Shown: one piece after another, positions 1-64,000 of the stretch
Numbering within the stretch: position 1 is the first letter of the stretch
Layout of the letters: each line of letters starts with the position of its first letter
Source of the DNA: Candidatus Dormiibacterota bacterium
GTDB taxonomy: Bacteria; Chloroflexota; Dormibacteria; Dormibacterales; Dormibacteraceae
Assembly: GCA_036378695.1 (NCBI GenBank)
Contig: DASUVY010000046.1
Coordinates: 489 to 64,488, forward strand
Direction of reading: 5' to 3'
Length of the DNA stretch: 64,000 nucleotides
Position numbers and translations under genes: made by a program
Notes under the pieces: model-generated
The model's input: only the letters and a program-made list of their open reading frames with translations
Told to the model about the DNA's origin: nothing
Databases searched by the model: none

Positions 1-2
1 CC

Positions 3-980
3 GCCGGCTACAAGCCCTCGATCACCAGCCTGAGTGGCGACATGATCACGGGCGCCACCGCCCAGCTCGACAGCAACGGGGTGGCCTGGGTCGTGCAGGT
101 GACCTTCAACTCACAGGGCACGGACCTCTTCGGGAAGATGACCCAGGACGCCGTCAACGCCTGTCCCGGCAGCGGCACCGACTGCCCCAAGCGTCACATC
201 GGGGAGTGGCTCGACCTGACCCAGGACGACATCGCCCACTGGGACGACCCCGGCTACGCCGCCCAGATCACCAAGCCCATCGACCAGGGCGGGAAGCTGG
301 TCACCAATCCGACCATCATCGACCCCATCCCCAGCGGGACCGCCCAGATCTCGGGCAACTTCAGCCAGTCCAGCGCCAAGGACCTGGCCACGCTGCTCAG
401 CTCGGGCGCCCTGCCCGCCTCCATCCAGGTCCTGACCAGCACCGACGTCAGCGCTAGCCTGGGCGCCGACTCCATCAAGAAGTCTTTCGCCGCCGGCCTC
501 ATCGGGCTGGCGGTGGTGGTGCTCTTCATGATCGCCTACTACCGACTGCCCGGCCTCCTGGCCAGCATCGCCCTGATCTTCTATGCGGGGGTGGTGCTCG
601 CCTTGTTCAAGGTCATCCCCGTCACGCTGACGCTGGCCGGCATGGCGGCCTTCATCCTCAGCGTGGGCATGGCGGTCGACGCCAACGTGCTGATCTTCGA
701 ACGCTTCAAAGAGGAGATGCGCGCCGGCCGCACCATCGGCGCGGCGGTGGACGCGGCCGTGCGCCGGGCCTGGCCGGCGATCCGCGACTCCAACATCTCG
801 ACGCTGATCACGAGCACGGTGCTCTATGCCGTGGGCAACGGCCCCGTCAAGGGCTTCGCGCTGACCCTGGCCCTGGGCGTCGGCATCTCGCTGATCAGCA
901 GCATCATCGTGACGCACAACCTGCTCGCGATCGTGCTCACCGGCGGCTGGGCGCGCCGGCAAGGAGTTCTGGTTGGCTGA
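3..980 (+). CDS. secD: Protein-export membrane protein SecD, C-terminal part (5' end cut by window edge)
   Basis: The frame is open from the window start. It shows a periplasmic head region then a multi-TM SecD/SecF C-terminal domain (FERFKEEMRAGRT...), followed directly by secF with an 8-nt overlap. Confidence 0.85.
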   Translation, partial: AGYKPSITSLSGDMITGATAQLDSNGVAWVVQVTFNSQGTDLFGKMTQDAVNACPGSGTDCPKRHIGEWLDLTQDDIAHWDDPGYAAQITKPIDQGGKLVTNPTIIDPIPSGTAQISGNFSQSSAKDLATLLSSGALPASIQVLTSTDVSASLGADSIKKSFAAGLIGLAVVVLFMIAYYRLPGLLASIALIFYAGVVLALFKVIPVTLTLAGMAAFILSVGMAVDANVLIFERFKEEMRAGRTIGAAVDAAVRRAWPAIRDSNISTLITSTVLYAVGNGPVKGFALTLALGVGISLISSIIVTHNLLAIVLTGGWARRQGVLVG

Positions 981-1956
981 GGCCGTGGACCGCCCGACCG
1001 GGGCGGTCACCGAAGAGACTGCCGACACCACGGTCGTCCGGCGCGTACGTCGCTTCGACCTGGTGGGGCGCCGGAACTGGTTCTTCGCGGCTTCGCTGCT
1101 GATCATCCTGCCCGGGATCCTGTCGATGGTGACCCGGGGCTTCCTGCTGGGCATCGACTTCGCCGGCGGCACCGAGTTCGACCTCCAGTTCGGCAAGTCC
1201 GTGACGCAGCAGCAGGTCGCGGACGCGGTGACGGCGTCGGGGGTCGTCGGCACCGTCCAGGCCGGGGCCAACGGGACCTTCATCGTGCGCACCGGGTTTG
1301 CCGACCCGCAGCATCAGAAGGCCTTCGAGGACACCCTGGCCGGCAAGCTCGGCACCTCGGTGGACAGCCTGAGCACGACCACCGTCGGCGGCACGGTCGC
1401 GGGCGAGACCATCCGGAACGCCTTCATCGCGATCCTGGCGGCCTCGGTCCTGATCCTGGGCTACCTGACCTTCCGCTTCCGGCGCGTGCAGGGCGGCTGG
1501 CGCTCGGGCGTCCAGTTCGGGGGCTCGGCCCTGCTCGCGCTGTTGCACGACGTGGCCGTGCTGGGCGGCATTTTCTCGATCCTGGGCAAGGTTCTGGGTC
1601 TGCGCATCGGCGAGATCGACACCCTGTTCATGACCGCAGTGCTGACCGTGGTCGGGTTCTCGGTCCACGACACCATCGTGGTCTTCGACCGGATCCGCGA
1701 GAACATGATCGTCGCGCGCTCGCTCACGTTCGAGCAGGTGGCCAATCTCTCGATCATGCAGACCGCCGCGCGGTCGATCATCACCAGCTTCACCGTGGTC
1801 CTGGTGCTGGTGGCGCTGCTGGTCGCCGGTGGCGACAGCCTGAAAGGATTCGTGCTCGCGCTCTTGATCGGAATCGTTTCCGGCACCTACAGCTCGGTCT
1901 TCAACGCCACCCCGATCCTGGTCGTCTGGCGCCGCCTGGCAGGAGTCACCCGCTAG
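973..1956 (+). CDS. secF: Protein-export membrane protein SecF
   Basis: TTG start overlapping the secD stop. N-terminal TM, periplasmic domain and C-terminal TM bundle (VHDTIVVFDRIREN) are typical of SecF. Confidence 0.9.
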   Translation: MAEAVDRPTGAVTEETADTTVVRRVRRFDLVGRRNWFFAASLLIILPGILSMVTRGFLLGIDFAGGTEFDLQFGKSVTQQQVADAVTASGVVGTVQAGANGTFIVRTGFADPQHQKAFEDTLAGKLGTSVDSLSTTTVGGTVAGETIRNAFIAILAASVLILGYLTFRFRRVQGGWRSGVQFGGSALLALLHDVAVLGGIFSILGKVLGLRIGEIDTLFMTAVLTVVGFSVHDTIVVFDRIRENMIVARSLTFEQVANLSIMQTAARSIITSFTVVLVLVALLVAGGDSLKGFVLALLIGIVSGTYSSVFNATPILVVWRRLAGVTR

Positions 1957-1966
1957 AGCTTTAAAA

Positions 1967-2425
1967 ATGCCGACCTGGCCCATACAGACGATCCGCGAGC
2001 TGCTCGAGCCCACGCTGGCGCACATGGGCTACGACATTTACGCGCTGGAGCAGGCGGGCACCTCCGGTCGCACGCTGCGCATCGCCATCGACCGGCCGGA
2101 GGGGGTGACCGTGGGCGACTGCGAGCGCGTGAGCAAGGTGGCCGGTCCGCTGCTCGACCAGGCCGACCTCATCCCCGGCGGCCGCTACGAGCTGGAGGTG
2201 TCCTCGCCTGGCGCCGAACGGCCGCTCAAGACGCGCGCCGAGTACGACCGCTTCGTGGGCAAGAAGGTGAACGTCCGCTACCGGGTCGGCGACTCCGAAG
2301 CGGTGCTGGAGGGCGAGCTGGTGGCGGTGGACGACGCCGGCGTCGCCGTCCAGGGCAAGCGGGCCGACGTCCACCACGTCCCCTGGGCCGACATCCAGGC
2401 CGCGCGCCTCACCGTATCGCTGTGA
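1967..2425 (+). CDS. rimP: Ribosome maturation factor RimP
   Basis: 152 aa with a RimP-like N-terminus (LLEPTLAHMGYDIYALE) and the conserved position directly upstream of nusA. Confidence 0.9.
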   Translation: MPTWPIQTIRELLEPTLAHMGYDIYALEQAGTSGRTLRIAIDRPEGVTVGDCERVSKVAGPLLDQADLIPGGRYELEVSSPGAERPLKTRAEYDRFVGKKVNVRYRVGDSEAVLEGELVAVDDAGVAVQGKRADVHHVPWADIQAARLTVSL

Positions 2426-3405
2426 GCACCGACGCCCCGGTCGACCTCCGCGAAGCGCTGCGGCAGCTCAACCAGGAGGTGGGGGTGCCGATGGACCAGC
2501 TGGTCCACGCGGTCGAGCAGGCCCTGGCCCTGGCCTATAAGCGCCAGTTCGGCAGCGAGGGCTTCGTGCAGGCCCGCCTTGACCCCGACCATGGCGGCCT
2601 GGTCATGACCGCCACCCGCACGGCCGAGGACGGCAGCCAGAGCATCACCCAGCTCCCCGTCGACGACTTCAAGCGCAGCGCCGCCTACACCGCTCGCAAG
2701 GCCGTGCTCGGCCTGCTGCGCGGGATCGAGCGCCAGCAGGCCCAGCAGGCCTTCTCCCAGCGTTATGGCGAGCTGGCCAGCGGGCTGGTCGACCGTGTCG
2801 ACCCCCAGGGCGCCATCCATGTCGACCTCGGCCACATCGAAGGCGTGATGGGTCCGGAGGACCAGATCCCGGGCGAAGCGCTCATCCCCGGTCGCCCGAC
2901 CTCCTTCGTGATCCTGGAGGGCCGCCAGCCGGCCGGCCAGCGGACGCCGGTCGTGCGGATCTCCCGCGGCCACCGGCTCTTCGTGCAGCGGATGCTGGAG
3001 GCCGAGGTTCCCGAGGTGGGGGCGGGGCTGGTGGAGATCAAGGCCATCGCCCGCGAAGCAGGCCTGCGCACCAAGGTGGCGGTGGCCAGCAACGACCCCG
3101 GCGTCGATCCCGTGGGCGCCTGCGTGGGGCCCAAGGGCGTGCGCCACCGCTCGCTCCTGGAGGACCTGCCCGGCGAGCACGTCGACATCGTGGCCTGGAG
3201 CGAGGACCCCGGCCTGTTTGTGGCCGCCGCCCTGGGTCCGGCGCCGGTCAGCGCGGTGGAGCTGGATCCCGACACCCGCACCGCGCGGGTGCTGGTGCCC
3301 AAGGACCACCTCTCGCTCGCCATCGGCCGCGATGGCCAGAACGCACGGCTGGCGGCCAAGCTCACCGGATGGCGGGTCGACATTCATGCCGAAGCGGCGT
3401 CATGA
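2422..3405 (+). CDS. nusA: Transcription termination/antitermination factor NusA (short form, no C-terminal AR repeats)
   Basis: GTGA overlap with rimP. S1 plus tandem KH regions ([29 protein letters not shown]). Confidence 0.92.
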
Positions 3406-3646
3406 GCCGCGGCGCACCTGCGTCGCCTGCCGCCAGGAGGGCACGAAAGACGAGCTGATCCGGCTGGTGCGGACAGCCGAGGGCGCGGCGGTCGACAGCA
3501 CCGGCCGGGCTCCCGGCCGCGGCGCCTACCTGCACCGCCGGCTCGAGTGCCTGGAGGAGGCTCGCCGCCGAGGAGCGCTGACCCGTGCGCTGAACGCGCC
3601 GGTGGGAGAGGAGGTCTGGGCCGCGCTGCGGGCCGGCCCAGCCTGA
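3386..3646 (+). CDS. ylxR: YlxR/DUF448 family RNA-binding protein
   Basis: ATG at 3386 inside the listed 3218 ORF. RTCVACR...GRGAYLH motif and the canonical nusA-ylxR-infB position. Confidence 0.85.
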
Positions 3647-3737
3647 TTGGGCCACCAATCCGGCGCCAGAGGCCGCCGCCCGGCCTGATTGGTCCACCAA
3701 TCCGGTCCGGACCCCCTCGGGCGGTTGGTTCCACCCG
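3641..3737. repeat. Tandem palindromic 23-nt repeats (GCCTGATTGGnCCACCAATCCGG x2 plus a degenerate third copy) between ylxR and infB
   Basis: Copies at 3641-3663 and 3683-3705 match at 22 of 23 positions, 42 bp apart. Each is a GATTGG/CCAATC inverted repeat. A partial copy (GGTTGGTTCCACC) lies at about 3722-3737. Confidence 0.7.
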
Positions 3738-3767
3738 CCCTGGGTAGAATCATTCGTTCGGGCCCAG

Positions 3768-5750
3768 ATGAAAGTACACGAGCTCGCCCGCGAGCTGGAC
3801 GTCAACGCCAAGGAGCTGCAGAACTTCCTGCAGCAGAACCGCCTGCTCTCGAGGAACCCGGCGTCACCGCTGTCGCCGAGGGCCATCGAGGCCGCACGCG
3901 GGCAGTTCGGCGCGCGCGGCGGGGTGGCGGTCAAGGTCGCGCCCAACGGCGAGCGCAAGGTCTCCCTGCCGCCCAACGTGTCGGTGAAGGACCTGGCCGA
4001 GAAGCTGGGCGTCAACGCCGTCGACGTGATCAAGAAGCTGATCTCCAACGGCGTGATGGCCAACATCAACCAGGTCATCGACTTCGGCACGGCCGAGATC
4101 GTGGCCGACGAGTTCGGCTTCACGGTCGAGACCGTGGCCTCCGAGGACCTGGTCGCGACCGAGGCCGAGGGCGAAGTCGTCGTCGCCACCACCCGCGAAG
4201 AGCTCTTCAGCATGGCCAACGAGGACAAGGCCAAGCTCAAGGAGCGGCCGCCGATCGTGACCGTGCTCGGCCACGTCGACCACGGCAAGACCTCCATCCT
4301 GGACGCCATCCGCAAGACGCGGGTGGCGGCGGGCGAGGCCGGCGGCATCACCCAGCGGATCGGCGCCTACAAGATCGAGACCGCCGACGGTGAGCCGGTC
4401 GTCTTCATCGACACCCCCGGCCACGAGGCCTTCACCGCCATGCGCGCGCGCGGCGCCAGCGTGACCGACGTGGCCGTCCTGGTGGTGGCCGCCGACGACG
4501 GCGTGATGCCGCAGACCGTGGAGGCCATCCACCACGCCAAGGCCGCCAGGGTGCCGATCGTGGTCGCCATCAACAAGATCGACAAGGACAACGCCAACGT
4601 CGACCGGGTACACGCCGAGCTGGCCGAGAACGAGATCGTCACCCGCCACTACGGCGGCGACTTCGAGTGCGTCCACGTCTCGGCCAGGACCGGCCAGGGC
4701 CTGGACGACCTGCTGGAGACGATCGTGCTCTCCAGCCAGATCCTGGAGCTGAAGGCCAACCCCGACCGCCACGCGCTGGGCACGGTCGTGGACGCCCACC
4801 TGGAGCGGGGCCGCGGCCCGGTCGCCACCGTGCTGGTCCAGAACGGCACTCTGCGCGTGGGCGACTACTTCGTCTGCGGCCACATCGCGGGTCGCGTGCG
4901 CGCCCTGGCCGACGACCGCGGCGAGGCCGTCAGCGAGGCGCCGCCGGCCACCCCGGTGGTGGTCTCCGGCTTCACCGAGGTCCCCGTGGCGGGCGACATC
5001 TTCCAGGTCGTGGGCTCCGAGAAGGCCGCCCGGGGCATCGCCCTCAGCAAGCTGCAGGAGAAGCGCGCGACCGAGGCCGCCCAGCAGGCGACGCCTCGCA
5101 TCACCCTCGAGGACCTGGCGCGGCGCGCCCTGGAGGGCGAGGTCAAGGAGCTCAACCTGGTGGTCAAGGCCGACGCCCAGGGCGCCCTGGAGGCTGTCGT
5201 GGCCGCCCTCCAGAAGATCGAGGACCCGGTCGTCCAGATCAAGATCGTGGGCTCCGGCGTGGGCGCGCCCAGCGACTCCGACGTCCTGCTGGCCAGCGTC
5301 TCCAACGCGATCATCGTCTGCTTCAACCTGAAGCCCACCCCGGCCGCCGAGCGGGCGGCCGAGAAGGCGCGGGTCGAGGTCCGCTACTACGACGTCATCT
5401 ACAAGCTCACCGAGGACGTGGAGCGCGCGGCCAAGGGTCTGCGCGAGCCCACCTACCGCCAGATCCAGGAGGGCCGCGTCGAGGTAGTGATGCCGATCAA
5501 GATCCCGCGGCTGGGCATCATCGCCGGTTCCCGCGTAGTCGAGGGCAAGGTGTCGCGCGGCGGCTACGCCAAGCTGAGCCGCAACGGCACCCAGATCTGG
5601 GAGGGTCGCATCGCCTCCCTTAAGCACTTCAAGGAGGACGTGCGCGAGATGGTCGCGGGCCAGGAGTGCGGCATCGGTCTGGAGGGCTTCGAGGACTTCC
5701 AGGGCGGGGAGGTCATGGACACCTTCCGCCTCGAACGCGAGGAGATCTAG
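3768..5750 (+). CDS. infB: Translation initiation factor IF-2
   Basis: 660 aa with GTPase motifs ([18 protein letters not shown]) and the IF-2 C-terminal domains. Confidence 0.95.
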
Positions 5751-5772
5751 CCCCGCGCCTGCGGTTCAACTC

Positions 5773-6204
5773 ATGACCAGCTACCGCACCACCCAGGTCG
5801 GGGCGCAGGTCAGGGAGGAGATCATGCGGATCATCCAGCGTGAGCTCAAGGATCCCCGCATCGGGTTCGTGAGCATCACCGAGGTCCGCATGTCGCCCGA
5901 CCTGCGCTCGGCGCGCGTGCGCGTCAGCGTGCTCGGCGACGAGGACGCCCAGAAAGACGCACTGGCCGGCCTCAACAGCGCCCGTGGCCTGATCCGCCAC
6001 GACCTCGGCCGCCGCCTGCAGAACCTCAAGTTCTCACCCGAGGTGCGCTTCGAGCTGGACTCCTCGATCGAGTACTCGGTGCGCATCGCCAAGACGCTGC
6101 GCGAGATCCTGCCGCCGGAACCGGCCGAGGGGGGGCAGGCGGGGGGAAGGGCTGCGCCCGGCCCGCCTCAGGGGGGGAGCCCCCCCCACAAGGACCAGCA
6201 GTAG
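5773..6204 (+). CDS. rbfA: Ribosome-binding factor A
   Basis: RbfA-like core (RVGAQVREEIMRIIQRELKDPRIGFVSITEVRMSPDLRSARV) followed by a low-complexity tail. Lies downstream of infB. Confidence 0.9.
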   Translation: MTSYRTTQVGAQVREEIMRIIQRELKDPRIGFVSITEVRMSPDLRSARVRVSVLGDEDAQKDALAGLNSARGLIRHDLGRRLQNLKFSPEVRFELDSSIEYSVRIAKTLREILPPEPAEGGQAGGRAAPGPPQGGSPPHKDQQ

Positions 6205-6207
6205 CGC

Positions 6208-7215
6208 GTGGCCACCCCTGCCCTGGCCACCCAGTACGCCCGCGTCAAGGAGCTGGTCGACGCCAACGACCAGGTACTGATCTTCGGCCACAAGGACGCC
6301 GACGGCGACACCCTCGGCTGCAGCCTGGCCTTCGCCGAGGCGCTCCGCGCGCAGGGCAAGGAGGTCTGGGTCCTGATCCCGCCGCCGCTGCCCGAGATGT
6401 ACGAGTGGCTGCCGGGGTTCGACCGCATCGTGGAGAGCCCGCCGGTCGGCGTGGACCCGGGGCTGGTCATGTTCTTCGACGCCGGCAACATGGAGCGCTC
6501 AGGGGCGGCGGTCCAGCACATCACCAGCCACGCCACCATCGTCAACGTCGACCACCACACCACCAACGCCATGTTTGGCCACCTCAACCTGATCGAGGCC
6601 TCGCCGCCGGACGGCGACGCTTCCGCGGTGGGCCAGATGGTGCTGGAGATGCTGGAGGAGTTCGGCTGGCCGATCACGCCCAGCATCGCCACCAACCTCT
6701 ACACGGCGCTGATGACGGACACCGGCGGCTTCCGGCACGAGAACACCACCCCCAAGGCCCTGGAGGACGCCGCCCGCCTGGCGCGCCTGGGCGCCGAGCC
6801 CAGCCACATCGCGACCATGGTCTACAAGTCGCGGCCGCTGACCACGCTCAAGCTCCAGGCCCTTTCGCTGGCCTCCATGCAGGTCGAGGTGGAGGGCCGC
6901 CTGGCCTGGGCCAAGGTCAACCGCCGCATGCTGCGCGAGGCGGGCGCGGTGATGGCGGAGTCCGAGGGCATCATCGACACCCTCAACTCGATCGCCGGGC
7001 TCGACCTGGCCATCCTCTTCAAGGAGGTGAGCGGCAGCCTGACCAAGATCAGCGTGCGCAGCCGCGGGCCCATCGACGCGGCGGCGCTCTGCGGGCGCTT
7101 CGGCGGTGGCGGGCACCTGCGCGCGGCGGGGGCCGAGATCCGGCTGCCCCTGCAGCAGGCGATCCCGGCGGTGCTGGACGCGGCCAAGGAGGCGATCGCC
7201 GCCGAAACGAGATGA
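6208..7215 (+). CDS. nrnA: DHH/DHHA1 phosphoesterase (NrnA-like oligoribonuclease/pAp phosphatase)
   Basis: DHH motifs (HKDADGDTLG, NVDHH) and the DHHA1 motif GGGGHLRAAG. Confidence 0.85.
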   Translation: MATPALATQYARVKELVDANDQVLIFGHKDADGDTLGCSLAFAEALRAQGKEVWVLIPPPLPEMYEWLPGFDRIVESPPVGVDPGLVMFFDAGNMERSGAAVQHITSHATIVNVDHHTTNAMFGHLNLIEASPPDGDASAVGQMVLEMLEEFGWPITPSIATNLYTALMTDTGGFRHENTTPKALEDAARLARLGAEPSHIATMVYKSRPLTTLKLQALSLASMQVEVEGRLAWAKVNRRMLREAGAVMAESEGIIDTLNSIAGLDLAILFKEVSGSLTKISVRSRGPIDAAALCGRFGGGGHLRAAGAEIRLPLQQAIPAVLDAAKEAIAAETR

Positions 7216-8093
7216 GGGCCGGCGTTCTGAACGTGATCAAGCCCACCGGCGCCACCTCGTTCGCGGTCGTCAAGCGCCTGCGCGACCTGAGCGGCGCCCA
7301 CCGGGTCGGCCACGCCGGCACCCTGGACCCGCTCGCCACAGGCGTGCTGCCGGTGCTCTTCGAGTCCGCCACGCGGCTCTCCGACTACGCCCACCGGCTG
7401 CCGAAGACCTACGAGGCGGACGTCCACTTCGGGCTTACCACCGACACCGACGACGCCGAGGGCGAGCGCCATCCGGTCGCCGACGCCTCCGGCCTCACCG
7501 CGGCCGCCGTCACCGGGGCGCTGCGCCTCTTCGTAGGGCGGATCTCCCAGGAGCCGCCGGCCTTCTCAGCCGTGAAGGTCGACGGCGAGCGCTCCTATCG
7601 GCGCGCCCGCAAGGGCGACCTCGAGCGTCCGGCCGCGCGCCTGGTCGAGGTTTACAGCGCCGAGCTGCTCGGCTTCACCCCGGGCGCCGAGGCCGTGGCG
7701 CAGGTGCGCGTGGTCTGCGGCAGCGGCACGTACCTGCGCGCGCTGGCCCGCGACCTGGGCGCCGCGCTGCGGGTGGGCGGCTACCTCGGCAAGCTGGTGC
7801 GCACGGCCTATGGCCCGCTGCGCATCGAGGAAGGCGTGGAGGTGGGCGCGCTCGAGACCTCCGCCGACCTGGAGGCGCGGCTGCTCCCCTCCGAGGTCGT
7901 GCTGCCGGAGATGAGCGCCGTGAAGCTGACGCTGGAGCAGGAGGCGCAGGTGCGCCAGGGCCGCCCGGTGCGCGTGCTGCCCGAGCCGGCGCCCGGCCCG
8001 CTGCGCGCGCACGGGGTGGAGGGGCGGCTGGTGGCGCTGGGCCACACCGACCCGCTGCGGCGGACGTTCGTGCCCGAAAAAGTGTTGAACTGA
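7212..8093 (+). CDS. truB: tRNA pseudouridine(55) synthase TruB
   Basis: ATGA overlap with nrnA. GVLNVIKPTGATSF...HAGTLDPLATGVL catalytic Asp motif. Confidence 0.92.
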   Translation: MRAGVLNVIKPTGATSFAVVKRLRDLSGAHRVGHAGTLDPLATGVLPVLFESATRLSDYAHRLPKTYEADVHFGLTTDTDDAEGERHPVADASGLTAAAVTGALRLFVGRISQEPPAFSAVKVDGERSYRRARKGDLERPAARLVEVYSAELLGFTPGAEAVAQVRVVCGSGTYLRALARDLGAALRVGGYLGKLVRTAYGPLRIEEGVEVGALETSADLEARLLPSEVVLPEMSAVKLTLEQEAQVRQGRPVRVLPEPAPGPLRAHGVEGRLVALGHTDPLRRTFVPEKVLN

Positions 8094-8291
8094 GTGTCTC
8101 GGCCCGGAAGCCCGCCGGCAATTCATCGGCTCCGGACCCCGATGCGAGCGTCAGGGGGCCCGGCCCGTCGTCGTCACGCATCATAGATGCGCTCCTAGCC
8201 GTGCCACCCCTTCCTTCGCCTCGGCGCCCGGACCGGCGGCCTTGCGGCCGCCTGCCGCGACTTGCGCCGCGAACTTCCGAGCCGAGACACT
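8093..8291. repeat. Entire truB-ribF spacer bracketed by an 18-nt inverted repeat, with internal hairpins
   Basis: AGTGTCTCGGCCCGGAAG (8093-8110) against CTTCCGAGCCGAGACACT (8274-8291), 17 of 18 complementary. Internal hairpins include GGCGGCC-TTGC-GGCCGCC and CGCATC-ATA-GATGCG. Confidence 0.6.
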
Positions 8292-8298
8292 AGCCGCG

Positions 8299-9207
8299 GT
8301 GCGTGTACACCGCGGGTTGCCCGCGCAGCCGCTCGGACCCGCGGTCATCACGATCGGCAGCTTCGACGGCGTTCATCTCGCTCACCAGCGCCTGTTCCGG
8401 CAGGTGGTCGAGGACGCGGCCGCACTGAGCGCGGAACCGGTGGCGGTCACCTTCGAGCCCCACCCGCGCTGCGTCCTCGACCCCGACCACTGCCCGCGGC
8501 TGCTGACGGTCTTCGACGAGAAGACCGCACTGATCGAGGCCAACGGCATCACCGACCTGGTGGTGATCCCCTTCGACCGCAACTTCTCGCAGAAGTCGCC
8601 GGCCGAGTTCATGGCCTGGCTGGGCGACGGCATGGAGGTTCGGGAGGTGGTCGCCGGCTACGACTTCGTGTTCGGCCGGCAGCGAGCCGGGAACTCAGCC
8701 TGGCTGCGGCAGCGCGGCTACCGGGTGGCCGAGGTCGACCTGATCGAGGTGGACGGCCGCCAGGTTCACAGCTCCGCGGTGCGCGGCCTGGTCGGCTCGG
8801 GCGAGGTCGGAGCCGCCGCCGACCTCTTGGGACGCCACTACTCGGTCCACGGCGAGGTCGTCGAGGGTCACAAGCGCGGGCGTGAGCTGGGCTTTCCCAC
8901 CGCCAACGTCGCCGTCGACACCGGCAAGGCGGTGCCCGGCCCAGCGGCTTACGCCGGCTGGGCGCGGACGCAGCTGGGCGAGCGGATGGCGGCCATCTCG
9001 GTCGGCCACCAGCCCACGTTCGGCGGCGGCGACCTGGCCGTGGAAGCCCATCTGCTCGATTTCGACGCCGACCTCTACGGCCAGGACCTCGAGGTGCGCT
9101 TCGTGCAGCGCCTGCACCCCGACATCCGCTTCCCCTCGGTCGGAGCGCTGATCGAGCAGATCGCGCAGGACGTCGACGAGACCCGCCGTCTCCTCTCCGC
9201 TGGATGA
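8299..9207 (+). CDS. ribF: Bifunctional riboflavin kinase / FMN adenylyltransferase
   Basis: ITIGSFDGVHLAHQ motif. I prefer the GTG at 8299 over the listed TTG at 8242, by length comparison with the E. coli RibF N-terminus. Confidence 0.9.
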   Translation: MRVHRGLPAQPLGPAVITIGSFDGVHLAHQRLFRQVVEDAAALSAEPVAVTFEPHPRCVLDPDHCPRLLTVFDEKTALIEANGITDLVVIPFDRNFSQKSPAEFMAWLGDGMEVREVVAGYDFVFGRQRAGNSAWLRQRGYRVAEVDLIEVDGRQVHSSAVRGLVGSGEVGAAADLLGRHYSVHGEVVEGHKRGRELGFPTANVAVDTGKAVPGPAAYAGWARTQLGERMAAISVGHQPTFGGGDLAVEAHLLDFDADLYGQDLEVRFVQRLHPDIRFPSVGALIEQIAQDVDETRRLLSAG

Positions 9208-10337
9208 CGCGAGTCCTGGTGGTGGGCGGCGGGCTGGCGGGCTGCGTGGCCGCCGCGGCGGCCACCCGCGACGGCGCCGAGGTCACGCTGGCCTGGCGGG
9301 CGCCCGGTGCCACCGCGCTCTACTCGGGCGCCATGGAGATCGCCGGCGACCTCGGGCGGCTGCCGGCCGGCCACCCGCTCTGCCGCCTGGGCATGGACGC
9401 CATGCGCATCGGCTCCGAGCTGGACGACGCGCAATCGGCGTTGGTCTCCTGGCTGCAGCGGGCGGGCCTGGAGCTGGTGGGCTCGGCGCGCCGGGCCGGA
9501 CTGTACGCCGATCTCCTGGGGCGCCCGCGCTCGGCCAACCTGGTCCCGGCCGGCGTGGCGCCGGGCGAGCTCTCCGCCCTGCGCGGCCGGCGGGTGGCCG
9601 TGGTCGGCATCGCGGGAGTATCCGAATACGACGCCGAGAGCACCGCGCAGGCCATGCGCGAGCTCTGCGGTATCGACGCCTTCGCCCACGCGGCCGAGGT
9701 CGGCGATCTGCCGCCGGGCGCCTCCCTGACCGACCTCTACGGGCGCGCGGCGCCCGCGCTGCGCGGGCTACGCGCGGAAGCGGTGGCCTTCCCGCCGGGC
9801 CTGGCCGGGCTGCCCGACCGGGGCTTCGAGCTGCTCGCCGTCACGCCCGGCCCGCACGGCCACCGCCTCCAGCTGGCTTTGGAAGCCATGGTCGCCGCGG
9901 CGGGGGTCACCTCGGTCCAGGCGCCGGTGCATGGCTTCGAGGGTGAAGGCACGCAGCTGCGAGCCGCCCTGGTCGGGGACCAGGAGCTCGCCGCGGACAG
10001 CTTCGTCCTCGCCACCGGACGTTTCATCGGCGGCGGCCTGGTCAAGCGCCGCCGCACCCACGAACCGCTGCTGGGCCTGGGCGTCTTCTGGGACGGGGAG
10101 CCCGCCGCCGCCAGCCGCCGGCTGCCCCGCCTGGAGTACCTGGACCCCGCGCCCGCCTTCCAGGCCGGGCTGCTCACCGACGACCGCCTGCGTCCGCTGG
10201 GCGAGGACGGCCGGGTCGCCTACCAGAACCTGCGGGCGGCCGGGGCCGTGCTGGGCGGCTGGGACGAGGGCGGCGAGATGGGCTTCGGGGTTCCCCTGCT
10301 CACCGGCTGGCTGGCCGGGCGCTGGTCCGCGGCTTGA
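9204..10337 (+). CDS. FAD-binding protein, GlpB-like (anaerobic G3P dehydrogenase subunit B family)
   Basis: ATGA overlap with ribF. N-terminal Rossmann VLVVGGGLAGC...ALYSGAMEI resembles the GlpB N-terminus. Confidence 0.6.
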   Translation: MTRVLVVGGGLAGCVAAAAATRDGAEVTLAWRAPGATALYSGAMEIAGDLGRLPAGHPLCRLGMDAMRIGSELDDAQSALVSWLQRAGLELVGSARRAGLYADLLGRPRSANLVPAGVAPGELSALRGRRVAVVGIAGVSEYDAESTAQAMRELCGIDAFAHAAEVGDLPPGASLTDLYGRAAPALRGLRAEAVAFPPGLAGLPDRGFELLAVTPGPHGHRLQLALEAMVAAAGVTSVQAPVHGFEGEGTQLRAALVGDQELAADSFVLATGRFIGGGLVKRRRTHEPLLGLGVFWDGEPAAASRRLPRLEYLDPAPAFQAGLLTDDRLRPLGEDGRVAYQNLRAAGAVLGGWDEGGEMGFGVPLLTGWLAGRWSAA

Positions 10338-11632
10338 CGGCGGTCCACGACCTCTGGCCGCGGGGGGTGATCAGCCGCCGCGGCGGCGTGGTGGCGCCCG
10401 AGGTCGAGGTCCGGCGGCCGACGACCTACGAAGAGGTCGCCGAGATCCTGCGGACGAGTGCCCGAGTGGTGCCCTTCGGCGGCCTCAGCGGGGTGGTGGG
10501 TGCGGTGGCCCCGAAGGCCGGTGAGATCGCGCTGGACATGGGCGCCTTCGACCGCATCCTGGCCATCGATGAGGTCGACCTCACGGTGCACGTCCAGGCC
10601 GGGGTGCGCGGCGGCGTGCTGGAGGAGGCGCTGAACGCGCGCGGCCTGACGCTCGGCCACCATCCCAGCTCACTGCCCCAGGCCACGGTCGGCGGGCTGA
10701 TCTCGACCCGCTCTTCGGGCCAGGAGTCGACCCGCCACGGCTCCATCGAGGACATGGTCCTGGGACTCACGGTGGCGCTGCCCGACGGCAGCCTGGCACG
10801 GCCGCGCCCGGGTCCCCGCTCGGCGGTCGGCCCGGCGCTGCACCAGCTGCTGGTCGGGGCCGAGGGCGGCCTCGGCGTGGTCCTGGACGCCATCCTGCGG
10901 GTGCACCGGCGCCCGGCCTCGCTGGAGGGCGGCGGCTGGCTCTTCCCCGGCGTCGAGAGCGGCCTGGCCACCGTGCGCGAGATCGTCCAGGCGGATGTCC
11001 GGCCCCTGGTCCTGCGCCTCTACGACCCCGAGGACACGCAGTTCCAGGGCGTCTCCGAGCCGGGCTGCCTGCTGATTGCGGCCACGGCCGGCGAACCCGA
11101 CGTGGCCCGGGCCGAGGCGGCGGTGGTGGCGCGCGCGGCTGCCGGCGCCCGCGAGCTGGGCCGCGAGCCCTGGGAGCGCTGGCTGCGCCACCGCTACGAC
11201 CTTTCAGGCGAGCGCATGCTCGACATCCTGGAGCCCCCCGGCGCCTACCTGGACACCATCGAGATCGCCGCCTCCTGGAGCCGTCTGCCGCAGGTTTACC
11301 GCGAGGTCAAGAAAGCGCTCACGGCCGCCTCAGGCCTCGCGCTCTGCCATTTCAGCCATGCCTACGCGCAGGGCTGCTGCGCCTACTTCACGTTCGCGGG
11401 CTCGGCCCCGGACGAGGCGGCGGCGCTGGCCGCCTATGACCGCTGCTGGGCGGAGACGATGCGCATCTGCCTGGAGCGCGGCGCCACCATCAGCCACCAC
11501 CACGGCGTCGGGCAGGCCCGGACCGCCTGGGCGCGCCAGGAGCTGGACGGCTGGTGGCCGGTCTGGGAGAGGCTGCGCGACGCGCTCGACCCGCGCGGGG
11601 TCATGAACCCGCGCGCCGTGGGCGGCCGATGA
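10334..11632 (+). CDS. FAD-linked oxidase (PCMH-type FAD-binding domain, GlcD/AGPS-like)
   Basis: TTGA overlap. FAD-binding-4-like N-terminal half and a C-terminal HHHGVG motif typical of FAD-linked oxidases. Confidence 0.75.
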   Translation: MTAVHDLWPRGVISRRGGVVAPEVEVRRPTTYEEVAEILRTSARVVPFGGLSGVVGAVAPKAGEIALDMGAFDRILAIDEVDLTVHVQAGVRGGVLEEALNARGLTLGHHPSSLPQATVGGLISTRSSGQESTRHGSIEDMVLGLTVALPDGSLARPRPGPRSAVGPALHQLLVGAEGGLGVVLDAILRVHRRPASLEGGGWLFPGVESGLATVREIVQADVRPLVLRLYDPEDTQFQGVSEPGCLLIAATAGEPDVARAEAAVVARAAAGARELGREPWERWLRHRYDLSGERMLDILEPPGAYLDTIEIAASWSRLPQVYREVKKALTAASGLALCHFSHAYAQGCCAYFTFAGSAPDEAAALAAYDRCWAETMRICLERGATISHHHGVGQARTAWARQELDGWWPVWERLRDALDPRGVMNPRAVGGR

Positions 11633-12558
11633 AACCTGTAATGGTCGTCGTCAATCCGGTCTCCGGCGGCGGACGCACGGCGCGGCGCTGGCCGGAGCTG
11701 GAGCGCGTGCTCAAAGGCGCGGGGTTGGACTGCGAGGCCGTCTTTACGACCGGCCCCGGCGACGCCACCCGGATCGCCCGCCGCGGTGTGCGCGAGGGCC
11801 GCGAGCTGATCGTGGCAGCCGGCGGGGACGGCACCATCAGCGAGACCGCTGCGGGCTTCTTCGCCGAGGGCCGGCCGGTTCCCACCGAGACCCGCTTCGG
11901 CGTCCTGCCCACGGGCACCGGCGGCGACTTCCGGCGCACCTTCCGCATCCCCATCGACCCCCGGGCCGCGGCGCTGGTCCTGGCCGGGGGCGGCCGGCGC
12001 CGCATCGACGCGGGGCTGGTGCGCTACATCGACCGCGACGGCCATCCGGAGCAGCGCACCTTCGTCAACATCGCTGACGCGGGGATCGGGGGCGAAGTGG
12101 TGCACCGCGTCAACACGGGGCCCAAGGCGCTGCCCGGCCCGGTCACCTTCTACCTGGCCTCGGTGCGCACGCTGCTGTCCTGGAAGAACCGGCCGCTGTC
12201 GGTGACCGTGGACGGCCTGCGTCGGGAGCTGGTGGCGCAGCAGGTGGTGGTCGCCAACTGCCAGTACTTCGGCGGTGGCATGCGGATGGCCCCCATGGCG
12301 CTGCCCGACGACGGGCTCCTCGACGTGATCGTGGTCGGCGACGTGAACCCGGTCGAGAACGCGCGCGGACTCGGTCGCATTCGCAAGGGCACCCACCTGG
12401 AGGACCACAACCCCAAGATCAAGGCCTACCGCGGGAAGCGCGTCGAGGTGGAGTCCGAGTTTCCGATCCCGCTCGACGTGGACGGGGAGGGGCCGGGCAC
12501 CGTGCCGGCGATCTTCGAGGTCATCCCCCAGGCCTTGACCTTGATGGTTCCGCTGTGA
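11629..12558 (+). CDS. Diacylglycerol kinase-family lipid kinase (YegS/BmrU/Rv2252-like)
   Basis: ATGA overlap. NPVSGGG...AAGGDGT catalytic-domain motifs. Confidence 0.85.
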   Translation: MKPVMVVVNPVSGGGRTARRWPELERVLKGAGLDCEAVFTTGPGDATRIARRGVREGRELIVAAGGDGTISETAAGFFAEGRPVPTETRFGVLPTGTGGDFRRTFRIPIDPRAAALVLAGGGRRRIDAGLVRYIDRDGHPEQRTFVNIADAGIGGEVVHRVNTGPKALPGPVTFYLASVRTLLSWKNRPLSVTVDGLRRELVAQQVVVANCQYFGGGMRMAPMALPDDGLLDVIVVGDVNPVENARGLGRIRKGTHLEDHNPKIKAYRGKRVEVESEFPIPLDVDGEGPGTVPAIFEVIPQALTLMVPL

Positions 12559-14060
12559 CCCGAGGCGTGATCGCCAGCCCGCACTTCCTGGCCAGCCAGG
12601 CGGGCGCGGAGGTGATGCGCGAGGGAGGCAACGCGATCGACGCGGCGCTGGTCGCCGACGCCGTGCTCTGCGTGGTCTATCCCCACATGACCTCGATCGG
12701 AGGGGATCTCTTCGCGATGGTCTGGCCGGCCGGCGCCGCCGCGCCGGTTGGCTACGAGGGCGCCGGGCGCGCGGGATCCCTGGCCAGCATCGAGGCGCTG
12801 CGTGAGCAGGGGTACTCCTCAATGCCGCCGCAGGGTGTGCTGACGGTGACGGTGCCCGGCACCGTCGAAGCCTGGGGCCGGCTCCTGGAGACCTATGGCA
12901 GCGTCGGTCTGGGGCGGGTGGTGGCGCCGGCGGTGGCGCTGGCGCGCGACGGCTTCCTGGTCACGGAAGGTCTCTCGCGGCACCTCCACGACCACTTCGA
13001 GTGGCTGATGACGGACCCCGAAGCCCAGCGCCTGCTGCCCCCGCTGATGCCGGGGATGCTGCTGCGCAACCCAGATCTGGCGCGGTCGTTGGAGCTGATC
13101 GGGCGCTTTGGGGTCAACGTCTTCTACCGCGGTGAGCTGGGTGCCGCGATCGCTGACGCGATCGGAAAGCGGGGCGGGCTGGTCACGGCCGCCGACCTGG
13201 CCACCCACCGCGGCCGCTGGAGCACGCCCCTGGCGGCGGCCTATCGCGGCTTGACCGTCTACGAGATGCCGCCGCCCACTCAGGGCCTTCTGGCACTGGC
13301 GCTGCTGAAGCGCATGGAGCGGCTCGATTCGAGCCTGCTGCGGCCGGGACCCGACCTGGCGCGCGAGCTCTACCGGCTACGCGATATCGCCTACCCGCTG
13401 CGTGACCGGTACATCAGCGACCCCGACTTCGTGACCGTGCCGGACGAGCCCTTCCTGAATCCGGAAGTGGCCGGCGTCGGGAGTGGGGAGGCGATTCCCG
13501 AGGGGGACACCATCTACCTCTGCGCGGCCGACGAGCAGGGCAACGTGGTCTCGCTCATCCAGAGCGTCGCCAACTCGTTCGGGTCCGGCGTGATCGCCGA
13601 GGGCACCGGGATCCTGCTCCAGAACCGGGGTGTGTACTTCAGCCTCGACCCCGCGCACGTGAACCGCCTGGAGCCCGGCAAGCGGACCATGCACACGCTG
13701 ATCCCGGCGCTGGCTTCGCGTTCGGGCGCCAAGGAGCCTTGGTCGGCCTTCGGGTCGATGGGCGCCGACGGCCAGCCCCAGATCCAGGCTCAACTCTTCG
13801 TCAACCTGGCCGATGCGGGACTCGACCCCGCGGCGGCGGTGGCGACGCCACGGGTGCGTGTCCGGCCGGGTGGGGGCGAGCTGTGGGTTGAGGCCGATTA
13901 CCCGGGCGCGGGGGAGCTGCAGCACAGCGGCCTGCCCGTGAAGCTGCTGCCGCCGCGCAGCACCTCGATGGGCCACGCGGCCGCGCTGGTGGTGGAGGGC
14001 CCAGGGGAGTGGCGGGCGGGGGCCGACCCCCGCTCCGACGGTTCGGTCGAATTCGCCTGA
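12555..14060 (+). CDS. ggt: Gamma-glutamyltransferase family protein
   Basis: GTGA overlap. GGNAIDAA, MTSIGGD and the GDTIYL autoprocessing region. Confidence 0.88.
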   Translation: MTRGVIASPHFLASQAGAEVMREGGNAIDAALVADAVLCVVYPHMTSIGGDLFAMVWPAGAAAPVGYEGAGRAGSLASIEALREQGYSSMPPQGVLTVTVPGTVEAWGRLLETYGSVGLGRVVAPAVALARDGFLVTEGLSRHLHDHFEWLMTDPEAQRLLPPLMPGMLLRNPDLARSLELIGRFGVNVFYRGELGAAIADAIGKRGGLVTAADLATHRGRWSTPLAAAYRGLTVYEMPPPTQGLLALALLKRMERLDSSLLRPGPDLARELYRLRDIAYPLRDRYISDPDFVTVPDEPFLNPEVAGVGSGEAIPEGDTIYLCAADEQGNVVSLIQSVANSFGSGVIAEGTGILLQNRGVYFSLDPAHVNRLEPGKRTMHTLIPALASRSGAKEPWSAFGSMGADGQPQIQAQLFVNLADAGLDPAAAVATPRVRVRPGGGELWVEADYPGAGELQHSGLPVKLLPPRSTSMGHAAALVVEGPGEWRAGADPRSDGSVEFA

Positions 14061-14147
14061 CCCCGCAGCCCATCCCGGATTTTTCGAAAAATCGGCTCCG
14101 CGGGCAGCGATTCCGCTCGGCTTTTTCGAAAAATCCGGCCCGCGGGG
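14061..14147. repeat. Long imperfect palindromic element carrying two perfect A/T-core palindromes (ATTTTTCGAAAAAT and TTTTTCGAAAAA)
   Basis: Outer arms CCCCGC (14061-14066) and GCGGGG (14142-14147). A/T cores at 14079-14092 and 14122-14133 are mutually complementary and stand out in GC-rich surroundings. Confidence 0.7.
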
Positions 14148-14183
14148 CCTGGGTCCGAGCGGCCGGTATACTTACCGGTCGGT

Positions 14184-14450
14184 TTGGCAGTCGAAAGCAA
14201 GAAAGCGAATCTGATCGGGGAGCATCGGCTCCACGAGACGGACACCGGGTCGCCCGAGGTCCAGGTCGCACTCTTCACGGAGCGGATCCAGCAGCTCACC
14301 GAGCATCTCAAGGTGAACCAGAAGGATCATCACTCCCGCCGTGGCCTTCTTCTCCTGGTCGGGAAGCGGCGTCGCCTGCTCAACTACCTGAGCCGCAACG
14401 ACGTCGGGCGCTACCGCGCCCTGATCTCGAAGCTCGGAATCAGGAGGTAA
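14184..14450 (+). CDS. rpsO: 30S ribosomal protein S15
   Basis: 88 aa, [36 protein letters not shown], with a TTG start. Lies upstream of pnp. Confidence 0.93.
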
Positions 14451-14485
14451 TAAACAAGGCCGGAGGTCGGTCTCCGGGTCAGGCC

Positions 14486-14541
14486 CTTGAAGGCCGGCGG
14501 TCGAGCGGCGCGTACGCGCAGGCTCCCGACCAGCCTTCAAG
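14486..14541 (+). promoter_or_regulatory. Long stem-loop in the rpsO-pnp spacer (candidate pnp leader processing or terminator hairpin)
   Basis: CTTGAAGGC (14486-14494) pairs perfectly with GCCTTCAAG (14533-14541), with further inner pairing CGGTCG/CGACC. Confidence 0.45.
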
Positions 14542-14558
14542 CACCTGGCTCCCGACAG

Positions 14559-14578
14559 ACCTCCGAGCCGATGGAGGT
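14559..14578 (+). promoter_or_regulatory. Hairpin able to sequester the pnp Shine-Dalgarno sequence
   Basis: ACCTCC (14559-14564) is complementary to GGAGGT (14573-14578) across an 8-nt loop. GGAGG lies 6 nt upstream of the pnp GTG at 14584. Confidence 0.35.
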
Positions 14579-14583
14579 ACTAC

Positions 14584-16809
14584 GTGGCGATAGTCACGAA
14601 ACAGTTGAATGTGGCCGGACGTCAGGTCACCATCGAGACCGGCCGGGTGGCCGAGCAGGCCAATGGCGCGGTCATCATCCGCGCCGGGGACACCGTCGTC
14701 CTGAGCACGGCCACCATGGCCAGGACCCCGCGCGAGGGCGTCGACTTCTTCCCGCTCACCTGCGACTACGAGGAGAAGCTCTACGCGGCGGGCAAGATCC
14801 CGGGCGGCTTCATCCGCCGCGAGGGGCGGCCCACCGAGCAGGCGGTCCTGACCAGCCGGCTCACCGACCGGCCGATCCGGCCGCTCTTCCCGAGCGGCTT
14901 CCGCAACGACGTGCAGGTGGTCTCCACCGTGCTCAGCGTCGACCAGGAGAACGACCCCGCCATCCTGTCGATCAACGGCGCGTCGGCGGCGCTGACCATC
15001 AGCGACGTCCCCTTCGAGGGCCCGATCGGGGCCGTGCGCATGGGCTACATAGACGGGCAGCTGGTCGTCGATCCGCCGATGTCGAAGATGGAGGATTCAC
15101 AGCTCGACCTGGTCGTGGCGGGGACGGCCGATGCCATCCTCATGGTCGAGGCCGGCGCCAAGGGCGTCAGCGAGCAGGTGGTGGTCGACGCGCTGGAGAT
15201 GGCGCACGACGCGATCCGGGGGATCTGTGAAGGCCTGAGCCAGCTGCGCGACGAGGCTGGGCAGGAGAAGTTCGTCTTCACGCCGCCCAGCTACCCGCAG
15301 GAGCTGATCGACGCCGTCAACGAGTTCGCCGGACCACGGCTCGATGAGGCGGCCTTCAAGAAGGAGAAGTCCACCCGCAACACCGCGCTTGACGAGCTGC
15401 GCAGCGAAACCCTGAAGGCGGTGGGCGAGCGCTTCCCCGACCAGTCGCTGGCGATCGGCGCGCTCTTCGACAAGAAGGTCAAGGACCGCGTACGGCAGCG
15501 CATCATCGAAGAGGGCGTGCGCCCCGACGGCCGCGGCCCGCGCGATATCCGGCCCATCAGCGTCGAGGTCGGGGTGCTGCCCCGCACCCACGGCTCCGGG
15601 CTCTTCACGCGGGGCCAGACCCAGGCTCTGACCATCCTCACACTGGGCACCATGGGCGACCAGCAGAAGCTGGACGGCCTCGGCCTCGAAGAGACCAAGC
15701 GCTACATGCACCACTACAACATGCCGCCCTACTCCGTCGGCGAGGCGCGCCCCCTGCGCAGCCCCGGCCGCCGCGAGATCGGCCACGGGGCGCTGGCCGA
15801 GCGGGCGCTGCTGCCCGTCGTGCCGAGCGTCGAGGAATGGCCGTACACGATGCGGCTGGTCTCCGAGATCCTGTCCTCCAACGGCTCCACCTCGATGGCC
15901 TCGGTCTGCGGGTCGACGCTGGCCATGATGGACGCCGGCGTGCCGCTGAAGGCGCCGGTGGCGGGCATCGCCATGGGCCTGGTCACTCGCGAGGGCGGCT
16001 ACAAAGTGCTGACCGACATCCAGGGCGTCGAGGACGCGCTGGGCGACATGGACTTCAAGGTGGCGGGTACCCGCGAGGGCATCACCGCGCTGCAGATGGA
16101 CATCAAGATCAAGGGCCTCACCCGGGAGCTGATGGCCGAAGCGCTGGAGCAGGCTCGCGAGGCGCGCCTGCACGTGCTGGAGCGAATGCTCTCCGTAATT
16201 CCTGAGCCGCGCCGGGAGATGAGCGCCTACGCGCCGCGCATCACGACCATCCAGATCAATCCCGACAAGATCCGCGATGTGATCGGCCCGGGCGGCAAGG
16301 TCATCCGCAAGATCGTCGAGGAGACCGGCGCCCAGATCGACATCGAGGACGACGGCCGGGTCTTCATCGCCTCCACCGACCAGGACGGCGCCAAGCGCGC
16401 CATCGACTGGATCAAGGGCCTCACCGACGAGGTCGAGGTGGGTCGCATCTACCGGGGCAAGGTGGTGCGCATCCTGCCCTTCGGCGCCTTCGTGGAGGTG
16501 CTCCCCAACCAGGACGGGCTGGTCCACATCTCCAAGCTCACCGACCACCGGGTCGAGCGGGTCGAGGAGGTCGCCAACGTGGGCGACGAGATCATGGTCA
16601 AGGCGACCGAGATCGACAGCCAGGGCCGTCTCAACCTCTCCCGCCAGGCCGCCATCGAGGAGCTCACCTCGCGCGGTGAGCCCATCGACGAGAAGATCGA
16701 CCCCGAGGCCATGGCCGCCGCCCTGGCCTCACCGCCGCAGGAGCGCGAGGAGCGCCGCGGCGGGCGCAACGGCCGCGATCGCGGCGGCCGCGACCGGGGC
16801 CGGCGCTAA
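14584..16809 (+). CDS. pnp: Polyribonucleotide nucleotidyltransferase (PNPase)
   Basis: 741 aa with two RNase PH domains plus KH (GPGGKVIRKI) and S1 (GRIYRGKVVRILPFGAFVEV), and an Arg/Gly-rich tail. Confidence 0.95.
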   Translation: MAIVTKQLNVAGRQVTIETGRVAEQANGAVIIRAGDTVVLSTATMARTPREGVDFFPLTCDYEEKLYAAGKIPGGFIRREGRPTEQAVLTSRLTDRPIRPLFPSGFRNDVQVVSTVLSVDQENDPAILSINGASAALTISDVPFEGPIGAVRMGYIDGQLVVDPPMSKMEDSQLDLVVAGTADAILMVEAGAKGVSEQVVVDALEMAHDAIRGICEGLSQLRDEAGQEKFVFTPPSYPQELIDAVNEFAGPRLDEAAFKKEKSTRNTALDELRSETLKAVGERFPDQSLAIGALFDKKVKDRVRQRIIEEGVRPDGRGPRDIRPISVEVGVLPRTHGSGLFTRGQTQALTILTLGTMGDQQKLDGLGLEETKRYMHHYNMPPYSVGEARPLRSPGRREIGHGALAERALLPVVPSVEEWPYTMRLVSEILSSNGSTSMASVCGSTLAMMDAGVPLKAPVAGIAMGLVTREGGYKVLTDIQGVEDALGDMDFKVAGTREGITALQMDIKIKGLTRELMAEALEQAREARLHVLERMLSVIPEPRREMSAYAPRITTIQINPDKIRDVIGPGGKVIRKIVEETGAQIDIEDDGRVFIASTDQDGAKRAIDWIKGLTDEVEVGRIYRGKVVRILPFGAFVEVLPNQDGLVHISKLTDHRVERVEEVANVGDEIMVKATEIDSQGRLNLSRQAAIEELTSRGEPIDEKIDPEAMAAALASPPQEREERRGGRNGRDRGGRDRGRR

Positions 16810-16815
16810 AAGAGA

Positions 16816-16839
16816 GGGGCGGGGCTGCAGCCCCGCCCC
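16816..16839. terminator. GC hairpin between convergent pnp and permease genes (U-tract only on the minus-strand reading)
   Basis: GGGGCGGGGC-TGCA-GCCCCGCCCC, a 10-bp stem. On the minus strand it is followed by TCTCTTTT. Confidence 0.6.
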
Positions 16840-16846
16840 TGCAAGC

Positions 16847-18382
16847 TCAGACCGAGGCCACCTCGTGGCTCTCGTAGCGGCGGCCGATCTGCCTGGCCGC
16901 CTGCGGGTTGCGGGCCCGCACCAGCGCGAACCAGAGAATGCCCACCGCCGCCCAGGCGAAGAAGACGTAGGGCAGCTTGTCGTAGGGATTGGTCAACGCC
17001 GAGAAGTACTTGCCGAAGAACGGAATCGTGGTCGGCAGCCAGCTCGCGTAGAAGACGATCACCATCGAAGCCGCGCCCACCACGCCGGCCAGCCAGACCA
17101 GTGGGGTGGCCTCGCCGCTCCGCCGTAGCGAGATCGGAGCGGCGGCCGAGACCAGGCCGTAGCCCAGCATGAAGCCGAAGGTGGCCAGGGTGCCGGCCCA
17201 GCCGGTCACGTCTACCGCCGAGCGGCCGCCGAGCACGAAGGCGGCCGGCAGCACGAACATGGGGACGCCCACGACCCAGATCGCGATGTGGGGGGTCTGC
17301 CGGGTCTTGTGGGTCCGCTTCAGAACGGGATGGCCGATCTCGTCGTGCGACATGGTCAGCAGCATTCGCGCGCCGGCGTTGATGCAGGCCAGCGTGCAGG
17401 CGAACATGCTGCACACGATCCCGATGTCGATGATCGGGGCCAGGAAGCCGAGACCCACCACTCCGGCCAGGTCGGGCATCGGCGCGTTGCTCTTGGCGAA
17501 CTTGTCGGTGCCTTGAAAGCCGAGCACCTGGGAGTAGGAGACGACCACGTAGAAGATGCCCACCATCAGGGCGCTGTAGATGATGGCCCGGCCGATATTG
17601 CGCTGCGGGTTCTTGGCCTCCATGCCCAGCGATCCGGCGCTCTCGAAGCCGACGAAGGCGAAGATGGCCAGCGTGACGCCGACCAGGATCCCGCCCGGCA
17701 CCACGCCGCTGAAGGTGAGCTGGTTGCCGTCGATAGGACCCTTCACGATCCAGATCGCGACGCAGAGCACGATGATGATGGCGACCGAGATCGATTCCAG
17801 CGTCAGCGAGGTGCGCGCCGACAGTCTCATGTCGGCGATCGCGACCACGATCGGCAGGATGGTGTCGACCGCGAGCAGCGCGGTGACCAGGTACCTGTTG
17901 GTGGCGTCGAGCCCCGTGATGCGGTTGATGAAGTCGCCGCCGAAGATGGCGAAGCCAAGGGTGGTCGCGATTCCCGTAACGACATAGCCGAGCAAGAGGC
18001 CCCAGCCGGCCGCATGACCGGCGGCGGGACCGAAGCCGCGGGTGACCCAGACGTAGAAGCCGCCCGCCGAGTTCATCTTGCGGGCGAACTGCGATGCGCA
18101 GTAGCCGACGCAGACCATCGTGATGATGGCCACCACGAAGGCCAGCCAGGTGCCGTTGGCGGCGTTGAGGAAGACCAGCAGCGGCAGCAGCGCCATGGCC
18201 GCGCTGGGCGCCATGTTGGCCACCGACTGCGCGAGGACCTCCGGCATCGAAAGCGTGTTGCGACGGAGCGAGGTGGCGCCTGCGGCCATCGAAGGCTCGG
18301 CCACCACCACGGTTTCACGGAGCGGCGCCGGGCCGGTCGGCGCTCCTACCGGGCCGCCGGGCGGTGTCTTGATCTCGGACAT
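16847..18382 (-). CDS. APC-family amino acid/amine permease
   Basis: 511 aa with about 12 TM segments and an APC-type sequence pattern. Lies immediately downstream of the amine oxidase. Confidence 0.85.
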   Translation of the reverse strand: MSEIKTPPGGPVGAPTGPAPLRETVVVAEPSMAAGATSLRRNTLSMPEVLAQSVANMAPSAAMALLPLLVFLNAANGTWLAFVVAIITMVCVGYCASQFARKMNSAGGFYVWVTRGFGPAAGHAAGWGLLLGYVVTGIATTLGFAIFGGDFINRITGLDATNRYLVTALLAVDTILPIVVAIADMRLSARTSLTLESISVAIIIVLCVAIWIVKGPIDGNQLTFSGVVPGGILVGVTLAIFAFVGFESAGSLGMEAKNPQRNIGRAIIYSALMVGIFYVVVSYSQVLGFQGTDKFAKSNAPMPDLAGVVGLGFLAPIIDIGIVCSMFACTLACINAGARMLLTMSHDEIGHPVLKRTHKTRQTPHIAIWVVGVPMFVLPAAFVLGGRSAVDVTGWAGTLATFGFMLGYGLVSAAAPISLRRSGEATPLVWLAGVVGAASMVIVFYASWLPTTIPFFGKYFSALTNPYDKLPYVFFAWAAVGILWFALVRARNPQAARQIGRRYESHEVASV

Positions 18383-18397
18383 CTCTTTACCCCCTCT

Positions 18398-20365
18398 CTA
18401 GTGCCCGTTGTGATGCACGTGGTGACCGACATGAGACATGGGTACGTCCAGCGACGGGTTGCCGTCGAAGAAGCCCTGCGGCTGCAGGTGGAAGCCGATG
18501 TACTTGACCGGCATCACCGGCCACTCCTCCGGGCGCACCGGGTGGTGGGCGCCCATCGTGTACCAGAGCACCACGTCGGTGTTCTCCAGCGAGCGGTCGC
18601 CCTTGACGTACTCGGGCAGGCCCGCGCCGCCGGGGTGCTGGTTGGGATAGTCCCCCGCCGCGAACATCTCCTTCTCGTCGTACGCGGTGACCCAGAGATG
18701 GTTCTTGGTGAACTGGGCGCGGGCCAGCGCCGGGGCCTCGGGCTGGTAGAAGGGCAGGATGTTCTCGCCCGGCATCAGCTTGTAGGCGACCGGTTCGCCG
18801 AGGGCGTTGAGCTGGTTGGGATTGGCGATCTTCCAGTAGCGGGCCGCCATGGGCTCAAGCTTTCGCTGGGCCTCCGACTCTTTTGCCAGCAGGCGCTTGT
18901 TGACCACCCACGCGTTGCCGTGGGGGTTCTCCGGACCCGGCGGCACGGCGGCGCTCTCACACTCGTATACCGAGTTCTGCAGGCCGTCGACCATCATGTC
19001 GAGGCGGACGCTGAAGAAGTGCTGGTGGTTGGGGCCGTAGATCCCCGGCGCCACCACCTCGCCGTACTTGGGCTTCTCGCCCGGCGCCACGGCGCCGTTG
19101 GACATGACGCCGGTCATCTTGACCTCGTAGCCGATGCCGCCGTCCTGGTAGAGGTACCAGAAGTAGCCGTACTCGTAGTTGCCGACGGTCGCGATCATCG
19201 AGATCACCAGCCGCCGCGAGCGCCGGACCTCGGTGGCGCCCGTCCGGAAGTCCATGTGCTTCCAGAGGATCCCGTAGTCCTCCTCGTGCATGCAGATCGC
19301 GTTCTTCAAGACCAGCGGATTGCCGTCGTTGTCGTTGACGACGCCGTCGAAGTAGCGGATCTCCCCCAGGCAGTCGCAGCCCAGTTCGAGGCTGTTGGCA
19401 AGCATCCCGATGCCGTACTCGCCCATGTCGAACACGTTCTTGCGGTGATGCGTGGGCGCGGGGTCGCCGTAGGGGATGAACATCTCGGACAGCGAGGCGC
19501 GGTAGAGGATCGGCCGCTCGCGTCCCTTGTCGTTATAGGACAGCGTGTACAGGACCAGCCCTTCACGAGGCGTGAACCCGATCCGGAAGCTCCACTTCTG
19601 CCAGCGCACCAACCGGCCCTGCACCTCGAAGCTAGTGCCCTCAGGTTGCGTGATCTCGATCGGCTTCAGGTCGCTGCGTGGACCGTCCGGGAAGTGAGGG
19701 AAGTTCTGGGGATCGCTGATGCGGTCGGATTCGTAGTTGGCCTTGGCCTCGGGGATGGGCACGATCCCGTGGTCCTCGAGCTCGACCACCTGGTTGGTGT
19801 CGAGGTCGAACTTCACGACCAGCCCCTCGACGGGGCGCGCGTAGGCGAATTCGCCCTCGCCCGTACGGAGCCAGGTCAGCGGCCGGACGAATCGGCCTTG
19901 CTGCGGATCGTCGGCGGAGCTGTTCCAGCCCACCGACCACGGATCCAGGATGGCCAGGTCGAAGTCGGTGACGCCCCGCTTGCGCATGGCCTCCTGCCAG
20001 CGGGGATCCTGCCGCACCGCCTCGTCGGCGGCCATGAACTCCTCGAGCATGATCGAGGGCTGCACTTCGTCCAGGCGCTTGAAGGAGACGACCTTCTCCT
20101 CGGTGAGAGAGACCACGGCCTCGTAGGTCGTCTTCTCGGCGCGCTCGCGAATCGCGATAAAGGCCTGTCGGTCAACGCCGCCGTTGCCCTGGTAGGAAAG
20201 GACCGCCTGCTTGTCCGGCTCCATGAGGGAGACATAGACGAAGCGGGCGCTGTCTTTGAGACCTTCCTCCCGCTTCAGAATTCCGGACGCCGCCGAAATC
20301 TCTTCCGGCGTCAGCGGGTCCAGCGGGTGCGTTACACCCGCCGAAGTCTTGGGCGCCGTTTGCAT
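18398..20365 (-). CDS. Copper-containing primary amine oxidase (topaquinone enzyme)
   Basis: 655 aa with the TPQ consensus NYEY (TVGNYEYGYFWY) and conserved His copper ligands. Confidence 0.9.
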   Translation of the reverse strand: MQTAPKTSAGVTHPLDPLTPEEISAASGILKREEGLKDSARFVYVSLMEPDKQAVLSYQGNGGVDRQAFIAIRERAEKTTYEAVVSLTEEKVVSFKRLDEVQPSIMLEEFMAADEAVRQDPRWQEAMRKRGVTDFDLAILDPWSVGWNSSADDPQQGRFVRPLTWLRTGEGEFAYARPVEGLVVKFDLDTNQVVELEDHGIVPIPEAKANYESDRISDPQNFPHFPDGPRSDLKPIEITQPEGTSFEVQGRLVRWQKWSFRIGFTPREGLVLYTLSYNDKGRERPILYRASLSEMFIPYGDPAPTHHRKNVFDMGEYGIGMLANSLELGCDCLGEIRYFDGVVNDNDGNPLVLKNAICMHEEDYGILWKHMDFRTGATEVRRSRRLVISMIATVGNYEYGYFWYLYQDGGIGYEVKMTGVMSNGAVAPGEKPKYGEVVAPGIYGPNHQHFFSVRLDMMVDGLQNSVYECESAAVPPGPENPHGNAWVVNKRLLAKESEAQRKLEPMAARYWKIANPNQLNALGEPVAYKLMPGENILPFYQPEAPALARAQFTKNHLWVTAYDEKEMFAAGDYPNQHPGGAGLPEYVKGDRSLENTDVVLWYTMGAHHPVRPEEWPVMPVKYIGFHLQPQGFFDGNPSLDVPMSHVGHHVHHNGH

Positions 20366-20466
20366 GCCACCACCCCCGTGTGTGAGCCGAATGCGCGCAA
20401 AGCGAGAGTAGTCTCGGAAACCGCTTTCGTCAAACGCCGCCGGCGCGCGTCAGAAACTAAGGTGAC

Positions 20467-21219
20467 GTGATGATTCGAGTGCTGCTGAGCGGTCACCGGG
20501 GCAAGGTCGGCGCCGCCCTGGTGCCGGCGCTGACGGCGGCCGACGACATCGACTACGTGGGCGGCGTGGGCCGCCAGGACGACCTCGAGGACGCGCTCGC
20601 GGCGCACCGTCCGGACGTGCTGGTCGACTTCACGCATCCGGCGGCCGGCCTCGACAACGCGCTGGCGGCGGTGGCGGCCGGCGCGGCGCCGGTGGTGGGC
20701 ACCTCCGGCATCCCCGCCGCGGGGGTGGAGCGGCTGGAGAGGGCCTGCGCGGAGCGCGGTTTGGGCGGCATCGTGGCACCCAACTTCGCGGTGGGAGCGG
20801 TGCTGATGATGTGGCTGGCGGAGCGTGCGGCGCCCTACTTCGACGCCGCCGACGTGATCGAACGCCACCACGCGGCCAAAGCCGACGCCCCCTCGGGGAC
20901 GGCGGTGGCCACCGCCCGGCGGATGGCCGAAGCGCGCGGGGAGCTGCCGTTCGCGTACTCGCGCACCGAGAAGGTGGTTCTGGAGGGCGCCCGCGGCGCT
21001 GAGAGCGGGGGCGTGGCCGTGCACTCGGTGCGCCTGCCCGGCGTGCTGGCCGACCAGGAGATCGTCTTCGGCCTGCCCGGGCAGACGCTCAGCATCGCCC
21101 ACCGCACCATCTCGCGCGACTGCTACGCGCCCGGCGTGCTGCTGGCGATCCGCCGGGTGGCGGCCGGCCCGGGCTTCTTCCGCGGTTTGGAGCCCCTACT
21201 CGGCCTCGCCGTCCCGTAA
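20467..21219 (+). CDS. dapB: 4-hydroxy-tetrahydrodipicolinate reductase
   Basis: RVLLSGHRGKVG N-terminal Rossmann fold, ERHHAAKADAPSGTA motif, 250 aa. Confidence 0.9.
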   Translation: MMIRVLLSGHRGKVGAALVPALTAADDIDYVGGVGRQDDLEDALAAHRPDVLVDFTHPAAGLDNALAAVAAGAAPVVGTSGIPAAGVERLERACAERGLGGIVAPNFAVGAVLMMWLAERAAPYFDAADVIERHHAAKADAPSGTAVATARRMAEARGELPFAYSRTEKVVLEGARGAESGGVAVHSVRLPGVLADQEIVFGLPGQTLSIAHRTISRDCYAPGVLLAIRRVAAGPGFFRGLEPLLGLAVP

Positions 21220-21223
21220 CCGC

Positions 21224-21281
21224 CCTTTTCATGAAGAAGGCCCCGGGGCCGCAGCGGGAGGCAGCCGATTTCATGAAAAGG
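21224..21281. repeat. Inverted repeat with an A/T-core palindrome (CCTTTTCATGAA ... TTCATGAAAAGG) between dapB and asd
   Basis: 12-nt arms at 21224-21235 and 21270-21281 are perfectly complementary. The centre holds GGCCCCGGGGCC and GCGGGAGGCAGCCGATT, which resembles the centre of the 14061 element. Confidence 0.65.
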
Positions 21282-21309
21282 CCCCGAACCCGGCCACTAA
21301 ACTTGGCCT

Positions 21310-22335
21310 ATGCCTCCCCCCGCCGGTGAATTGAACATTGCCGTCGTCGGCGCGACCGGCATGGTCGGCCAGGAGATGCTGCGCATCCTGGCGCAGCGGG
21401 GGGTCGCCGCCAAGCGGGTGAAGGCGCTGGCCTCCGAACGCTCGCAAGGGCTGGAGGTGGGCTACGACGGCACCCGGCTCCCGGTCGGGGTTTTGGACGA
21501 CCACGCCTTCGACGGCGTCGAGCTGGCCCTCTTCATGGCGAGCGGCGACGTCTCGCTGCGCTACGCGCCGGTCGCGGCCGAGGCGGGCGCGCTGGTCGTG
21601 GACAACTCCAGCGCGTGGCGCATGAAGGAGAACGTGCCCCTGGTGGTGCCGGAGGTCAACCCCGAGGACATCCGCGACAACGAGGGCATCATCGCCAACC
21701 CCAACTGCTGCGCCATCCCATTGACCGTGGTGCTCAAGCCGATCCAGGATCGGGCCGGGCTGGGGCGGGTGCTGGTCTCGACCTACCAGTCGGCCAGCGG
21801 CGCCGGCAAGGCGCTGGTCGAGGAGCTCGAGGACCAAACGCGTGCGATCGCGGACGGCCGGACGCCCGAGGTCAGCGTGTACAGCCACCAGCTGGCGCAC
21901 AACGTTGTCCCCGGCGGCTGGAAGCCGGAAGCCGAGGGCTACAACGAGGAAGAGGTCAAGATCGTCAACGAGTCGCGCAAGATCCTCCACGAGCCTCAGC
22001 TGAGGATCACCGCGAACTGCGTGCGCGTTCCCGTGCCTGTGGGCCATGGCGAGTCGGTGTTCGTGGAGACCCGCGACATGATCTCCGCCGAGCAGGTGCG
22101 CGAGCTTCTAGGCTCGGCGCCCGGCGTCATCGTGCAGGACGACCCCCACGCCAAGCTGTACCCGACGCCCCACGAGGTGGCGGGCCGCGACGAGGTCTAC
22201 GTGGGCCGCATCCGCAACGACCTCTCGGCCAGCCGCGGTGTGGTGCTCTGGGTGGTGGCCGACAACCTGCGCAAGGGCGCCGCGCTCAACGCTTGGCAGG
22301 TGGCCGAAAAGGCCGTAGAGATGGGAGTGATTTAG
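21310..22335 (+). CDS. asd: Aspartate-semialdehyde dehydrogenase
   Basis: VVGATGMVGQ and the active-site region IANPNCC, 341 aa. Confidence 0.92.
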   Translation: MPPPAGELNIAVVGATGMVGQEMLRILAQRGVAAKRVKALASERSQGLEVGYDGTRLPVGVLDDHAFDGVELALFMASGDVSLRYAPVAAEAGALVVDNSSAWRMKENVPLVVPEVNPEDIRDNEGIIANPNCCAIPLTVVLKPIQDRAGLGRVLVSTYQSASGAGKALVEELEDQTRAIADGRTPEVSVYSHQLAHNVVPGGWKPEAEGYNEEEVKIVNESRKILHEPQLRITANCVRVPVPVGHGESVFVETRDMISAEQVRELLGSAPGVIVQDDPHAKLYPTPHEVAGRDEVYVGRIRNDLSASRGVVLWVVADNLRKGAALNAWQVAEKAVEMGVI

Positions 22336-22337
22336 AG

Positions 22338-23246
22338 ATGGCGACCAACATCGGGCGGCTGCTCACCGCGATGCTCACCCCGTTCACCGCGGACGGCGCG
22401 ATCGACTACGGCAAGGTCGGCGAGCTGGCGGGGCTGCTGTGTGAGGACGGCTCCGACGGCGTGGTCGTGTTCGGCACCACCGGCGAGGCGCCCACGCTCA
22501 GCGACCAGGAGAAGATCGAGCTGGTGCGTGTGGTGCGCGCCGCCATCCCGGGCAAGAACGTGGTCGCCGGCGCCGGCACCAACAGCACCCACCACTCGGT
22601 CGAGCTGGGCGAGAAGGCTATGCAGGCTGGCGCCGACGCGCTGCTGGCCGTGGTGCCCTACTACAACAAGCCGCCCCAGGAGGGCATGCTCCAGCATTTC
22701 AAGGCCATCTCCGAGGTCGGCCCCACGATCATGTACAACATCCAGGGCCGCACGGCCATCAACATGACCGTGCAGACCACGCTCCGCTGCGCCGAGCTGC
22801 CCGGCATCCTGGGCGTCAAGGAGGCCAGTGGCTCCCTCGACCAGATGAGCCTGATCTGCGCGGCCAAGCCGGAGCGCTTCCGAGTCTGGGCCGGCGACGA
22901 CGGCATCACGCTGCCGCTGCTGGCGGTCGGCGGCTACGGGGTGATCTGCGTGGTCAGCCACCTGGCGGGCGGCTCGATGAAGCGGATGATCGAGGCCTAC
23001 CTGGCGGGCGACGTGGCGACGGCGCGCGACATCCACCTGCGCCTGTCGCCGGTCATCAACGCGCTCATGACTACGGCAGCCAACCCCGTGCCGGTGAAGA
23101 TGGTCGTCAACGAGCTGGGCTTCAAGGCCGGTCCCTTCCGGCTGCCGCTGACGCCGCTCAGCGACGAGGAGCTGGGCAAGGTCATGAAGACCGTGCGCGC
23201 CGCCGGCGACGTCATCACGTTTAAGCCGGGGGTCAAGGTCGCCTAG
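22338..23246 (+). CDS. dapA: 4-hydroxy-tetrahydrodipicolinate synthase
   Basis: ATG at 22338 inside the listed 21615 ORF. TAMLTPF...GTTGEAPTLS and YNKP motifs. Confidence 0.92.
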   Translation: MATNIGRLLTAMLTPFTADGAIDYGKVGELAGLLCEDGSDGVVVFGTTGEAPTLSDQEKIELVRVVRAAIPGKNVVAGAGTNSTHHSVELGEKAMQAGADALLAVVPYYNKPPQEGMLQHFKAISEVGPTIMYNIQGRTAINMTVQTTLRCAELPGILGVKEASGSLDQMSLICAAKPERFRVWAGDDGITLPLLAVGGYGVICVVSHLAGGSMKRMIEAYLAGDVATARDIHLRLSPVINALMTTAANPVPVKMVVNELGFKAGPFRLPLTPLSDEELGKVMKTVRAAGDVITFKPGVKVA

Positions 23247-23280
23247 CACTTCCGCGGAGCTCGAGCTCCTGCACACGCAG

Positions 23281-23877
23281 GTGCTCGCCTGCAGCCGGTG
23301 CGGCCTGCACGCCACCCGCACGCAGGCCGTGCCCGGCACCGGTCCCTGTCCGGCCGACGTGATGGTGGTGGGCGAGGCGCCCGGCTTCAACGAGGACGTC
23401 CAGGGACTGCCCTTCGTGGGCGCCGCCGGCAAGCTGCTGGACAAGCTGCTGGAGCGCATCGGCCTGGGCCGCGACAGCGTCTACATCACCAACGTGTTGA
23501 AGTGCCGGCCGCCGCAGAACCGGGACCCCATGCCCAACGAGGCCGAGGCCTGCCTGCCCTACCTGCGCGCCCAGTACAAGCTGGTGCAGCCGAAGGCGGT
23601 GCTCATCCTCGGGCGCCATGCGCTGGAGCGGATGCTGCCCGGCGTGGGCTCTATCAGCCGCGTGCACGGCCAGATCTTCATGCGCGGCGGGGTGGCCTTC
23701 ATGCCCGTCTATCACCCGGCGGCGGCGCTGCACAACGGCTCCCTGGTGCGCGACCTGGAGCAGGACTTCGACAAGGTGCGCGGTTATCTGGACGAGGTGC
23801 TGAAGCCGCCCGAGCCGGAACCACTGGCCGAACCCGAACCGGAACCGTCCGCGGAGCAGCTCTCGCTCCTGAATTAG
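23281..23877 (+). CDS. Uracil-DNA glycosylase, family 4 (4Fe-4S); true start probably upstream of 23281
   Basis: CSRCGL...VPGTG...VMVVGEAPG...PFVGAAGKLL motifs. The family-typical N-terminal helix SAELELLHTQ lies upstream of the first canonical start. Confidence 0.85.
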   Translation: MLACSRCGLHATRTQAVPGTGPCPADVMVVGEAPGFNEDVQGLPFVGAAGKLLDKLLERIGLGRDSVYITNVLKCRPPQNRDPMPNEAEACLPYLRAQYKLVQPKAVLILGRHALERMLPGVGSISRVHGQIFMRGGVAFMPVYHPAAALHNGSLVRDLEQDFDKVRGYLDEVLKPPEPEPLAEPEPEPSAEQLSLLN

Positions 23878-23898
23878 GTTGTACGGCTTACGGGATGA

Positions 23899-24060
23899 GG
23901 CGACAGATCGGCTGAGGTGCCCCAGATGCAAGGCGGCGCCGAGCACCGCAGCGAGCGCAGCGGTAGCTGCGTGAGTGAGGAGCGCAGAAGCCAAGGCCGC
24001 AGATGGGGTGCATCAGCCGAGTCCGCCAGGATGACCGGCGTTCAAGCCGGTCACTGTCGC
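23899..24060. repeat. Structured intergenic element, copy 1 (long imperfect hairpin with a conserved 40-nt apical core)
   Basis: The core at 23953-23992 matches 45141-45180 at 33 of 40 positions (hand count). Nested arms: GGCGACAG/CTGTCGCC (23899/24053) and TCGGCTGA/TCAGCCGA (23908/24013). Confidence 0.6.
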
Positions 24061-24086
24061 CACATCCTGTGAGCCGGACAACCTAG

Positions 24087-25730
24087 GTGAAGCTGCGCTA
24101 CGTCCCCCTGGGCGGCCTCGGCGAGGTCGGCCTCAACATGTGGGCCCTCGAGTGGGAGGGGCAGGTCCTGGTGATCGACGCGGGCCTCATGTTCCCGACC
24201 GAGGAGATGCTGGGCGTCGACCTGGTCATCCCGGACGTCTCCTGGCTGCTGGAGGAGGGCCGGCACGTGCTGGGCATCTTCCTGACCCACGGTCACGAGG
24301 ACCACATCGGCGCGCTGCCCTTCGTGCTCAAGCGCCTGAACGTCCCTGTGTACGGAACCCGCATGACGCTGGGCCTCGCCCGCCACCGCCTCAAGGAGCA
24401 CCGGATCCTCCGCGAGTCGGACCTGCGCGAGGTGCGCGCCGGCGACCGGGTGCAGCTGGGGCCGTTCCGGGTGGAGACGGTGGCGGTCTGCCACAGCATC
24501 CCGGACGGGGTGGCCCTCGCCATCCAGACCCCGGTGGGCAGGGTGGTCTACACCAGCGACTTCAAGCTCGACCCCGACCCTCTGTATGGTCCGCCGACCG
24601 ACCTCGAGCGCTTCCGCAAGCTCGGCGCCGAGGGCGTGCTGCTGCTACTCAGCGACTCCACCAACGCCGAGCGGCCTGGCGTCAGCGGGAAGGAGCGCGA
24701 CCTGGTGCCGGTATTCGAGGAGATCTTCCGGGACGCGCCGGGCCGCATCGTGGTCTGCACCTTCGCGTCCAACATCCACCGCATCCAGCAGGTGCTCTCC
24801 CTGGCGGCCCGGCATGGGCGCCGGCTGGCGATCGTGGGCCGCAGCATCCAGAACGCCTTCCAGACCGCGCGCGAGCTCGGTCATCTCGAGGTGCCGCCGG
24901 GCGTGGTCGCGCGCATCGAGGACCTGGCCGATGACCCCCGCGCCGTGCTGCTGAGCGCGGGCAGCCAGGGCGAGCCGCTCTCCGCGCTTTCGCGCTTCGC
25001 GGCACAGCGTCACAACCTGGTCAACGTGCAGGCCGGCGATTGGGTGCTGCTCTCGGCGCGACCGATCCCGGGCAACGAGCGGCTCGTCAACCGGACGGTC
25101 AACAACCTGTACCGGCACGGCGCGCGCGTCTTCTCTGCTGACACCGACCACGTACATGTATCCGGCCACGCCCACCGCGGCGAGCTGCGCGAGCTGCTGG
25201 ACGCGGTGCGCCCGCGCTTTTTCATCCCGGTGCACGGCGAGTACCGGCAGCTGGTCATGCACGCCGACCTGGCCCGCGAGGCCGGACTGCCACCCGAGCG
25301 CGTGCTGGTGGTGGAGGACGGGCGCGCGGTGAACCTGACCGCCGAGACCATGAGCGCCGGCGAGGAGATCAGCGCGGGCTTCGTGTTCGTGGACGGCGTG
25401 GGCATCGGCGATGTGGAGCGGGTGGTGCTGCGCGACCGCCGGCATCTCGCCAACGACGGGATCTTGGTGGTGACGGTGGCCGTGGACCGTGAGAATGGGG
25501 CCGTGCTGTCCGGCCCCGAGCTCGTCTCGCGAGGCTTCATCGAGAAGGAGACGTCGGAGGAGCTGATGCGCGGTGCCCGCCAGGAAGTCCTGGACACGGT
25601 GCGCAAGTTCCAGGGCGGGCGTCCGGATGTGGAGATCCTGCGGGATGCGGTGCGCGAGGCCGCCTCGCGCTTCCTGCACAGGCGCACCCGGCGGCGGCCG
25701 ATGGTGATCCCAGTCATCACCGAGATATGA
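24087..25730 (+). CDS. rnj: Ribonuclease J
   Basis: 547 aa with the metallo-beta-lactamase HGHEDHIGALP motif, a beta-CASP region and a C-terminal domain. Confidence 0.92.
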   Translation: MKLRYVPLGGLGEVGLNMWALEWEGQVLVIDAGLMFPTEEMLGVDLVIPDVSWLLEEGRHVLGIFLTHGHEDHIGALPFVLKRLNVPVYGTRMTLGLARHRLKEHRILRESDLREVRAGDRVQLGPFRVETVAVCHSIPDGVALAIQTPVGRVVYTSDFKLDPDPLYGPPTDLERFRKLGAEGVLLLLSDSTNAERPGVSGKERDLVPVFEEIFRDAPGRIVVCTFASNIHRIQQVLSLAARHGRRLAIVGRSIQNAFQTARELGHLEVPPGVVARIEDLADDPRAVLLSAGSQGEPLSALSRFAAQRHNLVNVQAGDWVLLSARPIPGNERLVNRTVNNLYRHGARVFSADTDHVHVSGHAHRGELRELLDAVRPRFFIPVHGEYRQLVMHADLAREAGLPPERVLVVEDGRAVNLTAETMSAGEEISAGFVFVDGVGIGDVERVVLRDRRHLANDGILVVTVAVDRENGAVLSGPELVSRGFIEKETSEELMRGARQEVLDTVRKFQGGRPDVEILRDAVREAASRFLHRRTRRRPMVIPVITEI

Positions 25731-25733
25731 CCA

Positions 25734-25760
25734 CCCCACGAAATCTGCGATTTCGCGGGG
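25734..25760 (+). terminator. Hairpin directly after rnj (no U-tract)
   Basis: CCCCACGAAATC-TGC-GATTTCGCGGGG, with 11 of 12 stem positions paired. Confidence 0.4.
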
Positions 25761-25775
25761 ACCCCGGATGACCGC

Positions 25776-26666
25776 GTGAAGTTGCCGCCGATGGCGCTCA
25801 CCGCGCCATCACTCTGCCCGCGCTGCGACGCGCCCGCGATCATGACCGACCACTGCATCCAGTGCGCCCTGCCGCTGCGCCAGTGCGGCTCCTGCCAGGG
25901 CATCGCCGGTCCTTTCGACCGGTACTGCGGGTTCTGCGGTTACGAGCTCGTGCAGGGCGCGCGCCGGGCGCCTCTGTGGCGCCTGTGGCTGCTGGCCGCG
26001 CTGATCCCATTGGCCGCCGGGATCGCCTTCGGCTTCTCGCCCTGGGCCCGGCCCGCCGCCCACACCGTGGCCGGCATAGTGGGCAACCCGGAGCCGACGC
26101 CCAATCCCGCCACCAGCACCCAGCTGCGCAGCGACAGCCTGGCCTTCTCCTACGCCGCCCCCAAGGCCTGGTTCGAGACCGACTACAGCCGCGCCGCCGA
26201 CCCGACCCAGGCGCAGCCATACGTGGTGGTGGTCCACTACGAGCCGGACGGGCCCAAGGTGCCCGCGGCCAAGGGCGACCTGCTGCAGGTCAAGGGCCAG
26301 GCCGCGATCGTCCTGCGGGGGCGGCCGGCGGGGTCGCCGCCGCCGGCCGTCGACCCCTCCGACCCGCAGGCGGTGCTGGCCGCCGAGGTGGCGCCCCTCG
26401 TCGCCGCGCCGCCGACCGGGCTCAAGTTCGACGTGGTCACGCCGGTCCACGCTCTGACGATCAATGGACGCCCGGCGGCGGCCGTCGTCTTGCGCCTGAC
26501 GCGCGACAGCGGCACCTACTACCTGGAGCGCGCCTACATCGCCTCGCCTACGCCCGGGCGGCCCCCGCTGTTCGTCGTCTCGGCCCTGGTGCCCGGCAAC
26601 GACTGGGACAGCGCCGGTGACAACCAGCGCGTGGACCAGTTACTGCGCTCGGTGAAGCTCTCGTAG
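25776..26666 (+). CDS. Double zinc-ribbon membrane-anchored protein, function unknown
   Basis: N-terminal CPRC...CIQC...CGSC...CGFCGYEL zinc ribbons, one TM segment, then an extracytoplasmic domain. Confidence 0.6.
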   Translation: MKLPPMALTAPSLCPRCDAPAIMTDHCIQCALPLRQCGSCQGIAGPFDRYCGFCGYELVQGARRAPLWRLWLLAALIPLAAGIAFGFSPWARPAAHTVAGIVGNPEPTPNPATSTQLRSDSLAFSYAAPKAWFETDYSRAADPTQAQPYVVVVHYEPDGPKVPAAKGDLLQVKGQAAIVLRGRPAGSPPPAVDPSDPQAVLAAEVAPLVAAPPTGLKFDVVTPVHALTINGRPAAAVVLRLTRDSGTYYLERAYIASPTPGRPPLFVVSALVPGNDWDSAGDNQRVDQLLRSVKLS

Positions 26667-26667
26667 G

Positions 26668-26687
26668 GGCGGGGCTCGCCCCGCCCG
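26668..26687. terminator. GC hairpin between convergent genes
   Basis: GGGCGGGG-CTCG-CCCCGCCC. The stem sequence is nearly the same as the hairpin at 16816. Confidence 0.45.
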
Positions 26688-26993
26688 TCAGAGGCCCGTC
26701 CGGTTCAGCTGGGTCCCGCACTCCACGCAGAAGGTGTGGCGGGTGAGGTTGTGGTGCCCGCAGCGCTGGCAGACCAGGCGGCGCGGCGGCTCCGCGGGGA
26801 CCCAGCGCTCCCGGTCGTGGCGATACCAGCTGCCATCCTCCGGCCCCAGCACCCAGGACCGCCCCTCGCCGTCGACCACGGCCAGCCCGCGCACCGCCGC
26901 TCTGAATGCCCTGGCATCGAGCACACCCCTCCGGCGCTCATCCTGGAGGGTGCGGAAGCGGTGCTCGGCCATACCGAACGGGTCGACTGCCAC
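26688..26993 (-). CDS. Small protein with a C-terminal zinc ribbon, function unknown
   Basis: 101 aa ending in CQRCGHHN...CVECG. Confidence 0.55.
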   Translation of the reverse strand: MAVDPFGMAEHRFRTLQDERRRGVLDARAFRAAVRGLAVVDGEGRSWVLGPEDGSWYRHDRERWVPAEPPRRLVCQRCGHHNLTRHTFCVECGTQLNRTGL

Positions 26994-27043
26994 CGGCTGA
27001 TCCTATAAAGTCCGCTGCAGGCAGTCCCGCAACCGTCCCACAC

Positions 27044-29284
27044 ATGCGTCGCACCACCACCAAGAGAAGGCCCTCGCGCTCCCGCGCCCCCAGTCGCGCC
27101 CGGCCGTCGAAGCGCGCCCGGCCGCGGGGTCCGCTCCTGACCGCCCGCCAGGCCCGCGAGGCGGCGGGCGTGGTCCTGATCGGAACCGCCCTGCTGGCGC
27201 TGGTGGCCGAGCTGGTGGGCGGCGGGACGCTGCTCCAGGGCCTGGGCGCCTCGCTCAGTCACGCCTTCGGCTACGGCTGGCCCCTGCCGGTGGCGGGCGC
27301 CCTGGTGCTGGGCGGACTCTGGATCTACCCCCATGCACCCGCCCTGCGCAAGACCGACGTCGCCGCCGTGCTGGCGGCCGCGCTCGCCCTGCTCGGCCTG
27401 CTGGCCTTCGACAAGGCCGGGGGCACCGCGGGCGCCTCGGTCCACGGGCTGGTCGCCGGGCTGCTCGGGGAGTGGGGGAGTGCGATCCTCCTCGTGGCGG
27501 CGCTGGTCGTGGGGCTGATCGTGGCCTTCCACTTCAGCCCGGGTGGCCTGGTCCTGGGCGCCGTAGGTGCGGCCCGTGCCGGCTATGCCGAACGCCGGCG
27601 CCTGGAGGCCCTGGTCAAGGTGGCCAAGCCGGCGGCCAAGGCGCCCAAACCGGTGACGGTCGCCGCGGCGGTCACGCCGGCGCCGCTTCCCCAGCTGGCG
27701 CCTGAGCCCCGACCGCAGCCAGCACCACCGCCTCCCGCGCCCGTGGACCTGCCGGCCTGGGTCACAGAGTCGGAGGAAGTGCCCGAGCCGGAGCCGGACG
27801 TGATGAGGGTCAGGGCCGACGTCGAGGACGAGCCGCCCGACGTCGATTGGAAGCTCCCCCCGGCCTCGCTGCTGGACAGCGTCACCGCCCGCAAGGAACG
27901 TATGCAGGACGAGATCAAGCGCAACGTCCGGCTGATCGAGCAGACGCTGGCCACCTTCGGCGTGCAGGCGCGCGTGATCGGCGTCAACCCGGGACCGGCG
28001 GTCACCCAGTACGAGATCCAGCCGGGCGCCGGCGTCGCGGTGAAGCGGATCACCGCCCTCCAGCACGACCTGGAGCTGGCCCTGGCGGCCGCGCCGCTGC
28101 GCATCGAGGCGCCCATCCCCGGCAAGTCGGCGGTCGGCATCGAGGTGCCCAACAAGTCGGCGTCCCTGGTCTCGCTGCGCGAGGTGATCGAATCCAACCC
28201 CTTCCGGCTGGGTGGCCACAAGATCGCCCTGGCCATGGGCAATGACGTCAGCGGCAACGCCGTGGTCGGCGACCTGACGCGCATGCCGCACCTGCTCATC
28301 GCCGGCGCCACCGGCCAGGGCAAGAGCGTCTGCATCAACGCGCTCATCGGCTCGCTGCTCTTCCAGCTCACGCCCGAGCAGCTGCGGCTGGTGATGATCG
28401 ACCCCAAGCGCGTCGAGCTGTCCGGCTACAACAACCTGCCGCATTTGGCGGTGCCGGTCATCGTGGAGTCGCACGCGGCCGCCGCCGCCCTGCGCTGGGC
28501 GGTGGCCGAGATGGAGCGGCGGTACAAGCTGCTCTCCCACGAGGGCGTCCGCAACATCGCCGGCTACAACGACAAGGCCACCGCCCAGAACGCGCGGCCG
28601 ATGCCCTACGTCGTGATCGTGGTCGACGAGCTGGCCGACCTGATGATGGTGGCCGCCGGCGAGGTTGAGGAGCTGATCTGCCGGATCGCCCAGCTGGCGC
28701 GGGCGGTGGGTATCCACCTGGTGATCGCGACCCAGCGCCCCTCCACCGACATCATCACCGGCCTCATCAAGGCCAACATCCCCTCCCGCGTGGCCTTCGC
28801 CGTGGGCTCCCAGGTGGACAGCCGCGTGATCCTCGACCAGGGCGGCGCCGAAAAGCTGCTGGGCCGGGGCGACATGCTCTACCAGCCCGTGGACGCGGGC
28901 AAGGCGACCCGCATCCAGGGCGCCTTCGTCAGCGACGCCGAAGTGGAGGCGCTGGTCAAGTTCTGGCGCGCGCAGGGCGAGCCGCGCTACATGGAGGAGG
29001 TCCTCGACCAGCACTCAGGCCCGCTGGCCGACGAGGAGGGCGGCTCGGAGCGCCGCCTGGACCCGCTCTTCGCCCGCGCGGCGCGCGCGGTGGCCGCCGA
29101 GGGGGCGGCATCTGTGTCGCTGGTCCAGCGCAAGTTCAACGTGGGCTACTCGCGGGCCGGCCGCATCATCGACATGCTGGCCGAGCACCGTGTGATCGGC
29201 GGCTACCAGGGGTCCAAGTCGCGGGAGGTCCTGATGAACCTGCCCGACGTCGACGAGCTGCTGGAGCGCCTCGGCCTCGAATGA
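27044..29284 (+). CDS. ftsK: DNA translocase FtsK/SpoIIIE
   Basis: ATG at 27044 inside the listed 26906 ORF. N-terminal TM segments, a Pro-rich linker, Walker A GATGQGKS and a gamma winged-helix tail. Confidence 0.9.
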   Translation: MRRTTTKRRPSRSRAPSRARPSKRARPRGPLLTARQAREAAGVVLIGTALLALVAELVGGGTLLQGLGASLSHAFGYGWPLPVAGALVLGGLWIYPHAPALRKTDVAAVLAAALALLGLLAFDKAGGTAGASVHGLVAGLLGEWGSAILLVAALVVGLIVAFHFSPGGLVLGAVGAARAGYAERRRLEALVKVAKPAAKAPKPVTVAAAVTPAPLPQLAPEPRPQPAPPPPAPVDLPAWVTESEEVPEPEPDVMRVRADVEDEPPDVDWKLPPASLLDSVTARKERMQDEIKRNVRLIEQTLATFGVQARVIGVNPGPAVTQYEIQPGAGVAVKRITALQHDLELALAAAPLRIEAPIPGKSAVGIEVPNKSASLVSLREVIESNPFRLGGHKIALAMGNDVSGNAVVGDLTRMPHLLIAGATGQGKSVCINALIGSLLFQLTPEQLRLVMIDPKRVELSGYNNLPHLAVPVIVESHAAAAALRWAVAEMERRYKLLSHEGVRNIAGYNDKATAQNARPMPYVVIVVDELADLMMVAAGEVEELICRIAQLARAVGIHLVIATQRPSTDIITGLIKANIPSRVAFAVGSQVDSRVILDQGGAEKLLGRGDMLYQPVDAGKATRIQGAFVSDAEVEALVKFWRAQGEPRYMEEVLDQHSGPLADEEGGSERRLDPLFARAARAVAAEGAASVSLVQRKFNVGYSRAGRIIDMLAEHRVIGGYQGSKSREVLMNLPDVDELLERLGLE

Positions 29285-30150
29285 CGTCGTGGGTGCGGCT
29301 GGCCAACCGCGCCCGATCTTTGCCGGCTAGGCGGTCCATGCGTACACCGGCGTCTCCGCTCCTCGGTCACGCATCCGACGATGCGCTCCCTCCGGTGCTC
29401 GACGCCGGCTGGCGCCTGGACGCACCGATCCAGCAAATCTCTGGGCCCGGCCAGCCAGCCGCACCCATCCTGGCCGAGGAGCGCGAGCGGCGCGGCCTCA
29501 GCCTGGAGCAGGTGGCGGCCGCCACGCGGATCCGGGTCGCTCATCTCGACGCCATCGAACGGGGTGAGCTCGACGCCTTGCCGGGCGCCGTCTACGCGCG
29601 CGGCTACGTGCGCGCCTACGCGAGCTATCTGGGCGTCGAGGTCGAGGCCCCGGAGGCGGGGGCCGAGAGCTCACTCTCGATCCATGGCGTGGCGCCTCGG
29701 CGTGCCCCGCGCCTGGTCGTGACCGGGCCGCTACTGGGCGGACTGGTGCTGGCGGTCGCCACCGCCCTCTTCGTTCTTTATGCCTGGCGAGAGATCGACT
29801 CAGCGCGCCAGGACCTGGTCCCCGCGGCCACCGCCAGCCCGGCGCTGGCCGCCCCGCCGATCGCCTCGCCCATGCCTCTGCCCTCGGTGGCCCCCAGCGC
29901 CGCGCCTACCGCGGCCGCGCGGCCGCTGGCCGTGCTGCTGCGCGCCACCGACCAGGTCTGGGTGTACGTGGAGGTCGACGGCAAGGCGTACTACGGCCCC
30001 AACGGCACCTTCCTGCGGCCGGGCGAGGAAGCGGGCTACGTGGGCACCGACATCAAGATCCGGACCGGCAAGCCCGCGGCCACCCTGGTCTCGACCGACG
30101 GCCGCACCTACACCGCCATGAGCGCGACCAGCAAGGAGTGGCACGCTTAG
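29281..30150 (+). CDS. RodZ-like helix-turn-helix membrane protein (HTH plus TM plus DUF4115-like C-terminus)
   Basis: [26 protein letters not shown], one TM, a Pro/Ala linker and a beta-rich C-terminus. The start may lie downstream of 29281. Confidence 0.7.
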
Positions 30151-30166
30151 CCCCGAGGGACTCTTT

Positions 30167-31249
30167 TTGAACCTGCCCAACCTGCTGACGCTGAGCCGGC
30201 TGCTCGCGATCCCCGTGCTCGCGCTGCTGCTCTTCGGGCGCTACCCGGGCCACGACCAGCTGGCCGCCGGGGTCTTCTTGATCGCCTCCCTCACCGACAC
30301 CCTGGACGGGACCCTGGCCCGGCGCCAGGGCACCGTCACCGAGCTGGGCAAGTTCCTCGACCCCCTGGCCGACAAGCTCTTCATCCTCTCGGTCCTGATC
30401 TTCCTGGTCGCCCAGCAGGAGCTGCCCGCCTGGGTGGTGGTGGTGATCTTCGGCCGCGAGATGCTGATCACGATCCTGCGCTCGCTCAGCGCCGCCCAGG
30501 GCCACGTGGTCGCGGCGACCCCCTTCGGCAAGACCAAGACCGTGACCCAGGTCGGTGCCGTGCTGCTGCTGATCCTGGCCCGGCCCTACCCGCAGCTGAG
30601 CCTGATCTCGCTGGTCGGGATCGGCGTGGCCGTGGTCTTCACGGTCTGGAGCGGGGTCGACTATCTCTACCGGTTTCGCCACGTCATCGGCCGCCAGGCG
30701 CCCATGGCGGCGCCGCCCGACCACCTGGTCGACTGGCTGGCCGAGGACCTGGCCGGCAGCGGCAGCACGCTGGCGGTGGCGGAGTCCTGCACGGGCGGGG
30801 CCCTGGGCGCGCGCCTGACGGATAAGCCGGGCTCCTCGCGCTGGTTCCTGGGCGGCGTGGTCGCTTACTCCAACCAGGCCAAGCGCGACCTGCTGGGCGT
30901 CGATGAGGAGCTGCTGGACAGGCACGGCGCCGTCTCCGCGGAGGTGGCGGTGGCGATGGCGCAGGGCGTCCGCCGGCGCCTCGGCGCCGACGTGGGCGTG
31001 GCCGTGACGGGCATCGCCGGGCCCGAGGCCGACGCGACCGAGAAGCCGGTGGGCCTGACCTTCGTGGCGGCGGCCGCAGAGGGCGGAGAGCTGCACCGCC
31101 GCCATCTCTTCAAGGGTGATCGGCTGGCCAACCGGCAGCAGGCCGCCGAGGCCGCGCTCAAGGTTCTCCTTGACCTGCGAACAGACGTTCGCTACAATCC
31201 AAAGGCCCTCGACACTCGCGTCCAGGAGCCTTGGTTAAGACGGTTTTGA
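30167..31249 (+). CDS. pgsA: Fusion protein: CDP-diacylglycerol-glycerol-3-phosphate 3-phosphatidyltransferase (PgsA) plus CinA C-terminal/PncC-type nicotinamide-nucleotide amidase domain
   Basis: The N-terminal half has the CDP-alcohol transferase motif [12 protein letters not shown]...DPLADK. The C-terminal half has AESCTGG...[12 protein letters not shown]...TGIAGP. It is one uninterrupted 360-aa ORF. Confidence 0.85.
31170..31198 (+). promoter_or_regulatory. recA promoter with an embedded LexA (Cheo-type) box
   Basis: TTGACC (31170-31175), 17-bp spacer, TACAAT (31193-31198). The perfect palindrome CGAACAGACGTTCG (31178-31191) sits in the spacer. Confidence 0.75.
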
Positions 31250-31302
31250 CCTCGACCAACCATCACGCCACACTCACGCCGAAGCACATGGAGGGCATCT
31301 GA

Positions 31303-32364
31303 ATGGAAAAAGAAAAGGCGCTCAGCACCGCCGTCACGCAGATCCGTCGCAGCTATGGGGAAGGGGCGATCATGAAGCTCGGCGAGGCGGCCGCCCAGCG
31401 CGAGGTCAGCTCGATTCCCACCGGCGCCCTGCCGCTCGACCTGGCGCTGGGCGTGGGCGGCATCCCCAAGGGCCGCGTGATCGAGATCTACGGCCCCGAG
31501 TCGGCCGGCAAGACCACGGTCGCGCTGCACGTGGTGGCCGAGGCGCAGAAGCTGGGCGGGGTGGCGGCCTTCGTCGACGCCGAGCACGCGCTCGACCCCA
31601 TCTCCGCCTCGCGGATCGGCGTCAACATCGATGAGCTCCTGATCTCCCAGCCCGACACCGGCGAGCAGGCGCTGGAGATAGTCGAGGTGCTGGTGCGCTC
31701 CAATGCCGTCGACGTGATCGTCATCGACTCGGTGGCGGCGCTGGTGCCCAAGGCCGAGATCGAGGGCGAGATGGGCGACTCCCACGTCGGCCTCCAGGCG
31801 CGCCTGATGTCGCAGGCCCTGCGCAAGCTCACGGCCGCCATCTCCAAGTCCAATTGCGCGGTCATCTTCCTGAACCAACTGCGCGAGAAGGTGGGGATCA
31901 TGTTCGGCAACCCCGAGGTCCAGCCGGGCGGCCGGGCGCTCAAGTTCTACGCCTCGGTGCGCCTCGACATCCGCAAGGTGGAGACGATCAAGAGCGGGCT
32001 CGACTCGATCGGCGCCCGGGCCAAGGTCAAGGTGGTCAAGAACAAGGTGGCGCCTCCATTCCGGACCGCCGAGTTCGACATCCTCTTCAACGAGGGCATC
32101 TCCCGCGAGGGCGCCCTGATCGACGCCGCCGTGGAGTTCGGGATCATCGAGAAGAGTGGCACCTGGATGTCGTTCGGCGAGATGCGGCTCGGCCAGGGTC
32201 GCGAGAACGTGCGCAACTTCCTGCGCGAGAACCCGACCCTGGCAGGTGAGATCGAGACTCGCGTGCGCGACAAGGCCGCCGGGCAGGCAGTCCCGCTGAA
32301 GACCTCCGCCTCGGTACGCACCGCGGCGCCGGTCGGCGCCGACGACGACGCGCCGGAGGACTGA
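31303..32364 (+). CDS. recA: Recombinase RecA
   Basis: GPESAGKTT Walker A and unmistakable RecA sequence throughout, 353 aa. Confidence 0.97.
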
Positions 32365-32365
32365 C

Positions 32366-32794
32366 CCGGGACCGGCTTACGACGCGGCGGTCCGGCTCCT
32401 GGCGACGCGCGCTCACTCGGGTCGCGAGCTGCGCACCAAGCTGCTGCGGCGGGGCCACCCCGAGCCTGAGGTGACGGCCGCCCTGGAGCGCCTCCGCCAG
32501 GGCGGCTACCTCGACGACGCCGCCTACGCCCGAGCCCTGGTCGGGCGGCGGTCCGGGGGCCGGGGCGCACGGGCCATCGCCTCCGAGCTGGCTGCCAAGG
32601 GCGTCGATCGCGAGGTCGTGCGCGACGCGCTGGCCGAGCTCAGCTATGAGGACCAGCTCCAGGCCGCACGTGCGCTCGCGGGTCGCCTGCGGCGCGCGGG
32701 CCCGATGGACTTTGAGCGGCTTGGAGCGCGGCTGTTGCGGCGCGGTTTCTCTGTCGAGGTCGCGCGCGCCGCGCTGCGAGATTTTCAGTCTTAA
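32366..32794 (+). CDS. recX: Recombination regulator RecX (5' boundary unresolved; no canonical start before 32471)
   Basis: RecX-like repeats (AYDAAVRLLATRAHSGRELRTKL..., GYLDDAAYARALV). The frame is open from 32300, but the first ATG/GTG/TTG is at 32471. Confidence 0.8.
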   Translation, partial: PGPAYDAAVRLLATRAHSGRELRTKLLRRGHPEPEVTAALERLRQGGYLDDAAYARALVGRRSGGRGARAIASELAAKGVDREVVRDALAELSYEDQLQAARALAGRLRRAGPMDFERLGARLLRRGFSVEVARAALRDFQS

Positions 32795-32914
32795 ACTTGG
32801 GCGTTACGCATCCGGGCACGCCCGGGTGCTTCGAGATCCCAAGGATTGAACGCCGGGGACCGTTGCGTCCGCGGCAGCACCTTGAAAACCGAATACGCGA
32901 GGTGAACCAAGCAC

Positions 32915-34459
32915 ATGCCTACCTACCTGATCGTGATTTTGGTAGCGGTGGTGACAGCGGTCCTCGCCGGTGGAGTCGGTTACCTGCTCGCCGCCTCGAC
33001 GGTCGGCAAGCGGCAGCGCCTGGAGCTTGGCGAGCTCGAGGCAAAACACCAGCAGCGGTTGCTCGACGTGGAGGCCGCTGCCAAGGAAAAGCTGCTGGAG
33101 GCCAAGGAAGAGGCGGTCCGCATTCGAACCGCGGCCGAGCAGGAGGCGCGCGAGACCAGGGCGCAGGCCCAACAGGTCGAGCGACGCCTGCTTCAAAAGG
33201 AAGAGAACCTGGAGAAGCGATCCGACGACCTGACCCGCCGGGAGGAGGGCTTTTCAGCGCGGGAGCGCGGGCTGGAGGAGATCCGGGCCCAGCTCGAGGA
33301 GACCTACAGCGCCCAGCTGCGTGAGCTGGAGCGGGTGGCCCAGATGACGCGTCAGGAAGCTCAGGGCGTCCTCATGACCCAGGTCGAGCAAGACCTCCGC
33401 AACGAGGTCGCGCGCAAAGTCCGGGAATCGGAGCTGGCCGCTCGCGACGAGAGCGAGCGCCGGGCCCGGGCGATCGTGACCGAGGTGATCCAGAGAATCG
33501 CCGCCGACCAGACTGCCGAGACCTCGGTCTCGGTCCTGCCACTACCCAACGAGGAGATCAAGGGCCGGATCATCGGCCGCGAGGGGCGCAACATCCGCGC
33601 CCTGCAGCAGGCCACCGGCATCGATCTCATCATCGACGACACCCCCGAAGCCGTGATCATCAGCGGCTTCGACCCGGTCCGCCGCGAGGTGGCCCGCACC
33701 GCGCTCAACAAGCTCATCGTCGACGGTCGGATCCATCCGGCCCGGATCGAGGAGGTTGTGAGCAAGGCCCGCCAGGAGGTGCTCCTGCGGGTCAAGGAGG
33801 AGGGGGAAGCGGCCGTAATGGAAGTCGGCTTCCAGGGCCTGCACCCGGAGGTGGTCCGCCACCTCGGCATCCTTCGCTTCCGCACAAGCTACGGCCAGCA
33901 GGTCCTCAACCATTCCAAGGAGGTCGCCTACCTGGCCGGCATGATGGCTTCCGAGATCGGCGCCGACGTCCGCATCTCCAAGATGAGCGGGCTCCTGCAC
34001 GACATCGGCAAGTCCATCGACCACGAGGTGGAGGGTTCGCACGCGGTGATCGGGGCCGACCTCCTGCAGCGGCACGGGGTCCCGGCGCCGGTCGTGCACG
34101 CGGTGCGCGCCCACCATTACGACGAGGAGCCTCACACCATCGAGGCCTTCCTCCTGATCGCCGCCGACGCCATTTCGGCCGCCCGGCCGGGCGCTCGCCG
34201 GGAGACGCTGGAGGCATACATCAAGCGGCTGGAGAAGCTGGAGGAGATCGCCAACTCCTTTCAGGGCGTCCAGCAGTCCTACGCCATCCAGGCCGGGCGC
34301 GAGATCCGCATCCTGGTCCGGCCCGAGCAGATCGACGATTCGTCGGCCCAGCTCATGGCTCGGGACATCGCCAAGCGGATCGAGAGCGAGATGAGCTACC
34401 CCGGGCAGATCCGGGTCACGGTCGTCCGCGAGACCCGCGCCGTCGAATACGCCAAATAG
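32915..34459 (+). CDS. rny: Ribonuclease Y
   Basis: N-terminal TM, coiled coil, KH ([14 protein letters not shown]) and HD domain (LLHDIGK). Confidence 0.93.
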
Positions 34460-34491
34460 GGGAGGCCCCGCACCGGGGCCTCCCTTTTTTC
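34460..34491 (+). terminator. Intrinsic terminator after rny
   Basis: GGGAGGCCCCG-CAC-CGGGGCCTCCC, an 11-bp stem followed by TTTTTT. Confidence 0.8.
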
Positions 34492-34511
34492 GTTCTGTAG
34501 GCTTCGGCGGA

Positions 34512-35306
34512 GTGCCTGAATCCGAGTTCCGCATTCTCTTCGTCGCAGACGTCGTCGGCCGCCCGGGCCGTGAGGCTTGTCGGGCGCTGCTGCCGGAGCT
34601 GAAGGCCGAGCTGCGCCCTCACCTCACAGTGGTCAACGGGGAGAACGCCGCCGGCGGCTTCGGGATCACGGCCAAGATCGCCGAGGAGCTGCTGCGGGCC
34701 GGCGCCGACCTGGTCACCACCGGCAACCACGTCTGGGACCAGAAGCAGTTCGTCGAGGAGCTGCCCGGCCTGCAGCGGGTGCTGCGGCCGCACAATTTTC
34801 CGCCCGGCGCCCCCGGCACCGGCGTCGCCGTGCTGGAGGCCGACGGCGAGCGGGTGCTGGTCATGAACCTCATGGGCCGCCTCTACCTGCAGGACCTGGA
34901 CGACCCCTTCCGGGCTGCGGACGCGGTGTTGGCGGCACATCCGGATGTCCGCATCAGCCTTTGCGACATGCACGCCGAAGCCACCAGCGAGAAGGTCGCG
35001 ATGGGCTGGTACCTGGACGGCCGGGTCAGCGCGGTGGTGGGCACCCACACCCACGTGCCCACCGCCGACGCGCGGGTGCTGCCCGGCGGCACGGCCTACA
35101 TCACCGACGTGGGCATGGTGGGCCCGCGAGATGGCGTTATCGGCGTCGGCAAGGAGGCTGTCCTCAAGCGCTTCCTGACCGGCATCCCGCATCGCTTCGA
35201 AGTCGCTGAAGGACCGGTGACATTCAACTCGGTCGCGATTAGCATTGACAGGCTCACCGGCCGGGCGAATTCGATTTCACGCAACGATCGAGAACACATT
35301 TCATGA
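34512..35306 (+). CDS. ymdB: YmdB-like metallophosphoesterase (2',3'-cyclic-nucleotide phosphodiesterase family, TIGR00282)
   Basis: RILFVADVVGRPG...NGENAAGG...GNHVWD motifs. Lies downstream of rny, as in Bacillus. Confidence 0.88.
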   Translation: MPESEFRILFVADVVGRPGREACRALLPELKAELRPHLTVVNGENAAGGFGITAKIAEELLRAGADLVTTGNHVWDQKQFVEELPGLQRVLRPHNFPPGAPGTGVAVLEADGERVLVMNLMGRLYLQDLDDPFRAADAVLAAHPDVRISLCDMHAEATSEKVAMGWYLDGRVSAVVGTHTHVPTADARVLPGGTAYITDVGMVGPRDGVIGVGKEAVLKRFLTGIPHRFEVAEGPVTFNSVAISIDRLTGRANSISRNDREHIS

Positions 35307-35605
35307 CGGGGGTTCCAGCAATGACGGGGGAGGGGCGCCAACCGGTAGAGGTGCTCAAGGTTTCGGCGACGTCCAAGCCGGTCGCGGTGGCGGGGGCGAT
35401 CGCGGGGGTGATCCGCTCTCAGCAGCGGGTGGAGGTCCAGGCCATCGGCGCCGGCGCCATCAATCAGGCCATCAAGGCGATCGCCATCTCGCGCGGCTAC
35501 GTGGCGCCGGGCGGGCTTGAGCTCATCTGCATCCCCTCCTTCATCGACATCTCGATCGACGGCGAGGAGCGCACCGGTATAAGACTGCTGGTGGAGGTCC
35601 GATAA
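35303..35605 (+). CDS. spoVS: SpoVS family protein
   Basis: LKVSATSKP..VAGAIAGV...AIGAGAINQAIKAIAI...GIRL. The start is ATG 35303 (ATGA overlap) or ATG 35321. Confidence 0.88.
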   Translation: MTGVPAMTGEGRQPVEVLKVSATSKPVAVAGAIAGVIRSQQRVEVQAIGAGAINQAIKAIAISRGYVAPGGLELICIPSFIDISIDGEERTGIRLLVEVR

Positions 35606-36867
35606 CCCGCTCTTTCCACGTCTGGACCATCGGGTGCCAGATGAACGTCGCCGACTCCGAGTCGCTCTCCCGCCGCCTGCTGGCCGCGGGCTACGTCGAA
35701 GAGCCCGATCTGGAGCGGGCCGACGTGGCCATCCTCAACACCTGCGTGGTCCGCCAGGCCTCCGAGGACAAGGTCTATTCCAAGCTCCACGAGCTGCGGG
35801 CGTGGAAGACGCCGGCGCGGACGCTGGCGCTGACCGGCTGCCTGGTCCGCAAGGAGGGCGAGACCCTGCAGCGTCGATTCCCGCAGCTGGACCGGGTGGT
35901 GCCGATCGGCGAGTACGACGAGTTCCTGGCCGAGCTGGGCGCCCGCTACGACCTGTCGATGGGCGAGCCGCTGCCGGTGGCGGGCCGCACCGGCATCAGC
36001 CATTTCGTGAACGTGGTCGAGGGCTGCGACCACAACTGCACCTTCTGCATCGTCCCCAAGGTGCGCGGCCGGGAGCGCCACAAGCCCCTGTGCGCGGTCC
36101 TGGCCGAGTGCCGGGCGGCGGTGGCCGACGGCGCGCGCGAGGTCGTGCTGCTGGGCCAGAACGTCGACGACTACCAGGATCCCGAGGGCCACGGCGGCCT
36201 GGCGGCGCTGGTTTCAGAGGTGGAGCTGATTCCCGGTCTCAAGCGCCTGCGCTTCCTCACCTCGCATCCCCAGGACCTGGAGCCCGAGCTGCTCGAGGTG
36301 ATGGCGCGCAGCCGCCTCATCGCGCACGAGCTGCAGCTGCCCATCCAGTCCGGCGACGACCAGATCCTGAAGCGGATGGCGCGCGGCTACCAGGTGCGTC
36401 ATTACCGGGCCCTCGTGCAGCGCGCTCGGGAGCTGATGCCGGACCTCGGTTTGTATACAGACGTGATCGTCGGGTTCCCCGGCGAGACCCGCGAGCAGTT
36501 CGAGAGCACCCGGCGCGTCATGGAGGAGCTGGAGTTCGACGTCGTCCACCTGGCCATGTACTCGCCGCGGCCCGGCACCTATGCCGCCGACAAAATGGCC
36601 GATGACGTGCCGGCCGAGGAGAAGCGCCGGCGCATCAACGAGCTGCTGCAGCTGCAGCGCGGCATCGCCGCCCGCCGGGCCGCGCGCTGGGTGGGCCGCA
36701 CCGTCGAGGTACTGGTGGAGGGCGCCGACGAGCTCGGCAGGCCCTATGGGCGCAACCGCCAGGGCAAGCGCGTCATCGTGTTGCGTCAACGCCTGCAGCC
36801 GGGAGAGATGGTCGAGGTGGTCGTCAAGGAGGCTTCCGCCGGTCAGCTGACCGGAGTTGCGGCTTGA
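35602..36867 (+). CDS. miaB: tRNA-2-methylthio-N6-dimethylallyladenosine synthase MiaB (proposed ATA start at 35602; first canonical ATG at 35641)
   Basis: MTTase N-domain (WTIGCQMN, LNTC, TGC), radical SAM CDHNCTFC and a TRAM domain. The first conserved Cys is upstream of the listed ATG. Confidence 0.9.
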   Translation: MTRSFHVWTIGCQMNVADSESLSRRLLAAGYVEEPDLERADVAILNTCVVRQASEDKVYSKLHELRAWKTPARTLALTGCLVRKEGETLQRRFPQLDRVVPIGEYDEFLAELGARYDLSMGEPLPVAGRTGISHFVNVVEGCDHNCTFCIVPKVRGRERHKPLCAVLAECRAAVADGAREVVLLGQNVDDYQDPEGHGGLAALVSEVELIPGLKRLRFLTSHPQDLEPELLEVMARSRLIAHELQLPIQSGDDQILKRMARGYQVRHYRALVQRARELMPDLGLYTDVIVGFPGETREQFESTRRVMEELEFDVVHLAMYSPRPGTYAADKMADDVPAEEKRRRINELLQLQRGIAARRAARWVGRTVEVLVEGADELGRPYGRNRQGKRVIVLRQRLQPGEMVEVVVKEASAGQLTGVAA

Positions 36868-39332
36868 CCGACACCCCCGCGCTGCGCCAGTACCGCGAAG
36901 CCAAGGCGGCGCACCCGGACTCGATCCTCCTCTTCCGGATGGGCGACTTCTACGAGATCTTCTTCGAGGACGCCCAGGCCGCCGCGCCGATCATGGGCGT
37001 CACCCTCACCTCGCGGCCCATGGGCAAGACTGGCCGCGCCCCCATGTGCGGCGTGCCCCACCACTCCTGGCAGGGCTACGTGGGCAAGCTGCTGCGCGCC
37101 GGCCGCTCGGTGGTGATCTGCGAGCAGATGGAGGCGCCCGGCCCGGGCAAAGGCGTGCTCAGGCGCGAGGTCACCCGCGTGTTAACGCCGGGCACCGTGG
37201 TCGAGGAGGCTTACCTGGAGCCGGGGCGCTCCAACTACCTGGTGGCGGCCTGGACTCAAGGCGGGTGGGCCGGCCTGGCCGCCTGCGAGGTCTCGGCGGG
37301 CGAGCTCCTGCTCTGCCAGCTTCCCGCCGAGCGGCTGCCCGCGGAGCTGGACCGCCTGGCGCCGGCCGAGCTGCTGACGCCGCCCGCGGTCGACACCTTC
37401 CGCTTCGACCCCGAGCGGGGCCGCCGCCGGTTGCAGGAGATGCTGGGCATCGCCCACCCCGCGGCGGTGGGAGCGGAGGAGGCGCCGCTGGCGCTGGGCG
37501 CCGCCGGCGTCGTGCTCGACCACCTGAGCCGGGGCCAGGTGCGGGTCGAGCCCGGGCTCTTCCGGGTCCGCACCTACGCGCCCGAGGCCACCATGCAGCT
37601 TGACCCGGCCACCGTTCGCAACCTGGAGCTGCCGGCGCTGCTGAAGCTGGTCGACCGGACGTCGGCCGCCATCGGGGCGCGCCAGCTGCGCGCCTGGCTC
37701 TCGGCGCCGCTGCGCGACGTGGAGGCGATCGAGCTGCGGCTGGGCGCCGTCGCCGAGCTGGCGGCGGGCGGCAGCCAGCGTGAACGCCTGCGCGCGGCGC
37801 TGCGCGAGGTGGGGGACCTGGAGCGGCTGGTGAGCCGCGCCGCCCAGGGCATCTCCTCGCCGCGCGAGCTGGTGGCCCTGCGCCGTTCGCTGGAGGCGCT
37901 GCCGGGTGTGATCGAGGTGCTGGCCGACGCCGGCGCGCTGGCGCTGCGCGCGCTGGCGGGCCGCTTGCAGCCGGCGCCCGTGCTAACCGCCGAGCTGGCG
38001 CGGGCATTGGTCGAGGACCCGCCCGCCAGCGCGCGCGAGCCGGGCGCCGTGCGCGCGGGATTTGACGCGGCGCTGGATTCTATCCGCGACGCCTCGCGCA
38101 CCGCCCGCGAGTACATCGCGGCGCTGGAGGCGCGGGAGCGCGAGCGCACCGGCATCCGCGGCCTGCGGGTCGGCTACAACCGCGTCTTCGGCTACTACAT
38201 CGAGGTCGGCCACGCACATGCGGGCTCGGTGCCGGCGGACTACGTGCGCAAGCAGACCCTGACCGGCGCCGAGCGCTACATCACGCCGGAGATGAAGGAG
38301 CAGGAGGCGGTCGTCCTCAACGCCCAGCACGACGCCCTGGCCCGCGAGCAGGAGGTGCTGAGCGGGCTGTGCGAACGGGTCGCGGCCATTGCCGGGCCGC
38401 TGCTGGCCACGGCCGAAGCCCTGGGCGACCTGGACGCGCTGGCCGCGTTGGCCGAGACGGCCTCGGCTCTGGATTGGGTGCGACCGGAGGTCAGCGCCGG
38501 CCTGGAGCTGCGGATCAGCGGCGGCCGCCATCCGGTCGTCGAAGCCTCTCTGCCCGCCGGCAGCTTCGTCGCCAATGACGTCGAGCTCGACCCCGACGGC
38601 CAGCAGGTGATCGTGCTCACGGGCCCCAACATGGCGGGCAAGTCGACATACCTGCGCCAGGTGGCGCTGATCGTGCTGCTGGCGCAGTGCGGCTCTTTCG
38701 TGCCCGCCGACCAGGCGCGCATCGGGCTCGCTGACCGGGTCTTCACGCGGGTGGGCGCGCACGACGACCTCAGCTCGGGCATGTCGACCTTCATGGTCGA
38801 GATGACGGAATCGGCCAACATCCTCAACCACGCCACCCGCGCTTCGCTGGTGGTCCTGGACGAGGTGGGGAGGGGGACGTCCACCTACGACGGCATCTCG
38901 ATCGCCCAGGCGCTGGTCGAGCACATCCACGACCGCGTTGGCTGTCGCACGCTTTTCGCCACCCACTACCACGAGCTGACGGCGCTGGCCGACCGCCTGC
39001 CCCGCGTCTGCAACCAGCGCGTGGAGGTGGTGGAGGAGGGCGACCGGGTGAGCTTCCTGCACCGGGTGGTGCCGGGCGGCGCCGACCGCTCTTACGGCAT
39101 CCACGTGGCGGCGCTCGCCGGCCTTCCGCCTTCTTTGATCGCTCGAGCGCGCCAGGTGCTGGGCGAGCTGGAGCGGCACCGGCCGCTGGAGCCGCCCGCC
39201 CAGCAGCTGGGCCTGCCGCTGGAAGCGGCGCCCGACCCCGTCTCCGCCGAGCTGAGCGAGCTCGATCTCGACCAGCTCACGCCCATCGAGGCCCTGCAGA
39301 AGCTGTACGAGCTGCGCTCACGCCTGCCTTGA
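36864..39332 (+). CDS. mutS: DNA mismatch repair protein MutS
   Basis: TTGA overlap. TPALRQY...FRMGDFYE N-terminus and Walker A GPNMAGKST. Confidence 0.95.
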   Translation: MTDTPALRQYREAKAAHPDSILLFRMGDFYEIFFEDAQAAAPIMGVTLTSRPMGKTGRAPMCGVPHHSWQGYVGKLLRAGRSVVICEQMEAPGPGKGVLRREVTRVLTPGTVVEEAYLEPGRSNYLVAAWTQGGWAGLAACEVSAGELLLCQLPAERLPAELDRLAPAELLTPPAVDTFRFDPERGRRRLQEMLGIAHPAAVGAEEAPLALGAAGVVLDHLSRGQVRVEPGLFRVRTYAPEATMQLDPATVRNLELPALLKLVDRTSAAIGARQLRAWLSAPLRDVEAIELRLGAVAELAAGGSQRERLRAALREVGDLERLVSRAAQGISSPRELVALRRSLEALPGVIEVLADAGALALRALAGRLQPAPVLTAELARALVEDPPASAREPGAVRAGFDAALDSIRDASRTAREYIAALEARERERTGIRGLRVGYNRVFGYYIEVGHAHAGSVPADYVRKQTLTGAERYITPEMKEQEAVVLNAQHDALAREQEVLSGLCERVAAIAGPLLATAEALGDLDALAALAETASALDWVRPEVSAGLELRISGGRHPVVEASLPAGSFVANDVELDPDGQQVIVLTGPNMAGKSTYLRQVALIVLLAQCGSFVPADQARIGLADRVFTRVGAHDDLSSGMSTFMVEMTESANILNHATRASLVVLDEVGRGTSTYDGISIAQALVEHIHDRVGCRTLFATHYHELTALADRLPRVCNQRVEVVEEGDRVSFLHRVVPGGADRSYGIHVAALAGLPPSLIARARQVLGELERHRPLEPPAQQLGLPLEAAPDPVSAELSELDLDQLTPIEALQKLYELRSRLP

Positions 39333-40948
39333 CGATCCGCCAGCTGCCGCCCGAGGTGGCCGACGCTATCGCCGCCGGCGAGGTCGTGGAGCGCCCGGCG
39401 TCGGTGGTCAAGGAGCTGGTCGAGAACTCGCTGGACGCAGGTGCGCGTCGGATCAGCGTGGAGGTGCGCGCCGCCGGCCGCGGCCTGGTGCGCGTTGCGG
39501 ACGACGGCGGGGGCATCTCGCCCGAGCAGCTGGAGCTGGCTTTCCGGCGCCACGCCACCAGCAAGGTCGCGCGCCTCGAAGACCTGGCCGGGATCGGCAC
39601 CCTCGGCTTTCGGGGGGAGGCGCTGGCCAGCATCGCGGCGGTCTCTGAGGTCGAGTGCCGCACGCAGGCCGCCGCCATCCGGCTCCGCGCCGGCGAGGTG
39701 GTGGCGCGGGGCGCGGCGCCAGCCACGCCGGGGACCGTGGTCGAGGTGCGCGAGCTCTTCGCCAACACGCCCGCCCGCCTCAAGTTCTTGAAGTCGGACG
39801 CCACCGAGACCGCGGCCGCCGCCCAGGTCGTGCGCAGCTACGCCGTGCTGCGGCCGGACGTCCGCTTCGAGCTGGTGGTCGAGGGCCGCCGCGCCCTGGC
39901 CACGCCGGGCGACGGCGATCGCCGCGCGGCCCTGGGCGCCGTGCTGGGGCCGCAGGTGGCGGAGGCCATGCTGGCCGTGGAGGCCGAGGGTCTGCAGGGC
40001 CTGGTCTCCGAGCCGCGCCTGAGCCGGGGCAGCCGGGAGGCCGTGGTGCTGGCCGTCAACTCCCGCCCCGTCGCCTCGCACCGGCTCCAGCACGCGCTGG
40101 AGCAGGCGTACCTGGGCCGCCTGGAGCGCGGCCGCCACCCGGTCGCCGTGCTGGACCTGACGGTGCCCGCCGCCGAGGTGGACGTCAACGTGCACCCGGT
40201 CAAGCGCGAGGTTCGGTTCCGGGACGAAGGCGCGCTCTACGGCCTCGTTCAGCGCGCCGTGCTGGCGGCGCTGGGCGGCTCTCGAGTGTTCGCGATGTCG
40301 CTGCAGACTGTGGCCGCCGGCCCGGCGCCGCGCACCGCTGACATCGCGCTTCCGATGGAGCCGGCGCCCCCCAAGCCCGCCACCCTGCTGCGGCCGCTGG
40401 GGCAGGTGCTGGACGGCTACCTGGTGGCCGAGGGTCCCGACGGCATCCTCCTGGTCGACCAGCACGCCGCCCACGAGCGCGTGCTGTACAACCGCTTCCT
40501 GGCCCGCCTCCGCGGCGCGCCGGCCCCCAGCCAGCCGCTGCTGCTGCCGCAGGTGGTGGAGGTGGAGCCCGCCCTGGCGGCGGCCGCCAGCGACCAAGGC
40601 TCGAGCTTGACCGCCGTGGGCTTCGAGGTCGAGGGCTTCGGGCCGGGCGCGCTCCAGGTGCGGGCCGCACCGGTGGAGACGCCTCCTCAGCGCGTCGAGG
40701 AAGCTCTCGTCGACCTGCTCTCCAGCCTGGCCGGGGCGCGACCCGACGACCGACTGGAGCGAGCTGCCGCCTCCCTGGCCTGCCACTCGGCGGTGCGCTT
40801 CGGCGATGCCATGGACGCCGCCGAGCAGCGCCGGCTGCTGGAGGAGCTGGAGGGCACCGAGGATTCGATCACCTGCCCGCACGGCCGGCCCACGCGGCTG
40901 GAGCTGAGCGCCCAGGAGCTGCGCCGCCACTTCCGGAGGAATTACTGA
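39329..40948 (+). CDS. mutL: DNA mismatch repair protein MutL
   Basis: TTGA overlap. IRQLPPEVADAIAAGEVVERPASVVKELVENSLDAG GHKL ATPase and the C-terminal region ACHSAVRFGD. Confidence 0.93.
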   Translation: MTIRQLPPEVADAIAAGEVVERPASVVKELVENSLDAGARRISVEVRAAGRGLVRVADDGGGISPEQLELAFRRHATSKVARLEDLAGIGTLGFRGEALASIAAVSEVECRTQAAAIRLRAGEVVARGAAPATPGTVVEVRELFANTPARLKFLKSDATETAAAAQVVRSYAVLRPDVRFELVVEGRRALATPGDGDRRAALGAVLGPQVAEAMLAVEAEGLQGLVSEPRLSRGSREAVVLAVNSRPVASHRLQHALEQAYLGRLERGRHPVAVLDLTVPAAEVDVNVHPVKREVRFRDEGALYGLVQRAVLAALGGSRVFAMSLQTVAAGPAPRTADIALPMEPAPPKPATLLRPLGQVLDGYLVAEGPDGILLVDQHAAHERVLYNRFLARLRGAPAPSQPLLLPQVVEVEPALAAAASDQGSSLTAVGFEVEGFGPGALQVRAAPVETPPQRVEEALVDLLSSLAGARPDDRLERAAASLACHSAVRFGDAMDAAEQRRLLEELEGTEDSITCPHGRPTRLELSAQELRRHFRRNY

Positions 40949-41814
40949 CCCCGATCCTGGTCGTGGTCGGGCCGACCGGGATCGGCAAGACCCGAGCGGC
41001 CTTCGAGCTGGCGCTGCGTCTCGACCAAGACGTGCTGGTGGCGGATTCCCGCCAGGCCTACCAGCGGCTCCACATCGCGACCAATCACCCGCCTGCCGAA
41101 TACCGGCAGCGCGTCAACTACCGGGGCATCGAGTTCGCCGACCCGGTCACCGAGGTGGCGACCGTGTTCGACTTCCTGAAGCAGTCCAGCTCGAGCCGGC
41201 CGCTGTCGGTGGTCGAGGGCGGCAGCATGCTCTGGGTCGACGCGCTGACCGAGGGCTTCAACCTGGCCGGCGTGCCCCCCAATCCGGAGCGGCGGGCGGA
41301 CCTGCAGGATGTGCCGGTCGAGGAGCTGGCCGAGATCGTGCGCCGGCTGGATCCGCAAGCCGAGCTCGACTTTCGCAACCGCGTGCGGCTGATCAGGGCG
41401 ATCGAGATCCTGGAGGCCAGCGGTCCGCCCTTGGGCAGCACCCGCCGATGGCGACGCACCCCCGAGTTCAGGCGCTTCGGCCTCGACGCGCCCATGGAGG
41501 TCATCGAGCGGCGCTTGCGGGCCCGCTGCCAGGAGCAGGTCGAGCGCGGCCTGCTGGCCGAGACCGAAGCCGCCCTGGCGGCCGGCGTGCCCCGCAGCCA
41601 CCCGGTGCTGACCGGCATCGGCTACCGCCAGGCGCTCGATTGCCTCGAAGGCCGGATCAGCCAGGCCGAGCTGCCCAACCGCATGTTCATCGCCAACCGG
41701 CGGTACGCGCGCCGCCAGCTGGCCTGGTTCAAGCGCCATCCCCACACGACGTGGGTGGCGGCGGAGCCAGACCCGGTGCCCGCTATCCTGAGATCGCTGG
41801 AGACCGCCGTCTGA
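40945..41814 (+). CDS. miaA: tRNA dimethylallyltransferase MiaA (proposed CTG start at 40945; first canonical GTG at 40963)
   Basis: P-loop GPTGIGKT preceded by the beta-strand ILVVV, which lies upstream of the first canonical start. CTGA overlap with mutL. Confidence 0.88.
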   Translation: MTPILVVVGPTGIGKTRAAFELALRLDQDVLVADSRQAYQRLHIATNHPPAEYRQRVNYRGIEFADPVTEVATVFDFLKQSSSSRPLSVVEGGSMLWVDALTEGFNLAGVPPNPERRADLQDVPVEELAEIVRRLDPQAELDFRNRVRLIRAIEILEASGPPLGSTRRWRRTPEFRRFGLDAPMEVIERRLRARCQEQVERGLLAETEAALAAGVPRSHPVLTGIGYRQALDCLEGRISQAELPNRMFIANRRYARRQLAWFKRHPHTTWVAAEPDPVPAILRSLETAV

Positions 41815-43091
41815 TTCCCACCCAGCCCGTCAAGGAGCGGGCGTACCTGATCGGCGTGCTCCTGCCCGGGACCTCACCGGCCGCCGTCGAGGAGCAGATG
41901 CGGGAGCTGGAGGAGCTCTCGCTCACCGCCGGCGCCGAGGTCGTGGCCTCCGAGGTCCAGCGCCGAGACGAGGTCGAGCCCGGGCTCTTCGTTGGAAAAG
42001 GCAAGGTCGAGGAGATCCGCGAGCGGCGCGAGGAGCTGCGCTACGACCTGGTGGTCTGCAACGAGGACCTGAGCCCGCGCCAGCAGCGCAACCTGGAGCG
42101 CGAGCTGAAGATCAAGGTGGTAGACCGGACCGAGCTGATCCTCGATATCTTCGCCCAGCACGCGCGCACTCGCGAGGGCCGGCTGCAGGTCGAGTCGGCG
42201 CAGCTGCACCACCTTTTGCCGCGCCTGATCGGCGCCTACGACTACCACCGCCAGGGCGGCGGCATCGGCACTCGCGGCGGCCCCGGGGAGCAGCAGATCG
42301 AGGTCGAGCGCCGGCGCATCCGCAAGCGCCTGAAGGACCTGGAGCGGGAGCTGGAGGACGTTCGCCGACAGCGCCAGCAGCAGCGCGCGGCCCGCCGCAG
42401 CTCCGAGCTGGTGACGGTGGCCATCGTGGGCTACACCAACGCGGGCAAGTCCACGCTCCTCAACACCCTCACCCGCGCCGGCGTGCGGGCCGAGAACAAG
42501 CTCTTCGCCACCCTCGATCCCACCACCCGGCGCCTGCGCCTCGAGAGCGGGCGCGAGCTGCTGCTGACCGACACCGTGGGCTTCATCCAGAAGCTTCCGA
42601 CCGACCTGGTGGCGTCCTTCCGGGCGACGCTGGAGGAGGTCACCCACGCGGACATCGTGCTGCACGTGCTCGATGCCAGCGCCCCGGCCGTCCTCGAGCA
42701 CGCGGCCACGGTGGACCAGGTCCTGGGCGAGCTGGGCGCAGCCGACAAGCCGCGGGTGCTGGCGGTGAACAAGGTCGACTTGCTGGGACCCGCAACACGG
42801 CGGCGGGTGCTGGGCGAGATCAGCGAGGGCCACCCGGGCGCGATTCCCATCTCGGCCCTGCAAGGGAACGGCCTCGAGCGGCTGCTGGCGGCGCTGGAGG
42901 CCGCGGCCGAGCAGGATATGGTCCGGCTCAAGATGCTGGTGCCCTACGGACGCGAGCAGGTCCTGCACGAGCTGCGCCAGCTGGGTGGGCTGGAGGGTTC
43001 CGAGTTCACCGAGCGCGGGACCGTGGCCTGGGGCCGGGCGCCGCGGGCCTCCCTGCACCGCTTCCAGCCCTTTTTGCTGGAGGGCGCCTGA
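41811..43091 (+). CDS. hflX: GTPase HflX (proposed CTG start at 41811; alternative GTG at 41751)
   Basis: HflX N-domain (ERAYLIGV...ELEELSLTAGAEVV), GGIGTRGGPGE, and G-domain GYTNAGKST, DTVGF, NKVD. It is 426 aa from the CTG. Confidence 0.9.
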   Translation: MIPTQPVKERAYLIGVLLPGTSPAAVEEQMRELEELSLTAGAEVVASEVQRRDEVEPGLFVGKGKVEEIRERREELRYDLVVCNEDLSPRQQRNLERELKIKVVDRTELILDIFAQHARTREGRLQVESAQLHHLLPRLIGAYDYHRQGGGIGTRGGPGEQQIEVERRRIRKRLKDLERELEDVRRQRQQQRAARRSSELVTVAIVGYTNAGKSTLLNTLTRAGVRAENKLFATLDPTTRRLRLESGRELLLTDTVGFIQKLPTDLVASFRATLEEVTHADIVLHVLDASAPAVLEHAATVDQVLGELGAADKPRVLAVNKVDLLGPATRRRVLGEISEGHPGAIPISALQGNGLERLLAALEAAAEQDMVRLKMLVPYGREQVLHELRQLGGLEGSEFTERGTVAWGRAPRASLHRFQPFLLEGA

Positions 43092-43092
43092 G

Positions 43093-44247
43093 ATGCCGGT
43101 CCAGATCAACCCGGTCCTCACGCGCATGCGGCCCTATCCCTTCCTGAAGCTCAACGAGGCCAAGAAGGCGGCGCTGGCGCGGGGCGTGAAGCTGATCGAC
43201 TTCAGCGTTGGGGATCCCCACGAACGCACCGACCCGGCCATCCGCGAGGCGCTGCTGGAGAGCGTGGAGGAGCGCTCCCGCTACCCGATGTCGGAGGGCC
43301 TGCCGGAGCACCGAGAGGCGATCGCGGCCTGGATCCGCTCGCGTTACGGAGTGACGCTGGATCCCCACCGGGAGGTGGTGCCCACCCTGGGGAGCAAGGA
43401 GGCCATCTTCAGCCTCGCCCAGGTTGTGATCGATCCCGCGTCGGAGCGCAAGCTGGTGGTGGTCACCGAGCCCGGTTATCCCATCCCGGAGCGCGGGGCC
43501 GAGATGGTCGGAGCGCGGGTGCTGGGCCTGCCCCTGCTGGAGGCCAACGGCTTCCTGCCCGACCTGGACTCCGTGCCGGCCGAGGACTGGGACCGGATCG
43601 CCATCTTCTGGATCAACTACCCCAACAACCCCACGGCGGCGGTGGCGCCGCTGGATTTCCTGAACGAGCTGGCCGCGCGCGCCGTGCGCCACGGCTTCCT
43701 GCTGGCTTCGGACGAGGCCTACAGCGAGATCTACTTCGGCGAGCCCACCGCCTCAGCCCTGCAGGTGCGGGACCGCTCCCAGGTCGCGGTCTTCAACACC
43801 CAGAGCAAGCGCTCCTCGATGACCGGCTACCGCGCCGGCTTCGTGGCCGGACCCCCGGAGCTGATCGCGGCCCTGAAGCTGTACCGGCCGCTCAACGGCA
43901 CCGCCGTGCCCGAGTTCATCCAACGGGCCTCGATGGAGGCGTGGGGAAGAGAGGACCACGTGGAGGCCATGCGCGCCGTCTACGCGGAGAAGCGCGCGCT
44001 CTTCATCGACTTTTTCCGCCGCAAGGGCGTGCGCATCGCGGGCTCCGAGGCCACCTTCTACCTCTGGTGCCAGGTCCCCGAGGGGCAGTCGTCGGAAGCC
44101 TTCGCCACCCGGCTGCTGGAGAGCGGGGTGGTGGTGGCGCCGGGGTCCTTCTTCGGGGAGGCCGGCGAGGGCTACTTCCGGCTGGCCCTTGTGCCCACGG
44201 TCGAGGACTGCCGGCGTGCGATCGAGATCCTGGAGCTGGTGCTGTGA
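43093..44247 (+). CDS. Class I PLP aminotransferase, DapC-like (succinyldiaminopimelate aminotransferase candidate)
   Basis: ATG at 43093 inside the listed 42985 ORF. The fold-type I pattern includes the SKRSSMTGYRAG lysine region. Lies directly upstream of dapD. Confidence 0.8.
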   Translation: MPVQINPVLTRMRPYPFLKLNEAKKAALARGVKLIDFSVGDPHERTDPAIREALLESVEERSRYPMSEGLPEHREAIAAWIRSRYGVTLDPHREVVPTLGSKEAIFSLAQVVIDPASERKLVVVTEPGYPIPERGAEMVGARVLGLPLLEANGFLPDLDSVPAEDWDRIAIFWINYPNNPTAAVAPLDFLNELAARAVRHGFLLASDEAYSEIYFGEPTASALQVRDRSQVAVFNTQSKRSSMTGYRAGFVAGPPELIAALKLYRPLNGTAVPEFIQRASMEAWGREDHVEAMRAVYAEKRALFIDFFRRKGVRIAGSEATFYLWCQVPEGQSSEAFATRLLESGVVVAPGSFFGEAGEGYFRLALVPTVEDCRRAIEILELVL

Positions 44248-45062
44248 GCTCCGACCTGGCCGCGGTGATCGACCGCGCCTACGGCGAGCCGGCCGCCCTG
44301 GAGGAGCCCGGGGTGCGGGAGGCGGTCGAGCGCACGATTTCGCTGCTGGACCGGGGCGAAGTGCGCAGCGCCGAGCCCGGCCCCCAGGGCTGGACCGTTA
44401 ATGACTGGGTGAAGAAGGCGATCCTCCTTTACTTCCGGCTGCGGGGGATGGAGACCATTGAGCTGGGCCCCTTCGAGTACCGGGACAAGATCCCACTGAA
44501 GCACGACCTGGCGGCGGCGGGCGTTCGCGTGGTGCCGCCGGCGGTGACCCGCTACGGCGCCTTCCTCTCCGAGGGCGTGATCCAGATGCCGTCCTACGTC
44601 AACATCGGCGCCTGGGTCGGCCCGGGCACCATGGTCGACACCTGGGCCACCGTCGGTTCCTGCGCCCAAATCGGCGCCCGTGTGCACCTGGCGGGCGGGG
44701 TCGGCATCGGCGGCGTGTTGGAGCCGGTGAACGCGCGGCCCGTGATCGTGGAGGACGACGCCTTCATCGGCTCCCGGGCCATCGTGACCGAGGGCGTGCT
44801 GGTGGGCGCGGGCGCCATCCTGGGGGCCAACGTGGTGCTGACCGCGTCCACGCCGGTCGTGGACGTCACCGGCAGCCGGCCGGTCGAGCATCGCGGGGCG
44901 GTGCCGGCCAACGCGGTGGTGGTGCCGGGCACGCGCTTGAAGCAGTTCCCGGCCGGGGAGTTCGGGGTGGCCACCGGCCTGATCATCGGCTGGCGCAGCG
45001 CGCGCCAGGAAGCACGGGTCTCCCTGAACGACGCGCTGCGCGAGTTCGGCGTTTCCGGCTAG
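44244..45062 (+). CDS. dapD: 2,3,4,5-tetrahydropyridine-2,6-dicarboxylate N-succinyltransferase
   Basis: GTGA overlap. Hexapeptide-repeat left-handed beta-helix region (SYVNIGAWVGPGTMVDTWATVGSCAQIG...). Confidence 0.88.
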   Translation: MSSDLAAVIDRAYGEPAALEEPGVREAVERTISLLDRGEVRSAEPGPQGWTVNDWVKKAILLYFRLRGMETIELGPFEYRDKIPLKHDLAAAGVRVVPPAVTRYGAFLSEGVIQMPSYVNIGAWVGPGTMVDTWATVGSCAQIGARVHLAGGVGIGGVLEPVNARPVIVEDDAFIGSRAIVTEGVLVGAGAILGANVVLTASTPVVDVTGSRPVEHRGAVPANAVVVPGTRLKQFPAGEFGVATGLIIGWRSARQEARVSLNDALREFGVSG

Positions 45063-45238
45063 GGGTCGGGCCGAAACGGGGGTCGACGGATTTCGCGATC
45101 CAGACGCTCCGAGGCGTCAGCCGGCGACGAGGCGCGGAAGGAGCGCAGCTGAGGCTGCGTGACTGAGCACCGCAGAAGCTGGCGTCCGCATCGGACGCCT
45201 GGGCGCGAAAGACGCGGCAGCCGGTTCGGTACGACCCC
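45062..45238. repeat. Structured intergenic element, copy 2; fills the whole convergent dapD/lexA gap
   Basis: Terminal arms GGGGTCGGGCCGAAAC (45062-45077) and GGTTCGGTACGACCCC (45223-45238). Internal hairpins GACGC/GCGTC and GGCGTCCG-CAT-CGGACGCC. The core at 45141-45180 is homologous to 23953-23992. Confidence 0.6.
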
Positions 45239-45853
45239 CTAGTTGAGGAACCTCATAACGCCCTTGACCAGGCCCACGACCTGGGCGTTGGGCGCCACGA
45301 TCGGCTGGTAGTCCTCGTTCTCGGGCAGCAGCCGGACCTGGCCATTGCGGCGGTCCAGGCGCTTGCAGGTGGCCTCGCCGTCGACCATGGCCACGATGAT
45401 CTGGCCGTTGTCGGCGCTGGGCTGGGGCCGGACCAGTACCAGGTCGCCATCCAGGATGCCGGCGTTGACCATGGAGTCCCCGCGCACCTTGAGCAGGAAC
45501 CAGCCGTCCTGGGCCAGGGACTCGGAGATCAGGATGTGGTCCTCGATGTTCTGCTCGGCCAGGATCGGGGTGCCGGCGGCGACATTGCCGACCACCGGCA
45601 CGCGGACCGCGCCCCGGACCTCGTCAGCGTCACGACCGGCCTTGACCAGCTGCACCGTGCGCGACTTGCTGGGGTCGCGGTGGATGAGGCCGCGCCGCTC
45701 CAGCTGGTTCAGGTGGTTGTGCACCGTGGAGCTGGAGGACAGCCCGACCGCTTCGCCGATCTCGCGCACGCTGGGCGGGTAGTTGCGGGTGCGGCTGACG
45801 TGCCGGATGTACTCGAGGATCCGGGATTGCCGATCTGAGAGTTCTTCGTTCAA
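45239..45853 (-). CDS. lexA: LexA repressor
   Basis: Winged-helix N-terminus (PPSVREIGEAVGL), the Ala-Gly cleavage region VAAG, and S24 peptidase motifs (GDSM, IVA.V). TTG start. Confidence 0.95.
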   Translation of the reverse strand: MNEELSDRQSRILEYIRHVSRTRNYPPSVREIGEAVGLSSSSTVHNHLNQLERRGLIHRDPSKSRTVQLVKAGRDADEVRGAVRVPVVGNVAAGTPILAEQNIEDHILISESLAQDGWFLLKVRGDSMVNAGILDGDLVLVRPQPSADNGQIIVAMVDGEATCKRLDRRNGQVRLLPENEDYQPIVAPNAQVVGLVKGVMRFLN

Positions 45854-45906
45854 TTGCTACCTCGTGAAAAAGTGCTGAGCTGATGAGGCGAGGCTCATGC
45901 TAGCAC

Positions 45907-45964
45907 CGAACAAGTGATCGCGCAAACCTTTGTTCGTGCTAAGCTTCCTGCGAACAGATGTACG
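45907..45964. promoter_or_regulatory. Three tandem imperfect LexA boxes in the lexA / LysM-gene divergent region
   Basis: CGAACAAGTGATCG (45907-45920), CAAACCTTTGTTCG (45923-45936) and CGAACAGATGTACG (45951-45964). Each is one mismatch from CGAAC-N4-GTTCG, and the third overlaps the LysM gene ATG. Confidence 0.65.
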
Positions 45965-46218
45965 CGTTGCGCCGCGGTTGGCTTTTGGTCCTGGTACTGG
46001 CCTTGCTCTGCTTCGCGTGCGCGCGCTCGGCCTGGAGCGCCTCGGCGGCCGACTACGCCACGGTGACCGTGCGCCCGGGCGACACCGTCTGGTCGATCGC
46101 GGCCCAGCGCTATCCAGGCGCCGACACCCGCGACAAGGTGGGGGAGATCCTCGCCGCCAACCGGCTCCATGACTCCCTGTTGCGGCCGGGCCAGAAGCTC
46201 AGGGTGCCCAGCAGCTAG
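45958..46218 (+). CDS. Small membrane-anchored LysM protein, YneA/ChiZ-like candidate SOS cell-division inhibitor
   Basis: 86 aa with an N-terminal hydrophobic segment then a LysM domain (TVRPGDTVWSIAAQRY...GQKLRVP). Divergent from lexA with LexA boxes, as for B. subtilis yneA. Confidence 0.8.
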   Translation: MYALRRGWLLVLVLALLCFACARSAWSASAADYATVTVRPGDTVWSIAAQRYPGADTRDKVGEILAANRLHDSLLRPGQKLRVPSS

Positions 46219-46241
46219 AGGTCCGTCGCTACGCTGGCGCC

Positions 46242-46922
46242 GTGGCGCTGCAGTTGGTCACTCGAGGCGGTTGCCATCTCTGCGAGCAGGCCGAGTCGAT
46301 GCTGGGCGAGCGCGGGGTCGAGTTCGAGGCAGTGGACGTGGACGGTGACGCCGAGCTCTCGCGGCTCTACGACTTCCGGGTGCCGGTGCTGCTCCGCGGA
46401 GGGCGGGTGCTGGCCGAAGGCAAGATCGACGCCGTTGTCCTGGAACGGGTGCTGCCGGCGGTCCAAGCCGCCGGCGCCGAGTCCGCGCGTGAGGTGCACC
46501 GTCTCACGCAGCTGGCGTTCGCCGGCTACGGCTGGCTCACGCCGCCCTCCGGCGCCCTGTCCGAGACCGAGGACGACGTGCGGCGCGATCTCCAGCAGCA
46601 CGGAGGGGCCCTGGCCCGGCTGGACGGCGCCGCGGTCGGTGCCTTGCGCCTGCGCCAAGAGCCCAAGGCGTTGTGGGTGCGGCGGGTGGCGGTCGACCCC
46701 GCCCGCCAGGGCGACGGCGTGGGGCGGGCGTTGATGCGCTGGGCCGAGCGGCAGGCGGCCGCGCACGGGCTGGCGGAAGCGCGCTTGGGAGTTCGGGCGC
46801 AGCTGCCCGGCAACCGGGCCTTCTACGAGCGGCTCGGCTACCGGGTGCTGCGGGCCCACCCCAGGCCCGGGAGCGAAGAGGTGCACTGGCTGGAGATGGG
46901 GAGGTCGATAGCGACGGAGTAG
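46242..46922 (+). CDS. Fusion of a glutaredoxin-like (DUF836-type, CxxC) domain with a GNAT acetyltransferase domain
   Basis: N-terminus LVTRGGCHLCEQA...VDVDGD...VPVL. The C-terminus has the GNAT acetyl-CoA motif RVAVDPARQGDGVGRAL...FYERLGY. Confidence 0.75.
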   Translation: MALQLVTRGGCHLCEQAESMLGERGVEFEAVDVDGDAELSRLYDFRVPVLLRGGRVLAEGKIDAVVLERVLPAVQAAGAESAREVHRLTQLAFAGYGWLTPPSGALSETEDDVRRDLQQHGGALARLDGAAVGALRLRQEPKALWVRRVAVDPARQGDGVGRALMRWAERQAAAHGLAEARLGVRAQLPGNRAFYERLGYRVLRAHPRPGSEEVHWLEMGRSIATE

Positions 46923-46983
46923 GGCTGAGGCCGACCTCTCCACCTCACCAGGTCATGCGCCACATTACAGCACGTTTCATCAC

Positions 46984-47391
46984 GTGTTGTCAAGTGCCGC
47001 ATCGTGGCGTATGGTGGGCGGCGTGGACACGCCGGAAGCTGGCGCGATGCTGGCCGCTCGCACCCGACTGGGGCTGACTCAGCCGGCCTTCGCCGTCGCC
47101 CTGGCCAGCCAACTCGGCAAGCCGGTGGATCGCACGCAGGTCGCCAAGTGGGAGACCGGGGTCTACACGCCCCGGCCCCAGGTGGTCATGGCGGCCGCCC
47201 GGCTGGCGGGCCTGACGCTGCGAGAGCTGATCGCGGAGGGCGCCCAGTTCGACCACCGAGCCCCACGGTCCGGGTCGCGCTCGCGGCGTGCACTCTCCGT
47301 CGATCACCCGCGCGAGCAGCTCAAGGCTTTGCTCGAGTTCGGATTCAGCCTGCCCGAGGCGATCGAGCTGGTCCGGACACACGCTTCCTAA
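46984..47391 (+). CDS. XRE-family helix-turn-helix protein (start may be the GTG at 47023, leaderless)
   Basis: ARTRLGLTQPAFAVALASQLGKPVDRTQVAKWETG HTH. TTGTCA (46987-46992), 17 bp, TATGGT (47010-47015) lies just upstream of the GTG at 47023. Confidence 0.75.
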   Translation: MLSSAASWRMVGGVDTPEAGAMLAARTRLGLTQPAFAVALASQLGKPVDRTQVAKWETGVYTPRPQVVMAAARLAGLTLRELIAEGAQFDHRAPRSGSRSRRALSVDHPREQLKALLEFGFSLPEAIELVRTHAS

Positions 47392-47392
47392 G

Positions 47393-47475
47393 GCGCGACA
47401 GCCCCGTCTGTATACAAACGAGGCCGTCTGGGAAGCGCGACTGCCACCTCTGCACACAAACGTGGCAGTCGGGAC
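47393..47475 (+). repeat. Two tandem 42-nt hairpin repeats with conserved ACAAACG-containing loops (plus a partial third GCGCGAC unit at 47484)
   Basis: Units start at 47393 and 47435 and are about 80 percent identical by hand alignment. Unit 2 has a perfect 9-bp stem, GACTGCCAC/GTGGCAGTC, with a 14-nt loop. Confidence 0.6.
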
Positions 47476-47541
47476 CCATGGCAGCGCGACGGCTCAAAAT
47501 CCGGCTGTGGGAGGTTACGTTCGAGCAGTTGCGCGGAGAGC

Positions 47542-48648
47542 ATGGCGGACGGTGCTGGTCGCTGCGTTGTTGATCCTTGGCGGGGCGCTCCTGATCTTAC
47601 TACCTGGCGTCGCTATACCCAACGCGGTTCGGGCAAGGTCTGTTGGGATGATCGGGGAGGAAATGAGTTCCGGAGCCGGCGCTATAGCCAGAATGCTCTC
47701 GATAATCGCCGGAGTTCGTTCGTAACCGAGGTCTTGCGCGCGGGAGTAGGCGGACGCTTAGCGGAGGGGTCGAGCGCGCCTCTGGCGAGCAGGCGGAACG
47801 AACAGATGGGCGGCTGGAAGGGGTGCCTTGGTGGGGCCCCGCCACCGGCCCGCCAGCCGGTCCTCCCTGGCGGTGTTGAGGCGCAGCGGGACCCCGTAGC
47901 TAGTCCGCGACTACGAAGCGCGCCGTCCTTGTCTAGAGGCACATATTGGGGGCGTTGGGAATGTGCCTCGTATTGCGCCGAACAGTGTGAGGCGCTGTCT
48001 GCAAACGCTGAGCCGCGCCTAACGGTCGGTAGTGGGTCGGACATTGGCTTGCAAGCGACCTTGGAGCGGCTCTGGCCGTCAAGGGCCCCGGCGGCGGGCT
48101 CCCTCCTGCCCGCCACCTTCGGACCTGACCCCGGGGCCCACGAGTCGCCGCAGGCGGCGAGGGGTGGGGAGCTGGCCAGCTCGGACAGTGCCGGAGCCGT
48201 GGCTCCGGCGGGCGCGCTAGCGCCCAAGCCGCGTAAAGGTCGCCGTCGTTGCTGTCAGTACTGTTCAGGCGTTATCGAGAAGGGTGATGCGACTACTGGC
48301 TACCTGTATCACTCGGCTTGTTGGCAGGCTGCGGCCGAGCGTAGAGCGCCAGCTCTAGCCGAGGTCCGCGCTCAGGTTGAGAGTACTAACGCTGTGGCGG
48401 CCTACCTGGTCGCGCAGACACAAAATCGGCTACCGTCGCTGCTGGTGCCGTCAAGAGCAAGCCTCACGGTAAGCAGCGCAAAGTCTGGCGCGGCTCCTGA
48501 CGCCAGTCAGATTACTCGTGTCGGTACTGATGCGTGGCGCGGAGCGCCCGCTGCCCAGGGAGGAGGCACGGGTTCCAACAGAGTTGGAACGCCGATCAGT
48601 ACCGATGCTGTTGATAATCGCCGTTTAGGAAAGCACCAAGCCGGTTAG
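47542..48648 (+). CDS. Orphan ORF with Cys-rich motifs, atypical codon usage (internal ATG at 47806 may be the real start)
   Basis: A 368-codon open frame in a segment visibly less GC-rich than its neighbours. Codon first positions are G-rich. Contains C-x3-C-x3-C and a basic stretch followed by CCQYC-x17-HSAC. Confidence 0.35.
   Translation: MADGAGRCVVDPWRGAPDLTTWRRYTQRGSGKVCWDDRGGNEFRSRRYSQNALDNRRSSFVTEVLRAGVGGRLAEGSSAPLASRRNEQMGGWKGCLGGAPPPARQPVLPGGVEAQRDPVASPRLRSAPSLSRGTYWGRWECASYCAEQCEALSANAEPRLTVGSGSDIGLQATLERLWPSRAPAAGSLLPATFGPDPGAHESPQAARGGELASSDSAGAVAPAGALAPKPRKGRRRCCQYCSGVIEKGDATTGYLYHSACWQAAAERRAPALAEVRAQVESTNAVAAYLVAQTQNRLPSLLVPSRASLTVSSAKSGAAPDASQITRVGTDAWRGAPAAQGGGTGSNRVGTPISTDAVDNRRLGKHQAG
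47552..47725 (+). CDS. Possible small hydrophobic protein (57 aa), very uncertain
   Basis: A GTG-started frame encodes VLVAALLILGGALLILLPGVAIP... with one clear TM segment. It overlaps the 47542 ORF in another frame and has no clear SD. Confidence 0.25.
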   Translation: MLVAALLILGGALLILLPGVAIPNAVRARSVGMIGEEMSSGAGAIARMLSIIAGVRS

Positions 48649-48649
48649 G

Positions 48650-49030
48650 TTAGGCTGCCACCAGCTCGGCCGGAGCCTCCTCCAGGCCGCGCAGGAACAG
48701 CGAGAGCGGCAGCGCCGCGTCCTGGAAGCGCTGGTGCAGCCAGGACCGGTCGGCCGCCGGGCGCGCCAGCTCGGCCACAACCGACTCCAGGACGCGCAGC
48801 GTGCGCTCGACATGACGGTCCAGGACCGCGGCGCCGCCATCCAGGGCCGGTCGGCCGCCCGCCAGGTCGTCGCGCCAGGAGCCGCGCACGTCGGCCACCA
48901 GCTGCGCCAGACGGGCCCGGGCCGCCAGGGCCAGTTCGCCGTCGGCCGGCTCGGCCGCCAGGCGCTCCAGGTACTCGGCCTCCAGGCGGATCAGCCGCCG
49001 CAGCCGCATCTGCGTGGTCAGCGTACGCAT
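48650..49030 (-). CDS. Hypothetical helical protein (126 aa), candidate SOS regulon member
   Basis: ATG start, Arg/Leu/Ala/Glu-rich sequence with predicted helical character and no recognisable motif. A LexA-box promoter lies immediately upstream. Confidence 0.6.
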   Translation of the reverse strand: MRTLTTQMRLRRLIRLEAEYLERLAAEPADGELALAARARLAQLVADVRGSWRDDLAGGRPALDGGAAVLDRHVERTLRVLESVVAELARPAADRSWLHQRFQDAALPLSLFLRGLEEAPAELVAA

Positions 49031-49042
49031 GTTCGCATCGAC

Positions 49043-49071
49043 ATCATAACGAACAGGCGTTCGGAGCGCAA
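49043..49071 (-). promoter_or_regulatory. Promoter with an embedded perfect LexA box upstream of the 126-aa gene
   Basis: Minus strand: TTGCGC (49071-49066), 17-bp spacer containing CGAACGCCTGTTCG (plus-strand CGAACAGGCGTTCG, 49050-49063), then TATGAT (49048-49043). The ATG is 12 nt downstream. Confidence 0.65.
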
Positions 49072-49072
49072 G

Positions 49073-49702
49073 TCACGCCGGTGAAGGGGCGCGGCCCACG
49101 ATCAGGTTGAAAAAGCCCAGCGCCCAGCGCCGCGTCCAGGTCACCTCGACCCCGGCCTCGCGCACGAGCGCGGCCGTCCTCCGGTTGAAGTGGTCGGCGT
49201 CCAGGCGCACGGTGAGTGGGTTGATCAGGTCCTGGAGCAGCGCCACCGGCCAGAGGTGCGAGCGCACGTGCTCGAAGAAGACCAGCGCGGCGCCCGGCCG
49301 GGCCACCCGCAGCCCCTCGCGCACCGCCCGCAGAGGGTCGGGCACCGTGCAGAGGACCAGGTTGAAGGCCACCGAATCGAACACGGCATCGCCAAAGGGC
49401 AGCGCCTGGGCGTCGTCCTCGATCAGCGCCACCGGCAGCCCCAGCTCGGCGGCCCGCAGCCGGCACAGCCGCAGCATCTCCCGCGAGAGGTCGACGCCGG
49501 TCAGCTGGACCGCAGCCGGGTAGTAGGGCAGGGAGAGCCCGGAGCCGATGCCCACCTCGAGCACGCGGCCGCGCACGCTCTCCCCCACCTTCTGCCGGGC
49601 ATCCCGGGTCAAACGGTCCAGCAGCCCGATGCCGCGGTCGTAGCGCTCGGCGTTGCGGTTGTAGTTCTTGCGGATCCGGCGCAGCTCTCTCGCCGGGGTC
49701 AA
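49073..49702 (-). CDS. Class I SAM-dependent methyltransferase
   Basis: VLEVGIGSGLS SAM-binding motif I and a downstream acidic motif, 209 aa. Confidence 0.85.
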   Translation of the reverse strand: MTPARELRRIRKNYNRNAERYDRGIGLLDRLTRDARQKVGESVRGRVLEVGIGSGLSLPYYPAAVQLTGVDLSREMLRLCRLRAAELGLPVALIEDDAQALPFGDAVFDSVAFNLVLCTVPDPLRAVREGLRVARPGAALVFFEHVRSHLWPVALLQDLINPLTVRLDADHFNRRTAALVREAGVEVTWTRRWALGFFNLIVGRAPSPA

Positions 49703-49703
49703 G

Positions 49704-50300
49704 TCACGTCTCGGGCGCGAAGATGGCGCATAAGCCCCGGATCAGGGCCTCCAGGTCGACGTCGGGGTCGACCAGGAAGTGCGAGGTGGCCTCGTAGACC
49801 GCACCCACCACGGCCCGCCCGAAGACCTCGGGGTCGATGTCGCGGTAGAAGGGATCGGCAGCGCCGTGGGCGCGCACCTCGGCCTCCACGATGTGGGCGA
49901 AGCGGCCCAGCACCCGATGCCGGGCCTCTTCCACGGCCAGGTTGACGCCCACCGACTCCACCAGCAGCAGCCGGGCCAGCTGGGCCCGGGCCATGCAGTA
50001 GCGCACGAAGTGGGCGATGCCCCGGCGCAGGCGGGCGCGGTGGTCGCCGCCCTCGGCGCTGAACTCGAAGACCTCGGCGATCAGAGCGCCGCCCTGCTCC
50101 TCCAGGAGGTCGCGCACGCAGTCCTCCTTGGAGGTCCAGAACTCGTAGAAGGCCGACTTCGAGGTCCGGGCCTCGGCCACGATGTCGTCGACCGAGGTCT
50201 CGTTGAAGCCGTCGCGCGCGAACAGGCGCATGGCGGCCTCGACCAGGCGCTGCTTGCGGGCGCCCCGCCGCTCTTCCCGATTCCCCGCCACCGCTGCCAC
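49704..50300 (-). CDS. TetR/AcrR family transcriptional regulator
   Basis: N-terminal HTH RLVEAAMRLFARDGFNETSVDDIVAEARTSKSAFYEFW. Confidence 0.88.
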   Translation of the reverse strand: MAAVAGNREERRGARKQRLVEAAMRLFARDGFNETSVDDIVAEARTSKSAFYEFWTSKEDCVRDLLEEQGGALIAEVFEFSAEGGDHRARLRRGIAHFVRYCMARAQLARLLLVESVGVNLAVEEARHRVLGRFAHIVEAEVRAHGAADPFYRDIDPEVFGRAVVGAVYEATSHFLVDPDVDLEALIRGLCAIFAPET

Positions 50301-50310
50301 AGGAAAACCC

Positions 50311-51549
50311 CTAGTTGTTGGCGGCCAGCGTCCTCGAAATCACCAGCCGCTGGATCTCCGACGTGCCCTCGAAGAGCGTGTAGATCTTGGCATCCCGGTG
50401 CCACTTCTCGACCGGGAACTCGCGGATGTAGCCGTAGCCGCCGCAGATCTGGATGGCCTGCTCGGTCACCTTGACCGCCACCTCGCCGGCCTTGAGCTTG
50501 GACATCGAGCCCTCGGCCTTCTTGAACTCGCCGCCGTGGCGGCTCTCCCAAAGCGCCTTCCAGATCAGGGCCCGCGCGGCCTCGATCTCGGTCGCCATGT
50601 CGGCCAGCATGAAGGCGATGGCCTGGTTCTCGATGATCGGCTTGCCGAACTGCTTGCGCTCCTTGGCGTACTGGAGCGCGAACTCGAAGGCGGCCCGGGC
50701 GATGCCCAGCGCCTGGGCGGCGACCACGGGGCGAGTGCCCTCGAAGGTCTTCATGGCCACGTTGCCGCGCGAGCTCTGGCCGGTGCGGGCGCGCTCCAGC
50801 TTGGCCTGCAGCTTCTCTTCGCCCCCCAGCAGGCAGTCGGCGGGCACCTTGACGTCCTTCAGGACCACGGTGGCCGTGTGCGAGGCCCGGATCCCCATCT
50901 TCTTTTCCTTCTTGCCCTGGGACAGCCCGGGGGTGCCGGGCGGCACCACGAAGGAGGCCTGGCCGCGGCTGCCCAGCTCGGGCTCGACCGAGGCCACCAC
51001 CACGTGCACGTCGGCGATGCCGCCGTTGGTGATGAAGACCTTCTCGCCGTTGAGGACCCAGCTTCCGTTCTGCCGGATGGCGCGGGTCTTGTAGGCCGAG
51101 ACGTCGGAACCGGCGTCGGCCTCGGTGGCGCAGAAGGCGCCCAGGGCCGGCTTGTCGGGGGTGCCGTAGCAGCGCGGGATCCACTCCGAGATCTGCTCGG
51201 GCGTGCCCTGGTTGAAGATGGCCGCCACCGGCAGGCCGGTGCCCTGAATGGCCAGAGCGATGCCGGCGCAGCCCCAGGTCAGCTCCTCGGCGACCAGAGC
51301 GGGCATGATGCCGGTGCCGTCGCCGAAGGTCTGGCCCAGGAACTCGTGCGAGTAGAGCCCGATCTCGGCCGCCTTCTTGACCACCGGCCAGGGGAACTCC
51401 TCTTTCTCGTCGTACTCGTGGGCCACCGGGCGGATCTCCCGCTCCGCGAAGTCGTGGACCCAGTCGCGGATCTCGCGCTGCTCGTCGGTGAGCTCGAATG
51501 AAACTCCCAATTTGTGTCCGGCTCCCTCTTCGATGGACTCAGTACGCAA
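50311..51549 (-). CDS. Acyl-CoA dehydrogenase (start TTG 51549 or TTG 51510)
   Basis: ELTDEQREIRDWV N-terminus, ACAD middle and C-terminal domains, and the catalytic-base region YTLFEGTSEIQ. Confidence 0.92.
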   Translation of the reverse strand: MRTESIEEGAGHKLGVSFELTDEQREIRDWVHDFAEREIRPVAHEYDEKEEFPWPVVKKAAEIGLYSHEFLGQTFGDGTGIMPALVAEELTWGCAGIALAIQGTGLPVAAIFNQGTPEQISEWIPRCYGTPDKPALGAFCATEADAGSDVSAYKTRAIRQNGSWVLNGEKVFITNGGIADVHVVVASVEPELGSRGQASFVVPPGTPGLSQGKKEKKMGIRASHTATVVLKDVKVPADCLLGGEEKLQAKLERARTGQSSRGNVAMKTFEGTRPVVAAQALGIARAAFEFALQYAKERKQFGKPIIENQAIAFMLADMATEIEAARALIWKALWESRHGGEFKKAEGSMSKLKAGEVAVKVTEQAIQICGGYGYIREFPVEKWHRDAKIYTLFEGTSEIQRLVISRTLAANN

Positions 51550-51557
51550 CCGTACTG
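51540..51557. promoter_or_regulatory. Perfect palindrome CAGTACG-N4-CGTACTG at the 5' end of the ACAD-TetR operon (candidate TetR operator)
   Basis: A 7-bp inverted repeat with a 4-nt spacer. Further GTAC-containing half-sites (GCGTACGG, GAGTACGG) lie within the next 40 bp. Confidence 0.35.
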
Positions 51558-51596
51558 GTTTGCGCGCTTAAGCGTACGGCCGGCCGGAGTACGGCG

Positions 51597-52535
51597 TCAA
51601 TGCTTTAACAGGATCGCCAGCCCGTAAACCGTGCGTAGATGCGGGAGTGGCAGCCGGTGGCGGTCCCCCAGTTCGCAGACGGCGCCCACCAAAGCGTCGA
51701 TTTCCAGCGGCCGACCGGCCTCCAGGTCCTGGAGCATCGAGGTCTTGTGCTCGCCGACCGCAAACCCGGCCTCCATGCGGCGTTCGATGCCGATGTCGAT
51801 GGCCACGCTTTCGGCGGTCGCCACCGAGTCGACCTCTTCCATGAGGGCCCGGATCAGGTCCCTGCCCTGGGGCGCGGCCCCGATCTGGCCCAGGGTGGCG
51901 CGGGTCAGCGCGCTGACCGGGTTGAAGGTGGCGTTGCCCAGCAGCTTGAGCCAGATCTCCTGCCGGATCCGGGTCGACACGGGCGCCTTGAGGCCGGCCG
52001 AGATCAGGGCCTTGCCGATCTCGGCCGCGCGCTCCGAGCGGCCGCCGTCGGGCTCGCCCAGGGAGAAGCGGTTGCCCTCGACGTGCTCGACCACGCCCGG
52101 CTCCAGGAGCGAGGTCGCCGGGTAGACGACGCACCCGAGGACCGACTCCCGCGGCACGTGGGCCGCGATCAAGCCGCCCGGATCCACACACTGCAGACCC
52201 TCCGCGTACCACCAGGGGATCCCGTTTTGCGCAAAAACCGCGATCGCCCCGGGGCGCAGGGCGGCTCCCAGCTCGGGCGCCACACCGGGCAGCGAATGGG
52301 CCTTGAGAGTCAGGAACACGACCTGGGCCGATCCCACGGCCGCTGCCAGGTCGTCGGTGCATTGGGGGCGGGTGATGAAGCTGGAGCCGTCGGGCTCGCG
52401 CACGGTCAGGCCGCGCTCGCGCATGGCGGCCAGGTGCGGTCCCCGCGCGACCAGCACCACGTCGGCGCCGGCGCGGGCCAGGCAGGCGCCAAGGTAGCCG
52501 CCGGTGGCGCCAGCGCCCACGATCGCGATGCGCAT
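51597..52535 (-). CDS. panE: 2-dehydropantoate 2-reductase (ketopantoate reductase, PanE/ApbA family)
   Basis: ATG at 52535 inside the listed 604-aa ORF. MRIAIVGAGATGGYLG Rossmann fold and the ApbA C-terminal domain. Confidence 0.85.
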   Translation of the reverse strand: MRIAIVGAGATGGYLGACLARAGADVVLVARGPHLAAMRERGLTVREPDGSSFITRPQCTDDLAAAVGSAQVVFLTLKAHSLPGVAPELGAALRPGAIAVFAQNGIPWWYAEGLQCVDPGGLIAAHVPRESVLGCVVYPATSLLEPGVVEHVEGNRFSLGEPDGGRSERAAEIGKALISAGLKAPVSTRIRQEIWLKLLGNATFNPVSALTRATLGQIGAAPQGRDLIRALMEEVDSVATAESVAIDIGIERRMEAGFAVGEHKTSMLQDLEAGRPLEIDALVGAVCELGDRHRLPLPHLRTVYGLAILLKH

Positions 52536-53980
52536 CAGCCCGAGTTGATGGCGCTGGCCACGTGCCGGCGTTGGACCTTGCCGGTGGGAGTGCGCGGGAT
52601 CTCCTCCACCACGTGGAAGCGGCGCGGCACCTTGAACTCGGCCAGCCGCTCCCGGCACCAGGCGGCGAGCTCCTTTTCGGACACCGGCTCGGCCAGCACC
52701 ACGGCCACCGCCACCTCCTCGCCCCAGGCCGGGTGCGGCGTCCCGAAGGCCACCGCCTCTTTCACCTTGGGGTGCGCCTCCAGGACCTCGTCGATCTCCC
52801 GGGGCGCGATCTTCTCGCCACCGCGGTTGATCAGCTCCTTGATGCGCCCGACCAGCTCCAGGTAGCCGTCGGCGTCCAGGCGGCCGCTGTCGCCGGTCCG
52901 GAACCAGCCGTTGACGAAGGAGCTGGCGTTGGCCTCCGGGTTGCCCTCGTAGCCGTCGATCACGTTGGGACCTTTGATTGCCACCTCGCCGTCCTCCAGG
53001 ATCCGGATCTCGACGCCCGTGCCGGGCCCCACCGTGCCGGGCTTGCGAGGCGCGGGCGGGAGCGGGTTGGAGGCCATCTGGTGGGAGGCCTCGGTCATCC
53101 CGTAGGCGTCCAGGACGGGAGCGCCGAGGCGCTGCTCGAGCTCCGCCATGAAGGCCGGCGCCAAGGTGGAAGAGCACGAGCGCACGAAGCGCAGGCGCTC
53201 GCTGCCCGCCGGCCGGCCCTCGCCGGCGCGCCGAAGGATCAGGTGGTGGAACGTGGGCGACGCGCTGTACCAGGTCGGCCGGTGCGCGCGCGCCACCGGC
53301 CAGAAGCCGAGCGGCGTGAACTTGGCGGGCGCCACCACGGTGCCGCCGCTGGCTAAGGTCGAGAGCGTGGACGCCATCAGGCCGTGCACGTGGAACAGCG
53401 GCATCACGCACATGGAGACATCCTCCGGGCTCAGCTGATAGGTGCGGACGATGTTGGCCACCGAGGCCAGCAGGTTCCGGTGCCGCAGCGGCACCCGCTT
53501 GGGACGGCTGGTGGTCCCAGAGGTATGGAGCACTAGTGCCACATCGTCGGGACCCGACTCTTCCACGAAGGCGCGGTCGCCCTCCATTTGCAAGCGCCCT
53601 GAGACGTCTATGGCGGCATCGACGACCTTGCCTCTGGAGCCCATCGCCGCCCGGGCAGCTGGCACGCCTCCCGGCGGAACTAGCAGAAGACGGGCGTCGG
53701 TGTCCTCGAGGTAGAACCGAAATTCATCCTCCGTATAAGAAGGGTTAAGCGGGCAGGCGGTGCCGGCCAGAGCTGCACCGAGAAACAGCACGATCGCCTC
53801 GGGCCCGTTGGGGAAGGCGAGAGCGACCCGGTCCGCGCGCCGGACTCCCAGGCCAGCCAGCCGATGTGCAGCCTCCACGACCACCGATCGCAGCTGTGCG
53901 TATGTGTAGGTGGGGCCCTCGGGGATGACCAGCGCCGGGTCTCCGTCGTGGCCGTTGCGGAGGACGTCGAGAGAGATCAC
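52535..53980 (-). CDS. AMP-dependent acyl-CoA synthetase/ligase
   Basis: AMP-binding motif LVLHTSGTTSRPKRV, TGD and the C-terminal PRTPTGKVQR, 481 aa. Confidence 0.88.
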   Translation of the reverse strand: MISLDVLRNGHDGDPALVIPEGPTYTYAQLRSVVVEAAHRLAGLGVRRADRVALAFPNGPEAIVLFLGAALAGTACPLNPSYTEDEFRFYLEDTDARLLLVPPGGVPAARAAMGSRGKVVDAAIDVSGRLQMEGDRAFVEESGPDDVALVLHTSGTTSRPKRVPLRHRNLLASVANIVRTYQLSPEDVSMCVMPLFHVHGLMASTLSTLASGGTVVAPAKFTPLGFWPVARAHRPTWYSASPTFHHLILRRAGEGRPAGSERLRFVRSCSSTLAPAFMAELEQRLGAPVLDAYGMTEASHQMASNPLPPAPRKPGTVGPGTGVEIRILEDGEVAIKGPNVIDGYEGNPEANASSFVNGWFRTGDSGRLDADGYLELVGRIKELINRGGEKIAPREIDEVLEAHPKVKEAVAFGTPHPAWGEEVAVAVVLAEPVSEKELAAWCRERLAEFKVPRRFHVVEEIPRTPTGKVQRRHVASAINSG

Positions 53981-54357
53981 TCATTAACAGTCTCCGACTT
54001 GCGCGGCCAGAGCCGGTAGGCGGCGAAGAGCAGGATCAGGCCGAAGGCCCGGGTCAAGATCTCACGGGGCAGGTGGATGGCGACCACCGCCCCCACCACC
54101 GCGCCCAACGTGCTGCCGGCCCCCATGTAGAGCGCCGGCCGGCGCAGCACACTGCCCCGCCGATCGTGAGTGACGGCACCCACGGCCGCGGTCGGGATGA
54201 CGGCGGCCAGCGAGGTGCCCTGGGCGACGTGCTGGGTGAGCCCGAAACCCAGCGTCATCAGTGGCACCAGCAGGATCCCGCCCCCGATGCCGAGGATCCC
54301 GCTGGCCAGGCCGACGAAGAGCCCCGCCCCCACCGTGAGCAGGTCGCGCAGGATCAA
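53977..54357 (-). CDS. TauE/SafE (TSUP) family half-size membrane protein, C-terminal-repeat equivalent
   Basis: 126 aa with about 4 TM segments and GILGIGGGILLVPLM. TTGA overlap with the preceding half. Confidence 0.75.
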   Translation of the reverse strand: MILRDLLTVGAGLFVGLASGILGIGGGILLVPLMTLGFGLTQHVAQGTSLAAVIPTAAVGAVTHDRRGSVLRRPALYMGAGSTLGAVVGAVVAIHLPREILTRAFGLILLFAAYRLWPRKSETVNE

Positions 54358-54716
54358 GGCAGGACCAGCTCCTTCAAGCCGACCAGCAGCAGCGTCACCG
54401 CGAAAGCGATCCGCAGCGGCCGGTTCGGGATCCGGTGCGCGACCCGCGCGCCCAGGTAGGCGCCGATCGCCGAGCCCACCACCAGGAGGACCGCGAATCG
54501 CAGGTCGACCTGGGGCCTCGTCGAGCCGTAGTAGTAGATCAGGGCGCCCACCACGGCGCCGGGGATGATGGCGGCCAGCGAGGTGGCGTTGGCGTGGAGC
54601 TGGTCGACGCGCGCGAACATCACCTGCAGCGGCACCAGGGCGAAACCGCCCCCCACGCCGAGCAGCCCTCCCAGCAGACCGGCCACCAGGCCGATCGCTA
54701 GGAAGGTCCCTGCTAT
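54354..54716 (-). CDS. TauE/SafE (TSUP) family half-size membrane protein, N-terminal-repeat equivalent (start ATA 54716 or GTG 54686)
   Basis: FLAIGLVAGLLGGLLGVGGGFALVPL and about 4 TM segments. It is the C-terminal part of the listed 54354..56195 shadow-extended ORF. Confidence 0.65.
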   Translation of the reverse strand: MAGTFLAIGLVAGLLGGLLGVGGGFALVPLQVMFARVDQLHANATSLAAIIPGAVVGALIYYYGSTRPQVDLRFAVLLVVGSAIGAYLGARVAHRIPNRPLRIAFAVTLLLVGLKELVLP

Positions 54717-54883
54717 TCCCGGCTCTCGGTGACGGGCGGCGGTGTGGGCGCCGGCGTCGGCGTGAAAGAGGACACGGCGTGGTGGCGGAACTGGACGTTC
54801 TCGGCGGCCGCCAGCGTTTTGTCCTTCTTCTGCTTCTTCTTTTTCTTGTCTTCGCGCCCGCGGTTGTCGCGTCCTTTGGCCAT
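54713..54883 (-). CDS. Unlisted small ORF: Lys-rich 56-aa protein
   Basis: The ATG is preceded by AAGGAGGA with 4 nt of spacing. Encodes MAKGRDNRGREDKKKKKQKKDKTLAAAENVQFRHHAVSSFTPTPAPTPPPVTESRE. It falls below the 60-aa cut-off of the ORF track. Confidence 0.5.
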   Translation of the reverse strand: MAKGRDNRGREDKKKKKQKKDKTLAAAENVQFRHHAVSSFTPTPAPTPPPVTESRE

Positions 54884-56104
54884 CTAGTCCTCCTTGGCCT
54901 CCAAGGATAGGACCAGCTCGCGCAGGAACGACTCCACGTCGGTCACCAGCCCGATCGACTGCCAGGAGCCGCGGTCGGCCAGTTTGGTCACCACCGCCGG
55001 GTTGATGTCGACGCAGACCGTGCGCACGCCGGCCGGCAGCAGGTTGCCGGTGGCGATCGAGTGCAGCATGGTCGAGAGCATCAGGGCCAGGCGCACGCCC
55101 GGCACCGCTTCCCGCATGCGCTTCTGCGCCTCCACCATGTCGGTGACCACGTCGGGCAGCGGCCCGTCGTCGCGCACGCTGCCCGCCAGCACGATGTCGA
55201 CCCCGTGCGTGATGGCGGTGTGCATCACGCCCCGTGTCAGCCGCCCGGAATCGACCATCGCCCTCAGGGAGCCGGCGGCGCGCACCCGGTTGATGGCGCG
55301 CATGTGGTGCTCGTGGCCGTGCTCGATGGGCAGGCCGCTGTCCAGGTTGACGCCCAGGGCGGTTCCGAAGAGAGCAGCTTCGACGTCGTGCACGGCCAGG
55401 GCGTTGCCTGCGAACAGCACCTGCACGTAACCCATCTCGATCAGCTGCGAGAGGTAGCGGCCGGCCCCGGTGTGGACCACGGCCGGGCCGCTGACGACCA
55501 GGATGCGTCCGCCCTCGGCGCGCACCTGGCGCATCTCGGAGGCGATCTTGGAGATGAGCAGCTTCTTCGGCTTCTCGGCCGAGACCTCGCTGGCCATGAA
55601 GGTGAAGATCTCGGTCTGCCGGGAGCGCTCCAGCGGGACCACGCGCACGCCCGCATGGCCGACCACCACCCGCACGCCGGGCCGGGCCTCGTAGAAGGGG
55701 ATGCAGCGCGCGCTCCCCTCCGCCTCGTCGACGGCGATGGCGCAGTCCATCTCCTGCTTCTGCACCGGCAGCCACTTCTCCCCGGCCAGCACGTACGTGG
55801 GCAGGTTGGTGGTCGAGTAGAAGCCTTCGGGGTAGACGCCCTGCTTCTCCACGGGCACCAGCCGAGCCGGCGCCTCCTCGGCAGCCTGCGCACCCAGCTC
55901 CTTGGCCCGGCGCACGATGCGATCCAGGGTGCCGGCGTCGGGCGCCACCACCTCCATCCGGCAGAAGGAGGTGTCGTCCTTGTGCTGGCCGACGCGCAGC
56001 TCCTCGATGTTGAAGTTGCCGCCCAGGTCCATGACCAGGTCCATGACCTGGGGCAGGATCATCGAGTCGATGATGTGGCCCTCCAGAACTAGGAGAGTTC
56101 TCAT
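54884..56104 (-). CDS. LOR/SDH conserved-domain (TIGR00300-like) protein, function uncertain
   Basis: ATG at 56104 inside the listed 54884..57106 ORF. The MRTLLVLEGHIIDS N-terminal domain plus a Rossmann-like C-terminal half match my memory of this family. Confidence 0.7.
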   Translation of the reverse strand: MRTLLVLEGHIIDSMILPQVMDLVMDLGGNFNIEELRVGQHKDDTSFCRMEVVAPDAGTLDRIVRRAKELGAQAAEEAPARLVPVEKQGVYPEGFYSTTNLPTYVLAGEKWLPVQKQEMDCAIAVDEAEGSARCIPFYEARPGVRVVVGHAGVRVVPLERSRQTEIFTFMASEVSAEKPKKLLISKIASEMRQVRAEGGRILVVSGPAVVHTGAGRYLSQLIEMGYVQVLFAGNALAVHDVEAALFGTALGVNLDSGLPIEHGHEHHMRAINRVRAAGSLRAMVDSGRLTRGVMHTAITHGVDIVLAGSVRDDGPLPDVVTDMVEAQKRMREAVPGVRLALMLSTMLHSIATGNLLPAGVRTVCVDINPAVVTKLADRGSWQSIGLVTDVESFLRELVLSLEAKED

Positions 56105-56883
56105 ACAGCGGCGAGGACGGAGTTGATCGCTTCCTTGAGCTCTTGCGCCGCCGCGCTCGGGTCCTCCGCGTAGAGGACCGAGCGGCTGCTGGCAATCAGG
56201 CAGGAGGCCGCGTCGCCGTTCCAGGCCGCCCGCACCGAAGCCTCCAGGTCGCCGCCCTGGGCGCCGATGCCCGGGATCAGGAAGGGCAGGCTGCTGGCCG
56301 CGCGCACCTCGCGGATCTGCTCGGGTGCGGTCGCTCCCACCACCAGCGCCACGTTGCCCTGCTGGTTGTGGCGCTCGGCCAGCTCGGCCACCCGCAGGTA
56401 AAGCGGCTGGCCGCCGGCATCCAGGTGCTGGAGGTCGACGGCCCCGGGATTGGAGGTGCGGCAGACCACGTACACGCCGCGGTCGGCGTAGCGGGTGAAC
56501 TGAGCGATGGAGTCCGAGCCGTGGTAGGCGTGGATGGTGCAGGCGTCCATGTCGAGCGTCTCGAAGACGGCGCGCGCGTACGCGCGCATGGTGTTGTCCA
56601 TGTCGGCGCGCTTGGCGTCGAGCAGCACAGGCGTGTCGCTGCCGATGTAGCCGCGCAGCTCCAGGAGCGCCGTCCAGCCGTCGGGGCCGTACTGCTCCCA
56701 GAAGGCGGAGTTGGGCTTGTAGCAGCAGGCGTGCTCGGCGGTGGCGTCCACAACCGCCATGCAGTGGCGAAGCGCACCTGCGGCGCCGCCCGGGATGCGC
56801 TCGGGGTCCGGGTCCAGGCCCACGCAGAGCTGCGTGTGGCGCGCTTGGGCGGCGCGGCGCAGGCGCGCGAAGTACGTGGTCAC
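56101..56883 (-). CDS. pyrF: Orotidine 5'-phosphate decarboxylase (type 2)
   Basis: LCVGLDPD, LDAKRADMDNT and PGIGAQGG motifs, 260 aa, GTG start. Confidence 0.88.
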   Translation of the reverse strand: MTTYFARLRRAAQARHTQLCVGLDPDPERIPGGAAGALRHCMAVVDATAEHACCYKPNSAFWEQYGPDGWTALLELRGYIGSDTPVLLDAKRADMDNTMRAYARAVFETLDMDACTIHAYHGSDSIAQFTRYADRGVYVVCRTSNPGAVDLQHLDAGGQPLYLRVAELAERHNQQGNVALVVGATAPEQIREVRAASSLPFLIPGIGAQGGDLEASVRAAWNGDAASCLIASSRSVLYAEDPSAAAQELKEAINSVLAAV

Positions 56884-57611
56884 GCGGGCGCCCGCATCTT
56901 CTCGAAGCGCTCGAGCACCTCCTCTGCGCTGGGCGGCTTCCGCAGCTGCTCGGCGGTCTCGGCGGCGGTGTCCCAGCCCCGCACCGCCGAAAGCCGGGGG
57001 ACGGCCCGGTCCAGGTCATACGGCGTCTGGCGCAGCTGGACGTCGGGTCCGAGCAGAGCCCAGCAGGCGGCGGTCGCTCCGTAGGGCATGCCGACGCTAC
57101 CGGCATTGACGAGCCGATGGGAGGTCAAGCGGCGGTCGCCCTGTACGTGGATGTGCCCATAGACGACCACCGCCGGCGCACCCTCGAGCTCCGCCTCGAC
57201 CTCCTGGTCGGGCGTGAGCGGCGTGAGGATGGTGGTGTCCGAGCGCGGCGTCGCGTGGCAGAACAGCACCCGGCCCAGGCCGTCGATCTCGGTCTCGACA
57301 GTGGGCTCGAACGCGGCCATGAAATCACGCTGTTCGCGGGAGACCTTGGCCGCGGCCGCCCTGGTCATCTGGTAGCGCTCGTCGCGGGCGCCGTCGAAGA
57401 CCTCGATCATCTCGCGCTCGCAGTTGCCGGACACGAAGCGCGCGTTGGGCAGCGCCCGTACTCGCTCCAGCACCTCCACCGGGTACCAGCCGGCAGCCAG
57501 GTCGCCGCCGAAGATGATCAGGTCGGGCTGCTCGCGCTCCACCTCGGCCAGCACTGCCTCCAACGCCGGCAGGTTGCCGTGCACGTCGTACAGCGCGGCG
57601 ACCTTCCTCAT
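56880..57611 (-). CDS. Metallophosphoesterase (YfcE/MJ0936-like)
   Basis: ATG at 57611 inside the listed 566-aa ORF. DVHGN, GGDL, GNCE and GHIH motifs. Confidence 0.85.
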   Translation of the reverse strand: MRKVAALYDVHGNLPALEAVLAEVEREQPDLIIFGGDLAAGWYPVEVLERVRALPNARFVSGNCEREMIEVFDGARDERYQMTRAAAAKVSREQRDFMAAFEPTVETEIDGLGRVLFCHATPRSDTTILTPLTPDQEVEAELEGAPAVVVYGHIHVQGDRRLTSHRLVNAGSVGMPYGATAACWALLGPDVQLRQTPYDLDRAVPRLSAVRGWDTAAETAEQLRKPPSAEEVLERFEKMRAPA

Positions 57612-58522
57612 GCCCGCAGCGCCTTGCGCCGCTTGCCGCGCTCGACCATCCGGCAGTAGGCGCAGACCTCGGCCGTAGTGGGCTGGCCGCAGTTGGCGCA
57701 CTCCCGCAGGGTCACGGGCTCGGCGCCCTTCACGGCCTGGCGGCCCTGCTTCAGGAACCCGACCAGGAAGCGGTGCTTGGCGCCCGGCTGAGTCTCCTCG
57801 AGGCGGTTGAGCAGGTCCTTGTACTCGAGTGACTTGGCGCCCTTCGCCATCGGGCACTCCTCGAGGATGTAGTCGATGCGCTCGATCACCGCGTAGGCCG
57901 CGGTGTCGCGCTCGGCCAGCCGGTACAGCGGCTTGACCTTGCGCACCAGCTTGGGATGCGTGGACTCCAGCACCGGACCCTGGCGGCCCAGGTAGTCGGT
58001 CTGCCAGTGCACGACGTTCCCGAACAGCGTCGCCGCCTCGTCGTCGAGGTTGTGGCCGGTGGCGACCACGGAGTAGCCGAGGTCGGCCGCGAGCTTGTTG
58101 AAGTGGTAGCGCTTGACGGTGCCGCAGGAGGCGCAGGGCTTGCCGTCGCGCTCGTGGGCCAGGTCGGGCACCTTGAATCCCTCGTCGCCTTCGAGGTCTA
58201 CCTGGTGCAGCGTCAGGCCGTGCTTTTCCGCGAAGGCCTCGCTCTTGGCCTGCGACCGGCGCGAGTACTCGGCGATGCCGAGCCGGATGTACATGCCGTC
58301 GACCTGGTAGCCCAGCTGGTGCAAGGCGTGCCAGAGGGCGAGCGAGTCCTTGCCGCCGGAGACGGCGACCAGCACCTTCTGGTCGCGGGTGAACATTTTG
58401 TCGTGGCTGACCGCGCGCTCGATCTGGTCGCGGAACCAGCCGGGGTAGCAGCCCGCGCAGAAGGCCGAGCGGTGCCGCCGGACTTCCACGTTGGCCGGCT
58501 TGCGGCACTTTATGCAGCGCAT
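57608..58522 (-). CDS. PP-loop ATPase of the TtuA/Ncs6/TtcA family (tRNA thiolation-type sulfurtransferase)
   Basis: SGGKDS PP-loop, N-terminal CxxC...CxxC and C-terminal CxxC...CxxC zinc fingers, and a central CxxC. Confidence 0.85.
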   Translation of the reverse strand: MRCIKCRKPANVEVRRHRSAFCAGCYPGWFRDQIERAVSHDKMFTRDQKVLVAVSGGKDSLALWHALHQLGYQVDGMYIRLGIAEYSRRSQAKSEAFAEKHGLTLHQVDLEGDEGFKVPDLAHERDGKPCASCGTVKRYHFNKLAADLGYSVVATGHNLDDEAATLFGNVVHWQTDYLGRQGPVLESTHPKLVRKVKPLYRLAERDTAAYAVIERIDYILEECPMAKGAKSLEYKDLLNRLEETQPGAKHRFLVGFLKQGRQAVKGAEPVTLRECANCGQPTTAEVCAYCRMVERGKRRKALRA

Positions 58523-58722
58523 GAGCCGCCTGAGATGACGGGAATGACGTCCACCGCATCCTCCGCTCGGAGCCGCACATCCCGGGTCAGGATCTCCTCG
58601 TCGCGCACCACCAGGTAGGCGTCCGAGTGCAGCCCCAGCCGCTTGAGCACCTCGGCCACGGTGGACGGCTCCATCTCCTCGACCCTGCGATCGGGCAGGA
58701 TGGTCACGCGCATCCGGATCAT
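58510..58722 (-). CDS. ThiS/MoaD-type ubiquitin-like sulfur carrier with a 4-residue extension after the Gly-Gly
   Basis: 70 aa ending VIPVISGG-SCAA. Lies immediately upstream of, and overlapping, the TtuA-like gene. Confidence 0.75.
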   Translation of the reverse strand: MIRMRVTILPDRRVEEMEPSTVAEVLKRLGLHSDAYLVVRDEEILTRDVRLRAEDAVDVIPVISGGSCAA

Positions 58723-58753
58723 GCTAGCCGCGGTTCAAGGGCACAATGAGGCC

Positions 58754-60517
58754 GTGGAGACCCACCTCGCGCGTCCGCTGAGGGTGGCGCTGGCCCAGCT
58801 CAACAGCACGGTCGGCGATCTCGGCGGCAACACCGAGAAGATCGTCGACTGGATGGCGCGGGCGCGCCGCAAGAAGGCCGACCTGGTGGTCTTTCCGGAG
58901 CTGGCCCTCACCGGGTACCCGCCCGAGGATCTTCTCCTCAAGCCCAGCTTCATCCGCGACAACCTGCGCCAGCTGGAGCGGGTGGTGGCGGCCTCCAAGG
59001 GCATCGCCGCCGTGGTCGGCTTCGTCGACCTCGACCTCGACATCTACAACGCGGCCGCCTTCATGTACGACGGCGAGCTGAAGGGCGTCTACCACAAGGT
59101 CTACCTCCCCAACTACGGCGTCTTCGACGAGGAGCGCTACTTCCAGCGCGGCCGCGACTGCCCGATCTTCGAGTACGGCGGCGTGCGCATCGGCGTCAGC
59201 ATTTGCGAGGACGCCTGGTATCCCGCCGGCCCGGTGTCGCTGCAGGCCAACGCCGGCGCCGAGCTGCTGGTCAACATCAACGGCTCGCCCTACCACAAGG
59301 CCAAGCGCGTCACCCGCGAGACCATGATCGCCACGCGGGCCATGGACTCACGCGCCTTCATGGCCTGGGTGAACCTGGTCGGAGGCCAGGACGAGCTGGT
59401 CTTCGACGGCAACAGCGTGGTCTTCGGCCCCGAGGGTCAGCTGATCGCGCGCGCGCCCTCCTTCGAGGAGGAGTTGCTGGTCGCGGACCTCGACATCGGC
59501 TCGGTGTTCGGCGAGCGGCTGCACGACACCCGCCTCCGCCGCGAGGCGCAGGGCCCCATCCATGTCGAGCTCGAGCTTTCCGACATCACAGTCACCGAAA
59601 ATCCGCGCCCGCAGCCCGCCGGCAAACGGCTGGCGCCGGTGACGCCGCCACTGGAGGGCGTGGCCGAGGTGTACCAGGCCCTGGTCGTGGGCACCGGCGA
59701 CTATCTGCGCAAGGCGAGCCCCTTCCAGAAGGCCGTGATCGGGCTCTCGGGTGGCATCGACTCGGCGCTCACCGCGGTGGTGGCGGCCGACGCCATCGGA
59801 CCCAAGAACGTGACCGGGGTGCTGATGCCCTCCCGCTACAGCTCGCCGGAGTCGCTTGCCGATGCTGAGGCGCTGGCGGAGGCGCTGGGCATCCGGACGC
59901 TGGAGCTGCCCATCTCGCTGGCACACGAGGCCTTCGAGAAGACGCTGGCCGAAGCCTTCAAGGGCACCAAGCCCGGCGTGGCCGAGGAGAACGTGCAGGC
60001 CCGCGTGCGCGGCGTCCTCCTGATGGCCCTCTCCAACAAGTTCGGCTGGCTGCTGCTGACGACCGGCAACAAGTCGGAGATCGCGACCGGCTACTGCACG
60101 CTCTACGGCGACATGGCGGGCGGCTTCGCAGTCCTCAAGGACATCCCCAAGACGCTGGTCTACGAGCTGGCGCGCTATCGCAACTCGGTGGACGGCGAGA
60201 TCATCCCCGAGCGCATCCTCACGAAGCCGCCGAGCGCCGAGCTGCGGCCGGACCAGAAGGACTCTGACAGCCTGCCGGCTTACGAGGTCCTCGACCCCAT
60301 CCTGGAGGCGTACGTCGAGGACGACCGAAGCTTCGAGGAGCTGGTCGCTGCAGGGCATCCCGCCGCGGTGGTCAAGCGCGTCATCCAGCTGGTCGACGCC
60401 AGCGAGTACAAGCGCCGCCAGGGAGCGCCGGGCGTCAAGATCACGCCGCGCGCATTCGGGCGCGACCGCCGGATGCCGATCACCAACCGCTACCGGCCGA
60501 ACGGACTGACCAGCTAA
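58754..60517 (+). CDS. nadE: Glutamine-dependent NAD+ synthetase
   Basis: CN-hydrolase domain (LRVALAQLN...FPELALTGY...CED) plus an NAD synthetase domain (GLSGGIDS). The GTG at 58754 is preferred, with ATG 58721 as the alternative. Confidence 0.9.
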   Translation: METHLARPLRVALAQLNSTVGDLGGNTEKIVDWMARARRKKADLVVFPELALTGYPPEDLLLKPSFIRDNLRQLERVVAASKGIAAVVGFVDLDLDIYNAAAFMYDGELKGVYHKVYLPNYGVFDEERYFQRGRDCPIFEYGGVRIGVSICEDAWYPAGPVSLQANAGAELLVNINGSPYHKAKRVTRETMIATRAMDSRAFMAWVNLVGGQDELVFDGNSVVFGPEGQLIARAPSFEEELLVADLDIGSVFGERLHDTRLRREAQGPIHVELELSDITVTENPRPQPAGKRLAPVTPPLEGVAEVYQALVVGTGDYLRKASPFQKAVIGLSGGIDSALTAVVAADAIGPKNVTGVLMPSRYSSPESLADAEALAEALGIRTLELPISLAHEAFEKTLAEAFKGTKPGVAEENVQARVRGVLLMALSNKFGWLLLTTGNKSEIATGYCTLYGDMAGGFAVLKDIPKTLVYELARYRNSVDGEIIPERILTKPPSAELRPDQKDSDSLPAYEVLDPILEAYVEDDRSFEELVAAGHPAAVVKRVIQLVDASEYKRRQGAPGVKITPRAFGRDRRMPITNRYRPNGLTS

Positions 60518-63006
60518 TGCCTGCGTACGACATCGCGATCGTGGGCGGAGGCCCCGGCGGCTACACCGCGGCCATCCGCGCCGCCCAGCTGGGCGCCAAG
60601 ACCGCGATCGTGGAGAAGGACCGCCTGGGCGGCACCTGCGTGGTCCGCGGCTGCATTCCGACCAAGGCCATGCTGCAGTCGAGCGAGCTCTTCGCCACGA
60701 TCGCGAGCCAGGGCGCGACGCTGGGCGTGGTCGCGGACAAGCTGAGCTTCGACTACGCCGCCGCGCAGAAGCGCCAGCGCGACATCGTCGACTCGTTGGT
60801 GAAGGGCGTGGAGACGCTGATGAAGTCCAATGGCATCGACTACCTGCGCGGCACCGGGGTGCTCGCCAAGCGCGGCAAGGTCGCCGTGAACGGCCAGGAG
60901 ATCAGCGCGCGGGACATCGTGATCGCGACGGGGTCGGCGGCCTCCAAGATCCCCATTCCCGGCGTCGAGCTGACCATCAACTCCGACCAGATCCTGGAGC
61001 TGCCGGAGGCGCCCAAGCGCCTGGCCGTGATCGGCGGCGGCGTGGTGGGCATGGAATGGGGCGCCCTCTTCGCCAGCCTGGGCACCGAGGTCACGGTGCT
61101 GGAGGCGCTGCCCCAGATCCTGCCCATGATCGAGGGCGACCTGGTGCAGCTCTACCGCCGGCACTTCGAGAAGATGGGCGGCCGCGTGCACACGCAAGCC
61201 AAGGTCTCCGAGGTCGCGAAGGCGAAGGGTGGGCTCAGCGTTCGCTACGAGGCCGAGGGCGAGGGCATGGCCGTGGATGCCGACGTGGTGCTGCTGGCCA
61301 CCGGGCGCGTGCCCTTCACAGAAAAGCTGGGGCTCGAGAGCGCCGGCGTGCAGACGCAAAAGGGGCGCGTCATGGTGGACGAGCACCTGCGCACCAACGT
61401 CGACGGCGTGTGGGCCGTCGGCGACGTGATCGGGGGCATCATGCTCGCGCACGTCGCCATGTACGAGGGCGTGTGCGCGGTGGAGAACATCGCGGGCGAG
61501 GGCGAGCCGCGCGTGCCCGACTATCACGCCACCCCTAACTGCATCTACACCGATCCCGAGATCGCCAACGTGGGCCTCGGCGAGGCCGCGGCCAAAGACG
61601 CCGGCTATGAGGTCAACGTGGGCCGGTTTCCGCTGGCCGCGTCAGGCCGCGCCAAGACGCTGGGCCAGACCGACGGCGCCGTGAAGGTGGTCTCGGACGC
61701 GCGCACCGGCGTCGTGCTCGGCGTGCAGATGGTGGGGCCGCACGCCAGCGACGTGATCGCCGAGGCCACGCTGGCAGTTCAGTACAAGCACACCGTCCAG
61801 GAGCTCGACCTCACCATGCACGCCCACCCCACCATGGCCGAGCCGCTCCTGCAGGCGGCGCTGGCCTCCCAAGGTCGGGCCATCGAGATCCCCAACCGGA
61901 GAGCGAAGCCGCCGGAGGAAAATGTGGCCGTGGCCCGGCGCGTGGAACCCAAGCAGCCCTCCGCCAAGGCGCGCGTGACCAACGGCGAGGGGCCGATGGT
62001 GGCCGTCAAGGACCCCGAGGGCGTCAAGCTCGACAAGGCGCACAAGCAGGAGCTGCTCGGCCTGTACCGGCTCATGTTCCTGATCCGGCGCTTCGAGGAG
62101 CGCGCCCAGGTCGAGTACACGCGGGCCAAGATCGGGGGCTACTGCCACCTCAACCTGGGTGAGGAGGCGACCGTGGTCGGCGGGATCGTGCCGCTGCACG
62201 CCGGCGACTACATCTACACCAGCTATCGCGAGCACGGCCATGCCATCGCGCGTGGCGTCGACCCCAAGGCGGTGATGGCCGAGCTGTTCGGCCGCGAGAC
62301 GGGCGTCGCGCACGGCCGCGGCGGCTCGATGCACATCTTCGACTACAGCCACCGCTTCATGGGCGGCTACGGCATCGTCGGCGGCCACCTGCCGCTGGCC
62401 ACGGGCGCGGGTTTCTCCATCCGCTACCGAAAGGGCAAGGACATCGTCTTCTGCATGTTCGGCGATGGCGCGGTCAACATCGGCGCCTTCCACGAGTCGC
62501 TCAACTTCTCGAAGGTCATGAAGCTGCCGATCGTCTGGTTCTGCGTCAACAACCAGTACGGCATGGGCACGCCGGTGGCCAAGGCTTCGGCGGTGGCGGA
62601 GATCTACAAACGCGCCTGCGCCTATGACATCGAGTCCATCCGTGTCGACGGCATGGACGTGCTCGAGGTCATGCGGCGCACCCACGAGGTGATCGAGAAA
62701 ACTCGCGCAGATTCCGAGCCGCGCTTCATCGAAGCCGTCAACTACCGGTTCAAGGGCCACTCCGTCGTCGACCCCGACAAGTACCGCTCCGAGGAAGAGA
62801 AGGAGAAGTGGCGCAAGGGCGACCCGGTTGTGCGTTTCGAGCACGAGCTGGAGAAGGCCAAGGTCGCGACCGAGGAGGAGCTCAAGGAGGTTCGCAACCA
62901 GGTCGAGACCGAGGTCGACGAGATCGTGAAGTTCGCCGACGAGAGCCCGGAGCCGCCGGTCAAGGAGCTCTATCGCTTCCTGTACGCGGACAACGGCCAT
63001 GGCTGA
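60517..63006 (+). CDS. lpdA: Single ORF encoding dihydrolipoyl dehydrogenase (E3) fused in frame to 2-oxoacid dehydrogenase E1 alpha subunit
   Basis: Residues 1 to about 460 carry GGGPGGY, GGTCVVRGCIPTK and HAHPT. After a linker of about 30 aa comes an E1-alpha TPP domain (YREHGH, GDGAVNIG...NNQYG). No stop codon lies between the two. Confidence 0.85.
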   Translation: MPAYDIAIVGGGPGGYTAAIRAAQLGAKTAIVEKDRLGGTCVVRGCIPTKAMLQSSELFATIASQGATLGVVADKLSFDYAAAQKRQRDIVDSLVKGVETLMKSNGIDYLRGTGVLAKRGKVAVNGQEISARDIVIATGSAASKIPIPGVELTINSDQILELPEAPKRLAVIGGGVVGMEWGALFASLGTEVTVLEALPQILPMIEGDLVQLYRRHFEKMGGRVHTQAKVSEVAKAKGGLSVRYEAEGEGMAVDADVVLLATGRVPFTEKLGLESAGVQTQKGRVMVDEHLRTNVDGVWAVGDVIGGIMLAHVAMYEGVCAVENIAGEGEPRVPDYHATPNCIYTDPEIANVGLGEAAAKDAGYEVNVGRFPLAASGRAKTLGQTDGAVKVVSDARTGVVLGVQMVGPHASDVIAEATLAVQYKHTVQELDLTMHAHPTMAEPLLQAALASQGRAIEIPNRRAKPPEENVAVARRVEPKQPSAKARVTNGEGPMVAVKDPEGVKLDKAHKQELLGLYRLMFLIRRFEERAQVEYTRAKIGGYCHLNLGEEATVVGGIVPLHAGDYIYTSYREHGHAIARGVDPKAVMAELFGRETGVAHGRGGSMHIFDYSHRFMGGYGIVGGHLPLATGAGFSIRYRKGKDIVFCMFGDGAVNIGAFHESLNFSKVMKLPIVWFCVNNQYGMGTPVAKASAVAEIYKRACAYDIESIRVDGMDVLEVMRRTHEVIEKTRADSEPRFIEAVNYRFKGHSVVDPDKYRSEEEKEKWRKGDPVVRFEHELEKAKVATEEELKEVRNQVETEVDEIVKFADESPEPPVKELYRFLYADNGHG

Positions 63007-63994
63007 GAAGCTCTTCCGCGCCGCCCTGCGCGAGGCCCTCGACGAGGAGATGGAGCGCGACGACTCGATCTATCTGATCGGCGAGGACATCGGCAAGTTC
63101 GGCGGCGCCTACCGCGTCACCGACGGGCTGCTCGACAAGTACGGAGAGATGCGCGTGGTCGACGCGCCCATCGCCGAAGAGGTGATCGTGGGCTGCGCCA
63201 TCGGCTCGGCGATGACCGGGCTGCGCCCGGTGGTCGAGCTGATGACCATCAACTTCTCGCTGGTCGCGTTCGACCAGATCGTCCAGAACGCGGCCAAGAT
63301 CCGCTACATGTTCGGCGGCGAGGTCGGCGTCCCGATGGTGATCCGGATGCCCGGCGGCGCGGGCCATCAGCTTTCCTCGCAGCACTCGCACAGCTTTGAG
63401 GTGCTGTATGGGATGATCCCCGGCCTGATCGTGCTGGCGCCGACCACGCCCGAAGACGCCAAGGGCATGCTCAAGACCGCCATCCGTGACGAGAACCCGG
63501 TGATGTTCCTGGAGTCGATGAGCCTCTACAACCTGCGTGGCGAGGTTCCCGACGGCGATTACACGGTGCCGATCGGAAAGGCCGCCCTGCGCCGGCAGGG
63601 CTCCGACGTGACGATCGTGGCGGTCTCCCGGCAGGCGGTGCTGGCCGGGGTGGCGGCGGAAAAGCTGGAGGAGGAGGACGTCGACGCCGAGGTGATCGAC
63701 CTGCGCTCGATCCGCCCGCTCGACTGGGACACCATCACCCGCTCCGTGCGCAAGACCAACCGGCTGCTGGTGGTGGAGGAGGGCTGGCCGACCTACGGCG
63801 TGGGCGCCGAGATCACGGCGGGCGTGCAGGAGCGCTGCTTCGACGACCTGGACGCGCCCATCCTGCGCCTCGGCGGCGCCGAGGTGCCGATGCCCTACAA
63901 CCAGAACCTCGAGAAGGCCGCCATCCCCTCGGCCGACGACATCGTGCGCATGGCGCTCAAGACCATCGGCCGCAACGGCCGGGGAGCCGCCTAG
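62999..63994 (+). CDS. pdhB: 2-oxoacid (pyruvate) dehydrogenase E1 component beta subunit
   Basis: Typical E1-beta sequence, 331 aa (LIGEDIGKFGGAYRVT, PIAEE). 8-nt overlap with the upstream ORF. Confidence 0.92.
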   Translation: MAEKLFRAALREALDEEMERDDSIYLIGEDIGKFGGAYRVTDGLLDKYGEMRVVDAPIAEEVIVGCAIGSAMTGLRPVVELMTINFSLVAFDQIVQNAAKIRYMFGGEVGVPMVIRMPGGAGHQLSSQHSHSFEVLYGMIPGLIVLAPTTPEDAKGMLKTAIRDENPVMFLESMSLYNLRGEVPDGDYTVPIGKAALRRQGSDVTIVAVSRQAVLAGVAAEKLEEEDVDAEVIDLRSIRPLDWDTITRSVRKTNRLLVVEEGWPTYGVGAEITAGVQERCFDDLDAPILRLGGAEVPMPYNQNLEKAAIPSADDIVRMALKTIGRNGRGAA

Positions 63995-64000
63995 CCGTGC

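What the first reader, a model, noticed from the sequence alone, without database searches (positions are those of the whole stretch)
35518..35645. miaB cannot start at a canonical codon: conserved N-terminus begins at ATA overlapping the spoVS stop (ATAA)
The first ATG/GTG/TTG in the miaB frame after the in-frame stop at 35518-35520 is the ATG at 35641. That codon is the Met inside the conserved GCQMN motif.

The 13 open codons upstream (35602-35640, ITRSFHVWTIGCQ) match the E. coli MiaB N-terminus (MTKKLHIKTWGCQMN) in length. They contain the first of the three Cys ligands of the N-terminal MTTase cluster. A protein started at 35641 would lack that Cys.

The codon at the homologous start position is ATA (35602-35604). 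It shares 2 nt with the spoVS TAA stop. This is the same geometry as the many ATGA, GTGA and TTGA junctions in this window, and suggests termination-reinitiation at AUA.
Basis: partly seen in the sequence, partly recalled or inferred. Interest (0 to 1): 0.62.

Follow-up and report, generated by a model that had tools for sequence, protein, structure and literature searches.

The report
miaB starts at stop-overlapping AUA
In this uncultured soil bacterium (phylum Dormibacterota) the tRNA-modifying enzyme MiaB has no normal start codon; it appears to be translated from a weak AUA (CUG or GUA in relatives) overlapping the stop codon of the preceding gene, which gene finders miss, truncating about half of the closest database entries.

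Summary
After the in-frame TGA at 35518-20, the miaB frame has no ATG/GTG/TTG until ATG 35641, the Met of GCQMN. ATA 35602-04 overlaps the spoVS stop TAA 35603-05, and GGAGG lies 4 nt upstream. A depth-13 unitig from the best-matching run reads ATA, as do three related strains.

I compared 83 distinct spoVS-miaB junctions from Dormibacterota genomes and metagenomes.
- 69 lack any canonical start.
- In 68 of those 69 the spacer is frame-locked to the spoVS stop. It takes 16 different lengths, all 2 mod 3, with no in-frame stop in 512 codons.
- The stop-overlapping codon is CTG (34), ATA (24), GTA (9) or CTA (1), never ATG/GTG/TTG.
- Rare A-ending Arg codons are enriched before TAA.
- Three genomes have a stop in the miaB frame directly before the overlapping codon, so translation cannot begin further upstream.
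- Junctions with their own canonical start lose the frame lock.

mutS and spoVS in the same genomes use canonical starts.

Two more CTGA junctions lie in this window: mutL-miaA and miaA-hflX. At the hflX site CTG alternates with TTG and ATG among relatives.

Best reading: initiation at a near-cognate codon overlapping the stop, probably coupled to termination. This is a new variant of known translational coupling.

The parts
35321..35605 (+). spoVS coding sequence (94 aa). Its last codons, GTG GAG GTC CGA TAA, carry the signals for miaB.
   Evidence: PF04232 SpoVS in relatives' gene calls. In 40 of 41 relatives examined an ATG lies 9-11 codons before LKVS (the other has GTG there), preceded by a GGGG motif. 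The ATG at 35303 (ATGA with ymdB) is not conserved.
35518..35520 (+). TGA, the last stop in the miaB frame upstream of the gene.
35593..35597 (+). Shine-Dalgarno-like GGAGG inside spoVS (codons Val-Glu-Val), 4 nt before ATA.
   Evidence: TGGAG is found at this position in 65 of 68 frame-locked junctions.
35602..35604 (+). ATA, the proposed near-cognate start codon of miaB. It overlaps the spoVS stop by 2 nt (ATAA).
   Evidence: The only near-cognate codon among the first nine codons. The record's own protein P0001 begins MTRSFH, 421 aa.
35603..35605 (+). TAA stop codon of spoVS.
   Evidence: It is TAG in related strains.
35602..35640 (+). 13 codons (I/M)TRSFHVWTIGCQ: beta-strand 1 of the MTTase N-terminal domain, including the Cys12 codon TGC 35635-35637.
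   Evidence: Amino-acid conservation with synonymous changes in about 95 relatives. Aligned to solved MiaB 7MJV.
35641..35643 (+). ATG, first canonical start in the frame. It is the internal Met14 of GCQMN, and gene finders wrongly use it as the start.
   Evidence: 65 of 119 closest database proteins start here.
35602..36867 (+). miaB-like methylthiotransferase coding sequence, 421 aa (Cys12, Cys48, Cys80; radical-SAM CDHNCTFC; TRAM-like C-terminus).
36864..36867 (+). TTGA: canonical stop/start overlap of miaB and mutS. Serves as an internal control.
   Evidence: In the relatives examined the mutS start overlapping or abutting the miaB stop is GTGA, TTGA or TGATG (about 27 cases); most of the rest have a canonical start a few codons to about 30 nt further on.
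40945..40948 (+). CTGA: the mutL stop overlaps a CTG that is the likely miaA start. GGAGGA lies at 40935-40940, 4 nt upstream.
41811..41814 (+). CTGA: the miaA stop overlaps a CTG that is the likely hflX start.
   Evidence: Relatives have CTG (8), TTG (2) or ATG (2) at this same codon.

Best explanation
miaB (35602-36867) is translated from AUA 35602-35604, which overlaps the UAA stop of spoVS by two bases.

Proposed steps:
1. The GGAGG formed by the last spoVS codons (35593-97) pairs with the anti-Shine-Dalgarno sequence of 16S rRNA. This places the P site of a ribosome over AUA. Most likely this is a ribosome that has just terminated spoVS (termination-reinitiation); it may also be a newly bound 30S subunit.
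2. Initiator tRNA pairs with two of the three bases of AUA.
3. The product is the full 421-aa enzyme, fMet-Thr-Arg-Ser-Phe-His..., including Cys12 of the auxiliary [4Fe-4S] cluster.
4. The weak codon keeps MiaB output a small, fixed fraction of SpoVS output.

Shown here: the geometry, its conservation across the phylum, translation of everything downstream of the stop-overlapping codon, and selection on the base preceding the stop.

Inferred: use of initiator tRNA at AUA, dependence on spoVS termination, and the expression-tuning rationale.
For: 1. No canonical start exists, yet the 13 upstream codons are conserved as protein, with synonymous changes, in about 95 relatives. They align to the solved MiaB structure.

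2. Frame lock. Of 83 distinct spoVS-miaB junctions, 69 have no ATG/GTG/TTG before the Trp codon. In 68 of those 69 the spacer is 2 mod 3. It takes 16 distinct lengths from 2 to 83 nt, which needs at least 15 indels (at least 31 on an NJ tree), all multiples of 3. There are no in-frame stops in 512 spacer codons.

3. Upstream bound. L014 and L108 (ATA) and L126 (GTA) have TAG in the miaB frame immediately before the overlapping codon. Translation therefore cannot begin further upstream.

4. Identity of the overlapping codon: CTG 34, ATA 24, GTA 9, CTA 1, canonical 0. CUG and AUA are the only two codons allowed by NTRA geometry that belong to the E. coli near-cognate class, which initiates at 0.1-3% of AUG (10.1101/063800).

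5. Selection on the base before the stop. Before TAA the last Arg codon is CGA or AGA in 24 of 34 junctions, although these make up 4.5% of Arg codons in the window's genes. Before TGA it is CGC in 34 of 34 and never CGG, which would give GTGA, although CGG makes up 29% of Arg codons.

6. Where a canonical start exists in the spacer (14 junctions), the frame lock is relaxed. Five are not 2 mod 3 and two more have in-frame stops.

7. Controls in the same genomes. The mutS start that overlaps or abuts the miaB stop is GTG, TTG or ATG. The spoVS start is a conserved ATG.

8. The closest relative (92% aa) has CTG ACC AGG TCT in the same geometry. A 79% relative with its own ATG encodes MTRSFH.

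9. TGGAG lies 4-5 nt upstream in 65 of 68 junctions.

10. The same device recurs. At hflX the homologous start codon is CTG-A in 8 genomes, TTG-A in 2 and ATG in 2. At miaA, CTGA appears in 4 genomes.

11. Reads confirm ATA.
Against: - There is no direct evidence of the N-terminus. The phylum is known here only from metagenome-assembled genomes, and the one RNA run was uninformative.
- In E. coli, an SD-less coupling reporter worked with AUGA but not with aUAA (PMC9955659). AUA would have to work better here, possibly because of the GGAGG.
- Ten junctions have GTA or CTA, which are not near-cognate by E. coli standards. All ten are followed by ACG, so the actual start there may be the next codon.
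- TAA-type junctions have ACG or ATC as second codon in 33 of 34 cases, and the window (ACC) is the exception. This leaves open which of the two codons is used in relatives.
- Comparative data cannot separate termination-dependent reinitiation from ordinary SD-driven 30S initiation at the same codon.
- There is one frame exception, L005, from a contig of coverage 1.2.
Confidence: 0.72

Rival explanations
1. Same start codon (AUA 35602) but no coupling. Free 30S subunits bind the GGAGG and initiate de novo. The overlap with the stop is only a by-product of the SD lying in the conserved Val-Glu codons of spoVS.
For: TGGAG sits at a fixed 4-5 nt in 65 of 68 junctions. This geometry alone would force the start codon onto the stop. 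In E. coli, aUAA without an SD gave no coupling.
Against: De novo initiation at AUA or CUG is proofread by IF3 and gives about 0.1-3% of AUG. The operon is otherwise built from 4-nt overlaps typical of termination-reinitiation. GTA and CTA junctions are hard to explain by de novo initiation.
Confidence: 0.14
2. A -1 frameshift or stop-codon bypass at the last spoVS codon produces a SpoVS-MiaB fusion protein, with no initiation at all.
For: The miaB frame is always -1 relative to spoVS. A frameshift-fusion at an AUGA overlap has been reported in M. tuberculosis (PMC11260477).
Against: There is no slippery heptamer. The last two sense codons vary (AGC/AGT/GTC/GTG followed by CGC/CGA/AGA/CGG/AGG), and none re-pairs in the -1 frame. 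The base before the stop is under selection that fits start-codon identity, not frameshifting. Relatives with independent canonical starts make unfused MiaB. Predicted local structure is not unusual, z = -1.2.
Confidence: 0.06
3. Initiator-independent resumption. Post-termination ribosomes that are not recycled slide one base and resume elongation in the miaB frame.
For: In E. coli lacking RRF activity, ribosomes read downstream of a stop in all frames, even with aUA junctions (PMC9955659).
Against: That behaviour needs loss of RRF and uses all three frames. Here a single frame is conserved, and the overlapping codon is restricted to CTG/ATA/(GTA).
Confidence: 0.04
4. The gene really starts at ATG 35641, or at an upstream alternative codon such as CTG 35527; or ATA is a sequencing error for ATG.
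For: Gene finders call 35641. One annotation of a relative (P0063, source NCBI) extends it 26 codons upstream.
Against: A start at 35641 removes the first of the three N-terminal-domain cysteines and beta-strand 1, yet these 13 codons are conserved as protein. An upstream start is excluded by in-frame stops directly before the overlapping codon in L014, L108 and L126, and by the variable open length upstream (0-127 codons). Reads from four runs show ATA.
Confidence: 0.03

Closest known systems
Translational coupling by termination-reinitiation at 4-nt stop/start overlaps (ATGA, GTGA, TTGA); Huber et al. 2019 and 2023 (PMC6728339, PMC10666635); review PMC12548453
   Same: Co-directional genes. 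The start codon overlaps the stop by the same -4 geometry. An SD lies inside the upstream gene. The same operon uses ATGA, GTGA and TTGA at other junctions.
   Different: The overlapping codon is ATA, CTG or GTA and never a canonical start. These surveys consider NTG starts; Huber 2023 mentions non-canonical starts only as a possible source of odd -5 overlaps.
Known near-cognate bacterial start codons: AUU of infC and pcnB in E. coli (from my own knowledge); the AUA/AUC/AUU/CUG class measured by Hecht et al. (10.1101/063800); the GTC start of Streptomyces sigR repressed by IF3 (PMC5472188)
   Same: A weak, one-mismatch start codon is conserved in orthologues, presumably to keep or regulate low expression.
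   Different: Those cases are free-standing starts, as far as I know. Here the codon is fused to the upstream stop. It alternates between two different near-cognates (CUG and AUA, at least 16 switches on the tree). It recurs at three junctions of one operon.
RNA phage GA/MS2 coat-lysis coupling and E. coli reporters with UAAUG/AUGA junctions (PMC9955659)
   Same: The same junction architecture was tested experimentally, including the exact aUAA variant.
   Different: In E. coli without an SD, aUAA gave no downstream translation. In Dormibacterota the AUAA junction, with a GGAGG, is the only available start for a conserved enzyme.
uPPE2-PPE2 AUGA overlap in M. tuberculosis, with both reinitiation and frameshift-fusion (PMC11260477)
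   Same: A stop/start overlap in a high-GC bacterium. The same two mechanistic alternatives have to be separated.
   Different: That junction has a canonical AUG. No fusion evidence exists here, and sequence features argue against one.

Membership tests
MiaB (tRNA i6A37 methylthiotransferase, radical-SAM MTTase) | N-terminal UPF0004 domain with three Cys for the auxiliary [4Fe-4S] cluster | tested here: met
   Cys12 (GCQMN), Cys48 (NTCVVR) and Cys80 (TGC) when read from ATA. PF00919 is on record. Aligned to 7MJV from residue 5. Met only if translation starts upstream of 35635.
MiaB (tRNA i6A37 methylthiotransferase, radical-SAM MTTase) | Radical-SAM CxxxCxxC core and a C-terminal TRAM domain | tested here: met
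   CDHNCTFC is present. PF04055 and PF01938 are on record.
MiaB (tRNA i6A37 methylthiotransferase, radical-SAM MTTase) | Score above the curated equivalog cut-off, which distinguishes MiaB from RimO and MtaB | tested here: inconclusive
   TIGR00089 (MiaB/RimO subfamily): 394.5 bits against a cut-off of 251, met. TIGR01574 (MiaB equivalog): 339.8 against 355.3, just below. RimO scores 249.6 and MtaB 267.4, both far below their cut-offs. The best solved match is MiaB (E 8e-77) against RimO (3e-52). miaA lies in the same gene cluster.
Termination-reinitiation coupling at -4 overlaps | Co-directional genes whose stop and start overlap as NTRA | tested here: met
   ATAA at 35602-35605. NTRA geometry holds in 68 of 69 start-less junctions.
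Termination-reinitiation coupling at -4 overlaps | The downstream start codon is ATG, GTG or TTG | tested here: not met
   ATA here. CTG, ATA, GTA or CTA in relatives; none canonical among 83 junctions.
Termination-reinitiation coupling at -4 overlaps | Downstream translation depends on translation and termination of the upstream gene | not testable with these tools
   Needs reporters with spoVS start or stop mutations.
Near-cognate (non-AUG/GUG/UUG) bacterial start codon | Conserved coding sequence upstream of the first canonical start, with a one-mismatch codon at the orthologous start position | tested here: met
   58 of 68 junctions carry CTG or ATA. At hflX, CTG alternates with TTG and ATG at the same codon.
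Near-cognate (non-AUG/GUG/UUG) bacterial start codon | N-terminal Met/fMet peptide or a start-site ribosome footprint at that codon | not testable with these tools
   No proteomic or ribosome-profiling data. The RNA run X20 was fragmentary.
Programmed -1 ribosomal frameshifting | Slippery heptamer X XXY YYZ at the shift site | tested here: not met
   The terminal codons are GTC CGA TAA here and vary among relatives, with no re-pairing possible.
Programmed -1 ribosomal frameshifting | Stimulatory downstream RNA structure | tested here: inconclusive
   Fold of 35560-35670: -42.8 kcal/mol, z = -1.2 against shuffles. The spacer downstream is variable in length and sequence.

The most novel reading that the evidence does not exclude
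Dormibacterota as a phylum tolerate, and selectively maintain, near-cognate codons (CUG, AUA, perhaps GUA or ACG) as start codons at stop/start overlaps. Ribosomes that have just terminated would reinitiate with relaxed start-codon stringency, and the cell would use the choice among CUG, AUA and canonical codons as a per-gene dial for expression ratios within operons.

In this window about 3 of 13 four-nt overlaps are of this kind. If that proportion holds genome-wide, a substantial share of operonic genes in the phylum are mis-annotated at their 5' ends. The phylum would then be a natural system for asking how start-codon specificity is set during reinitiation, a question the 2025 review calls open (PMC12548453).
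Probability: 0.45. Interest if true: 0.8.

Novelty: new variant of a known kind. Interest (0 to 1): 0.68.

Why it matters
1. Annotation. 65 of the 119 closest database proteins are called from the internal Met and lack the first cluster-binding Cys. Others are given arbitrary upstream extensions (P0063). The same problem affects miaA and hflX.

2. Mechanism. The data give comparative evidence, from many independent indels and codon switches, that a stop-overlapping CUG, AUA or GUA can be the sole initiation signal of a conserved enzyme. This is the junction (AUAA) that failed in an E. coli coupling reporter. It bears on the open question of how start-codon specificity is enforced during reinitiation.

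3. Evolution. At spoVS-miaB the base before the stop is kept so that the codon is weak. It is neither canonical nor, in most cases, null. That pattern looks like stabilising selection on a translation ratio between an abundant small protein and a low-copy Fe-S enzyme.

Tried and rejected
- Assembly error at ATA: rejected by unitigs from four runs.
- Start at ATG 35641: rejected by protein-level conservation of the 13 upstream codons and their alignment to solved MiaB.
- Upstream alternative start inside spoVS (for example CTG 35527, or the extended start in the NCBI-sourced protein P0063): rejected because L014, L108 and L126 carry an in-frame TAG right before the overlapping codon.
- ATC 35629 as start: it would keep the Cys, but it cannot explain conservation of RSFH(V/I)W as protein.
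- -1 frameshift fusion: no slippery site and variable terminal codons.
- RNA structure at the junction: not distinguishable from shuffles, z = -1.2.
- Metatranscriptome run X20: only fragmentary contigs of related strains, with nothing spanning the junction usefully.
- MiaA-based genome scan: only one unrelated hit, because the protein is too divergent.
- MutL-based genome scan: saturated by generic MutL motifs, with no Dormibacterota returned. I replaced it with five operon-length loci fetched through MiaB relatives.
- tRNA scan of the window, looking for an initiator tRNA: none found.
- Literature search for start-codon usage in Dormibacterota: no paper found.
Full report
**What is in the window.** The region is a co-directional gene run: rny (32915-34459), ymdB (34512-35306), spoVS, a MiaB-type methylthiotransferase, mutS (36864-39332), mutL (39329-40948), miaA and hflX. 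The closest relatives are metagenome-assembled genomes labelled Candidatus Dormibacterota.

spoVS ends with TAA at 35603-35605. In the miaB frame the last stop is TGA 35518-35520, and the first ATG/GTG/TTG after it is ATG 35641, the Met of WTIGCQMN. The 13 codons before it (35602-35640) read ITRSFHVWTIGCQ. ATA 35602-35604 overlaps the TAA by two bases, and GGAGG (35593-35597) lies 4 nt upstream.

**The 13 codons belong to the protein.**
- NCBIfam MiaB/RimO profiles match from residue 4-5 counted from ATA, at profile position 2-3.
- The solved Bacteroides uniformis MiaB (7MJV) aligns from residue 5, including the GCQMN cysteine.
- Read from ATA, the protein has Cys12, Cys48 and Cys80. This is the three-Cys signature of the auxiliary-cluster domain (established knowledge for MTTases).
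- Dehalococcoidia orthologues have ATG exactly three codons before (Y/F)(H/Y)IWTIGCQMN.
- Across about 95 Dormibacterota loci, R-S/T-F-H/N-I/V-W-T-I-G-C-Q is conserved with synonymous changes: Ser TCN/AGC, Arg CGN/AGG, Phe TTC/TTT.

**It is not an assembly error.** In the run holding 92% of the sampled words, a 116-nt unitig of depth 13.4 covers 35542-35657 without a difference. Three other soil runs carry related strains that keep ATA and differ only at 35605 (TAA to TAG) and nearby third positions.

**Comparative anatomy of the junction.** I collected loci from three sources:
- one genome per GTDB species;
- JGI metagenome contigs;
- ENA contigs.

96 loci have spoVS directly upstream of miaB, giving 83 distinct junction sequences.

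69 of the 83 have no ATG/GTG/TTG between the spoVS stop and the Trp codon. In 68 of those 69:
- The distance from the stop to the conserved Arg codon is 2 mod 3.
- That distance takes 16 different lengths from 2 to 83 nt.
- There is no in-frame stop in 512 spacer codons. In these GC-rich spacers the other two frames hold only 3 stops each in 444 codons, so this is expected rather than telling.

Sixteen lengths require at least 15 indels. Parsimony on an NJ tree of miaB gives at least 31, all multiples of three. If indels were unconstrained, 15 would all be multiples of three with probability of roughly (1/3)^15. The spacer is therefore translated in the miaB frame from the stop onward. Pairs of close relatives show third-position and AGA/CGN changes within it; for example, L030 and L034 both read KAPR.

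The one exception, L005, comes from a contig of coverage 1.2.

In L014, L108 and L126 the miaB frame has TAG immediately before the stop-overlapping codon. Translation therefore cannot come from further upstream.

**The overlapping codon.** It is CTG in 34 junctions (always cgC-TGA), ATA in 24 (cgA/agA-TAA), GTA in 9, CTA in 1, and never ATG, GTG or TTG.

With NTRA geometry only NTG or NTA codons are possible. CUG and AUA are exactly the two of these that belong to the E. coli near-cognate class, which initiates at 0.1-3% of AUG (10.1101/063800).

The base before the stop is under selection.
- CGA and AGA together make up 4.5% of Arg codons in 25 window genes, yet they account for 24 of 34 final codons before TAA.
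- CGG makes up 29% of Arg codons, yet it is never used before TGA, where it would create GTGA.

The state switched at least 16 times on the tree. The window (ATAA) and its 92%-identical relative (CTGA: CTG ACC AGG TCT) are one such pair. A 79% relative that has acquired its own ATG encodes MTRSFH.

TGGAG lies 4-5 nt upstream in 65 of 68 junctions.

**Contrast cases.** Fourteen junctions have a canonical start inside the spacer. In these the lock is relaxed: five are not 2 mod 3, and two more carry in-frame stops.

In the same genomes, where the mutS start overlaps or abuts the miaB stop it is GTGA, TTGA or TGATG; most other genomes have a canonical start a little further downstream. spoVS itself starts at a conserved ATG with its own G-rich motif. 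Non-canonical initiation is therefore gene-specific, not a general blur.

**The same device elsewhere in the window.**
- mutL to miaA. The mutL stop (40946-48) overlaps CTG 40945-47, with GGAGGA 4 nt upstream. The first canonical start in the miaA frame is a GTG two codons before the P-loop, which would delete beta-strand 1, and the frame has no canonical start for more than 200 codons upstream. L164, L327 and L328 have the same CTGA. L324-L326, where miaA is separated from mutL, have an ATG.
- miaA to hflX. The miaA stop (41812-14) overlaps CTG 41811-13. At this exact codon, eight codons before ERAYL, twelve Dormibacterota genomes including the window's have CTG-A (8), TTG-A (2) or ATG (2). 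In four of them an aminotransferase rather than miaA lies upstream.

CTG is therefore interchangeable with canonical starts at one homologous site. About 3 of 13 four-nt overlaps in the window are near-cognate.

**Mechanism.** The best-supported reading is initiation at the stop-overlapping near-cognate codon, aided by the embedded SD. Most likely it is carried out by ribosomes that have just terminated spoVS.

Comparative data cannot separate coupled from SD-driven de novo initiation, so I keep that as the main rival.

A -1 frameshift fusion has a precedent at an AUGA overlap in M. tuberculosis (PMC11260477). It is disfavoured for three reasons:
- there is no slippery site;
- the terminal codons vary;
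- selection on the base before the stop fits start-codon identity.

Local RNA structure is unremarkable.

**Caveats.**
- In E. coli an SD-less aUAA junction did not support coupling (PMC9955659).
- GTA and CTA junctions (10) are not near-cognate. All ten are followed by ACG.
- TAA-type junctions have ACG or ATC as second codon in 33 of 34 cases, against 14 of 34 for CTG-type junctions. In some relatives the start may therefore be the codon abutting the stop (TAACG, analogous to TAATG).
- The window itself (ATA ACC) and its sister strains (ATA GCC) have only the ATA available.

**Known or new.** Termination-reinitiation at NTGA overlaps and rare near-cognate starts are each well known. I found no paper on start codons in Dormibacterota. 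In the papers I read, I found no description of a conserved stop-overlapping CUG/AUA junction serving as the only start of a conserved enzyme.

The window's own record does give the protein as MTRSFH..., 421 aa (P0001). An annotator has therefore already used ATA. Even so, 65 of the 119 closest database entries are truncated at Met14.

I rate this a new variant of a known kind.

Noticed in passing
window 40935-40969: The mutL stop TGA (40946-48) overlaps CTG 40945-47, with GGAGGA 4 nt upstream. This CTG is the only plausible miaA start. The first canonical GTG (40963) lies 2 codons before the P-loop GPTGIGKT. The same CTGA is found in L164, L327 and L328, while L324-L326 have a separate ATG.
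   Followed up: yes
window 41751-41860: The miaA stop TGA (41812-14) overlaps CTG 41811-13, the likely hflX start, giving (M)IPTQPVKERAYLIGV. Relatives have CTG-A (8), TTG-A (2) or ATG (2) at the same codon. In the window an in-frame GTG at 41751 (20 codons upstream) makes the window alone ambiguous.
   Followed up: yes
window 35303-35323: spoVS has two candidate ATGs. The ATGA overlap with ymdB at 35303 is not conserved. ATG 35321, preceded by GGGGG, is the conserved start in 40 of 41 relatives (94-aa protein).
   Followed up: partly
L025, L037, L084, L095, L104, L108, L122, L124, L115, L008, L019 (spacer between spoVS and miaB): Some relatives carry a 50-100 nt insertion in the spacer with an inverted repeat (ccctctcccc...ggggagaggg). 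It is translated in frame as ...APSPxRGEGSGERG.... It stays stop-free and 2 mod 3 unless a canonical GTG has arisen downstream of it, as in L008. It looks like a small repeat or hairpin element absorbed into the N-terminal tail.
   Followed up: no
spoVS-miaB junctions of 68 relatives: The codon after the overlapping codon is ACG or ATC in 33 of 34 TAA-type junctions but ACG in only 14 of 34 CTG-type junctions. All 10 GTA/CTA junctions are followed by ACG. This suggests ACG (TAACG, a -1 overlap) may serve as the start, or as a back-up start, in some lineages.
   Followed up: partly
proteins P0002-P0120: 65 of the 119 closest database relatives are called from the internal Met of GCQMN and lack the first Cys. 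A few are given long arbitrary N-terminal extensions, for example P0063 (447 aa). A sister clade (xRTFHVW) uses ordinary GTG, TTG or ATG 1-2 codons before Arg.
   Followed up: partly
window 11554-11632: The ORF listed from GTG 11554 overlaps the upstream gene by 79 nt. An ATGA overlap at 11629-11632 is the more likely real start.
   Followed up: no
window 35602-36867: The protein scores just below NCBIfam's MiaB equivalog cut-off (339.8 against 355.3) while passing the MiaB/RimO subfamily model. This fits the 'MiaB/RimO family' label that NCBI-sourced records give its relatives.
   Followed up: partly
L005 (JALZAW010000275.1, coverage 1.2): This is the only start-less junction that is out of frame (spacer 85 nt, TAG stop). 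A GTG in a GGTGAGG context sits out of frame in the spacer, so a 1-nt assembly error is a plausible cause.
   Followed up: no
window 22336-23280, 47392-48649, 54460-56100: These stretches have no long high-GC3 ORF in my crude gene list. No tRNA was found anywhere in the window. I did not examine them further.
   Followed up: no

What the first reader, a model, noticed from the sequence alone, without database searches (positions are those of the whole stretch)
46923..48650. Compositionally atypical patch next to lexA: XRE gene, hairpin repeats, small hydrophobic ORF, Cys-rich orphan
Between the Grx-GNAT gene and the SOS-box gene the sequence is visibly less GC-rich. Its codons end in A or T much more often than in the flanking housekeeping genes.

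The patch starts with an XRE HTH gene that has its own promoter-like TTGTCA-17-TATGGT. It contains nothing I can assign to a known family, and I see no integrase, tRNA or clear terminal repeats.

This looks like horizontally acquired material, such as a degraded prophage, an integrative element or an accessory module. It is lodged in the lexA neighbourhood and is the least explained 1.7 kb of the window.
Basis: seen in the sequence. Interest (0 to 1): 0.6.

Follow-up and report, generated by a model that had tools for sequence, protein, structure and literature searches.

The report
Small insert at a dif-like site
The odd 1.7 kb next to lexA in this soil Dormibacterota genome is a mosaic: a long-resident XRE regulator gene, a copy of a genome-wide palindromic repeat, and a 0.9-kb foreign-looking insert with no recombinase gene, bracketed by two copies of a single-copy, dif-like site conserved across the family.

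Summary
Only 47392-48649 is atypical: 64.9% GC against 70.3%, tetranucleotide z +3.2, ORF GC3 0.55-0.63 against a genome mean of 0.89. The XRE gene has native composition and sits in the same place in a sister species.

The block is not conserved across the lineage. One congener joins the Grx-GNAT gene to the SOS-box gene across 127 bp, and several other genera in the family have a similarly short gap of 95-175 bp.

Three unrelated things make up the patch:
- **XRE gene:** probably leaderless.
- **"Hairpin repeats":** a degenerate copy of a dispersed TGTATACA palindrome doublet.
- **A 912-bp unit:** bounded by 19-nt direct repeats at 47693 and 48605.

The right repeat belongs to a 32-nt motif that is single-copy per genome, found in 24 of 37 genera, and always beside the SOS-box gene. 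It is built like a dif or att core (arm, 6 nt, arm). The left repeat keeps one arm plus the centre only.

The unit carries one stop-free ORF that ends in a new C2HC zinc-finger-plus-helix domain. It occurs in 6 of 159 family genomes and always lies at that motif.

My best reading (about 0.45) is an integrative element without its own integrase, moved by a host Xer-like recombinase. Whether the motif is the true dif could not be tested.

The parts
46923..46965 (.). Spacer after the Grx-GNAT stop. It is shared with both sister species and marks the left edge of the G000-specific block.
   Evidence: The alignment with G001 and G002 shows homology up to about 46965. After that point G001 runs straight into the conserved motif.
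46966..47022 (+). Upstream region of the XRE gene. It holds a CACGTTTCATCAC box, also present in G002, and the promoter-like TTGTCA-17-TATGGT. The -10 element ends 7 nt before the in-frame GTG at 47023, so the mRNA is probably leaderless.
   Evidence: The promoter scan finds the site. G002 has TATTGT followed 6 nt later by ATG. The leaderless reading is an inference.
47014..47391 (+). XRE-family helix-turn-helix regulator gene. The start is GTG at 47014 or 47023. Its composition is native.
   Evidence: Pfam HTH_3 matches at E 5.5e-7. GC3 is 0.86 and tetranucleotide z is -1.0. An orthologue with 64% identity sits at the same place in G002. The last ~40 nt match the antisense 3' end of a membrane-protein gene in L031.
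47393..47480 (.). The 'hairpin repeats'. This is a degenerate copy of a dispersed doublet of palindromic boxes with consensus CCGTTTGTATACAAACGG, set 42-43 bp apart. Box 1 is CGTCTGTATACAAACG and box 2 is CTCTGCACACAAACG.
   Evidence: The genome has 69 TGTATACA sites, most of them in pairs directly after stop codons. There are 51 hits in G000, 38 in G004, 14 in G010 and none in G001 or G002. Inverted repeats I1 and I6 were also reported.
47552..47725 (+). Small hydrophobic ORF of 57 codons from GTG 47552, not supported as a gene. Its last 10 codons are simply the left motif copy read in one frame (MLSIIAGVRS).
   Evidence: GC3 is 0.62. There is no family hit, no homologous ORF in L031 and no relative found by tblastn.
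47691..47711 (+). Left (L) copy of the motif. It keeps the left arm plus the 6-nt centre (AATGCTCTCGATAA TCGCCG), followed by an unrelated right side.
   Evidence: Direct repeat D3. Alignment of L and R copies from 7 genomes. L and R cores match better within a genome than between genomes, 4 of 5040 permutations.
47712..48602 (+). Body of the 912-bp unit. It is non-native in composition. In the family search it was found in 6 of 159 genomes.
47542..48648 (+). Stop-free frame of 368 codons. More likely starts are TTG 47734 or ATG 47806, both just after the L copy.
   Evidence: This frame has 0 stops, against 8-22 in the other five frames. The same holds in L031 and L041. In-frame starts are listed.
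47923..47947 (+). Nucleotide-level conserved block CCGTCCTTGTCTAGAGGCACATATT.
   Evidence: It is identical in L031 but read there in another frame. The core CCTTGTnnnnAGGC is present in L041, L042, L044 and L045 with invariant A/T at third codon positions.
47915..48250 (+). Region with a conserved fold shared with L031. It includes the helix GCGACCTT (48055) / AAGGTCGC (48236), which shows four double compensatory changes.
   Evidence: Consensus-fold z is -4.9 (+ strand) and -7.3 (- strand) against column shuffles, while coding controls give -1.1 to +1.5. Helices are listed and inverted repeat I2.
48244..48470 (+). Conserved protein domain: a basic stretch, a C-x2-C-x16-H-x2-C zinc knuckle, and a long helix ending in LPSLLVP.
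   Evidence: phmmer against 1.8 billion representatives finds P0002-P0010 (E 1.6e-32 to 4.4e-4), aligned. Codon-position substitution pattern is 0.22/0.22/0.36, like the neighbouring SOS-box gene. The AF2 model has pLDDT 71-91 over residues 11-80. There is no match in PDB.
48603..48634 (+). Right (R), complete copy of the motif: GATGCTGTTGATAA TCGCCG TTTAGGAAAGCA. It is single-copy and conserved across the family, with a dif-like layout.
   Evidence: It is unique in G000. It is aligned in 11 genomes. The pattern gives exactly one hit in 45 of 46 matching genomes from 24 genera, with 1 control hit in total.
48650..49030 (-). LexA-box gene of 126 aa, the right neighbour. It always lies next to the motif.
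   Evidence: Found in 25 of 41 relatives. The box CGAACAGGCGTTCG is visible in the sequence. The model is a four-helix bundle with pLDDT 88.6 and only generic bundle matches.

Best explanation
The interval is a mosaic lodged in a recombination hotspot between the Grx-GNAT gene and a LexA-controlled gene.

**Shown: XRE gene.** It is an older resident of the locus. It has native composition, is shared with one sister species and is deleted in the other.

**Shown: hairpins.** They are one copy of a dispersed palindrome doublet that has spread in this genome but not in its congeners.

**Shown: the 912-bp unit.** It spans 47693 to 48604.
- It has foreign composition.
- It is bounded by direct repeats.
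- It carries a single stop-free ORF that ends in a novel zinc-finger-plus-helix domain.

**Shown: the site.**
- The right repeat is part of a 32-nt site that is single-copy per genome and conserved across the family.
- The site is built as an 11-nt arm ending in ATAA, a 6-nt centre, and a second arm starting TTTA, TTAT or CTAT.
- The left repeat keeps only the first arm and the centre.

**Inferred mechanism.**
- The 32-nt site is the core site of a host tyrosine recombinase: the lineage's dif, or an att site used in the same way.
- The unit entered as a circle carrying a mimic of one arm plus the centre.
- A host Xer-like enzyme integrated it, as with elements that exploit Xer (IMEX).
- Integration left a hybrid site on the left and an intact site on the right, next to the LexA-controlled gene.
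- Recombination between the two copies removes the unit cleanly. That would explain genomes with a single intact site.

**Open.** The role of the encoded protein is unknown. Candidate roles are binding the site or helping the recombinase.
For: **Site properties.**
- It is single-copy, with 1 hit in 45 of 46 matching genomes against 1 control hit in total.
- It is unique in G000.
- It is conserved in register in 11 genomes from 10 genera, next to the same gene.
- It has arm-centre-arm architecture with ATAA-N6-TTAT in L041, L042 and L043.
- This matches the textbook dif layout of two 11-bp half-sites with partial dyad symmetry and a 6-bp centre (PMC5357621).

**Repeat behaviour.**
- L and R copies share one arm plus the centre and differ in the other arm. 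Identity is 0.82 for the core and 0.28 for the other arm.
- The cores co-vary within genomes (4 of 5040 permutations).
- IMEX att sites are described in the same way: GGI and TLC-phi have the XerC arm and centre homologous and the XerD arm divergent (PMC5357621).
- A dif site has been discovered before through an integrated element (PMC9765430).

**Element properties.**
- No tyrosine recombinase gene in the unit.
- Xer-like recombinases are encoded elsewhere in the genome. The one on C132 scores 226 bits to XerC.
- No canonical dif is present in the 97.7%-complete assembly.
- Distribution is patchy, 6 of 159 genomes in 5 of 37 genera, and always at the motif.
- It lies at the same site in metagenome contigs L031 and L041-L048.
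- L031 carries a tandem array of four motif copies.
- Sister species have empty sites with one intact motif.
- Composition is non-native.
Against: **The site as dif.** Its position relative to the replication terminus could not be tested.
- GC skew in this genome is too weak: contig means are +/-0.015 or less, with sd 0.02 per 5 kb.
- Gene orientation converges at the motif but turns again 10 kb further on.

**Mobility.**
- No circular form, empty-site read or recent transfer was seen.
- The G000 and L031 copies are as diverged as the flanking host genes (71% against 73% nucleotide identity).
- That fits long vertical residence with repeated loss as well as it fits mobility.

**Features this model does not predict.**
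- All nine distances between motif copies are multiples of 3.
- The motif contains a conserved ATG or TTG and can be read as a short peptide, MLSIITV.
- In contig L047 the zinc-finger gene stands alone, with a Shine-Dalgarno sequence and a single motif.

**Recombinases.** The Xer-like proteins score below NCBIfam's equivalog cut-offs.
Confidence: 0.45

Rival explanations
1. Resident locus-specific gene. The zinc-finger ORF is an ordinary, vertically inherited but often lost chromosomal gene. The repeated motif is a regulatory or translated element that happens to occur at both ends of the gene and beside the LexA-controlled gene. It could be a promoter -10 GATAAT with an operator, or a short leader peptide MLSIITV.
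For: - The element is always in the same syntenic slot.
- Its divergence is similar to that of the host genes.
- The motif carries ATG or TTG in most copies. Its variable positions fall on third codon positions of the MLSIITV frame.
- All spacings between motif copies are multiples of 3.
- In L041, L042, L044 and L045 the ORF runs in frame from the left to the right copy.
- L047 has a stand-alone 96-aa gene with a Shine-Dalgarno sequence and one motif.
Against: - GC3 of 0.55-0.68 in genomes with GC3 near 0.9 is hard to keep in a resident gene.
- The motif is read in two different frames in different lineages, so its conservation is not at protein level.
- There is no reason for two regulatory copies to co-vary within a genome.
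- No -35 element is conserved.
- Presence in 4% of species would need dozens of precise losses.
Confidence: 0.25
2. Structured non-coding RNA. The 0.9-kb unit, or at least 47915-48250, is a large RNA gene or a long structured leader. On this view the open frame is secondary.
For: - The consensus fold with L031 gives z -4.9 and -7.3 against column shuffles, while coding controls give -1.1 to +1.5.
- One helix has four double compensatory changes and further hairpins are compensated.
- A 25-nt block is identical but read in different frames in G000 and L031.
- There is no codon-position pattern of substitutions in the 5' half.
- GC is lower than in the genome, as with other RNA genes in GC-rich genomes.
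Against: - No Rfam match even at E 5.
- The single-sequence fold z is only -1.7 and -2.5.
- The hairpin beside the conserved block is not kept in L041-L045.
- One frame has 0 stops against 8-28 in the others in three lineages.
- The 3' half behaves like coding sequence and has protein-level relatives.
- Only two sequences support the covariation.
Confidence: 0.12
3. Decaying remnant. On this view the region is a degraded prophage or dead DNA left by old insertions, with no present function.
For: - Atypical composition with no family hits.
- The site is variable between relatives.
- In L031 a phage-tail-tube-like gene (Phage_T4_gp19) lies nearby.
Against: - The frame is kept open for 1.1-1.9 kb in several lineages.
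- The domain is conserved with invariant C, C, H, C and W residues.
- Nucleotide blocks of 19-33 nt are identical at 71% overall identity.
- Both repeat copies are maintained and co-vary.
- There is no phage gene in the window's patch.
Confidence: 0.08

Closest known systems
IMEX (integrative mobile elements exploiting Xer), e.g. TLC-phi and VGJ-phi of Vibrio cholerae, the gonococcal genetic island, and LME-1 of Legionella
   Same: - No integrase of its own.
- Sits at a single-copy, conserved core site with an arm, a 6-nt centre and a second arm.
- Flanked by a full site and a copy that shares one arm plus the centre but has a divergent second arm.
- Tandem arrays occur.
- Distribution is patchy, with clean empty sites in relatives.
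- A dif site has been recognised through an integrated element before (PMC9765430).
   Different: - It is not shown that the site is dif or lies at the terminus.
- The site has only partial sequence likeness to known dif sites: ATAA-N6-TTAT in some lineages and TTTA in G000.
- At 0.65-1.4 kb with one ORF, the element is far smaller than phage or island IMEXs.
- It has no replication or morphogenesis genes.
- The copies look old rather than recently moved.
- The lengths that are multiples of 3 have no counterpart in IMEXs.
CIME (cis-mobilisable elements: att-flanked units without recombination genes, as described beside ICESt1 of Streptococcus thermophilus; named from my own knowledge)
   Same: - A short unit bounded by att-like direct repeats.
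- No recombinase gene.
- Can accrete in tandem at one att site.
   Different: - No partner ICE or integrase that uses this site was found.
- The site is not in a tRNA or a gene end.
- The site is conserved in genomes that lack any element.
REP / REPIN dispersed palindromes (for the hairpin repeats only)
   Same: - Short extragenic palindromes.
- Found in inverted doublets about 43 bp apart.
- Tens of copies, usually directly after stop codons.
- Abundant in some lineages and absent in close relatives.
   Different: - No RAYT (Y1_Tnp) transposase in the genome.
- The AT-rich core TGTATACA is unlike the GTAG/CGTC-tagged REP classes.
- Each box is itself a perfect palindrome.
XRE/cI-type repressors with leaderless mRNA (for the XRE gene only)
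   Same: - HTH_3 domain.
- The -10 element is placed 6-7 nt before the start codon in both species.
- Weak matches to phage repressor families.
   Different: - No partner gene such as a toxin, Cro or integrase.
- Native composition.
- The target is unknown.

Membership tests
IMEX (element exploiting Xer at dif) | The attachment site is the chromosomal dif: single-copy, conserved, with two ~11-bp arms and a 6-8-bp centre | tested here: inconclusive
   Single copy and conservation are met. The architecture is met. No other dif-like site exists in the assembly. Identity with dif itself is not shown.
IMEX (element exploiting Xer at dif) | The site lies at the replication terminus | not testable with these tools
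   GC skew is too weak and the contigs are too short. Gene orientation is ambiguous.
IMEX (element exploiting Xer at dif) | The element encodes no integrase | tested here: met
   No Pfam, NCBIfam or PHROG recombinase hit in any ORF of 46923-48650. All PF00589 (tyrosine recombinase) hits lie on other contigs.
IMEX (element exploiting Xer at dif) | Flanked by a dif site and a dif-like site that share one arm plus the centre, with the other arm divergent | tested here: met
   The definition is taken from PMC5357621.
IMEX (element exploiting Xer at dif) | The host has Xer recombinase(s) that act on the site | tested here: inconclusive
   Xer-like tyrosine recombinases are present but score below the equivalog cut-offs (226 against 335 bits). 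Activity on the site was not tested.
Degraded prophage | Remains of phage structural, replication or lysis genes, or an integrase | tested here: not met
   The PHROGs scan of seven ORFs on both strands returns only weak repressor-type HTH hits for the XRE protein.
Integron cassette array | attC sites with RYYYAAC / GTTRRRY cores and an IntI integrase next to attI | tested here: not met
   The motif lacks the attC cores (read). The neighbouring LexA-controlled gene encodes a 126-aa four-helix bundle, not a recombinase.
XRE-family HTH regulator | HTH_3 domain above Pfam's cut-off | tested here: met
   30 bits against a cut-off of 23.
REP/REPIN | Dispersed extragenic palindromes in inverted doublets | tested here: met
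REP/REPIN | A cognate RAYT (Y1 transposase) in the genome | tested here: not met
   PF01797 gives no hit in G000, while the control genomes ring.
Type I toxin (small hydrophobic ORF 47552-47725) | A conserved small hydrophobic peptide gene with an overlapping antisense RNA | tested here: inconclusive
   No conservation in the one alignable relative, no family hit and GC3 of 0.62.
Any Rfam RNA family | Covariance-model match | tested here: not met
   Nothing at the gathering threshold in the window. Only two chance-level miRNA hits at E 0.4-3.9.

The most novel reading that the evidence does not exclude
The 32-nt motif is the so far unrecognised dif site of this Dormibacterota family. The 0.65-1.4-kb zinc-finger units would then be the smallest Xer-exploiting elements known. 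They would be single-gene hitchhikers whose only protein, a new C2HC finger with a long helix, recruits or activates the host recombinase. The neighbouring LexA-controlled four-helix protein would link the site to the SOS response.
Probability: 0.22. Interest if true: 0.75.

Novelty: new variant of a known kind. Interest (0 to 1): 0.55.

Why it matters
**Chromosome biology of an uncultured phylum.** If the motif is a recombinase core site, it gives a first handle on chromosome dimer resolution, or on site-specific integration, in a phylum with no cultured members. A conserved 32-nt sequence could then be used to orient and finish assemblies.

**A minimal element.** The unit would be a one-gene integrative element. 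It could be tested in E. coli with cloned sites and recombinases.

**Annotation.**
- The long ORF calls in public assemblies (368-638 aa) are at least partly artefacts of a stop-free frame laid over nucleotide-level signals.
- The 'hairpin repeats' belong to a dispersed repeat family, not to the XRE gene.
- A low-GC patch in a GC-rich genome can be a mosaic of unrelated pieces.

Tried and rejected
**Family and RNA searches.**
- Rfam, both thresholds: nothing.
- tRNA or tmRNA as an integration target: none.
- Pfam, PHROGs, PADLOC and NCBIfam on ORFs of both strands: only the HTH.

**DNA homology.**
- 40 relatives, the own genome and 159 family genomes: only the 30-nt motif recurs.
- A genome-contig scan with the 25-nt block found nothing.
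- The genome-contig scan with the SOS-box protein found nothing.
- The viral-contig scan found nothing.
- The one metagenome scan returned only the contig already known.

**Protein homology.**
- Word-based searches found one homologue for the 368-aa query and none for the 150-aa query.
- Only the exhaustive phmmer run found the family.

**Structure.**
- The zinc-finger model has pLDDT 59. Foldseek gave only generic zinc knuckles at E above 1.
- The PDB sequence profile search found nothing.

**Ideas tested and dropped.**
- *Canonical dif:* none in G000 within 7 mismatches of the E. coli or B. subtilis sites.
- *Terminus placement by GC skew:* uninformative.
- *Remnant of the neighbouring membrane-protein gene:* only its last 16 codons survive, on the antisense strand of the XRE gene's end.
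- *Conserved RNA hairpin beside the conserved block:* not kept across seven lineages.

**Considered from the sequences and rejected.**
- DnaA box, Fur box, DtxR box, rolling-circle nick site and integron attC as identities of the motif. Each matches at most half of it.
- TnpB or a large serine recombinase as the identity of the ORF. There are no domain hits.

No reads could be laid to look for transcripts, circles or empty sites.


Full report
**Setting.** The window is part of contig C46 of a 3.41-Mb, 185-contig assembly with 70.3% GC. Earlier notes of this scan place it in a soil member of the phylum Dormibacterota; I did not check that. The local gene order is:
- hflX, an aminotransferase and dapD
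- lexA (minus strand)
- a LysM gene
- a glutaredoxin-GNAT fusion (46242-46922)
- the finding (46923-48650)
- a 126-aa gene on the minus strand behind a perfect LexA box
- a methyltransferase, TetR and an acyl-CoA dehydrogenase

**Composition.** The whole interval is only mildly low in GC: 66.0%, z -1.6, 5.5th percentile. The signal is uneven.
- *XRE gene:* ordinary, with GC 71.7%, GC3 0.86 and tetranucleotide z -1.0.
- *47392-48649:* clearly odd.
  - GC is 64.9% and tetranucleotide z is +3.2.
  - No codon phase reaches the GC3 of real genes.
  - ORFs there have GC3 0.55-0.63. The 1478 long ORFs of the genome have 0.89 +/- 0.05.

**Synteny.**
- The 126-aa LexA-box gene is found throughout the family (25 of 41 relatives).
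- In four genera it lies 95-175 bp from a short glutaredoxin gene, tail to tail. In others the gap is 0.4-12.7 kb and holds unrelated genes.
- *Sister species G001:* it has a 127-bp gap. Its spacer matches G000 up to about 46965 and then runs straight into the motif at 48603.
- *Sister species G002:* it has the XRE gene (64% identity) at the same place. A membrane-protein gene and a small ORF follow, and nothing resembles 47392-48600.

The block is therefore accessory, with boundaries near 46965 and 48600, and the site is a hotspot. The XRE gene was probably in the ancestor of the genus and lost in G001.

**The XRE gene.** It has an HTH_3 domain. The promoter-like TTGTCA-17-TATGGT is real as a pattern. 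Its -10 ends 7 nt before the in-frame GTG at 47023. G002 has TATTGT followed 6 nt later by ATG. This suggests a leaderless mRNA, which is an inference. A CACGTTTC(A/G)TCAC box upstream is shared by both species. The last ~40 nt of the gene match the antisense 3' end of a membrane-protein gene that sits there in contig L031 and in G002. That gene has been lost in G000.

**The hairpin repeats.**
- TGTATACAAACG occurs 69 times in the genome.
- The 69 TGTATACA sites are mostly pairs of CCGTTTGTATACAAACGG boxes 42-43 bp apart, directly after stop codons.
- The copy at 47393-47480 is a degenerate doublet placed right after the XRE stop.
- The repeat is abundant in G000 (51 hits), G004 (38) and G010 (14), and absent from both congeners.
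- The genome has no Y1 transposase.

So it is a REPIN-like dispersed element and unrelated to the rest of the patch.

**The 1.1 kb to the right.**
- *Homologue.* The 368-codon ORF has one homologue among 5.8 billion clustered proteins. It is a 551-aa ORF on contig WNGE01011375.1 (L031), which has the same neighbourhood.
- *DNA match.* 47923-48530 matches L031 at 71% identity. Identical blocks of 19-33 nt are separated by poorly conserved stretches.
- *5' half (47915-48250).*
  - It shows no codon-position pattern of substitutions.
  - It contains an identical 25-nt block read in different frames in the two genomes.
  - Its consensus fold is far better than column-shuffled controls (z -4.9 and -7.3). 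Coding controls gave -1.1 to +1.5.
  - One helix has four double compensatory changes.
- *3' half.* It behaves like coding sequence. Substitutions by codon position are 0.22/0.22/0.36, similar to the neighbouring gene.
- *Exhaustive phmmer search.* It found eight more relatives of an ~85-aa domain. The domain has a basic stretch, C-x2-C-x16-H-x2-C and a long helix ending in LPSLLVP.
- *Known relatives.* The domain has none in Pfam, PDB sequences or PDB folds.
- *Stop codons.* The ORF frame has no stops in G000, L031 and L041. The other five frames have 8-28.

Coding and nucleotide-level constraints seem to be superimposed. I cannot fully resolve this.

**The motif.**
- *Conservation.* A 32-nt sequence at 48603-48634 (GATGCTGTTGATAATCGCCGTTTAGGAAAGCA) is conserved downstream of the LexA-box gene in 11 genomes of 10 genera.
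- *Copy number.* It is unique in G000. A pattern of 14 fixed bases hits exactly once in 45 of 46 matching family genomes, with one control hit in total.
- *Layout.* It reads as an arm ending in ATAA, six bases, and a second arm starting TTTA, TTAT or CTAT. This is the layout of dif and related core sites (PMC5357621).
- *Second copy in G000.* A copy of the first arm plus the centre lies at 47693-47711, 912 bp to the left in direct orientation.
- *Other carriers.* Every other locus with the zinc-finger ORF has the same arrangement. L031 has four copies.
- *Co-variation.*
  - Left and right cores are more alike within a genome than between genomes (0.82 against 0.70; 4 of 5040 permutations).
  - The second arms are unrelated (0.28).
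- *Distribution.* The zinc-finger unit is present in 6 of 159 family genomes, in 5 of 37 genera, always at the motif.
- *Recombinases.*
  - The unit encodes no tyrosine recombinase.
  - Xer-like tyrosine recombinases lie elsewhere in the genome.
  - No canonical dif is present.

**Reading.** These features match what is described for elements that exploit Xer: a full site on one side, a hybrid site sharing one arm and the centre on the other, no integrase, tandem arrays and clean empty sites (PMC5357621). A dif site has been found this way before (PMC9765430). I therefore favour an integrase-less integrative element at a dif-like site, at about 0.45.

**Weak points.**
- Terminus location cannot be tested, because skew is too weak.
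- The copies are as diverged as the host genes.
- All nine inter-motif distances are multiples of 3. The model does not explain this.
- The motif contains a start codon and can be read as MLSIITV.
- One contig has the zinc-finger gene alone with one motif.

A resident gene with a repeated regulatory motif (0.25), a structured RNA (0.12) and dead DNA (0.08) remain as rivals.

**Other pieces.**
- The small hydrophobic ORF (47552-47725) has no support. Its GC3 is 0.62, it has no relatives, and its end is just the left motif copy read in one frame.
- The LexA-box gene product folds as a confident four-helix bundle with no informative match.

**Limits.** Most loci from relatives could not be loaded into the Python box, so some comparisons rest on the alignment tools alone.

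Noticed in passing
genome-wide; in the window at 47393-47480 (a lone TGTATACA inside a gene is at about 36452): A dispersed doublet of perfect palindromes, CCGTTTGTATACAAACGG x2 set 42-43 bp apart. The genome has 69 TGTATACA sites, mostly in such pairs and almost always directly after a stop codon. The element is abundant in G000, G004 and G010 and absent from the two congeners. The genome has no RAYT transposase.
   Followed up: partly
48603-48634: A 32-nt motif that is single-copy per genome and conserved in at least 24 genera of the family. It is always next to the 3' end of the LexA-box gene and is a candidate dif or att core.
   Followed up: yes
window 47701/48613; L031 2336/2576/2864/3809; L041 709/2143; L042 210/1344; L044 3333/4485; L045 4922/6053; L046 668/1316: All nine distances between successive motif copies are multiples of 3. 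This holds even where the left copy is outside the ORF, and although the motif is read in two different frames in different lineages. I have no explanation.
   Followed up: partly
48650-49030 (minus strand): The LexA-box gene product is predicted with high confidence (pLDDT 88.6) as a four-helix bundle. It has only generic bundle matches. It is conserved family-wide and always adjoins the motif.
   Followed up: partly
L031 3885-6537: In contig WNGE01011375.1 a 361-aa Phage_T4_gp19 (tail-tube-like) gene and a 501-aa methyltransferase are inserted between the motif and the LexA-box gene. This is the opposite side of the motif from all other inserts.
   Followed up: no
L024 (G002) 4865-5624: In the sister species the XRE gene and a convergent four-transmembrane-helix gene overlap by about 70 nt at their 3' ends. 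G000 keeps only the last ~16 codons of that gene, on the antisense strand of the XRE gene's end.
   Followed up: partly
47010-47025: The XRE gene appears to be leaderless. The -10-like TATGGT ends 7 nt before the in-frame GTG at 47023, and G002 has TATTGT followed 6 nt later by ATG.
   Followed up: partly
genome contigs C63:45931-52230, C31:14161-19020, C5:8800-21600, C110:10921-13320: These are other long stretches without third-position GC periodicity. They may be rRNA operons or further foreign islands. I did not examine them.
   Followed up: no
47806: The in-frame ATG at 47806 is preceded by CGAACAG, which is half a LexA box. This was also flagged by another first-stage note. It lies just inside the unit and is one of the plausible real starts of the ORF.
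   Followed up: no

What the first reader, a model, noticed from the sequence alone, without database searches (positions are those of the whole stretch)
48650..49075. Orphan 126-aa protein behind a perfect LexA box set inside a recA-style promoter
CGAACAGGCGTTCG (49050-49063) is a perfect CGAAC-N4-GTTCG palindrome. It differs from the recA box (CGAACAGACGTTCG, 31178-31191) at one spacer base.

On the minus strand it fills the 17-bp spacer between TTGCGC (-35) and TATGAT (-10). This is the same box-between-hexamers layout as the recA promoter. The ATG of the 48650-49030 gene follows 12 nt after the -10 element, so the transcript would be nearly leaderless.

The product is Arg/Leu/Ala/Glu-rich, probably all-helical, and has no motif I recognise. 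It lies 3.2 kb from lexA, at the edge of an atypical-composition patch. A tightly LexA-controlled gene of unknown function is a good candidate for an undescribed DNA-damage response factor.
Basis: partly seen in the sequence, partly recalled or inferred. Interest (0 to 1): 0.72.

Follow-up and report, generated by a model that had tools for sequence, protein, structure and literature searches.

The report
Phylum-wide LexA-controlled four-helix-bundle gene
A small gene next to lexA in an uncultured soil bacterium (Dormibacterota) is almost certainly switched on by DNA damage: its promoter carries two LexA repressor sites conserved across the phylum, but its product, a four-helix-bundle protein, resembles nothing known.

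Summary
CGAACAGGCGTTCG (49050-49063) is one of only two perfect CGAAC-N4-GTTCG sites in 64 kb; the other is at recA. It fills the 17-nt spacer between TTGCGC and TATGAT, 12 nt before the ATG of a 126-aa ORF.

The window comes from a Candidatus Dormibacterota MAG. The ORF is not a true orphan. It belongs to a small family restricted to this phylum (88 clusters among 1.84 billion representatives; 59 species loci), with dN/dS about 0.5 and a confident four-helix-bundle model. It matches no Pfam, NCBIfam, PADLOC, PHROG, PDB or BFVD entry.

The box is kept, with at most one mismatch, in 58 of 60 distinct orthologous promoters. It fixes Arg2 as the rare codon CGT in 47 of 47 orthologs that have it.

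In 38 of 44 loci the gene lies 1-6 kb from lexA. The YneA-like LysM gene beside lexA has the same two-operator, near-leaderless layout.

Verdict: a real, tightly LexA-repressed core SOS gene of Dormibacterota, and a new protein family in a known kind of regulon. LexA control is strongly supported by comparison but untested. The biochemical role is inferred only, probably a short-lived, non-enzymatic binding factor.

The parts
49066..49071 (-). -35 hexamer TTGCGC of the gene X promoter
   Evidence: Read directly. A TTG at this position is conserved in nearly all 60 orthologous promoters; the family consensus is TTGCAA/TTGACN. It matches only 3 of 6 consensus bases here, so the generic scan did not call it.
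49050..49063 (.). LexA operator 1, a perfect CGAAC-N4-GTTCG palindrome inside the 17-nt promoter spacer
   Evidence: A PWM trained on non-window sites scores it 25.3, equal to the recA site. It is conserved in 58 of 60 distinct orthologous promoters.
49043..49048 (-). -10 hexamer TATGAT
   Evidence: A TAnnnT is conserved at this position in orthologs.
49022..49035 (.). LexA operator 2, CGAACATGCGTACG on the minus strand (one mismatch). It covers the likely transcription start, the ATG, and codons 2-3.
   Evidence: Found by the 1-mismatch scan. PWM score is 17.7, third best in 64 kb. Arg2 is CGT in 47 of 47 orthologs with GAAC before the ATG, against 5.5% CGT at other Arg codons of the same genes; the codon varies when GAAC is absent. 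The same 14-mer serves as operator 1 in L059.
48650..49030 (-). Gene X: 126-aa soluble four-helix-bundle protein, a Dormibacterota-specific family
   Evidence: GC3 is 0.91. 20 homologs, then 88 clusters. Median dN/dS is 0.55, and the C-terminal residue is Ala in 56 of 58. AF2 pLDDT 89.7, pTM 0.84, helices 4-26, 31-58, 66-87 and 95-118. No family or fold match.
45239..45853 (-). lexA, the trans-acting repressor presumed to bind both operators
   Evidence: TIGR00498 equivalog, 216 bits. The Ala-Gly cleavage site and the Ser and Lys catalytic residues align with E. coli LexA.
45907..45964 (.). lexA/LysM divergent control region with three boxes (45907-45920, 45923-45936, 45951-45964). The last one, CGAACAGATGTACG, covers the ATG of the LysM gene. 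This is the comparator that shows the same two-operator design.
   Evidence: Across the phylum the LysM promoter reads TTGACA-[box]-TACAGT-10 nt-ATG, with CGAAC-N4-GTACG over the ATG.
31178..31191 (.). recA promoter LexA box (comparator), CGAACAGACGTTCG between TTGACC and TACAAT
   Evidence: recA is confirmed by TIGR02012.

Best explanation
Gene X (48650-49030, minus strand) is a real protein-coding gene and a core member of the LexA (SOS) regulon of Dormibacterota.

Regulation. In undamaged cells, LexA dimers are proposed to occupy two operators. Operator 1 lies in the spacer between -35 and -10 and would block RNA polymerase binding. Operator 2 spans the transcription start and the first three codons and would block open-complex formation or escape. 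Operator 2 could also stop read-through from the upstream TetR/methyltransferase genes. DNA damage produces RecA filaments, LexA cleaves itself, and both sites clear. The resulting mRNA has a leader of about 4-6 nt at most and no Shine-Dalgarno, so it is translated in the leaderless manner.

Product. The protein is a soluble 126-aa four-helix bundle without catalytic motifs. The most likely role is a stoichiometric binding factor, a modulator or adaptor of a DNA-transaction or cell-cycle machine. It would use the invariant arginine ladder of helix 1 (R9, R11, R12, R15, R23) and the FLRGL face of helix 4. It is probably short-lived because of its invariant C-terminal Ala (-SA or -AA), a tail reminiscent of ssrA- and RecN-type ClpXP degrons.

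What is shown by sequence and comparison: gene reality, operator positions and conservation, codon-level constraint, linkage to lexA, and the fold.

What is inferred: LexA binding, damage induction, the transcription start, the binding-factor role, and the degron. Confidence in the regulatory part is about 0.85. Confidence in the 'non-enzymatic, short-lived binding factor' part is about 0.3. The single confidence value given (0.75) refers to the core claim: a real protein-coding gene directly repressed by LexA.
For: - Motif specificity in the window: two perfect sites against 0.05 expected.
- An independent PWM ranks recA, X operator 1, X operator 2 and the LysM ATG box as the top four sites of 64 kb, then lexA, then nothing above zero.
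- Motif specificity across loci: of 89 perfect boxes in 584 kb from 62 loci, 52 are at X promoters, 36 are in lexA/LysM control regions, and 1 is at another near-leaderless gene.
- Operator 1 is conserved in 58 of 60 distinct promoters, mostly at -33, and in the most distant homolog.
- Operator 2: Arg2 is CGT in 47 of 47 orthologs, against a 5.5% background. The other invariant Arg positions use 2-6 codons. Arg2 varies when GAAC is absent.
- The layout matches recA and LysM.
- LexA is present and its cleavage motifs are intact.
- lexA lies 1.15-5.6 kb from X in 38 of 44 loci.
- Coding evidence.
- Fold.
- No enzyme family or motif is detected.
- The CGAAC-N4-GTTCG box is the published LexA site of Bacillus and Staphylococcus (PMC9578287). 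A leaderless SOS gene has precedent in M. tuberculosis lexA (PMC2897130).
Against: - There are no experimental data of any kind, and the phylum has no cultured member among these MAGs.
- The window's -35 matches only 3 of 6 consensus bases, and the generic promoter scan does not call the promoter.
- Operator 2 carries a T-to-A change at a conserved half-site position.
- The two operators start 28 bp apart, which is not an integral number of helical turns, so cooperative binding is not obvious.
- With 12 nt between -10 and ATG, the mRNA may carry a few 5' nucleotides and so not be strictly leaderless.
- One lineage (L007/L056/L063) has lost operator 1.
- dN/dS of about 0.5 is high for a core factor.
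- Net charge is not conserved (pI 4.7-11.5), which argues against generic nucleic-acid binding.
- The fold is a generic bundle and gives no functional pointer.
- No domain fusions or conserved operon partners were found that could hint at a partner.
Confidence: 0.75

Rival explanations
1. Operator 2 is not a LexA site. The conserved CGAACATGCGTAC around the start codon would instead be a transcription-start or translation-initiation context needed by a near-leaderless mRNA. LexA would then act through operator 1 only.
For: The element covers the expected +1 and the 5' end of the mRNA. It deviates from the consensus at a conserved T. The 28-bp spacing from operator 1 is out of helical phase. 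Five orthologs do without it, and those have a shorter -10-to-ATG distance of 6-8 nt.
Against: - It matches the LexA half-sites at 9 of 10 positions and scores third in the whole window with a PWM trained elsewhere.
- The identical 14-mer is used as the spacer operator in L059.
- The unrelated LysM gene carries a CGAAC-N4-GTACG box over its ATG in a different codon register, so the shared feature is the LexA-like palindrome and not a particular mRNA 5' sequence.
Confidence: 0.15
2. The palindrome is the operator of the neighbouring TetR-family regulator (49704-50300), not of LexA. X would then be part of the TetR/acyl-CoA dehydrogenase unit.
For: A TetR gene lies upstream of X in 51 of 62 loci, and directly adjacent in some. 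TetR operators are also short palindromes.
Against: The same motif sits in the recA promoter and the lexA/LysM control region, here and across the phylum, and almost nowhere else in 584 kb. It equals the established LexA box of Gram-positive bacteria (PMC9578287). No such box is seen at the TetR/ACAD promoters in the loci scanned.
Confidence: 0.03
3. X is an SOS feedback modulator acting specifically on RecA filaments or on LexA itself. It would be a functional analogue of DinI, RecX or phage gp7-type factors, which would explain its stable position beside lexA.
For: X is small, non-enzymatic and LexA-controlled, and is linked to lexA in 38 of 44 loci. It has a conserved exposed arginine ladder suited to an acidic partner surface. 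This is a specific version of the best explanation.
Against: A RecX is already encoded after recA, and X has no similarity to it. There is no DinI or RecX Pfam signal. Linkage to lexA may only reflect a frozen gene order that also includes ACAD and TetR.
Confidence: 0.15
4. X is a divergent member of the DinB/YfiT-like four-helix-bundle enzymes, the damage-inducible metal-dependent bundle proteins of Bacillus.
For: It is a four-helix bundle and is LexA-controlled. One of 18 family members gives a DinB_2 hit at E = 0.13.
Against: No His triad or any conserved His, Cys or acidic cluster is present. X is 30-50 residues shorter. There is no significant Pfam hit for any member, and no DinB/YfiT structure appears among the top 50 Foldseek matches.
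Confidence: 0.04
5. The ORF is not translated. The LexA-controlled promoter would instead drive a non-coding or antisense RNA.
For: There is no Shine-Dalgarno sequence and no protein-level evidence. The antisense frame also shows a high-GC periodic pattern.
Against: The open frame is kept in 58 distinct orthologs down to about 40% identity, with dN/dS below 1. There are synonymous changes at conserved residues, for example six different codons at Leu4. A confident, compact AF2 fold is obtained from a shallow alignment. There is no Rfam match.
Confidence: 0.02

Closest known systems
Cheo-box (CGAAC-N4-GTTCG) SOS genes of Bacillus, Staphylococcus and Mycobacterium, such as recA, dinB, dinC, uvrB
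   Same: They share the operator sequence, with the operator overlapping the core promoter. Repression is by a self-cleaving LexA, and recA and lexA in the same genome carry the motif (PMC9578287).
   Different: The gene product has no relative in any of those regulons. One operator is built into the first three codons. The transcript is nearly leaderless.
lexA-divergent yneA-yneB-ynzC cluster of B. subtilis and chiZ (Rv2719c)-lexA of M. tuberculosis (from my own knowledge)
   Same: Small SOS-induced proteins are encoded right beside lexA. The LysM gene at 45958-46218 is the positional and architectural counterpart of YneA/ChiZ, and X belongs to the same neighbourhood.
   Different: X has no transmembrane segment or LysM domain and no similarity to YneB or YnzC in Pfam. 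It is convergent to the LysM operon and has its own promoter.
DinI and RecX, small LexA-controlled RecA modulators
   Same: They have the same size class, are non-enzymatic and are damage-induced, and a stoichiometric binding mode is plausible.
   Different: The fold differs: DinI is alpha/beta and RecX is three 3-helix repeats, whereas X is a single up-down four-helix bundle. There is no sequence or profile similarity, and RecX is already present at 32471-32794.
Multi-operator SOS promoters (E. coli lexA, recN and colicin genes; B. subtilis lexA) (from my own knowledge)
   Same: More than one LexA site per promoter gives tight repression and late or graded induction.
   Different: Here the sites start 28 bp apart, with one in the spacer and one over +1 and the ATG. 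The second site is constrained jointly by the operator and by the Met-Arg-Thr coding sequence.
Leaderless SOS transcripts of Actinobacteria, such as M. tuberculosis lexA (PMC2897130)
   Same: There is no 5' UTR or Shine-Dalgarno, and the promoter sits directly against the start codon. Five orthologs have the canonical 6-8 nt between -10 and ATG.
   Different: In the window and in most orthologs the distance is 10-12 nt. A 4-6 nt leader, which is the CGAAC half-site itself, is therefore likely. The start has not been mapped.

Membership tests
LexA (SOS) regulon, Gram-positive Cheo-box type | CGAAC-N4-GTTCG palindrome overlapping the core promoter of the gene | tested here: met
   Perfect site at 49050-49063, between -35 and -10. 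A second, one-mismatch site is at 49022-49035.
LexA (SOS) regulon, Gram-positive Cheo-box type | The same motif at recA and lexA of the same genome, and rare elsewhere | tested here: met
   The top five PWM hits in 64 kb are recA, X (two sites), LysM and lexA. Of 89 perfect boxes in 584 kb of related loci, 88 are at X or lexA/LysM promoters.
LexA (SOS) regulon, Gram-positive Cheo-box type | Site conserved in orthologous promoters (phylogenetic footprint) | tested here: met
   58 of 60 distinct promoters have at most one mismatch. The most distant homolog also has it.
LexA (SOS) regulon, Gram-positive Cheo-box type | A LexA with HTH domain, Ala-Gly site and Ser/Lys dyad encoded in the genome | tested here: met
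   TIGR00498, 216 bits. VAAG, GDSM and CKRL align with the E. coli LexA cleavage and catalytic residues.
LexA (SOS) regulon, Gram-positive Cheo-box type | LexA binds the site; transcription is induced by DNA damage in a recA/lexA-dependent way | not testable with these tools
   Needs EMSA or footprinting, and reporter or RNA data.
Leaderless mRNA | No Shine-Dalgarno; -10 hexamer ends about 6-8 nt before the start codon, so that +1 is the A of ATG | tested here: inconclusive
   There is no SD. The distance is 12 nt in the window and 10-12 nt in most orthologs, and 6-8 nt in only five. The start site has not been mapped.
DinB/YfiT-like damage-inducible four-helix-bundle enzymes | Pfam DinB or DinB_2 match, and a conserved metal-binding His triad | tested here: not met
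   No significant hit; 1 of 18 members reaches only E = 0.13. No conserved His. No DinB/YfiT structure appears in the Foldseek top 50.
RecX | Three tandem 3-helix repeats; RecX Pfam or profile similarity | tested here: not met
   AF2 gives a single four-helix bundle. hhalign against the window's own RecX gives probability 0.1%. There is no Pfam hit.
SOS cell-division inhibitors of the YneA/ChiZ type | N-terminal membrane anchor plus LysM domain | tested here: not met
   X has no hydrophobic segment (maximum 19-residue hydropathy 0.83) and no LysM. The neighbouring gene 45958-46218 does meet this test.
Known anti-phage defence or phage protein families | Match to PADLOC or PHROG profiles, or to viral structures | tested here: not met

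The most novel reading that the evidence does not exclude
X founds a new, Dormibacterota-specific class of SOS effector. It would be a short-lived four-helix-bundle protein that acts on a target not addressed by any known SOS protein family, for example a checkpoint on replication, transcription or translation. Its expression would be locked by an operator that is written into its own first three codons.
Probability: 0.35. Interest if true: 0.65.

Novelty: new member of a known kind. Interest (0 to 1): 0.48.

Why it matters
Dormibacterota are abundant in soils and permafrost and have essentially no experimental genetics. This work outlines the core of their SOS regulon from sequence alone: recA, lexA, a YneA-like LysM gene and X. 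It shows that the Gram-positive LexA box extends to this phylum.

It also singles out one uncharacterised protein family whose regulation is conserved at least as well as its sequence. That family is the natural first target for finding lineage-specific DNA-damage functions.

The start-codon operator is a clean example of a regulatory site and a coding sequence constraining each other. A rare CGT codon is fixed in 47 of 47 species. This is useful as a benchmark for methods that detect non-coding constraint inside genes.

Tried and rejected
- **Family and fold searches.** All were negative or non-significant:
  - Pfam on X and on all 18 aligned members at E up to 5.
  - NCBIfam, PADLOC and PHROGs.
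  - A profile search against PDB sequences (best E = 0.008, to a designed repeat protein).
  - Foldseek against PDB (best E = 0.23, generic or de novo bundles, chemoreceptor and FAT/talin domains).
  - Foldseek against BFVD.
- **Domain fusions.** I looked for fusions among the longer HMM hits. They are frameshifted or chimeric gene calls.
- **RecX analogue.** Rejected, because recX is present after recA and there is no profile similarity.
- **Exact-sequence look-up.** The look-up of the window protein found no contig.
- **RNA genes.** Rfam over the whole window, a permissive Rfam scan of the patch, and a tRNA/tmRNA scan found nothing.
- **Promoter and terminator.** The generic promoter scan does not call the X promoter. 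No convincing intrinsic terminator follows X (fold z-score -0.3).
- **The adjacent patch.** The 47380-48650 patch has no similarity to phage or plasmid records, nor to other loci beyond the HTH gene.
- **Literature.** Full-text searches for Dormibacterota or Dormibacteraeota together with LexA or SOS response returned nothing.
- **Conserved-residue mapping.** Model coordinates are not exposed by the tools, so conserved residues could not be mapped onto surface or core. The statement about helix faces is inference from the sequence periodicity.
Full report
**1. Observation**

Reading the minus strand gives this order:
- The stop codon of a methyltransferase gene (TGA, 49075..49073).
- -35 TTGCGC (49071..49066).
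- The dinucleotide tc.
- CGAACGCCTGTTCG (49063..49050).
- A single t.
- -10 TATGAT (49048..49043).
- gtcgatgcgaac, 12 nt without a Shine-Dalgarno.
- The ATG at 49030 of a 126-codon ORF that ends at 48650.

The perfect CGAAC-N4-GTTCG pattern occurs only twice in 64 kb (31178 and 49050). That compares with 0.05 expected, and 0 of 100 shuffles reached two. The other copy differs at one spacer base and lies in the same position of TTGACC-17-TACAAT, upstream of recA. recA is confirmed by TIGR02012 and lexA by TIGR00498. The ORF has the composition of a real high-GC gene, with GC at codon positions 1/2/3 of 0.87/0.50/0.91.

**2. Origin, and whether the ORF is a gene**

The identical protein is recorded as a hypothetical protein of a Candidatus Dormibacteraeota MAG. 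Twenty homologs down to 44% identity exist, and none has a functional name (the few that are labelled say only 'hypothetical protein'). An exhaustive profile search of 1.84 billion cluster representatives finds only 88 clusters. Apart from truncated or chimeric calls, all are single-domain and about 120-140 aa. A scan of GTDB species representatives returns 59 loci. Almost all are labelled Dormibacterota. The few labelled otherwise carry the same gene order and are probably mis-binned contigs.

Several lines show the ORF is translated:
- The frame is intact in 58 distinct orthologs.
- Pairwise dN/dS has a median of 0.55, and 0.36-0.66 against the window gene.
- Conserved residues show free synonymous variation, for example six codons at Leu4.

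So it is a real but fairly fast-evolving protein. 'Orphan' should be read as 'phylum-restricted family without annotation'.

**3. The box is conserved, and there are two of them**

I aligned 60 distinct orthologous promoters on the start codon. Operator 1 is perfect in 53, has one mismatch in 5, and is degenerate only in one lineage (L007/L056/L063). It always lies between a TTGnnn and a TAnnnT hexamer, usually at -33. The most distant relative (profile E = 3e-5) still reads TTGCTT-tt-CGAACGCCTGTTCG-ta-TAGCAT-aagcac-CGAACATGCGTACG.

In the window it is CGAACATGCGTACG (49035..49022), one mismatch from the consensus. It was recovered independently by the 1-mismatch scan.

A control within the same genes and the same phylogeny shows a nucleotide-level constraint:
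- In all 47 orthologs with GAAC before the ATG, Arg2 is encoded by CGT.
- CGT makes up only 5.5% of the 727 other Arg codons of those same genes.
- Every other invariant Arg position uses 2-6 different codons.
- In the 11 orthologs without GAAC, Arg2 is CGC, CGA, AGA, CGG or CGT.

Met-Arg-Thr itself is kept in both groups. So the protein fixes the amino acids, and the operator fixes the codon. In L059 the same 14-mer serves as the spacer operator.

**4. Specificity for LexA**

I trained a PWM only on sites from other genomes. It ranks recA (25.4), X operator 1 (25.3), X operator 2 (17.7), the box over the LysM start codon (15.6) and the lexA box (6.9) as the five best sites in the window. Everything else scores at or below zero. 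Shuffled windows give a mean maximum of 4.6.

In 584 kb of related loci there are 89 perfect boxes:
- 52 at X promoters.
- 36 in the lexA/LysM divergent region.
- 1 in front of a LAGLIDADG-like gene that has the same promoter style.

The LysM gene is the positional counterpart of YneA/ChiZ. Across the phylum its promoter reads TTGACA-[box]-TACAGT-10 nt-ATG, with CGAAC-N4-GTACG over the ATG. This is the design of X, in a different codon register. That argues that the shared element is a LexA site and not an mRNA 5' signal.

The LexA protein has the Ala-Gly cleavage site and the Ser/Lys dyad. The motif is the published LexA box of Bacillus and Staphylococcus (PMC9578287).

**5. Genomic setting**

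The conserved order is ACAD - TetR - (methyltransferase in about a third of loci) - X, followed on the other strand by Glrx/GNAT and LysM, and then by lexA divergent from LysM. lexA starts 1.15-5.6 kb (median 1.6 kb) from the X start in 38 of the 44 loci with enough flank. X always has its own promoter and no conserved co-transcribed partner.

In this window the distance is larger because about 1.7 kb (46909-48604) is inserted relative to the close relative L001. The insertion holds an Xre-type HTH gene (46984-47391), followed by about 1.25 kb with no coding frame. So the 'atypical patch' is an unrelated insertion and not part of the X system.

**6. The protein**

AlphaFold2 with the 18-sequence alignment gives a confident up-down four-helix bundle (pLDDT 89.7, pTM 0.84; helices 4-26, 31-58, 66-87 and 95-118).

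- There is no transmembrane segment.
- Invariant residues are M1, R2, L4, Q7, R9, R11, R12, R15, R23, R40, L41, L44, W52, D94, L109, L113, G115 and L116.
- There is no conserved His, Cys or acidic cluster, so no obvious catalytic or metal site.
- No library recognises it.
- Foldseek returns only generic or designed bundles.
- Net charge is not conserved (pI 4.7-11.5). The last residue is Ala in 56 of 58 orthologs, as -SA, -TA or -AA, although the length of the tail varies.
- A RecX is already encoded after recA and is unrelated to X.

**7. Mechanism**

Regulation is strongly supported by comparison but is untested. LexA would occupy operator 1, occluding the promoter, and operator 2, covering +1 and the ATG. 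RecA-stimulated self-cleavage would clear both sites. The mRNA has at most a few 5' nucleotides and is translated in the leaderless manner. Precedent exists in the leaderless lexA mRNA of M. tuberculosis (PMC2897130). Two operators predict tight repression, as at the LysM division-inhibitor gene.

Function is inferred, with confidence of about 0.3. The most likely role is a stoichiometric, non-enzymatic binding factor that uses the arginine ladder of helix 1 and the FLRGL face of helix 4. It may be removed quickly through its C-terminal Ala tail. From my own knowledge, ssrA-tagged proteins and E. coli RecN are ClpXP substrates through C-terminal Ala-Ala. The target is unknown. RecA or LexA feedback is one specific possibility.

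**8. Weak points**

- The window's -35 is poor (3 of 6), and the generic scan misses the promoter.
- Operator 2 has a mismatch at a conserved position and is out of helical phase with operator 1.
- The transcription start is unmapped.
- One lineage has lost operator 1.
- No expression or binding data exist.
- No paper in the searchable library links Dormibacterota with LexA or the SOS response.

**9. Verdict**

It is a new protein family in a well-known kind of regulon: a core SOS gene of Dormibacterota with a dual-operator, near-leaderless promoter. Interest is moderate. The regulation is textbook in kind, but the family is uncharacterised and conserved across a phylum, and it offers a neat case of an operator embedded in coding sequence.

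Noticed in passing
window 46909-48604: About 1.7 kb is present here but absent from the close relative L001. It holds an Xre-type HTH_3 gene (46984-47391), which only L009 shares, followed by about 1.25 kb (47400-48650) with GC of about 0.62 and no coding frame. A 19-nt direct repeat, ATGCTSTYGATAATCGCCG, occurs at 47693-47711 and 48605-48623, and the second copy lies exactly where homology to L001 resumes. This looks like an integration scar or a decayed mobile element. There is no Rfam, phage or plasmid match.
   Followed up: partly
window 45907-46922: The LysM gene (45958-46218) has a membrane anchor plus a LysM domain, is YneA/ChiZ-like, and is divergent from lexA. It has the same dual-operator, near-leaderless design as X, with CGAACAGATGTACG over its ATG. 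It is followed 24 nt later by a glutaredoxin-like/GNAT acetyltransferase fusion (46242-46922) that is probably co-transcribed and so would be SOS-induced as well.
   Followed up: partly
window 32471-32794: A short (107 aa as called) RecX-like ORF (GYLDDAAYA...) lies between recA and RNase Y (32915-34459). Its true start may be further upstream.
   Followed up: no
L065 7263-7779: This is the only perfect LexA box outside X and lexA/LysM promoters in 584 kb. It sits in the spacer of TTGGCT-18-TACACT, 7 nt before the ATG of a 162-aa LAGLIDADG-like protein (AAGILDGEGC). This is an apparently leaderless, LexA-controlled homing-endonuclease-type gene.
   Followed up: partly
L007 / L056 / L063, 60 nt upstream of the X start: One lineage has lost operator 1 (TCGGGGGCGATCGCGGT in the spacer) but keeps operator 2, and it is not linked to lexA. 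Gene callers extended its ORF upstream to a TTG start.
   Followed up: partly
L023, L033, L036, L045, L052, L057, L063, L066 (record titles): Contigs with the typical Dormibacterota gene order ACAD-TetR-X-LysM-lexA are labelled Micrarchaeaceae, Verrucomicrobiia, Eisenbacteria, Nitrosotalea, Terriglobales, Bacillota or Acidiferrales. These are probably mis-binned contigs in MAG catalogues.
   Followed up: no
window 49118-49132 (minus strand): A terminator-like hairpin followed by a T-run (CGGCGCTGGGCGCTG GGCTTTTTCA) lies inside the 3' end of the methyltransferase gene, about 45 nt before the X promoter. It might limit read-through into X, or it might be chance.
   Followed up: no
L049/L050 and L024/L060: Two X loci occur in each of two MAGs (SMAG_U4686 and SMAG_U5349). 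In the first pair, each locus also has a lexA/LysM region nearby. This more likely reflects two strains binned together than true paralogs.
   Followed up: no
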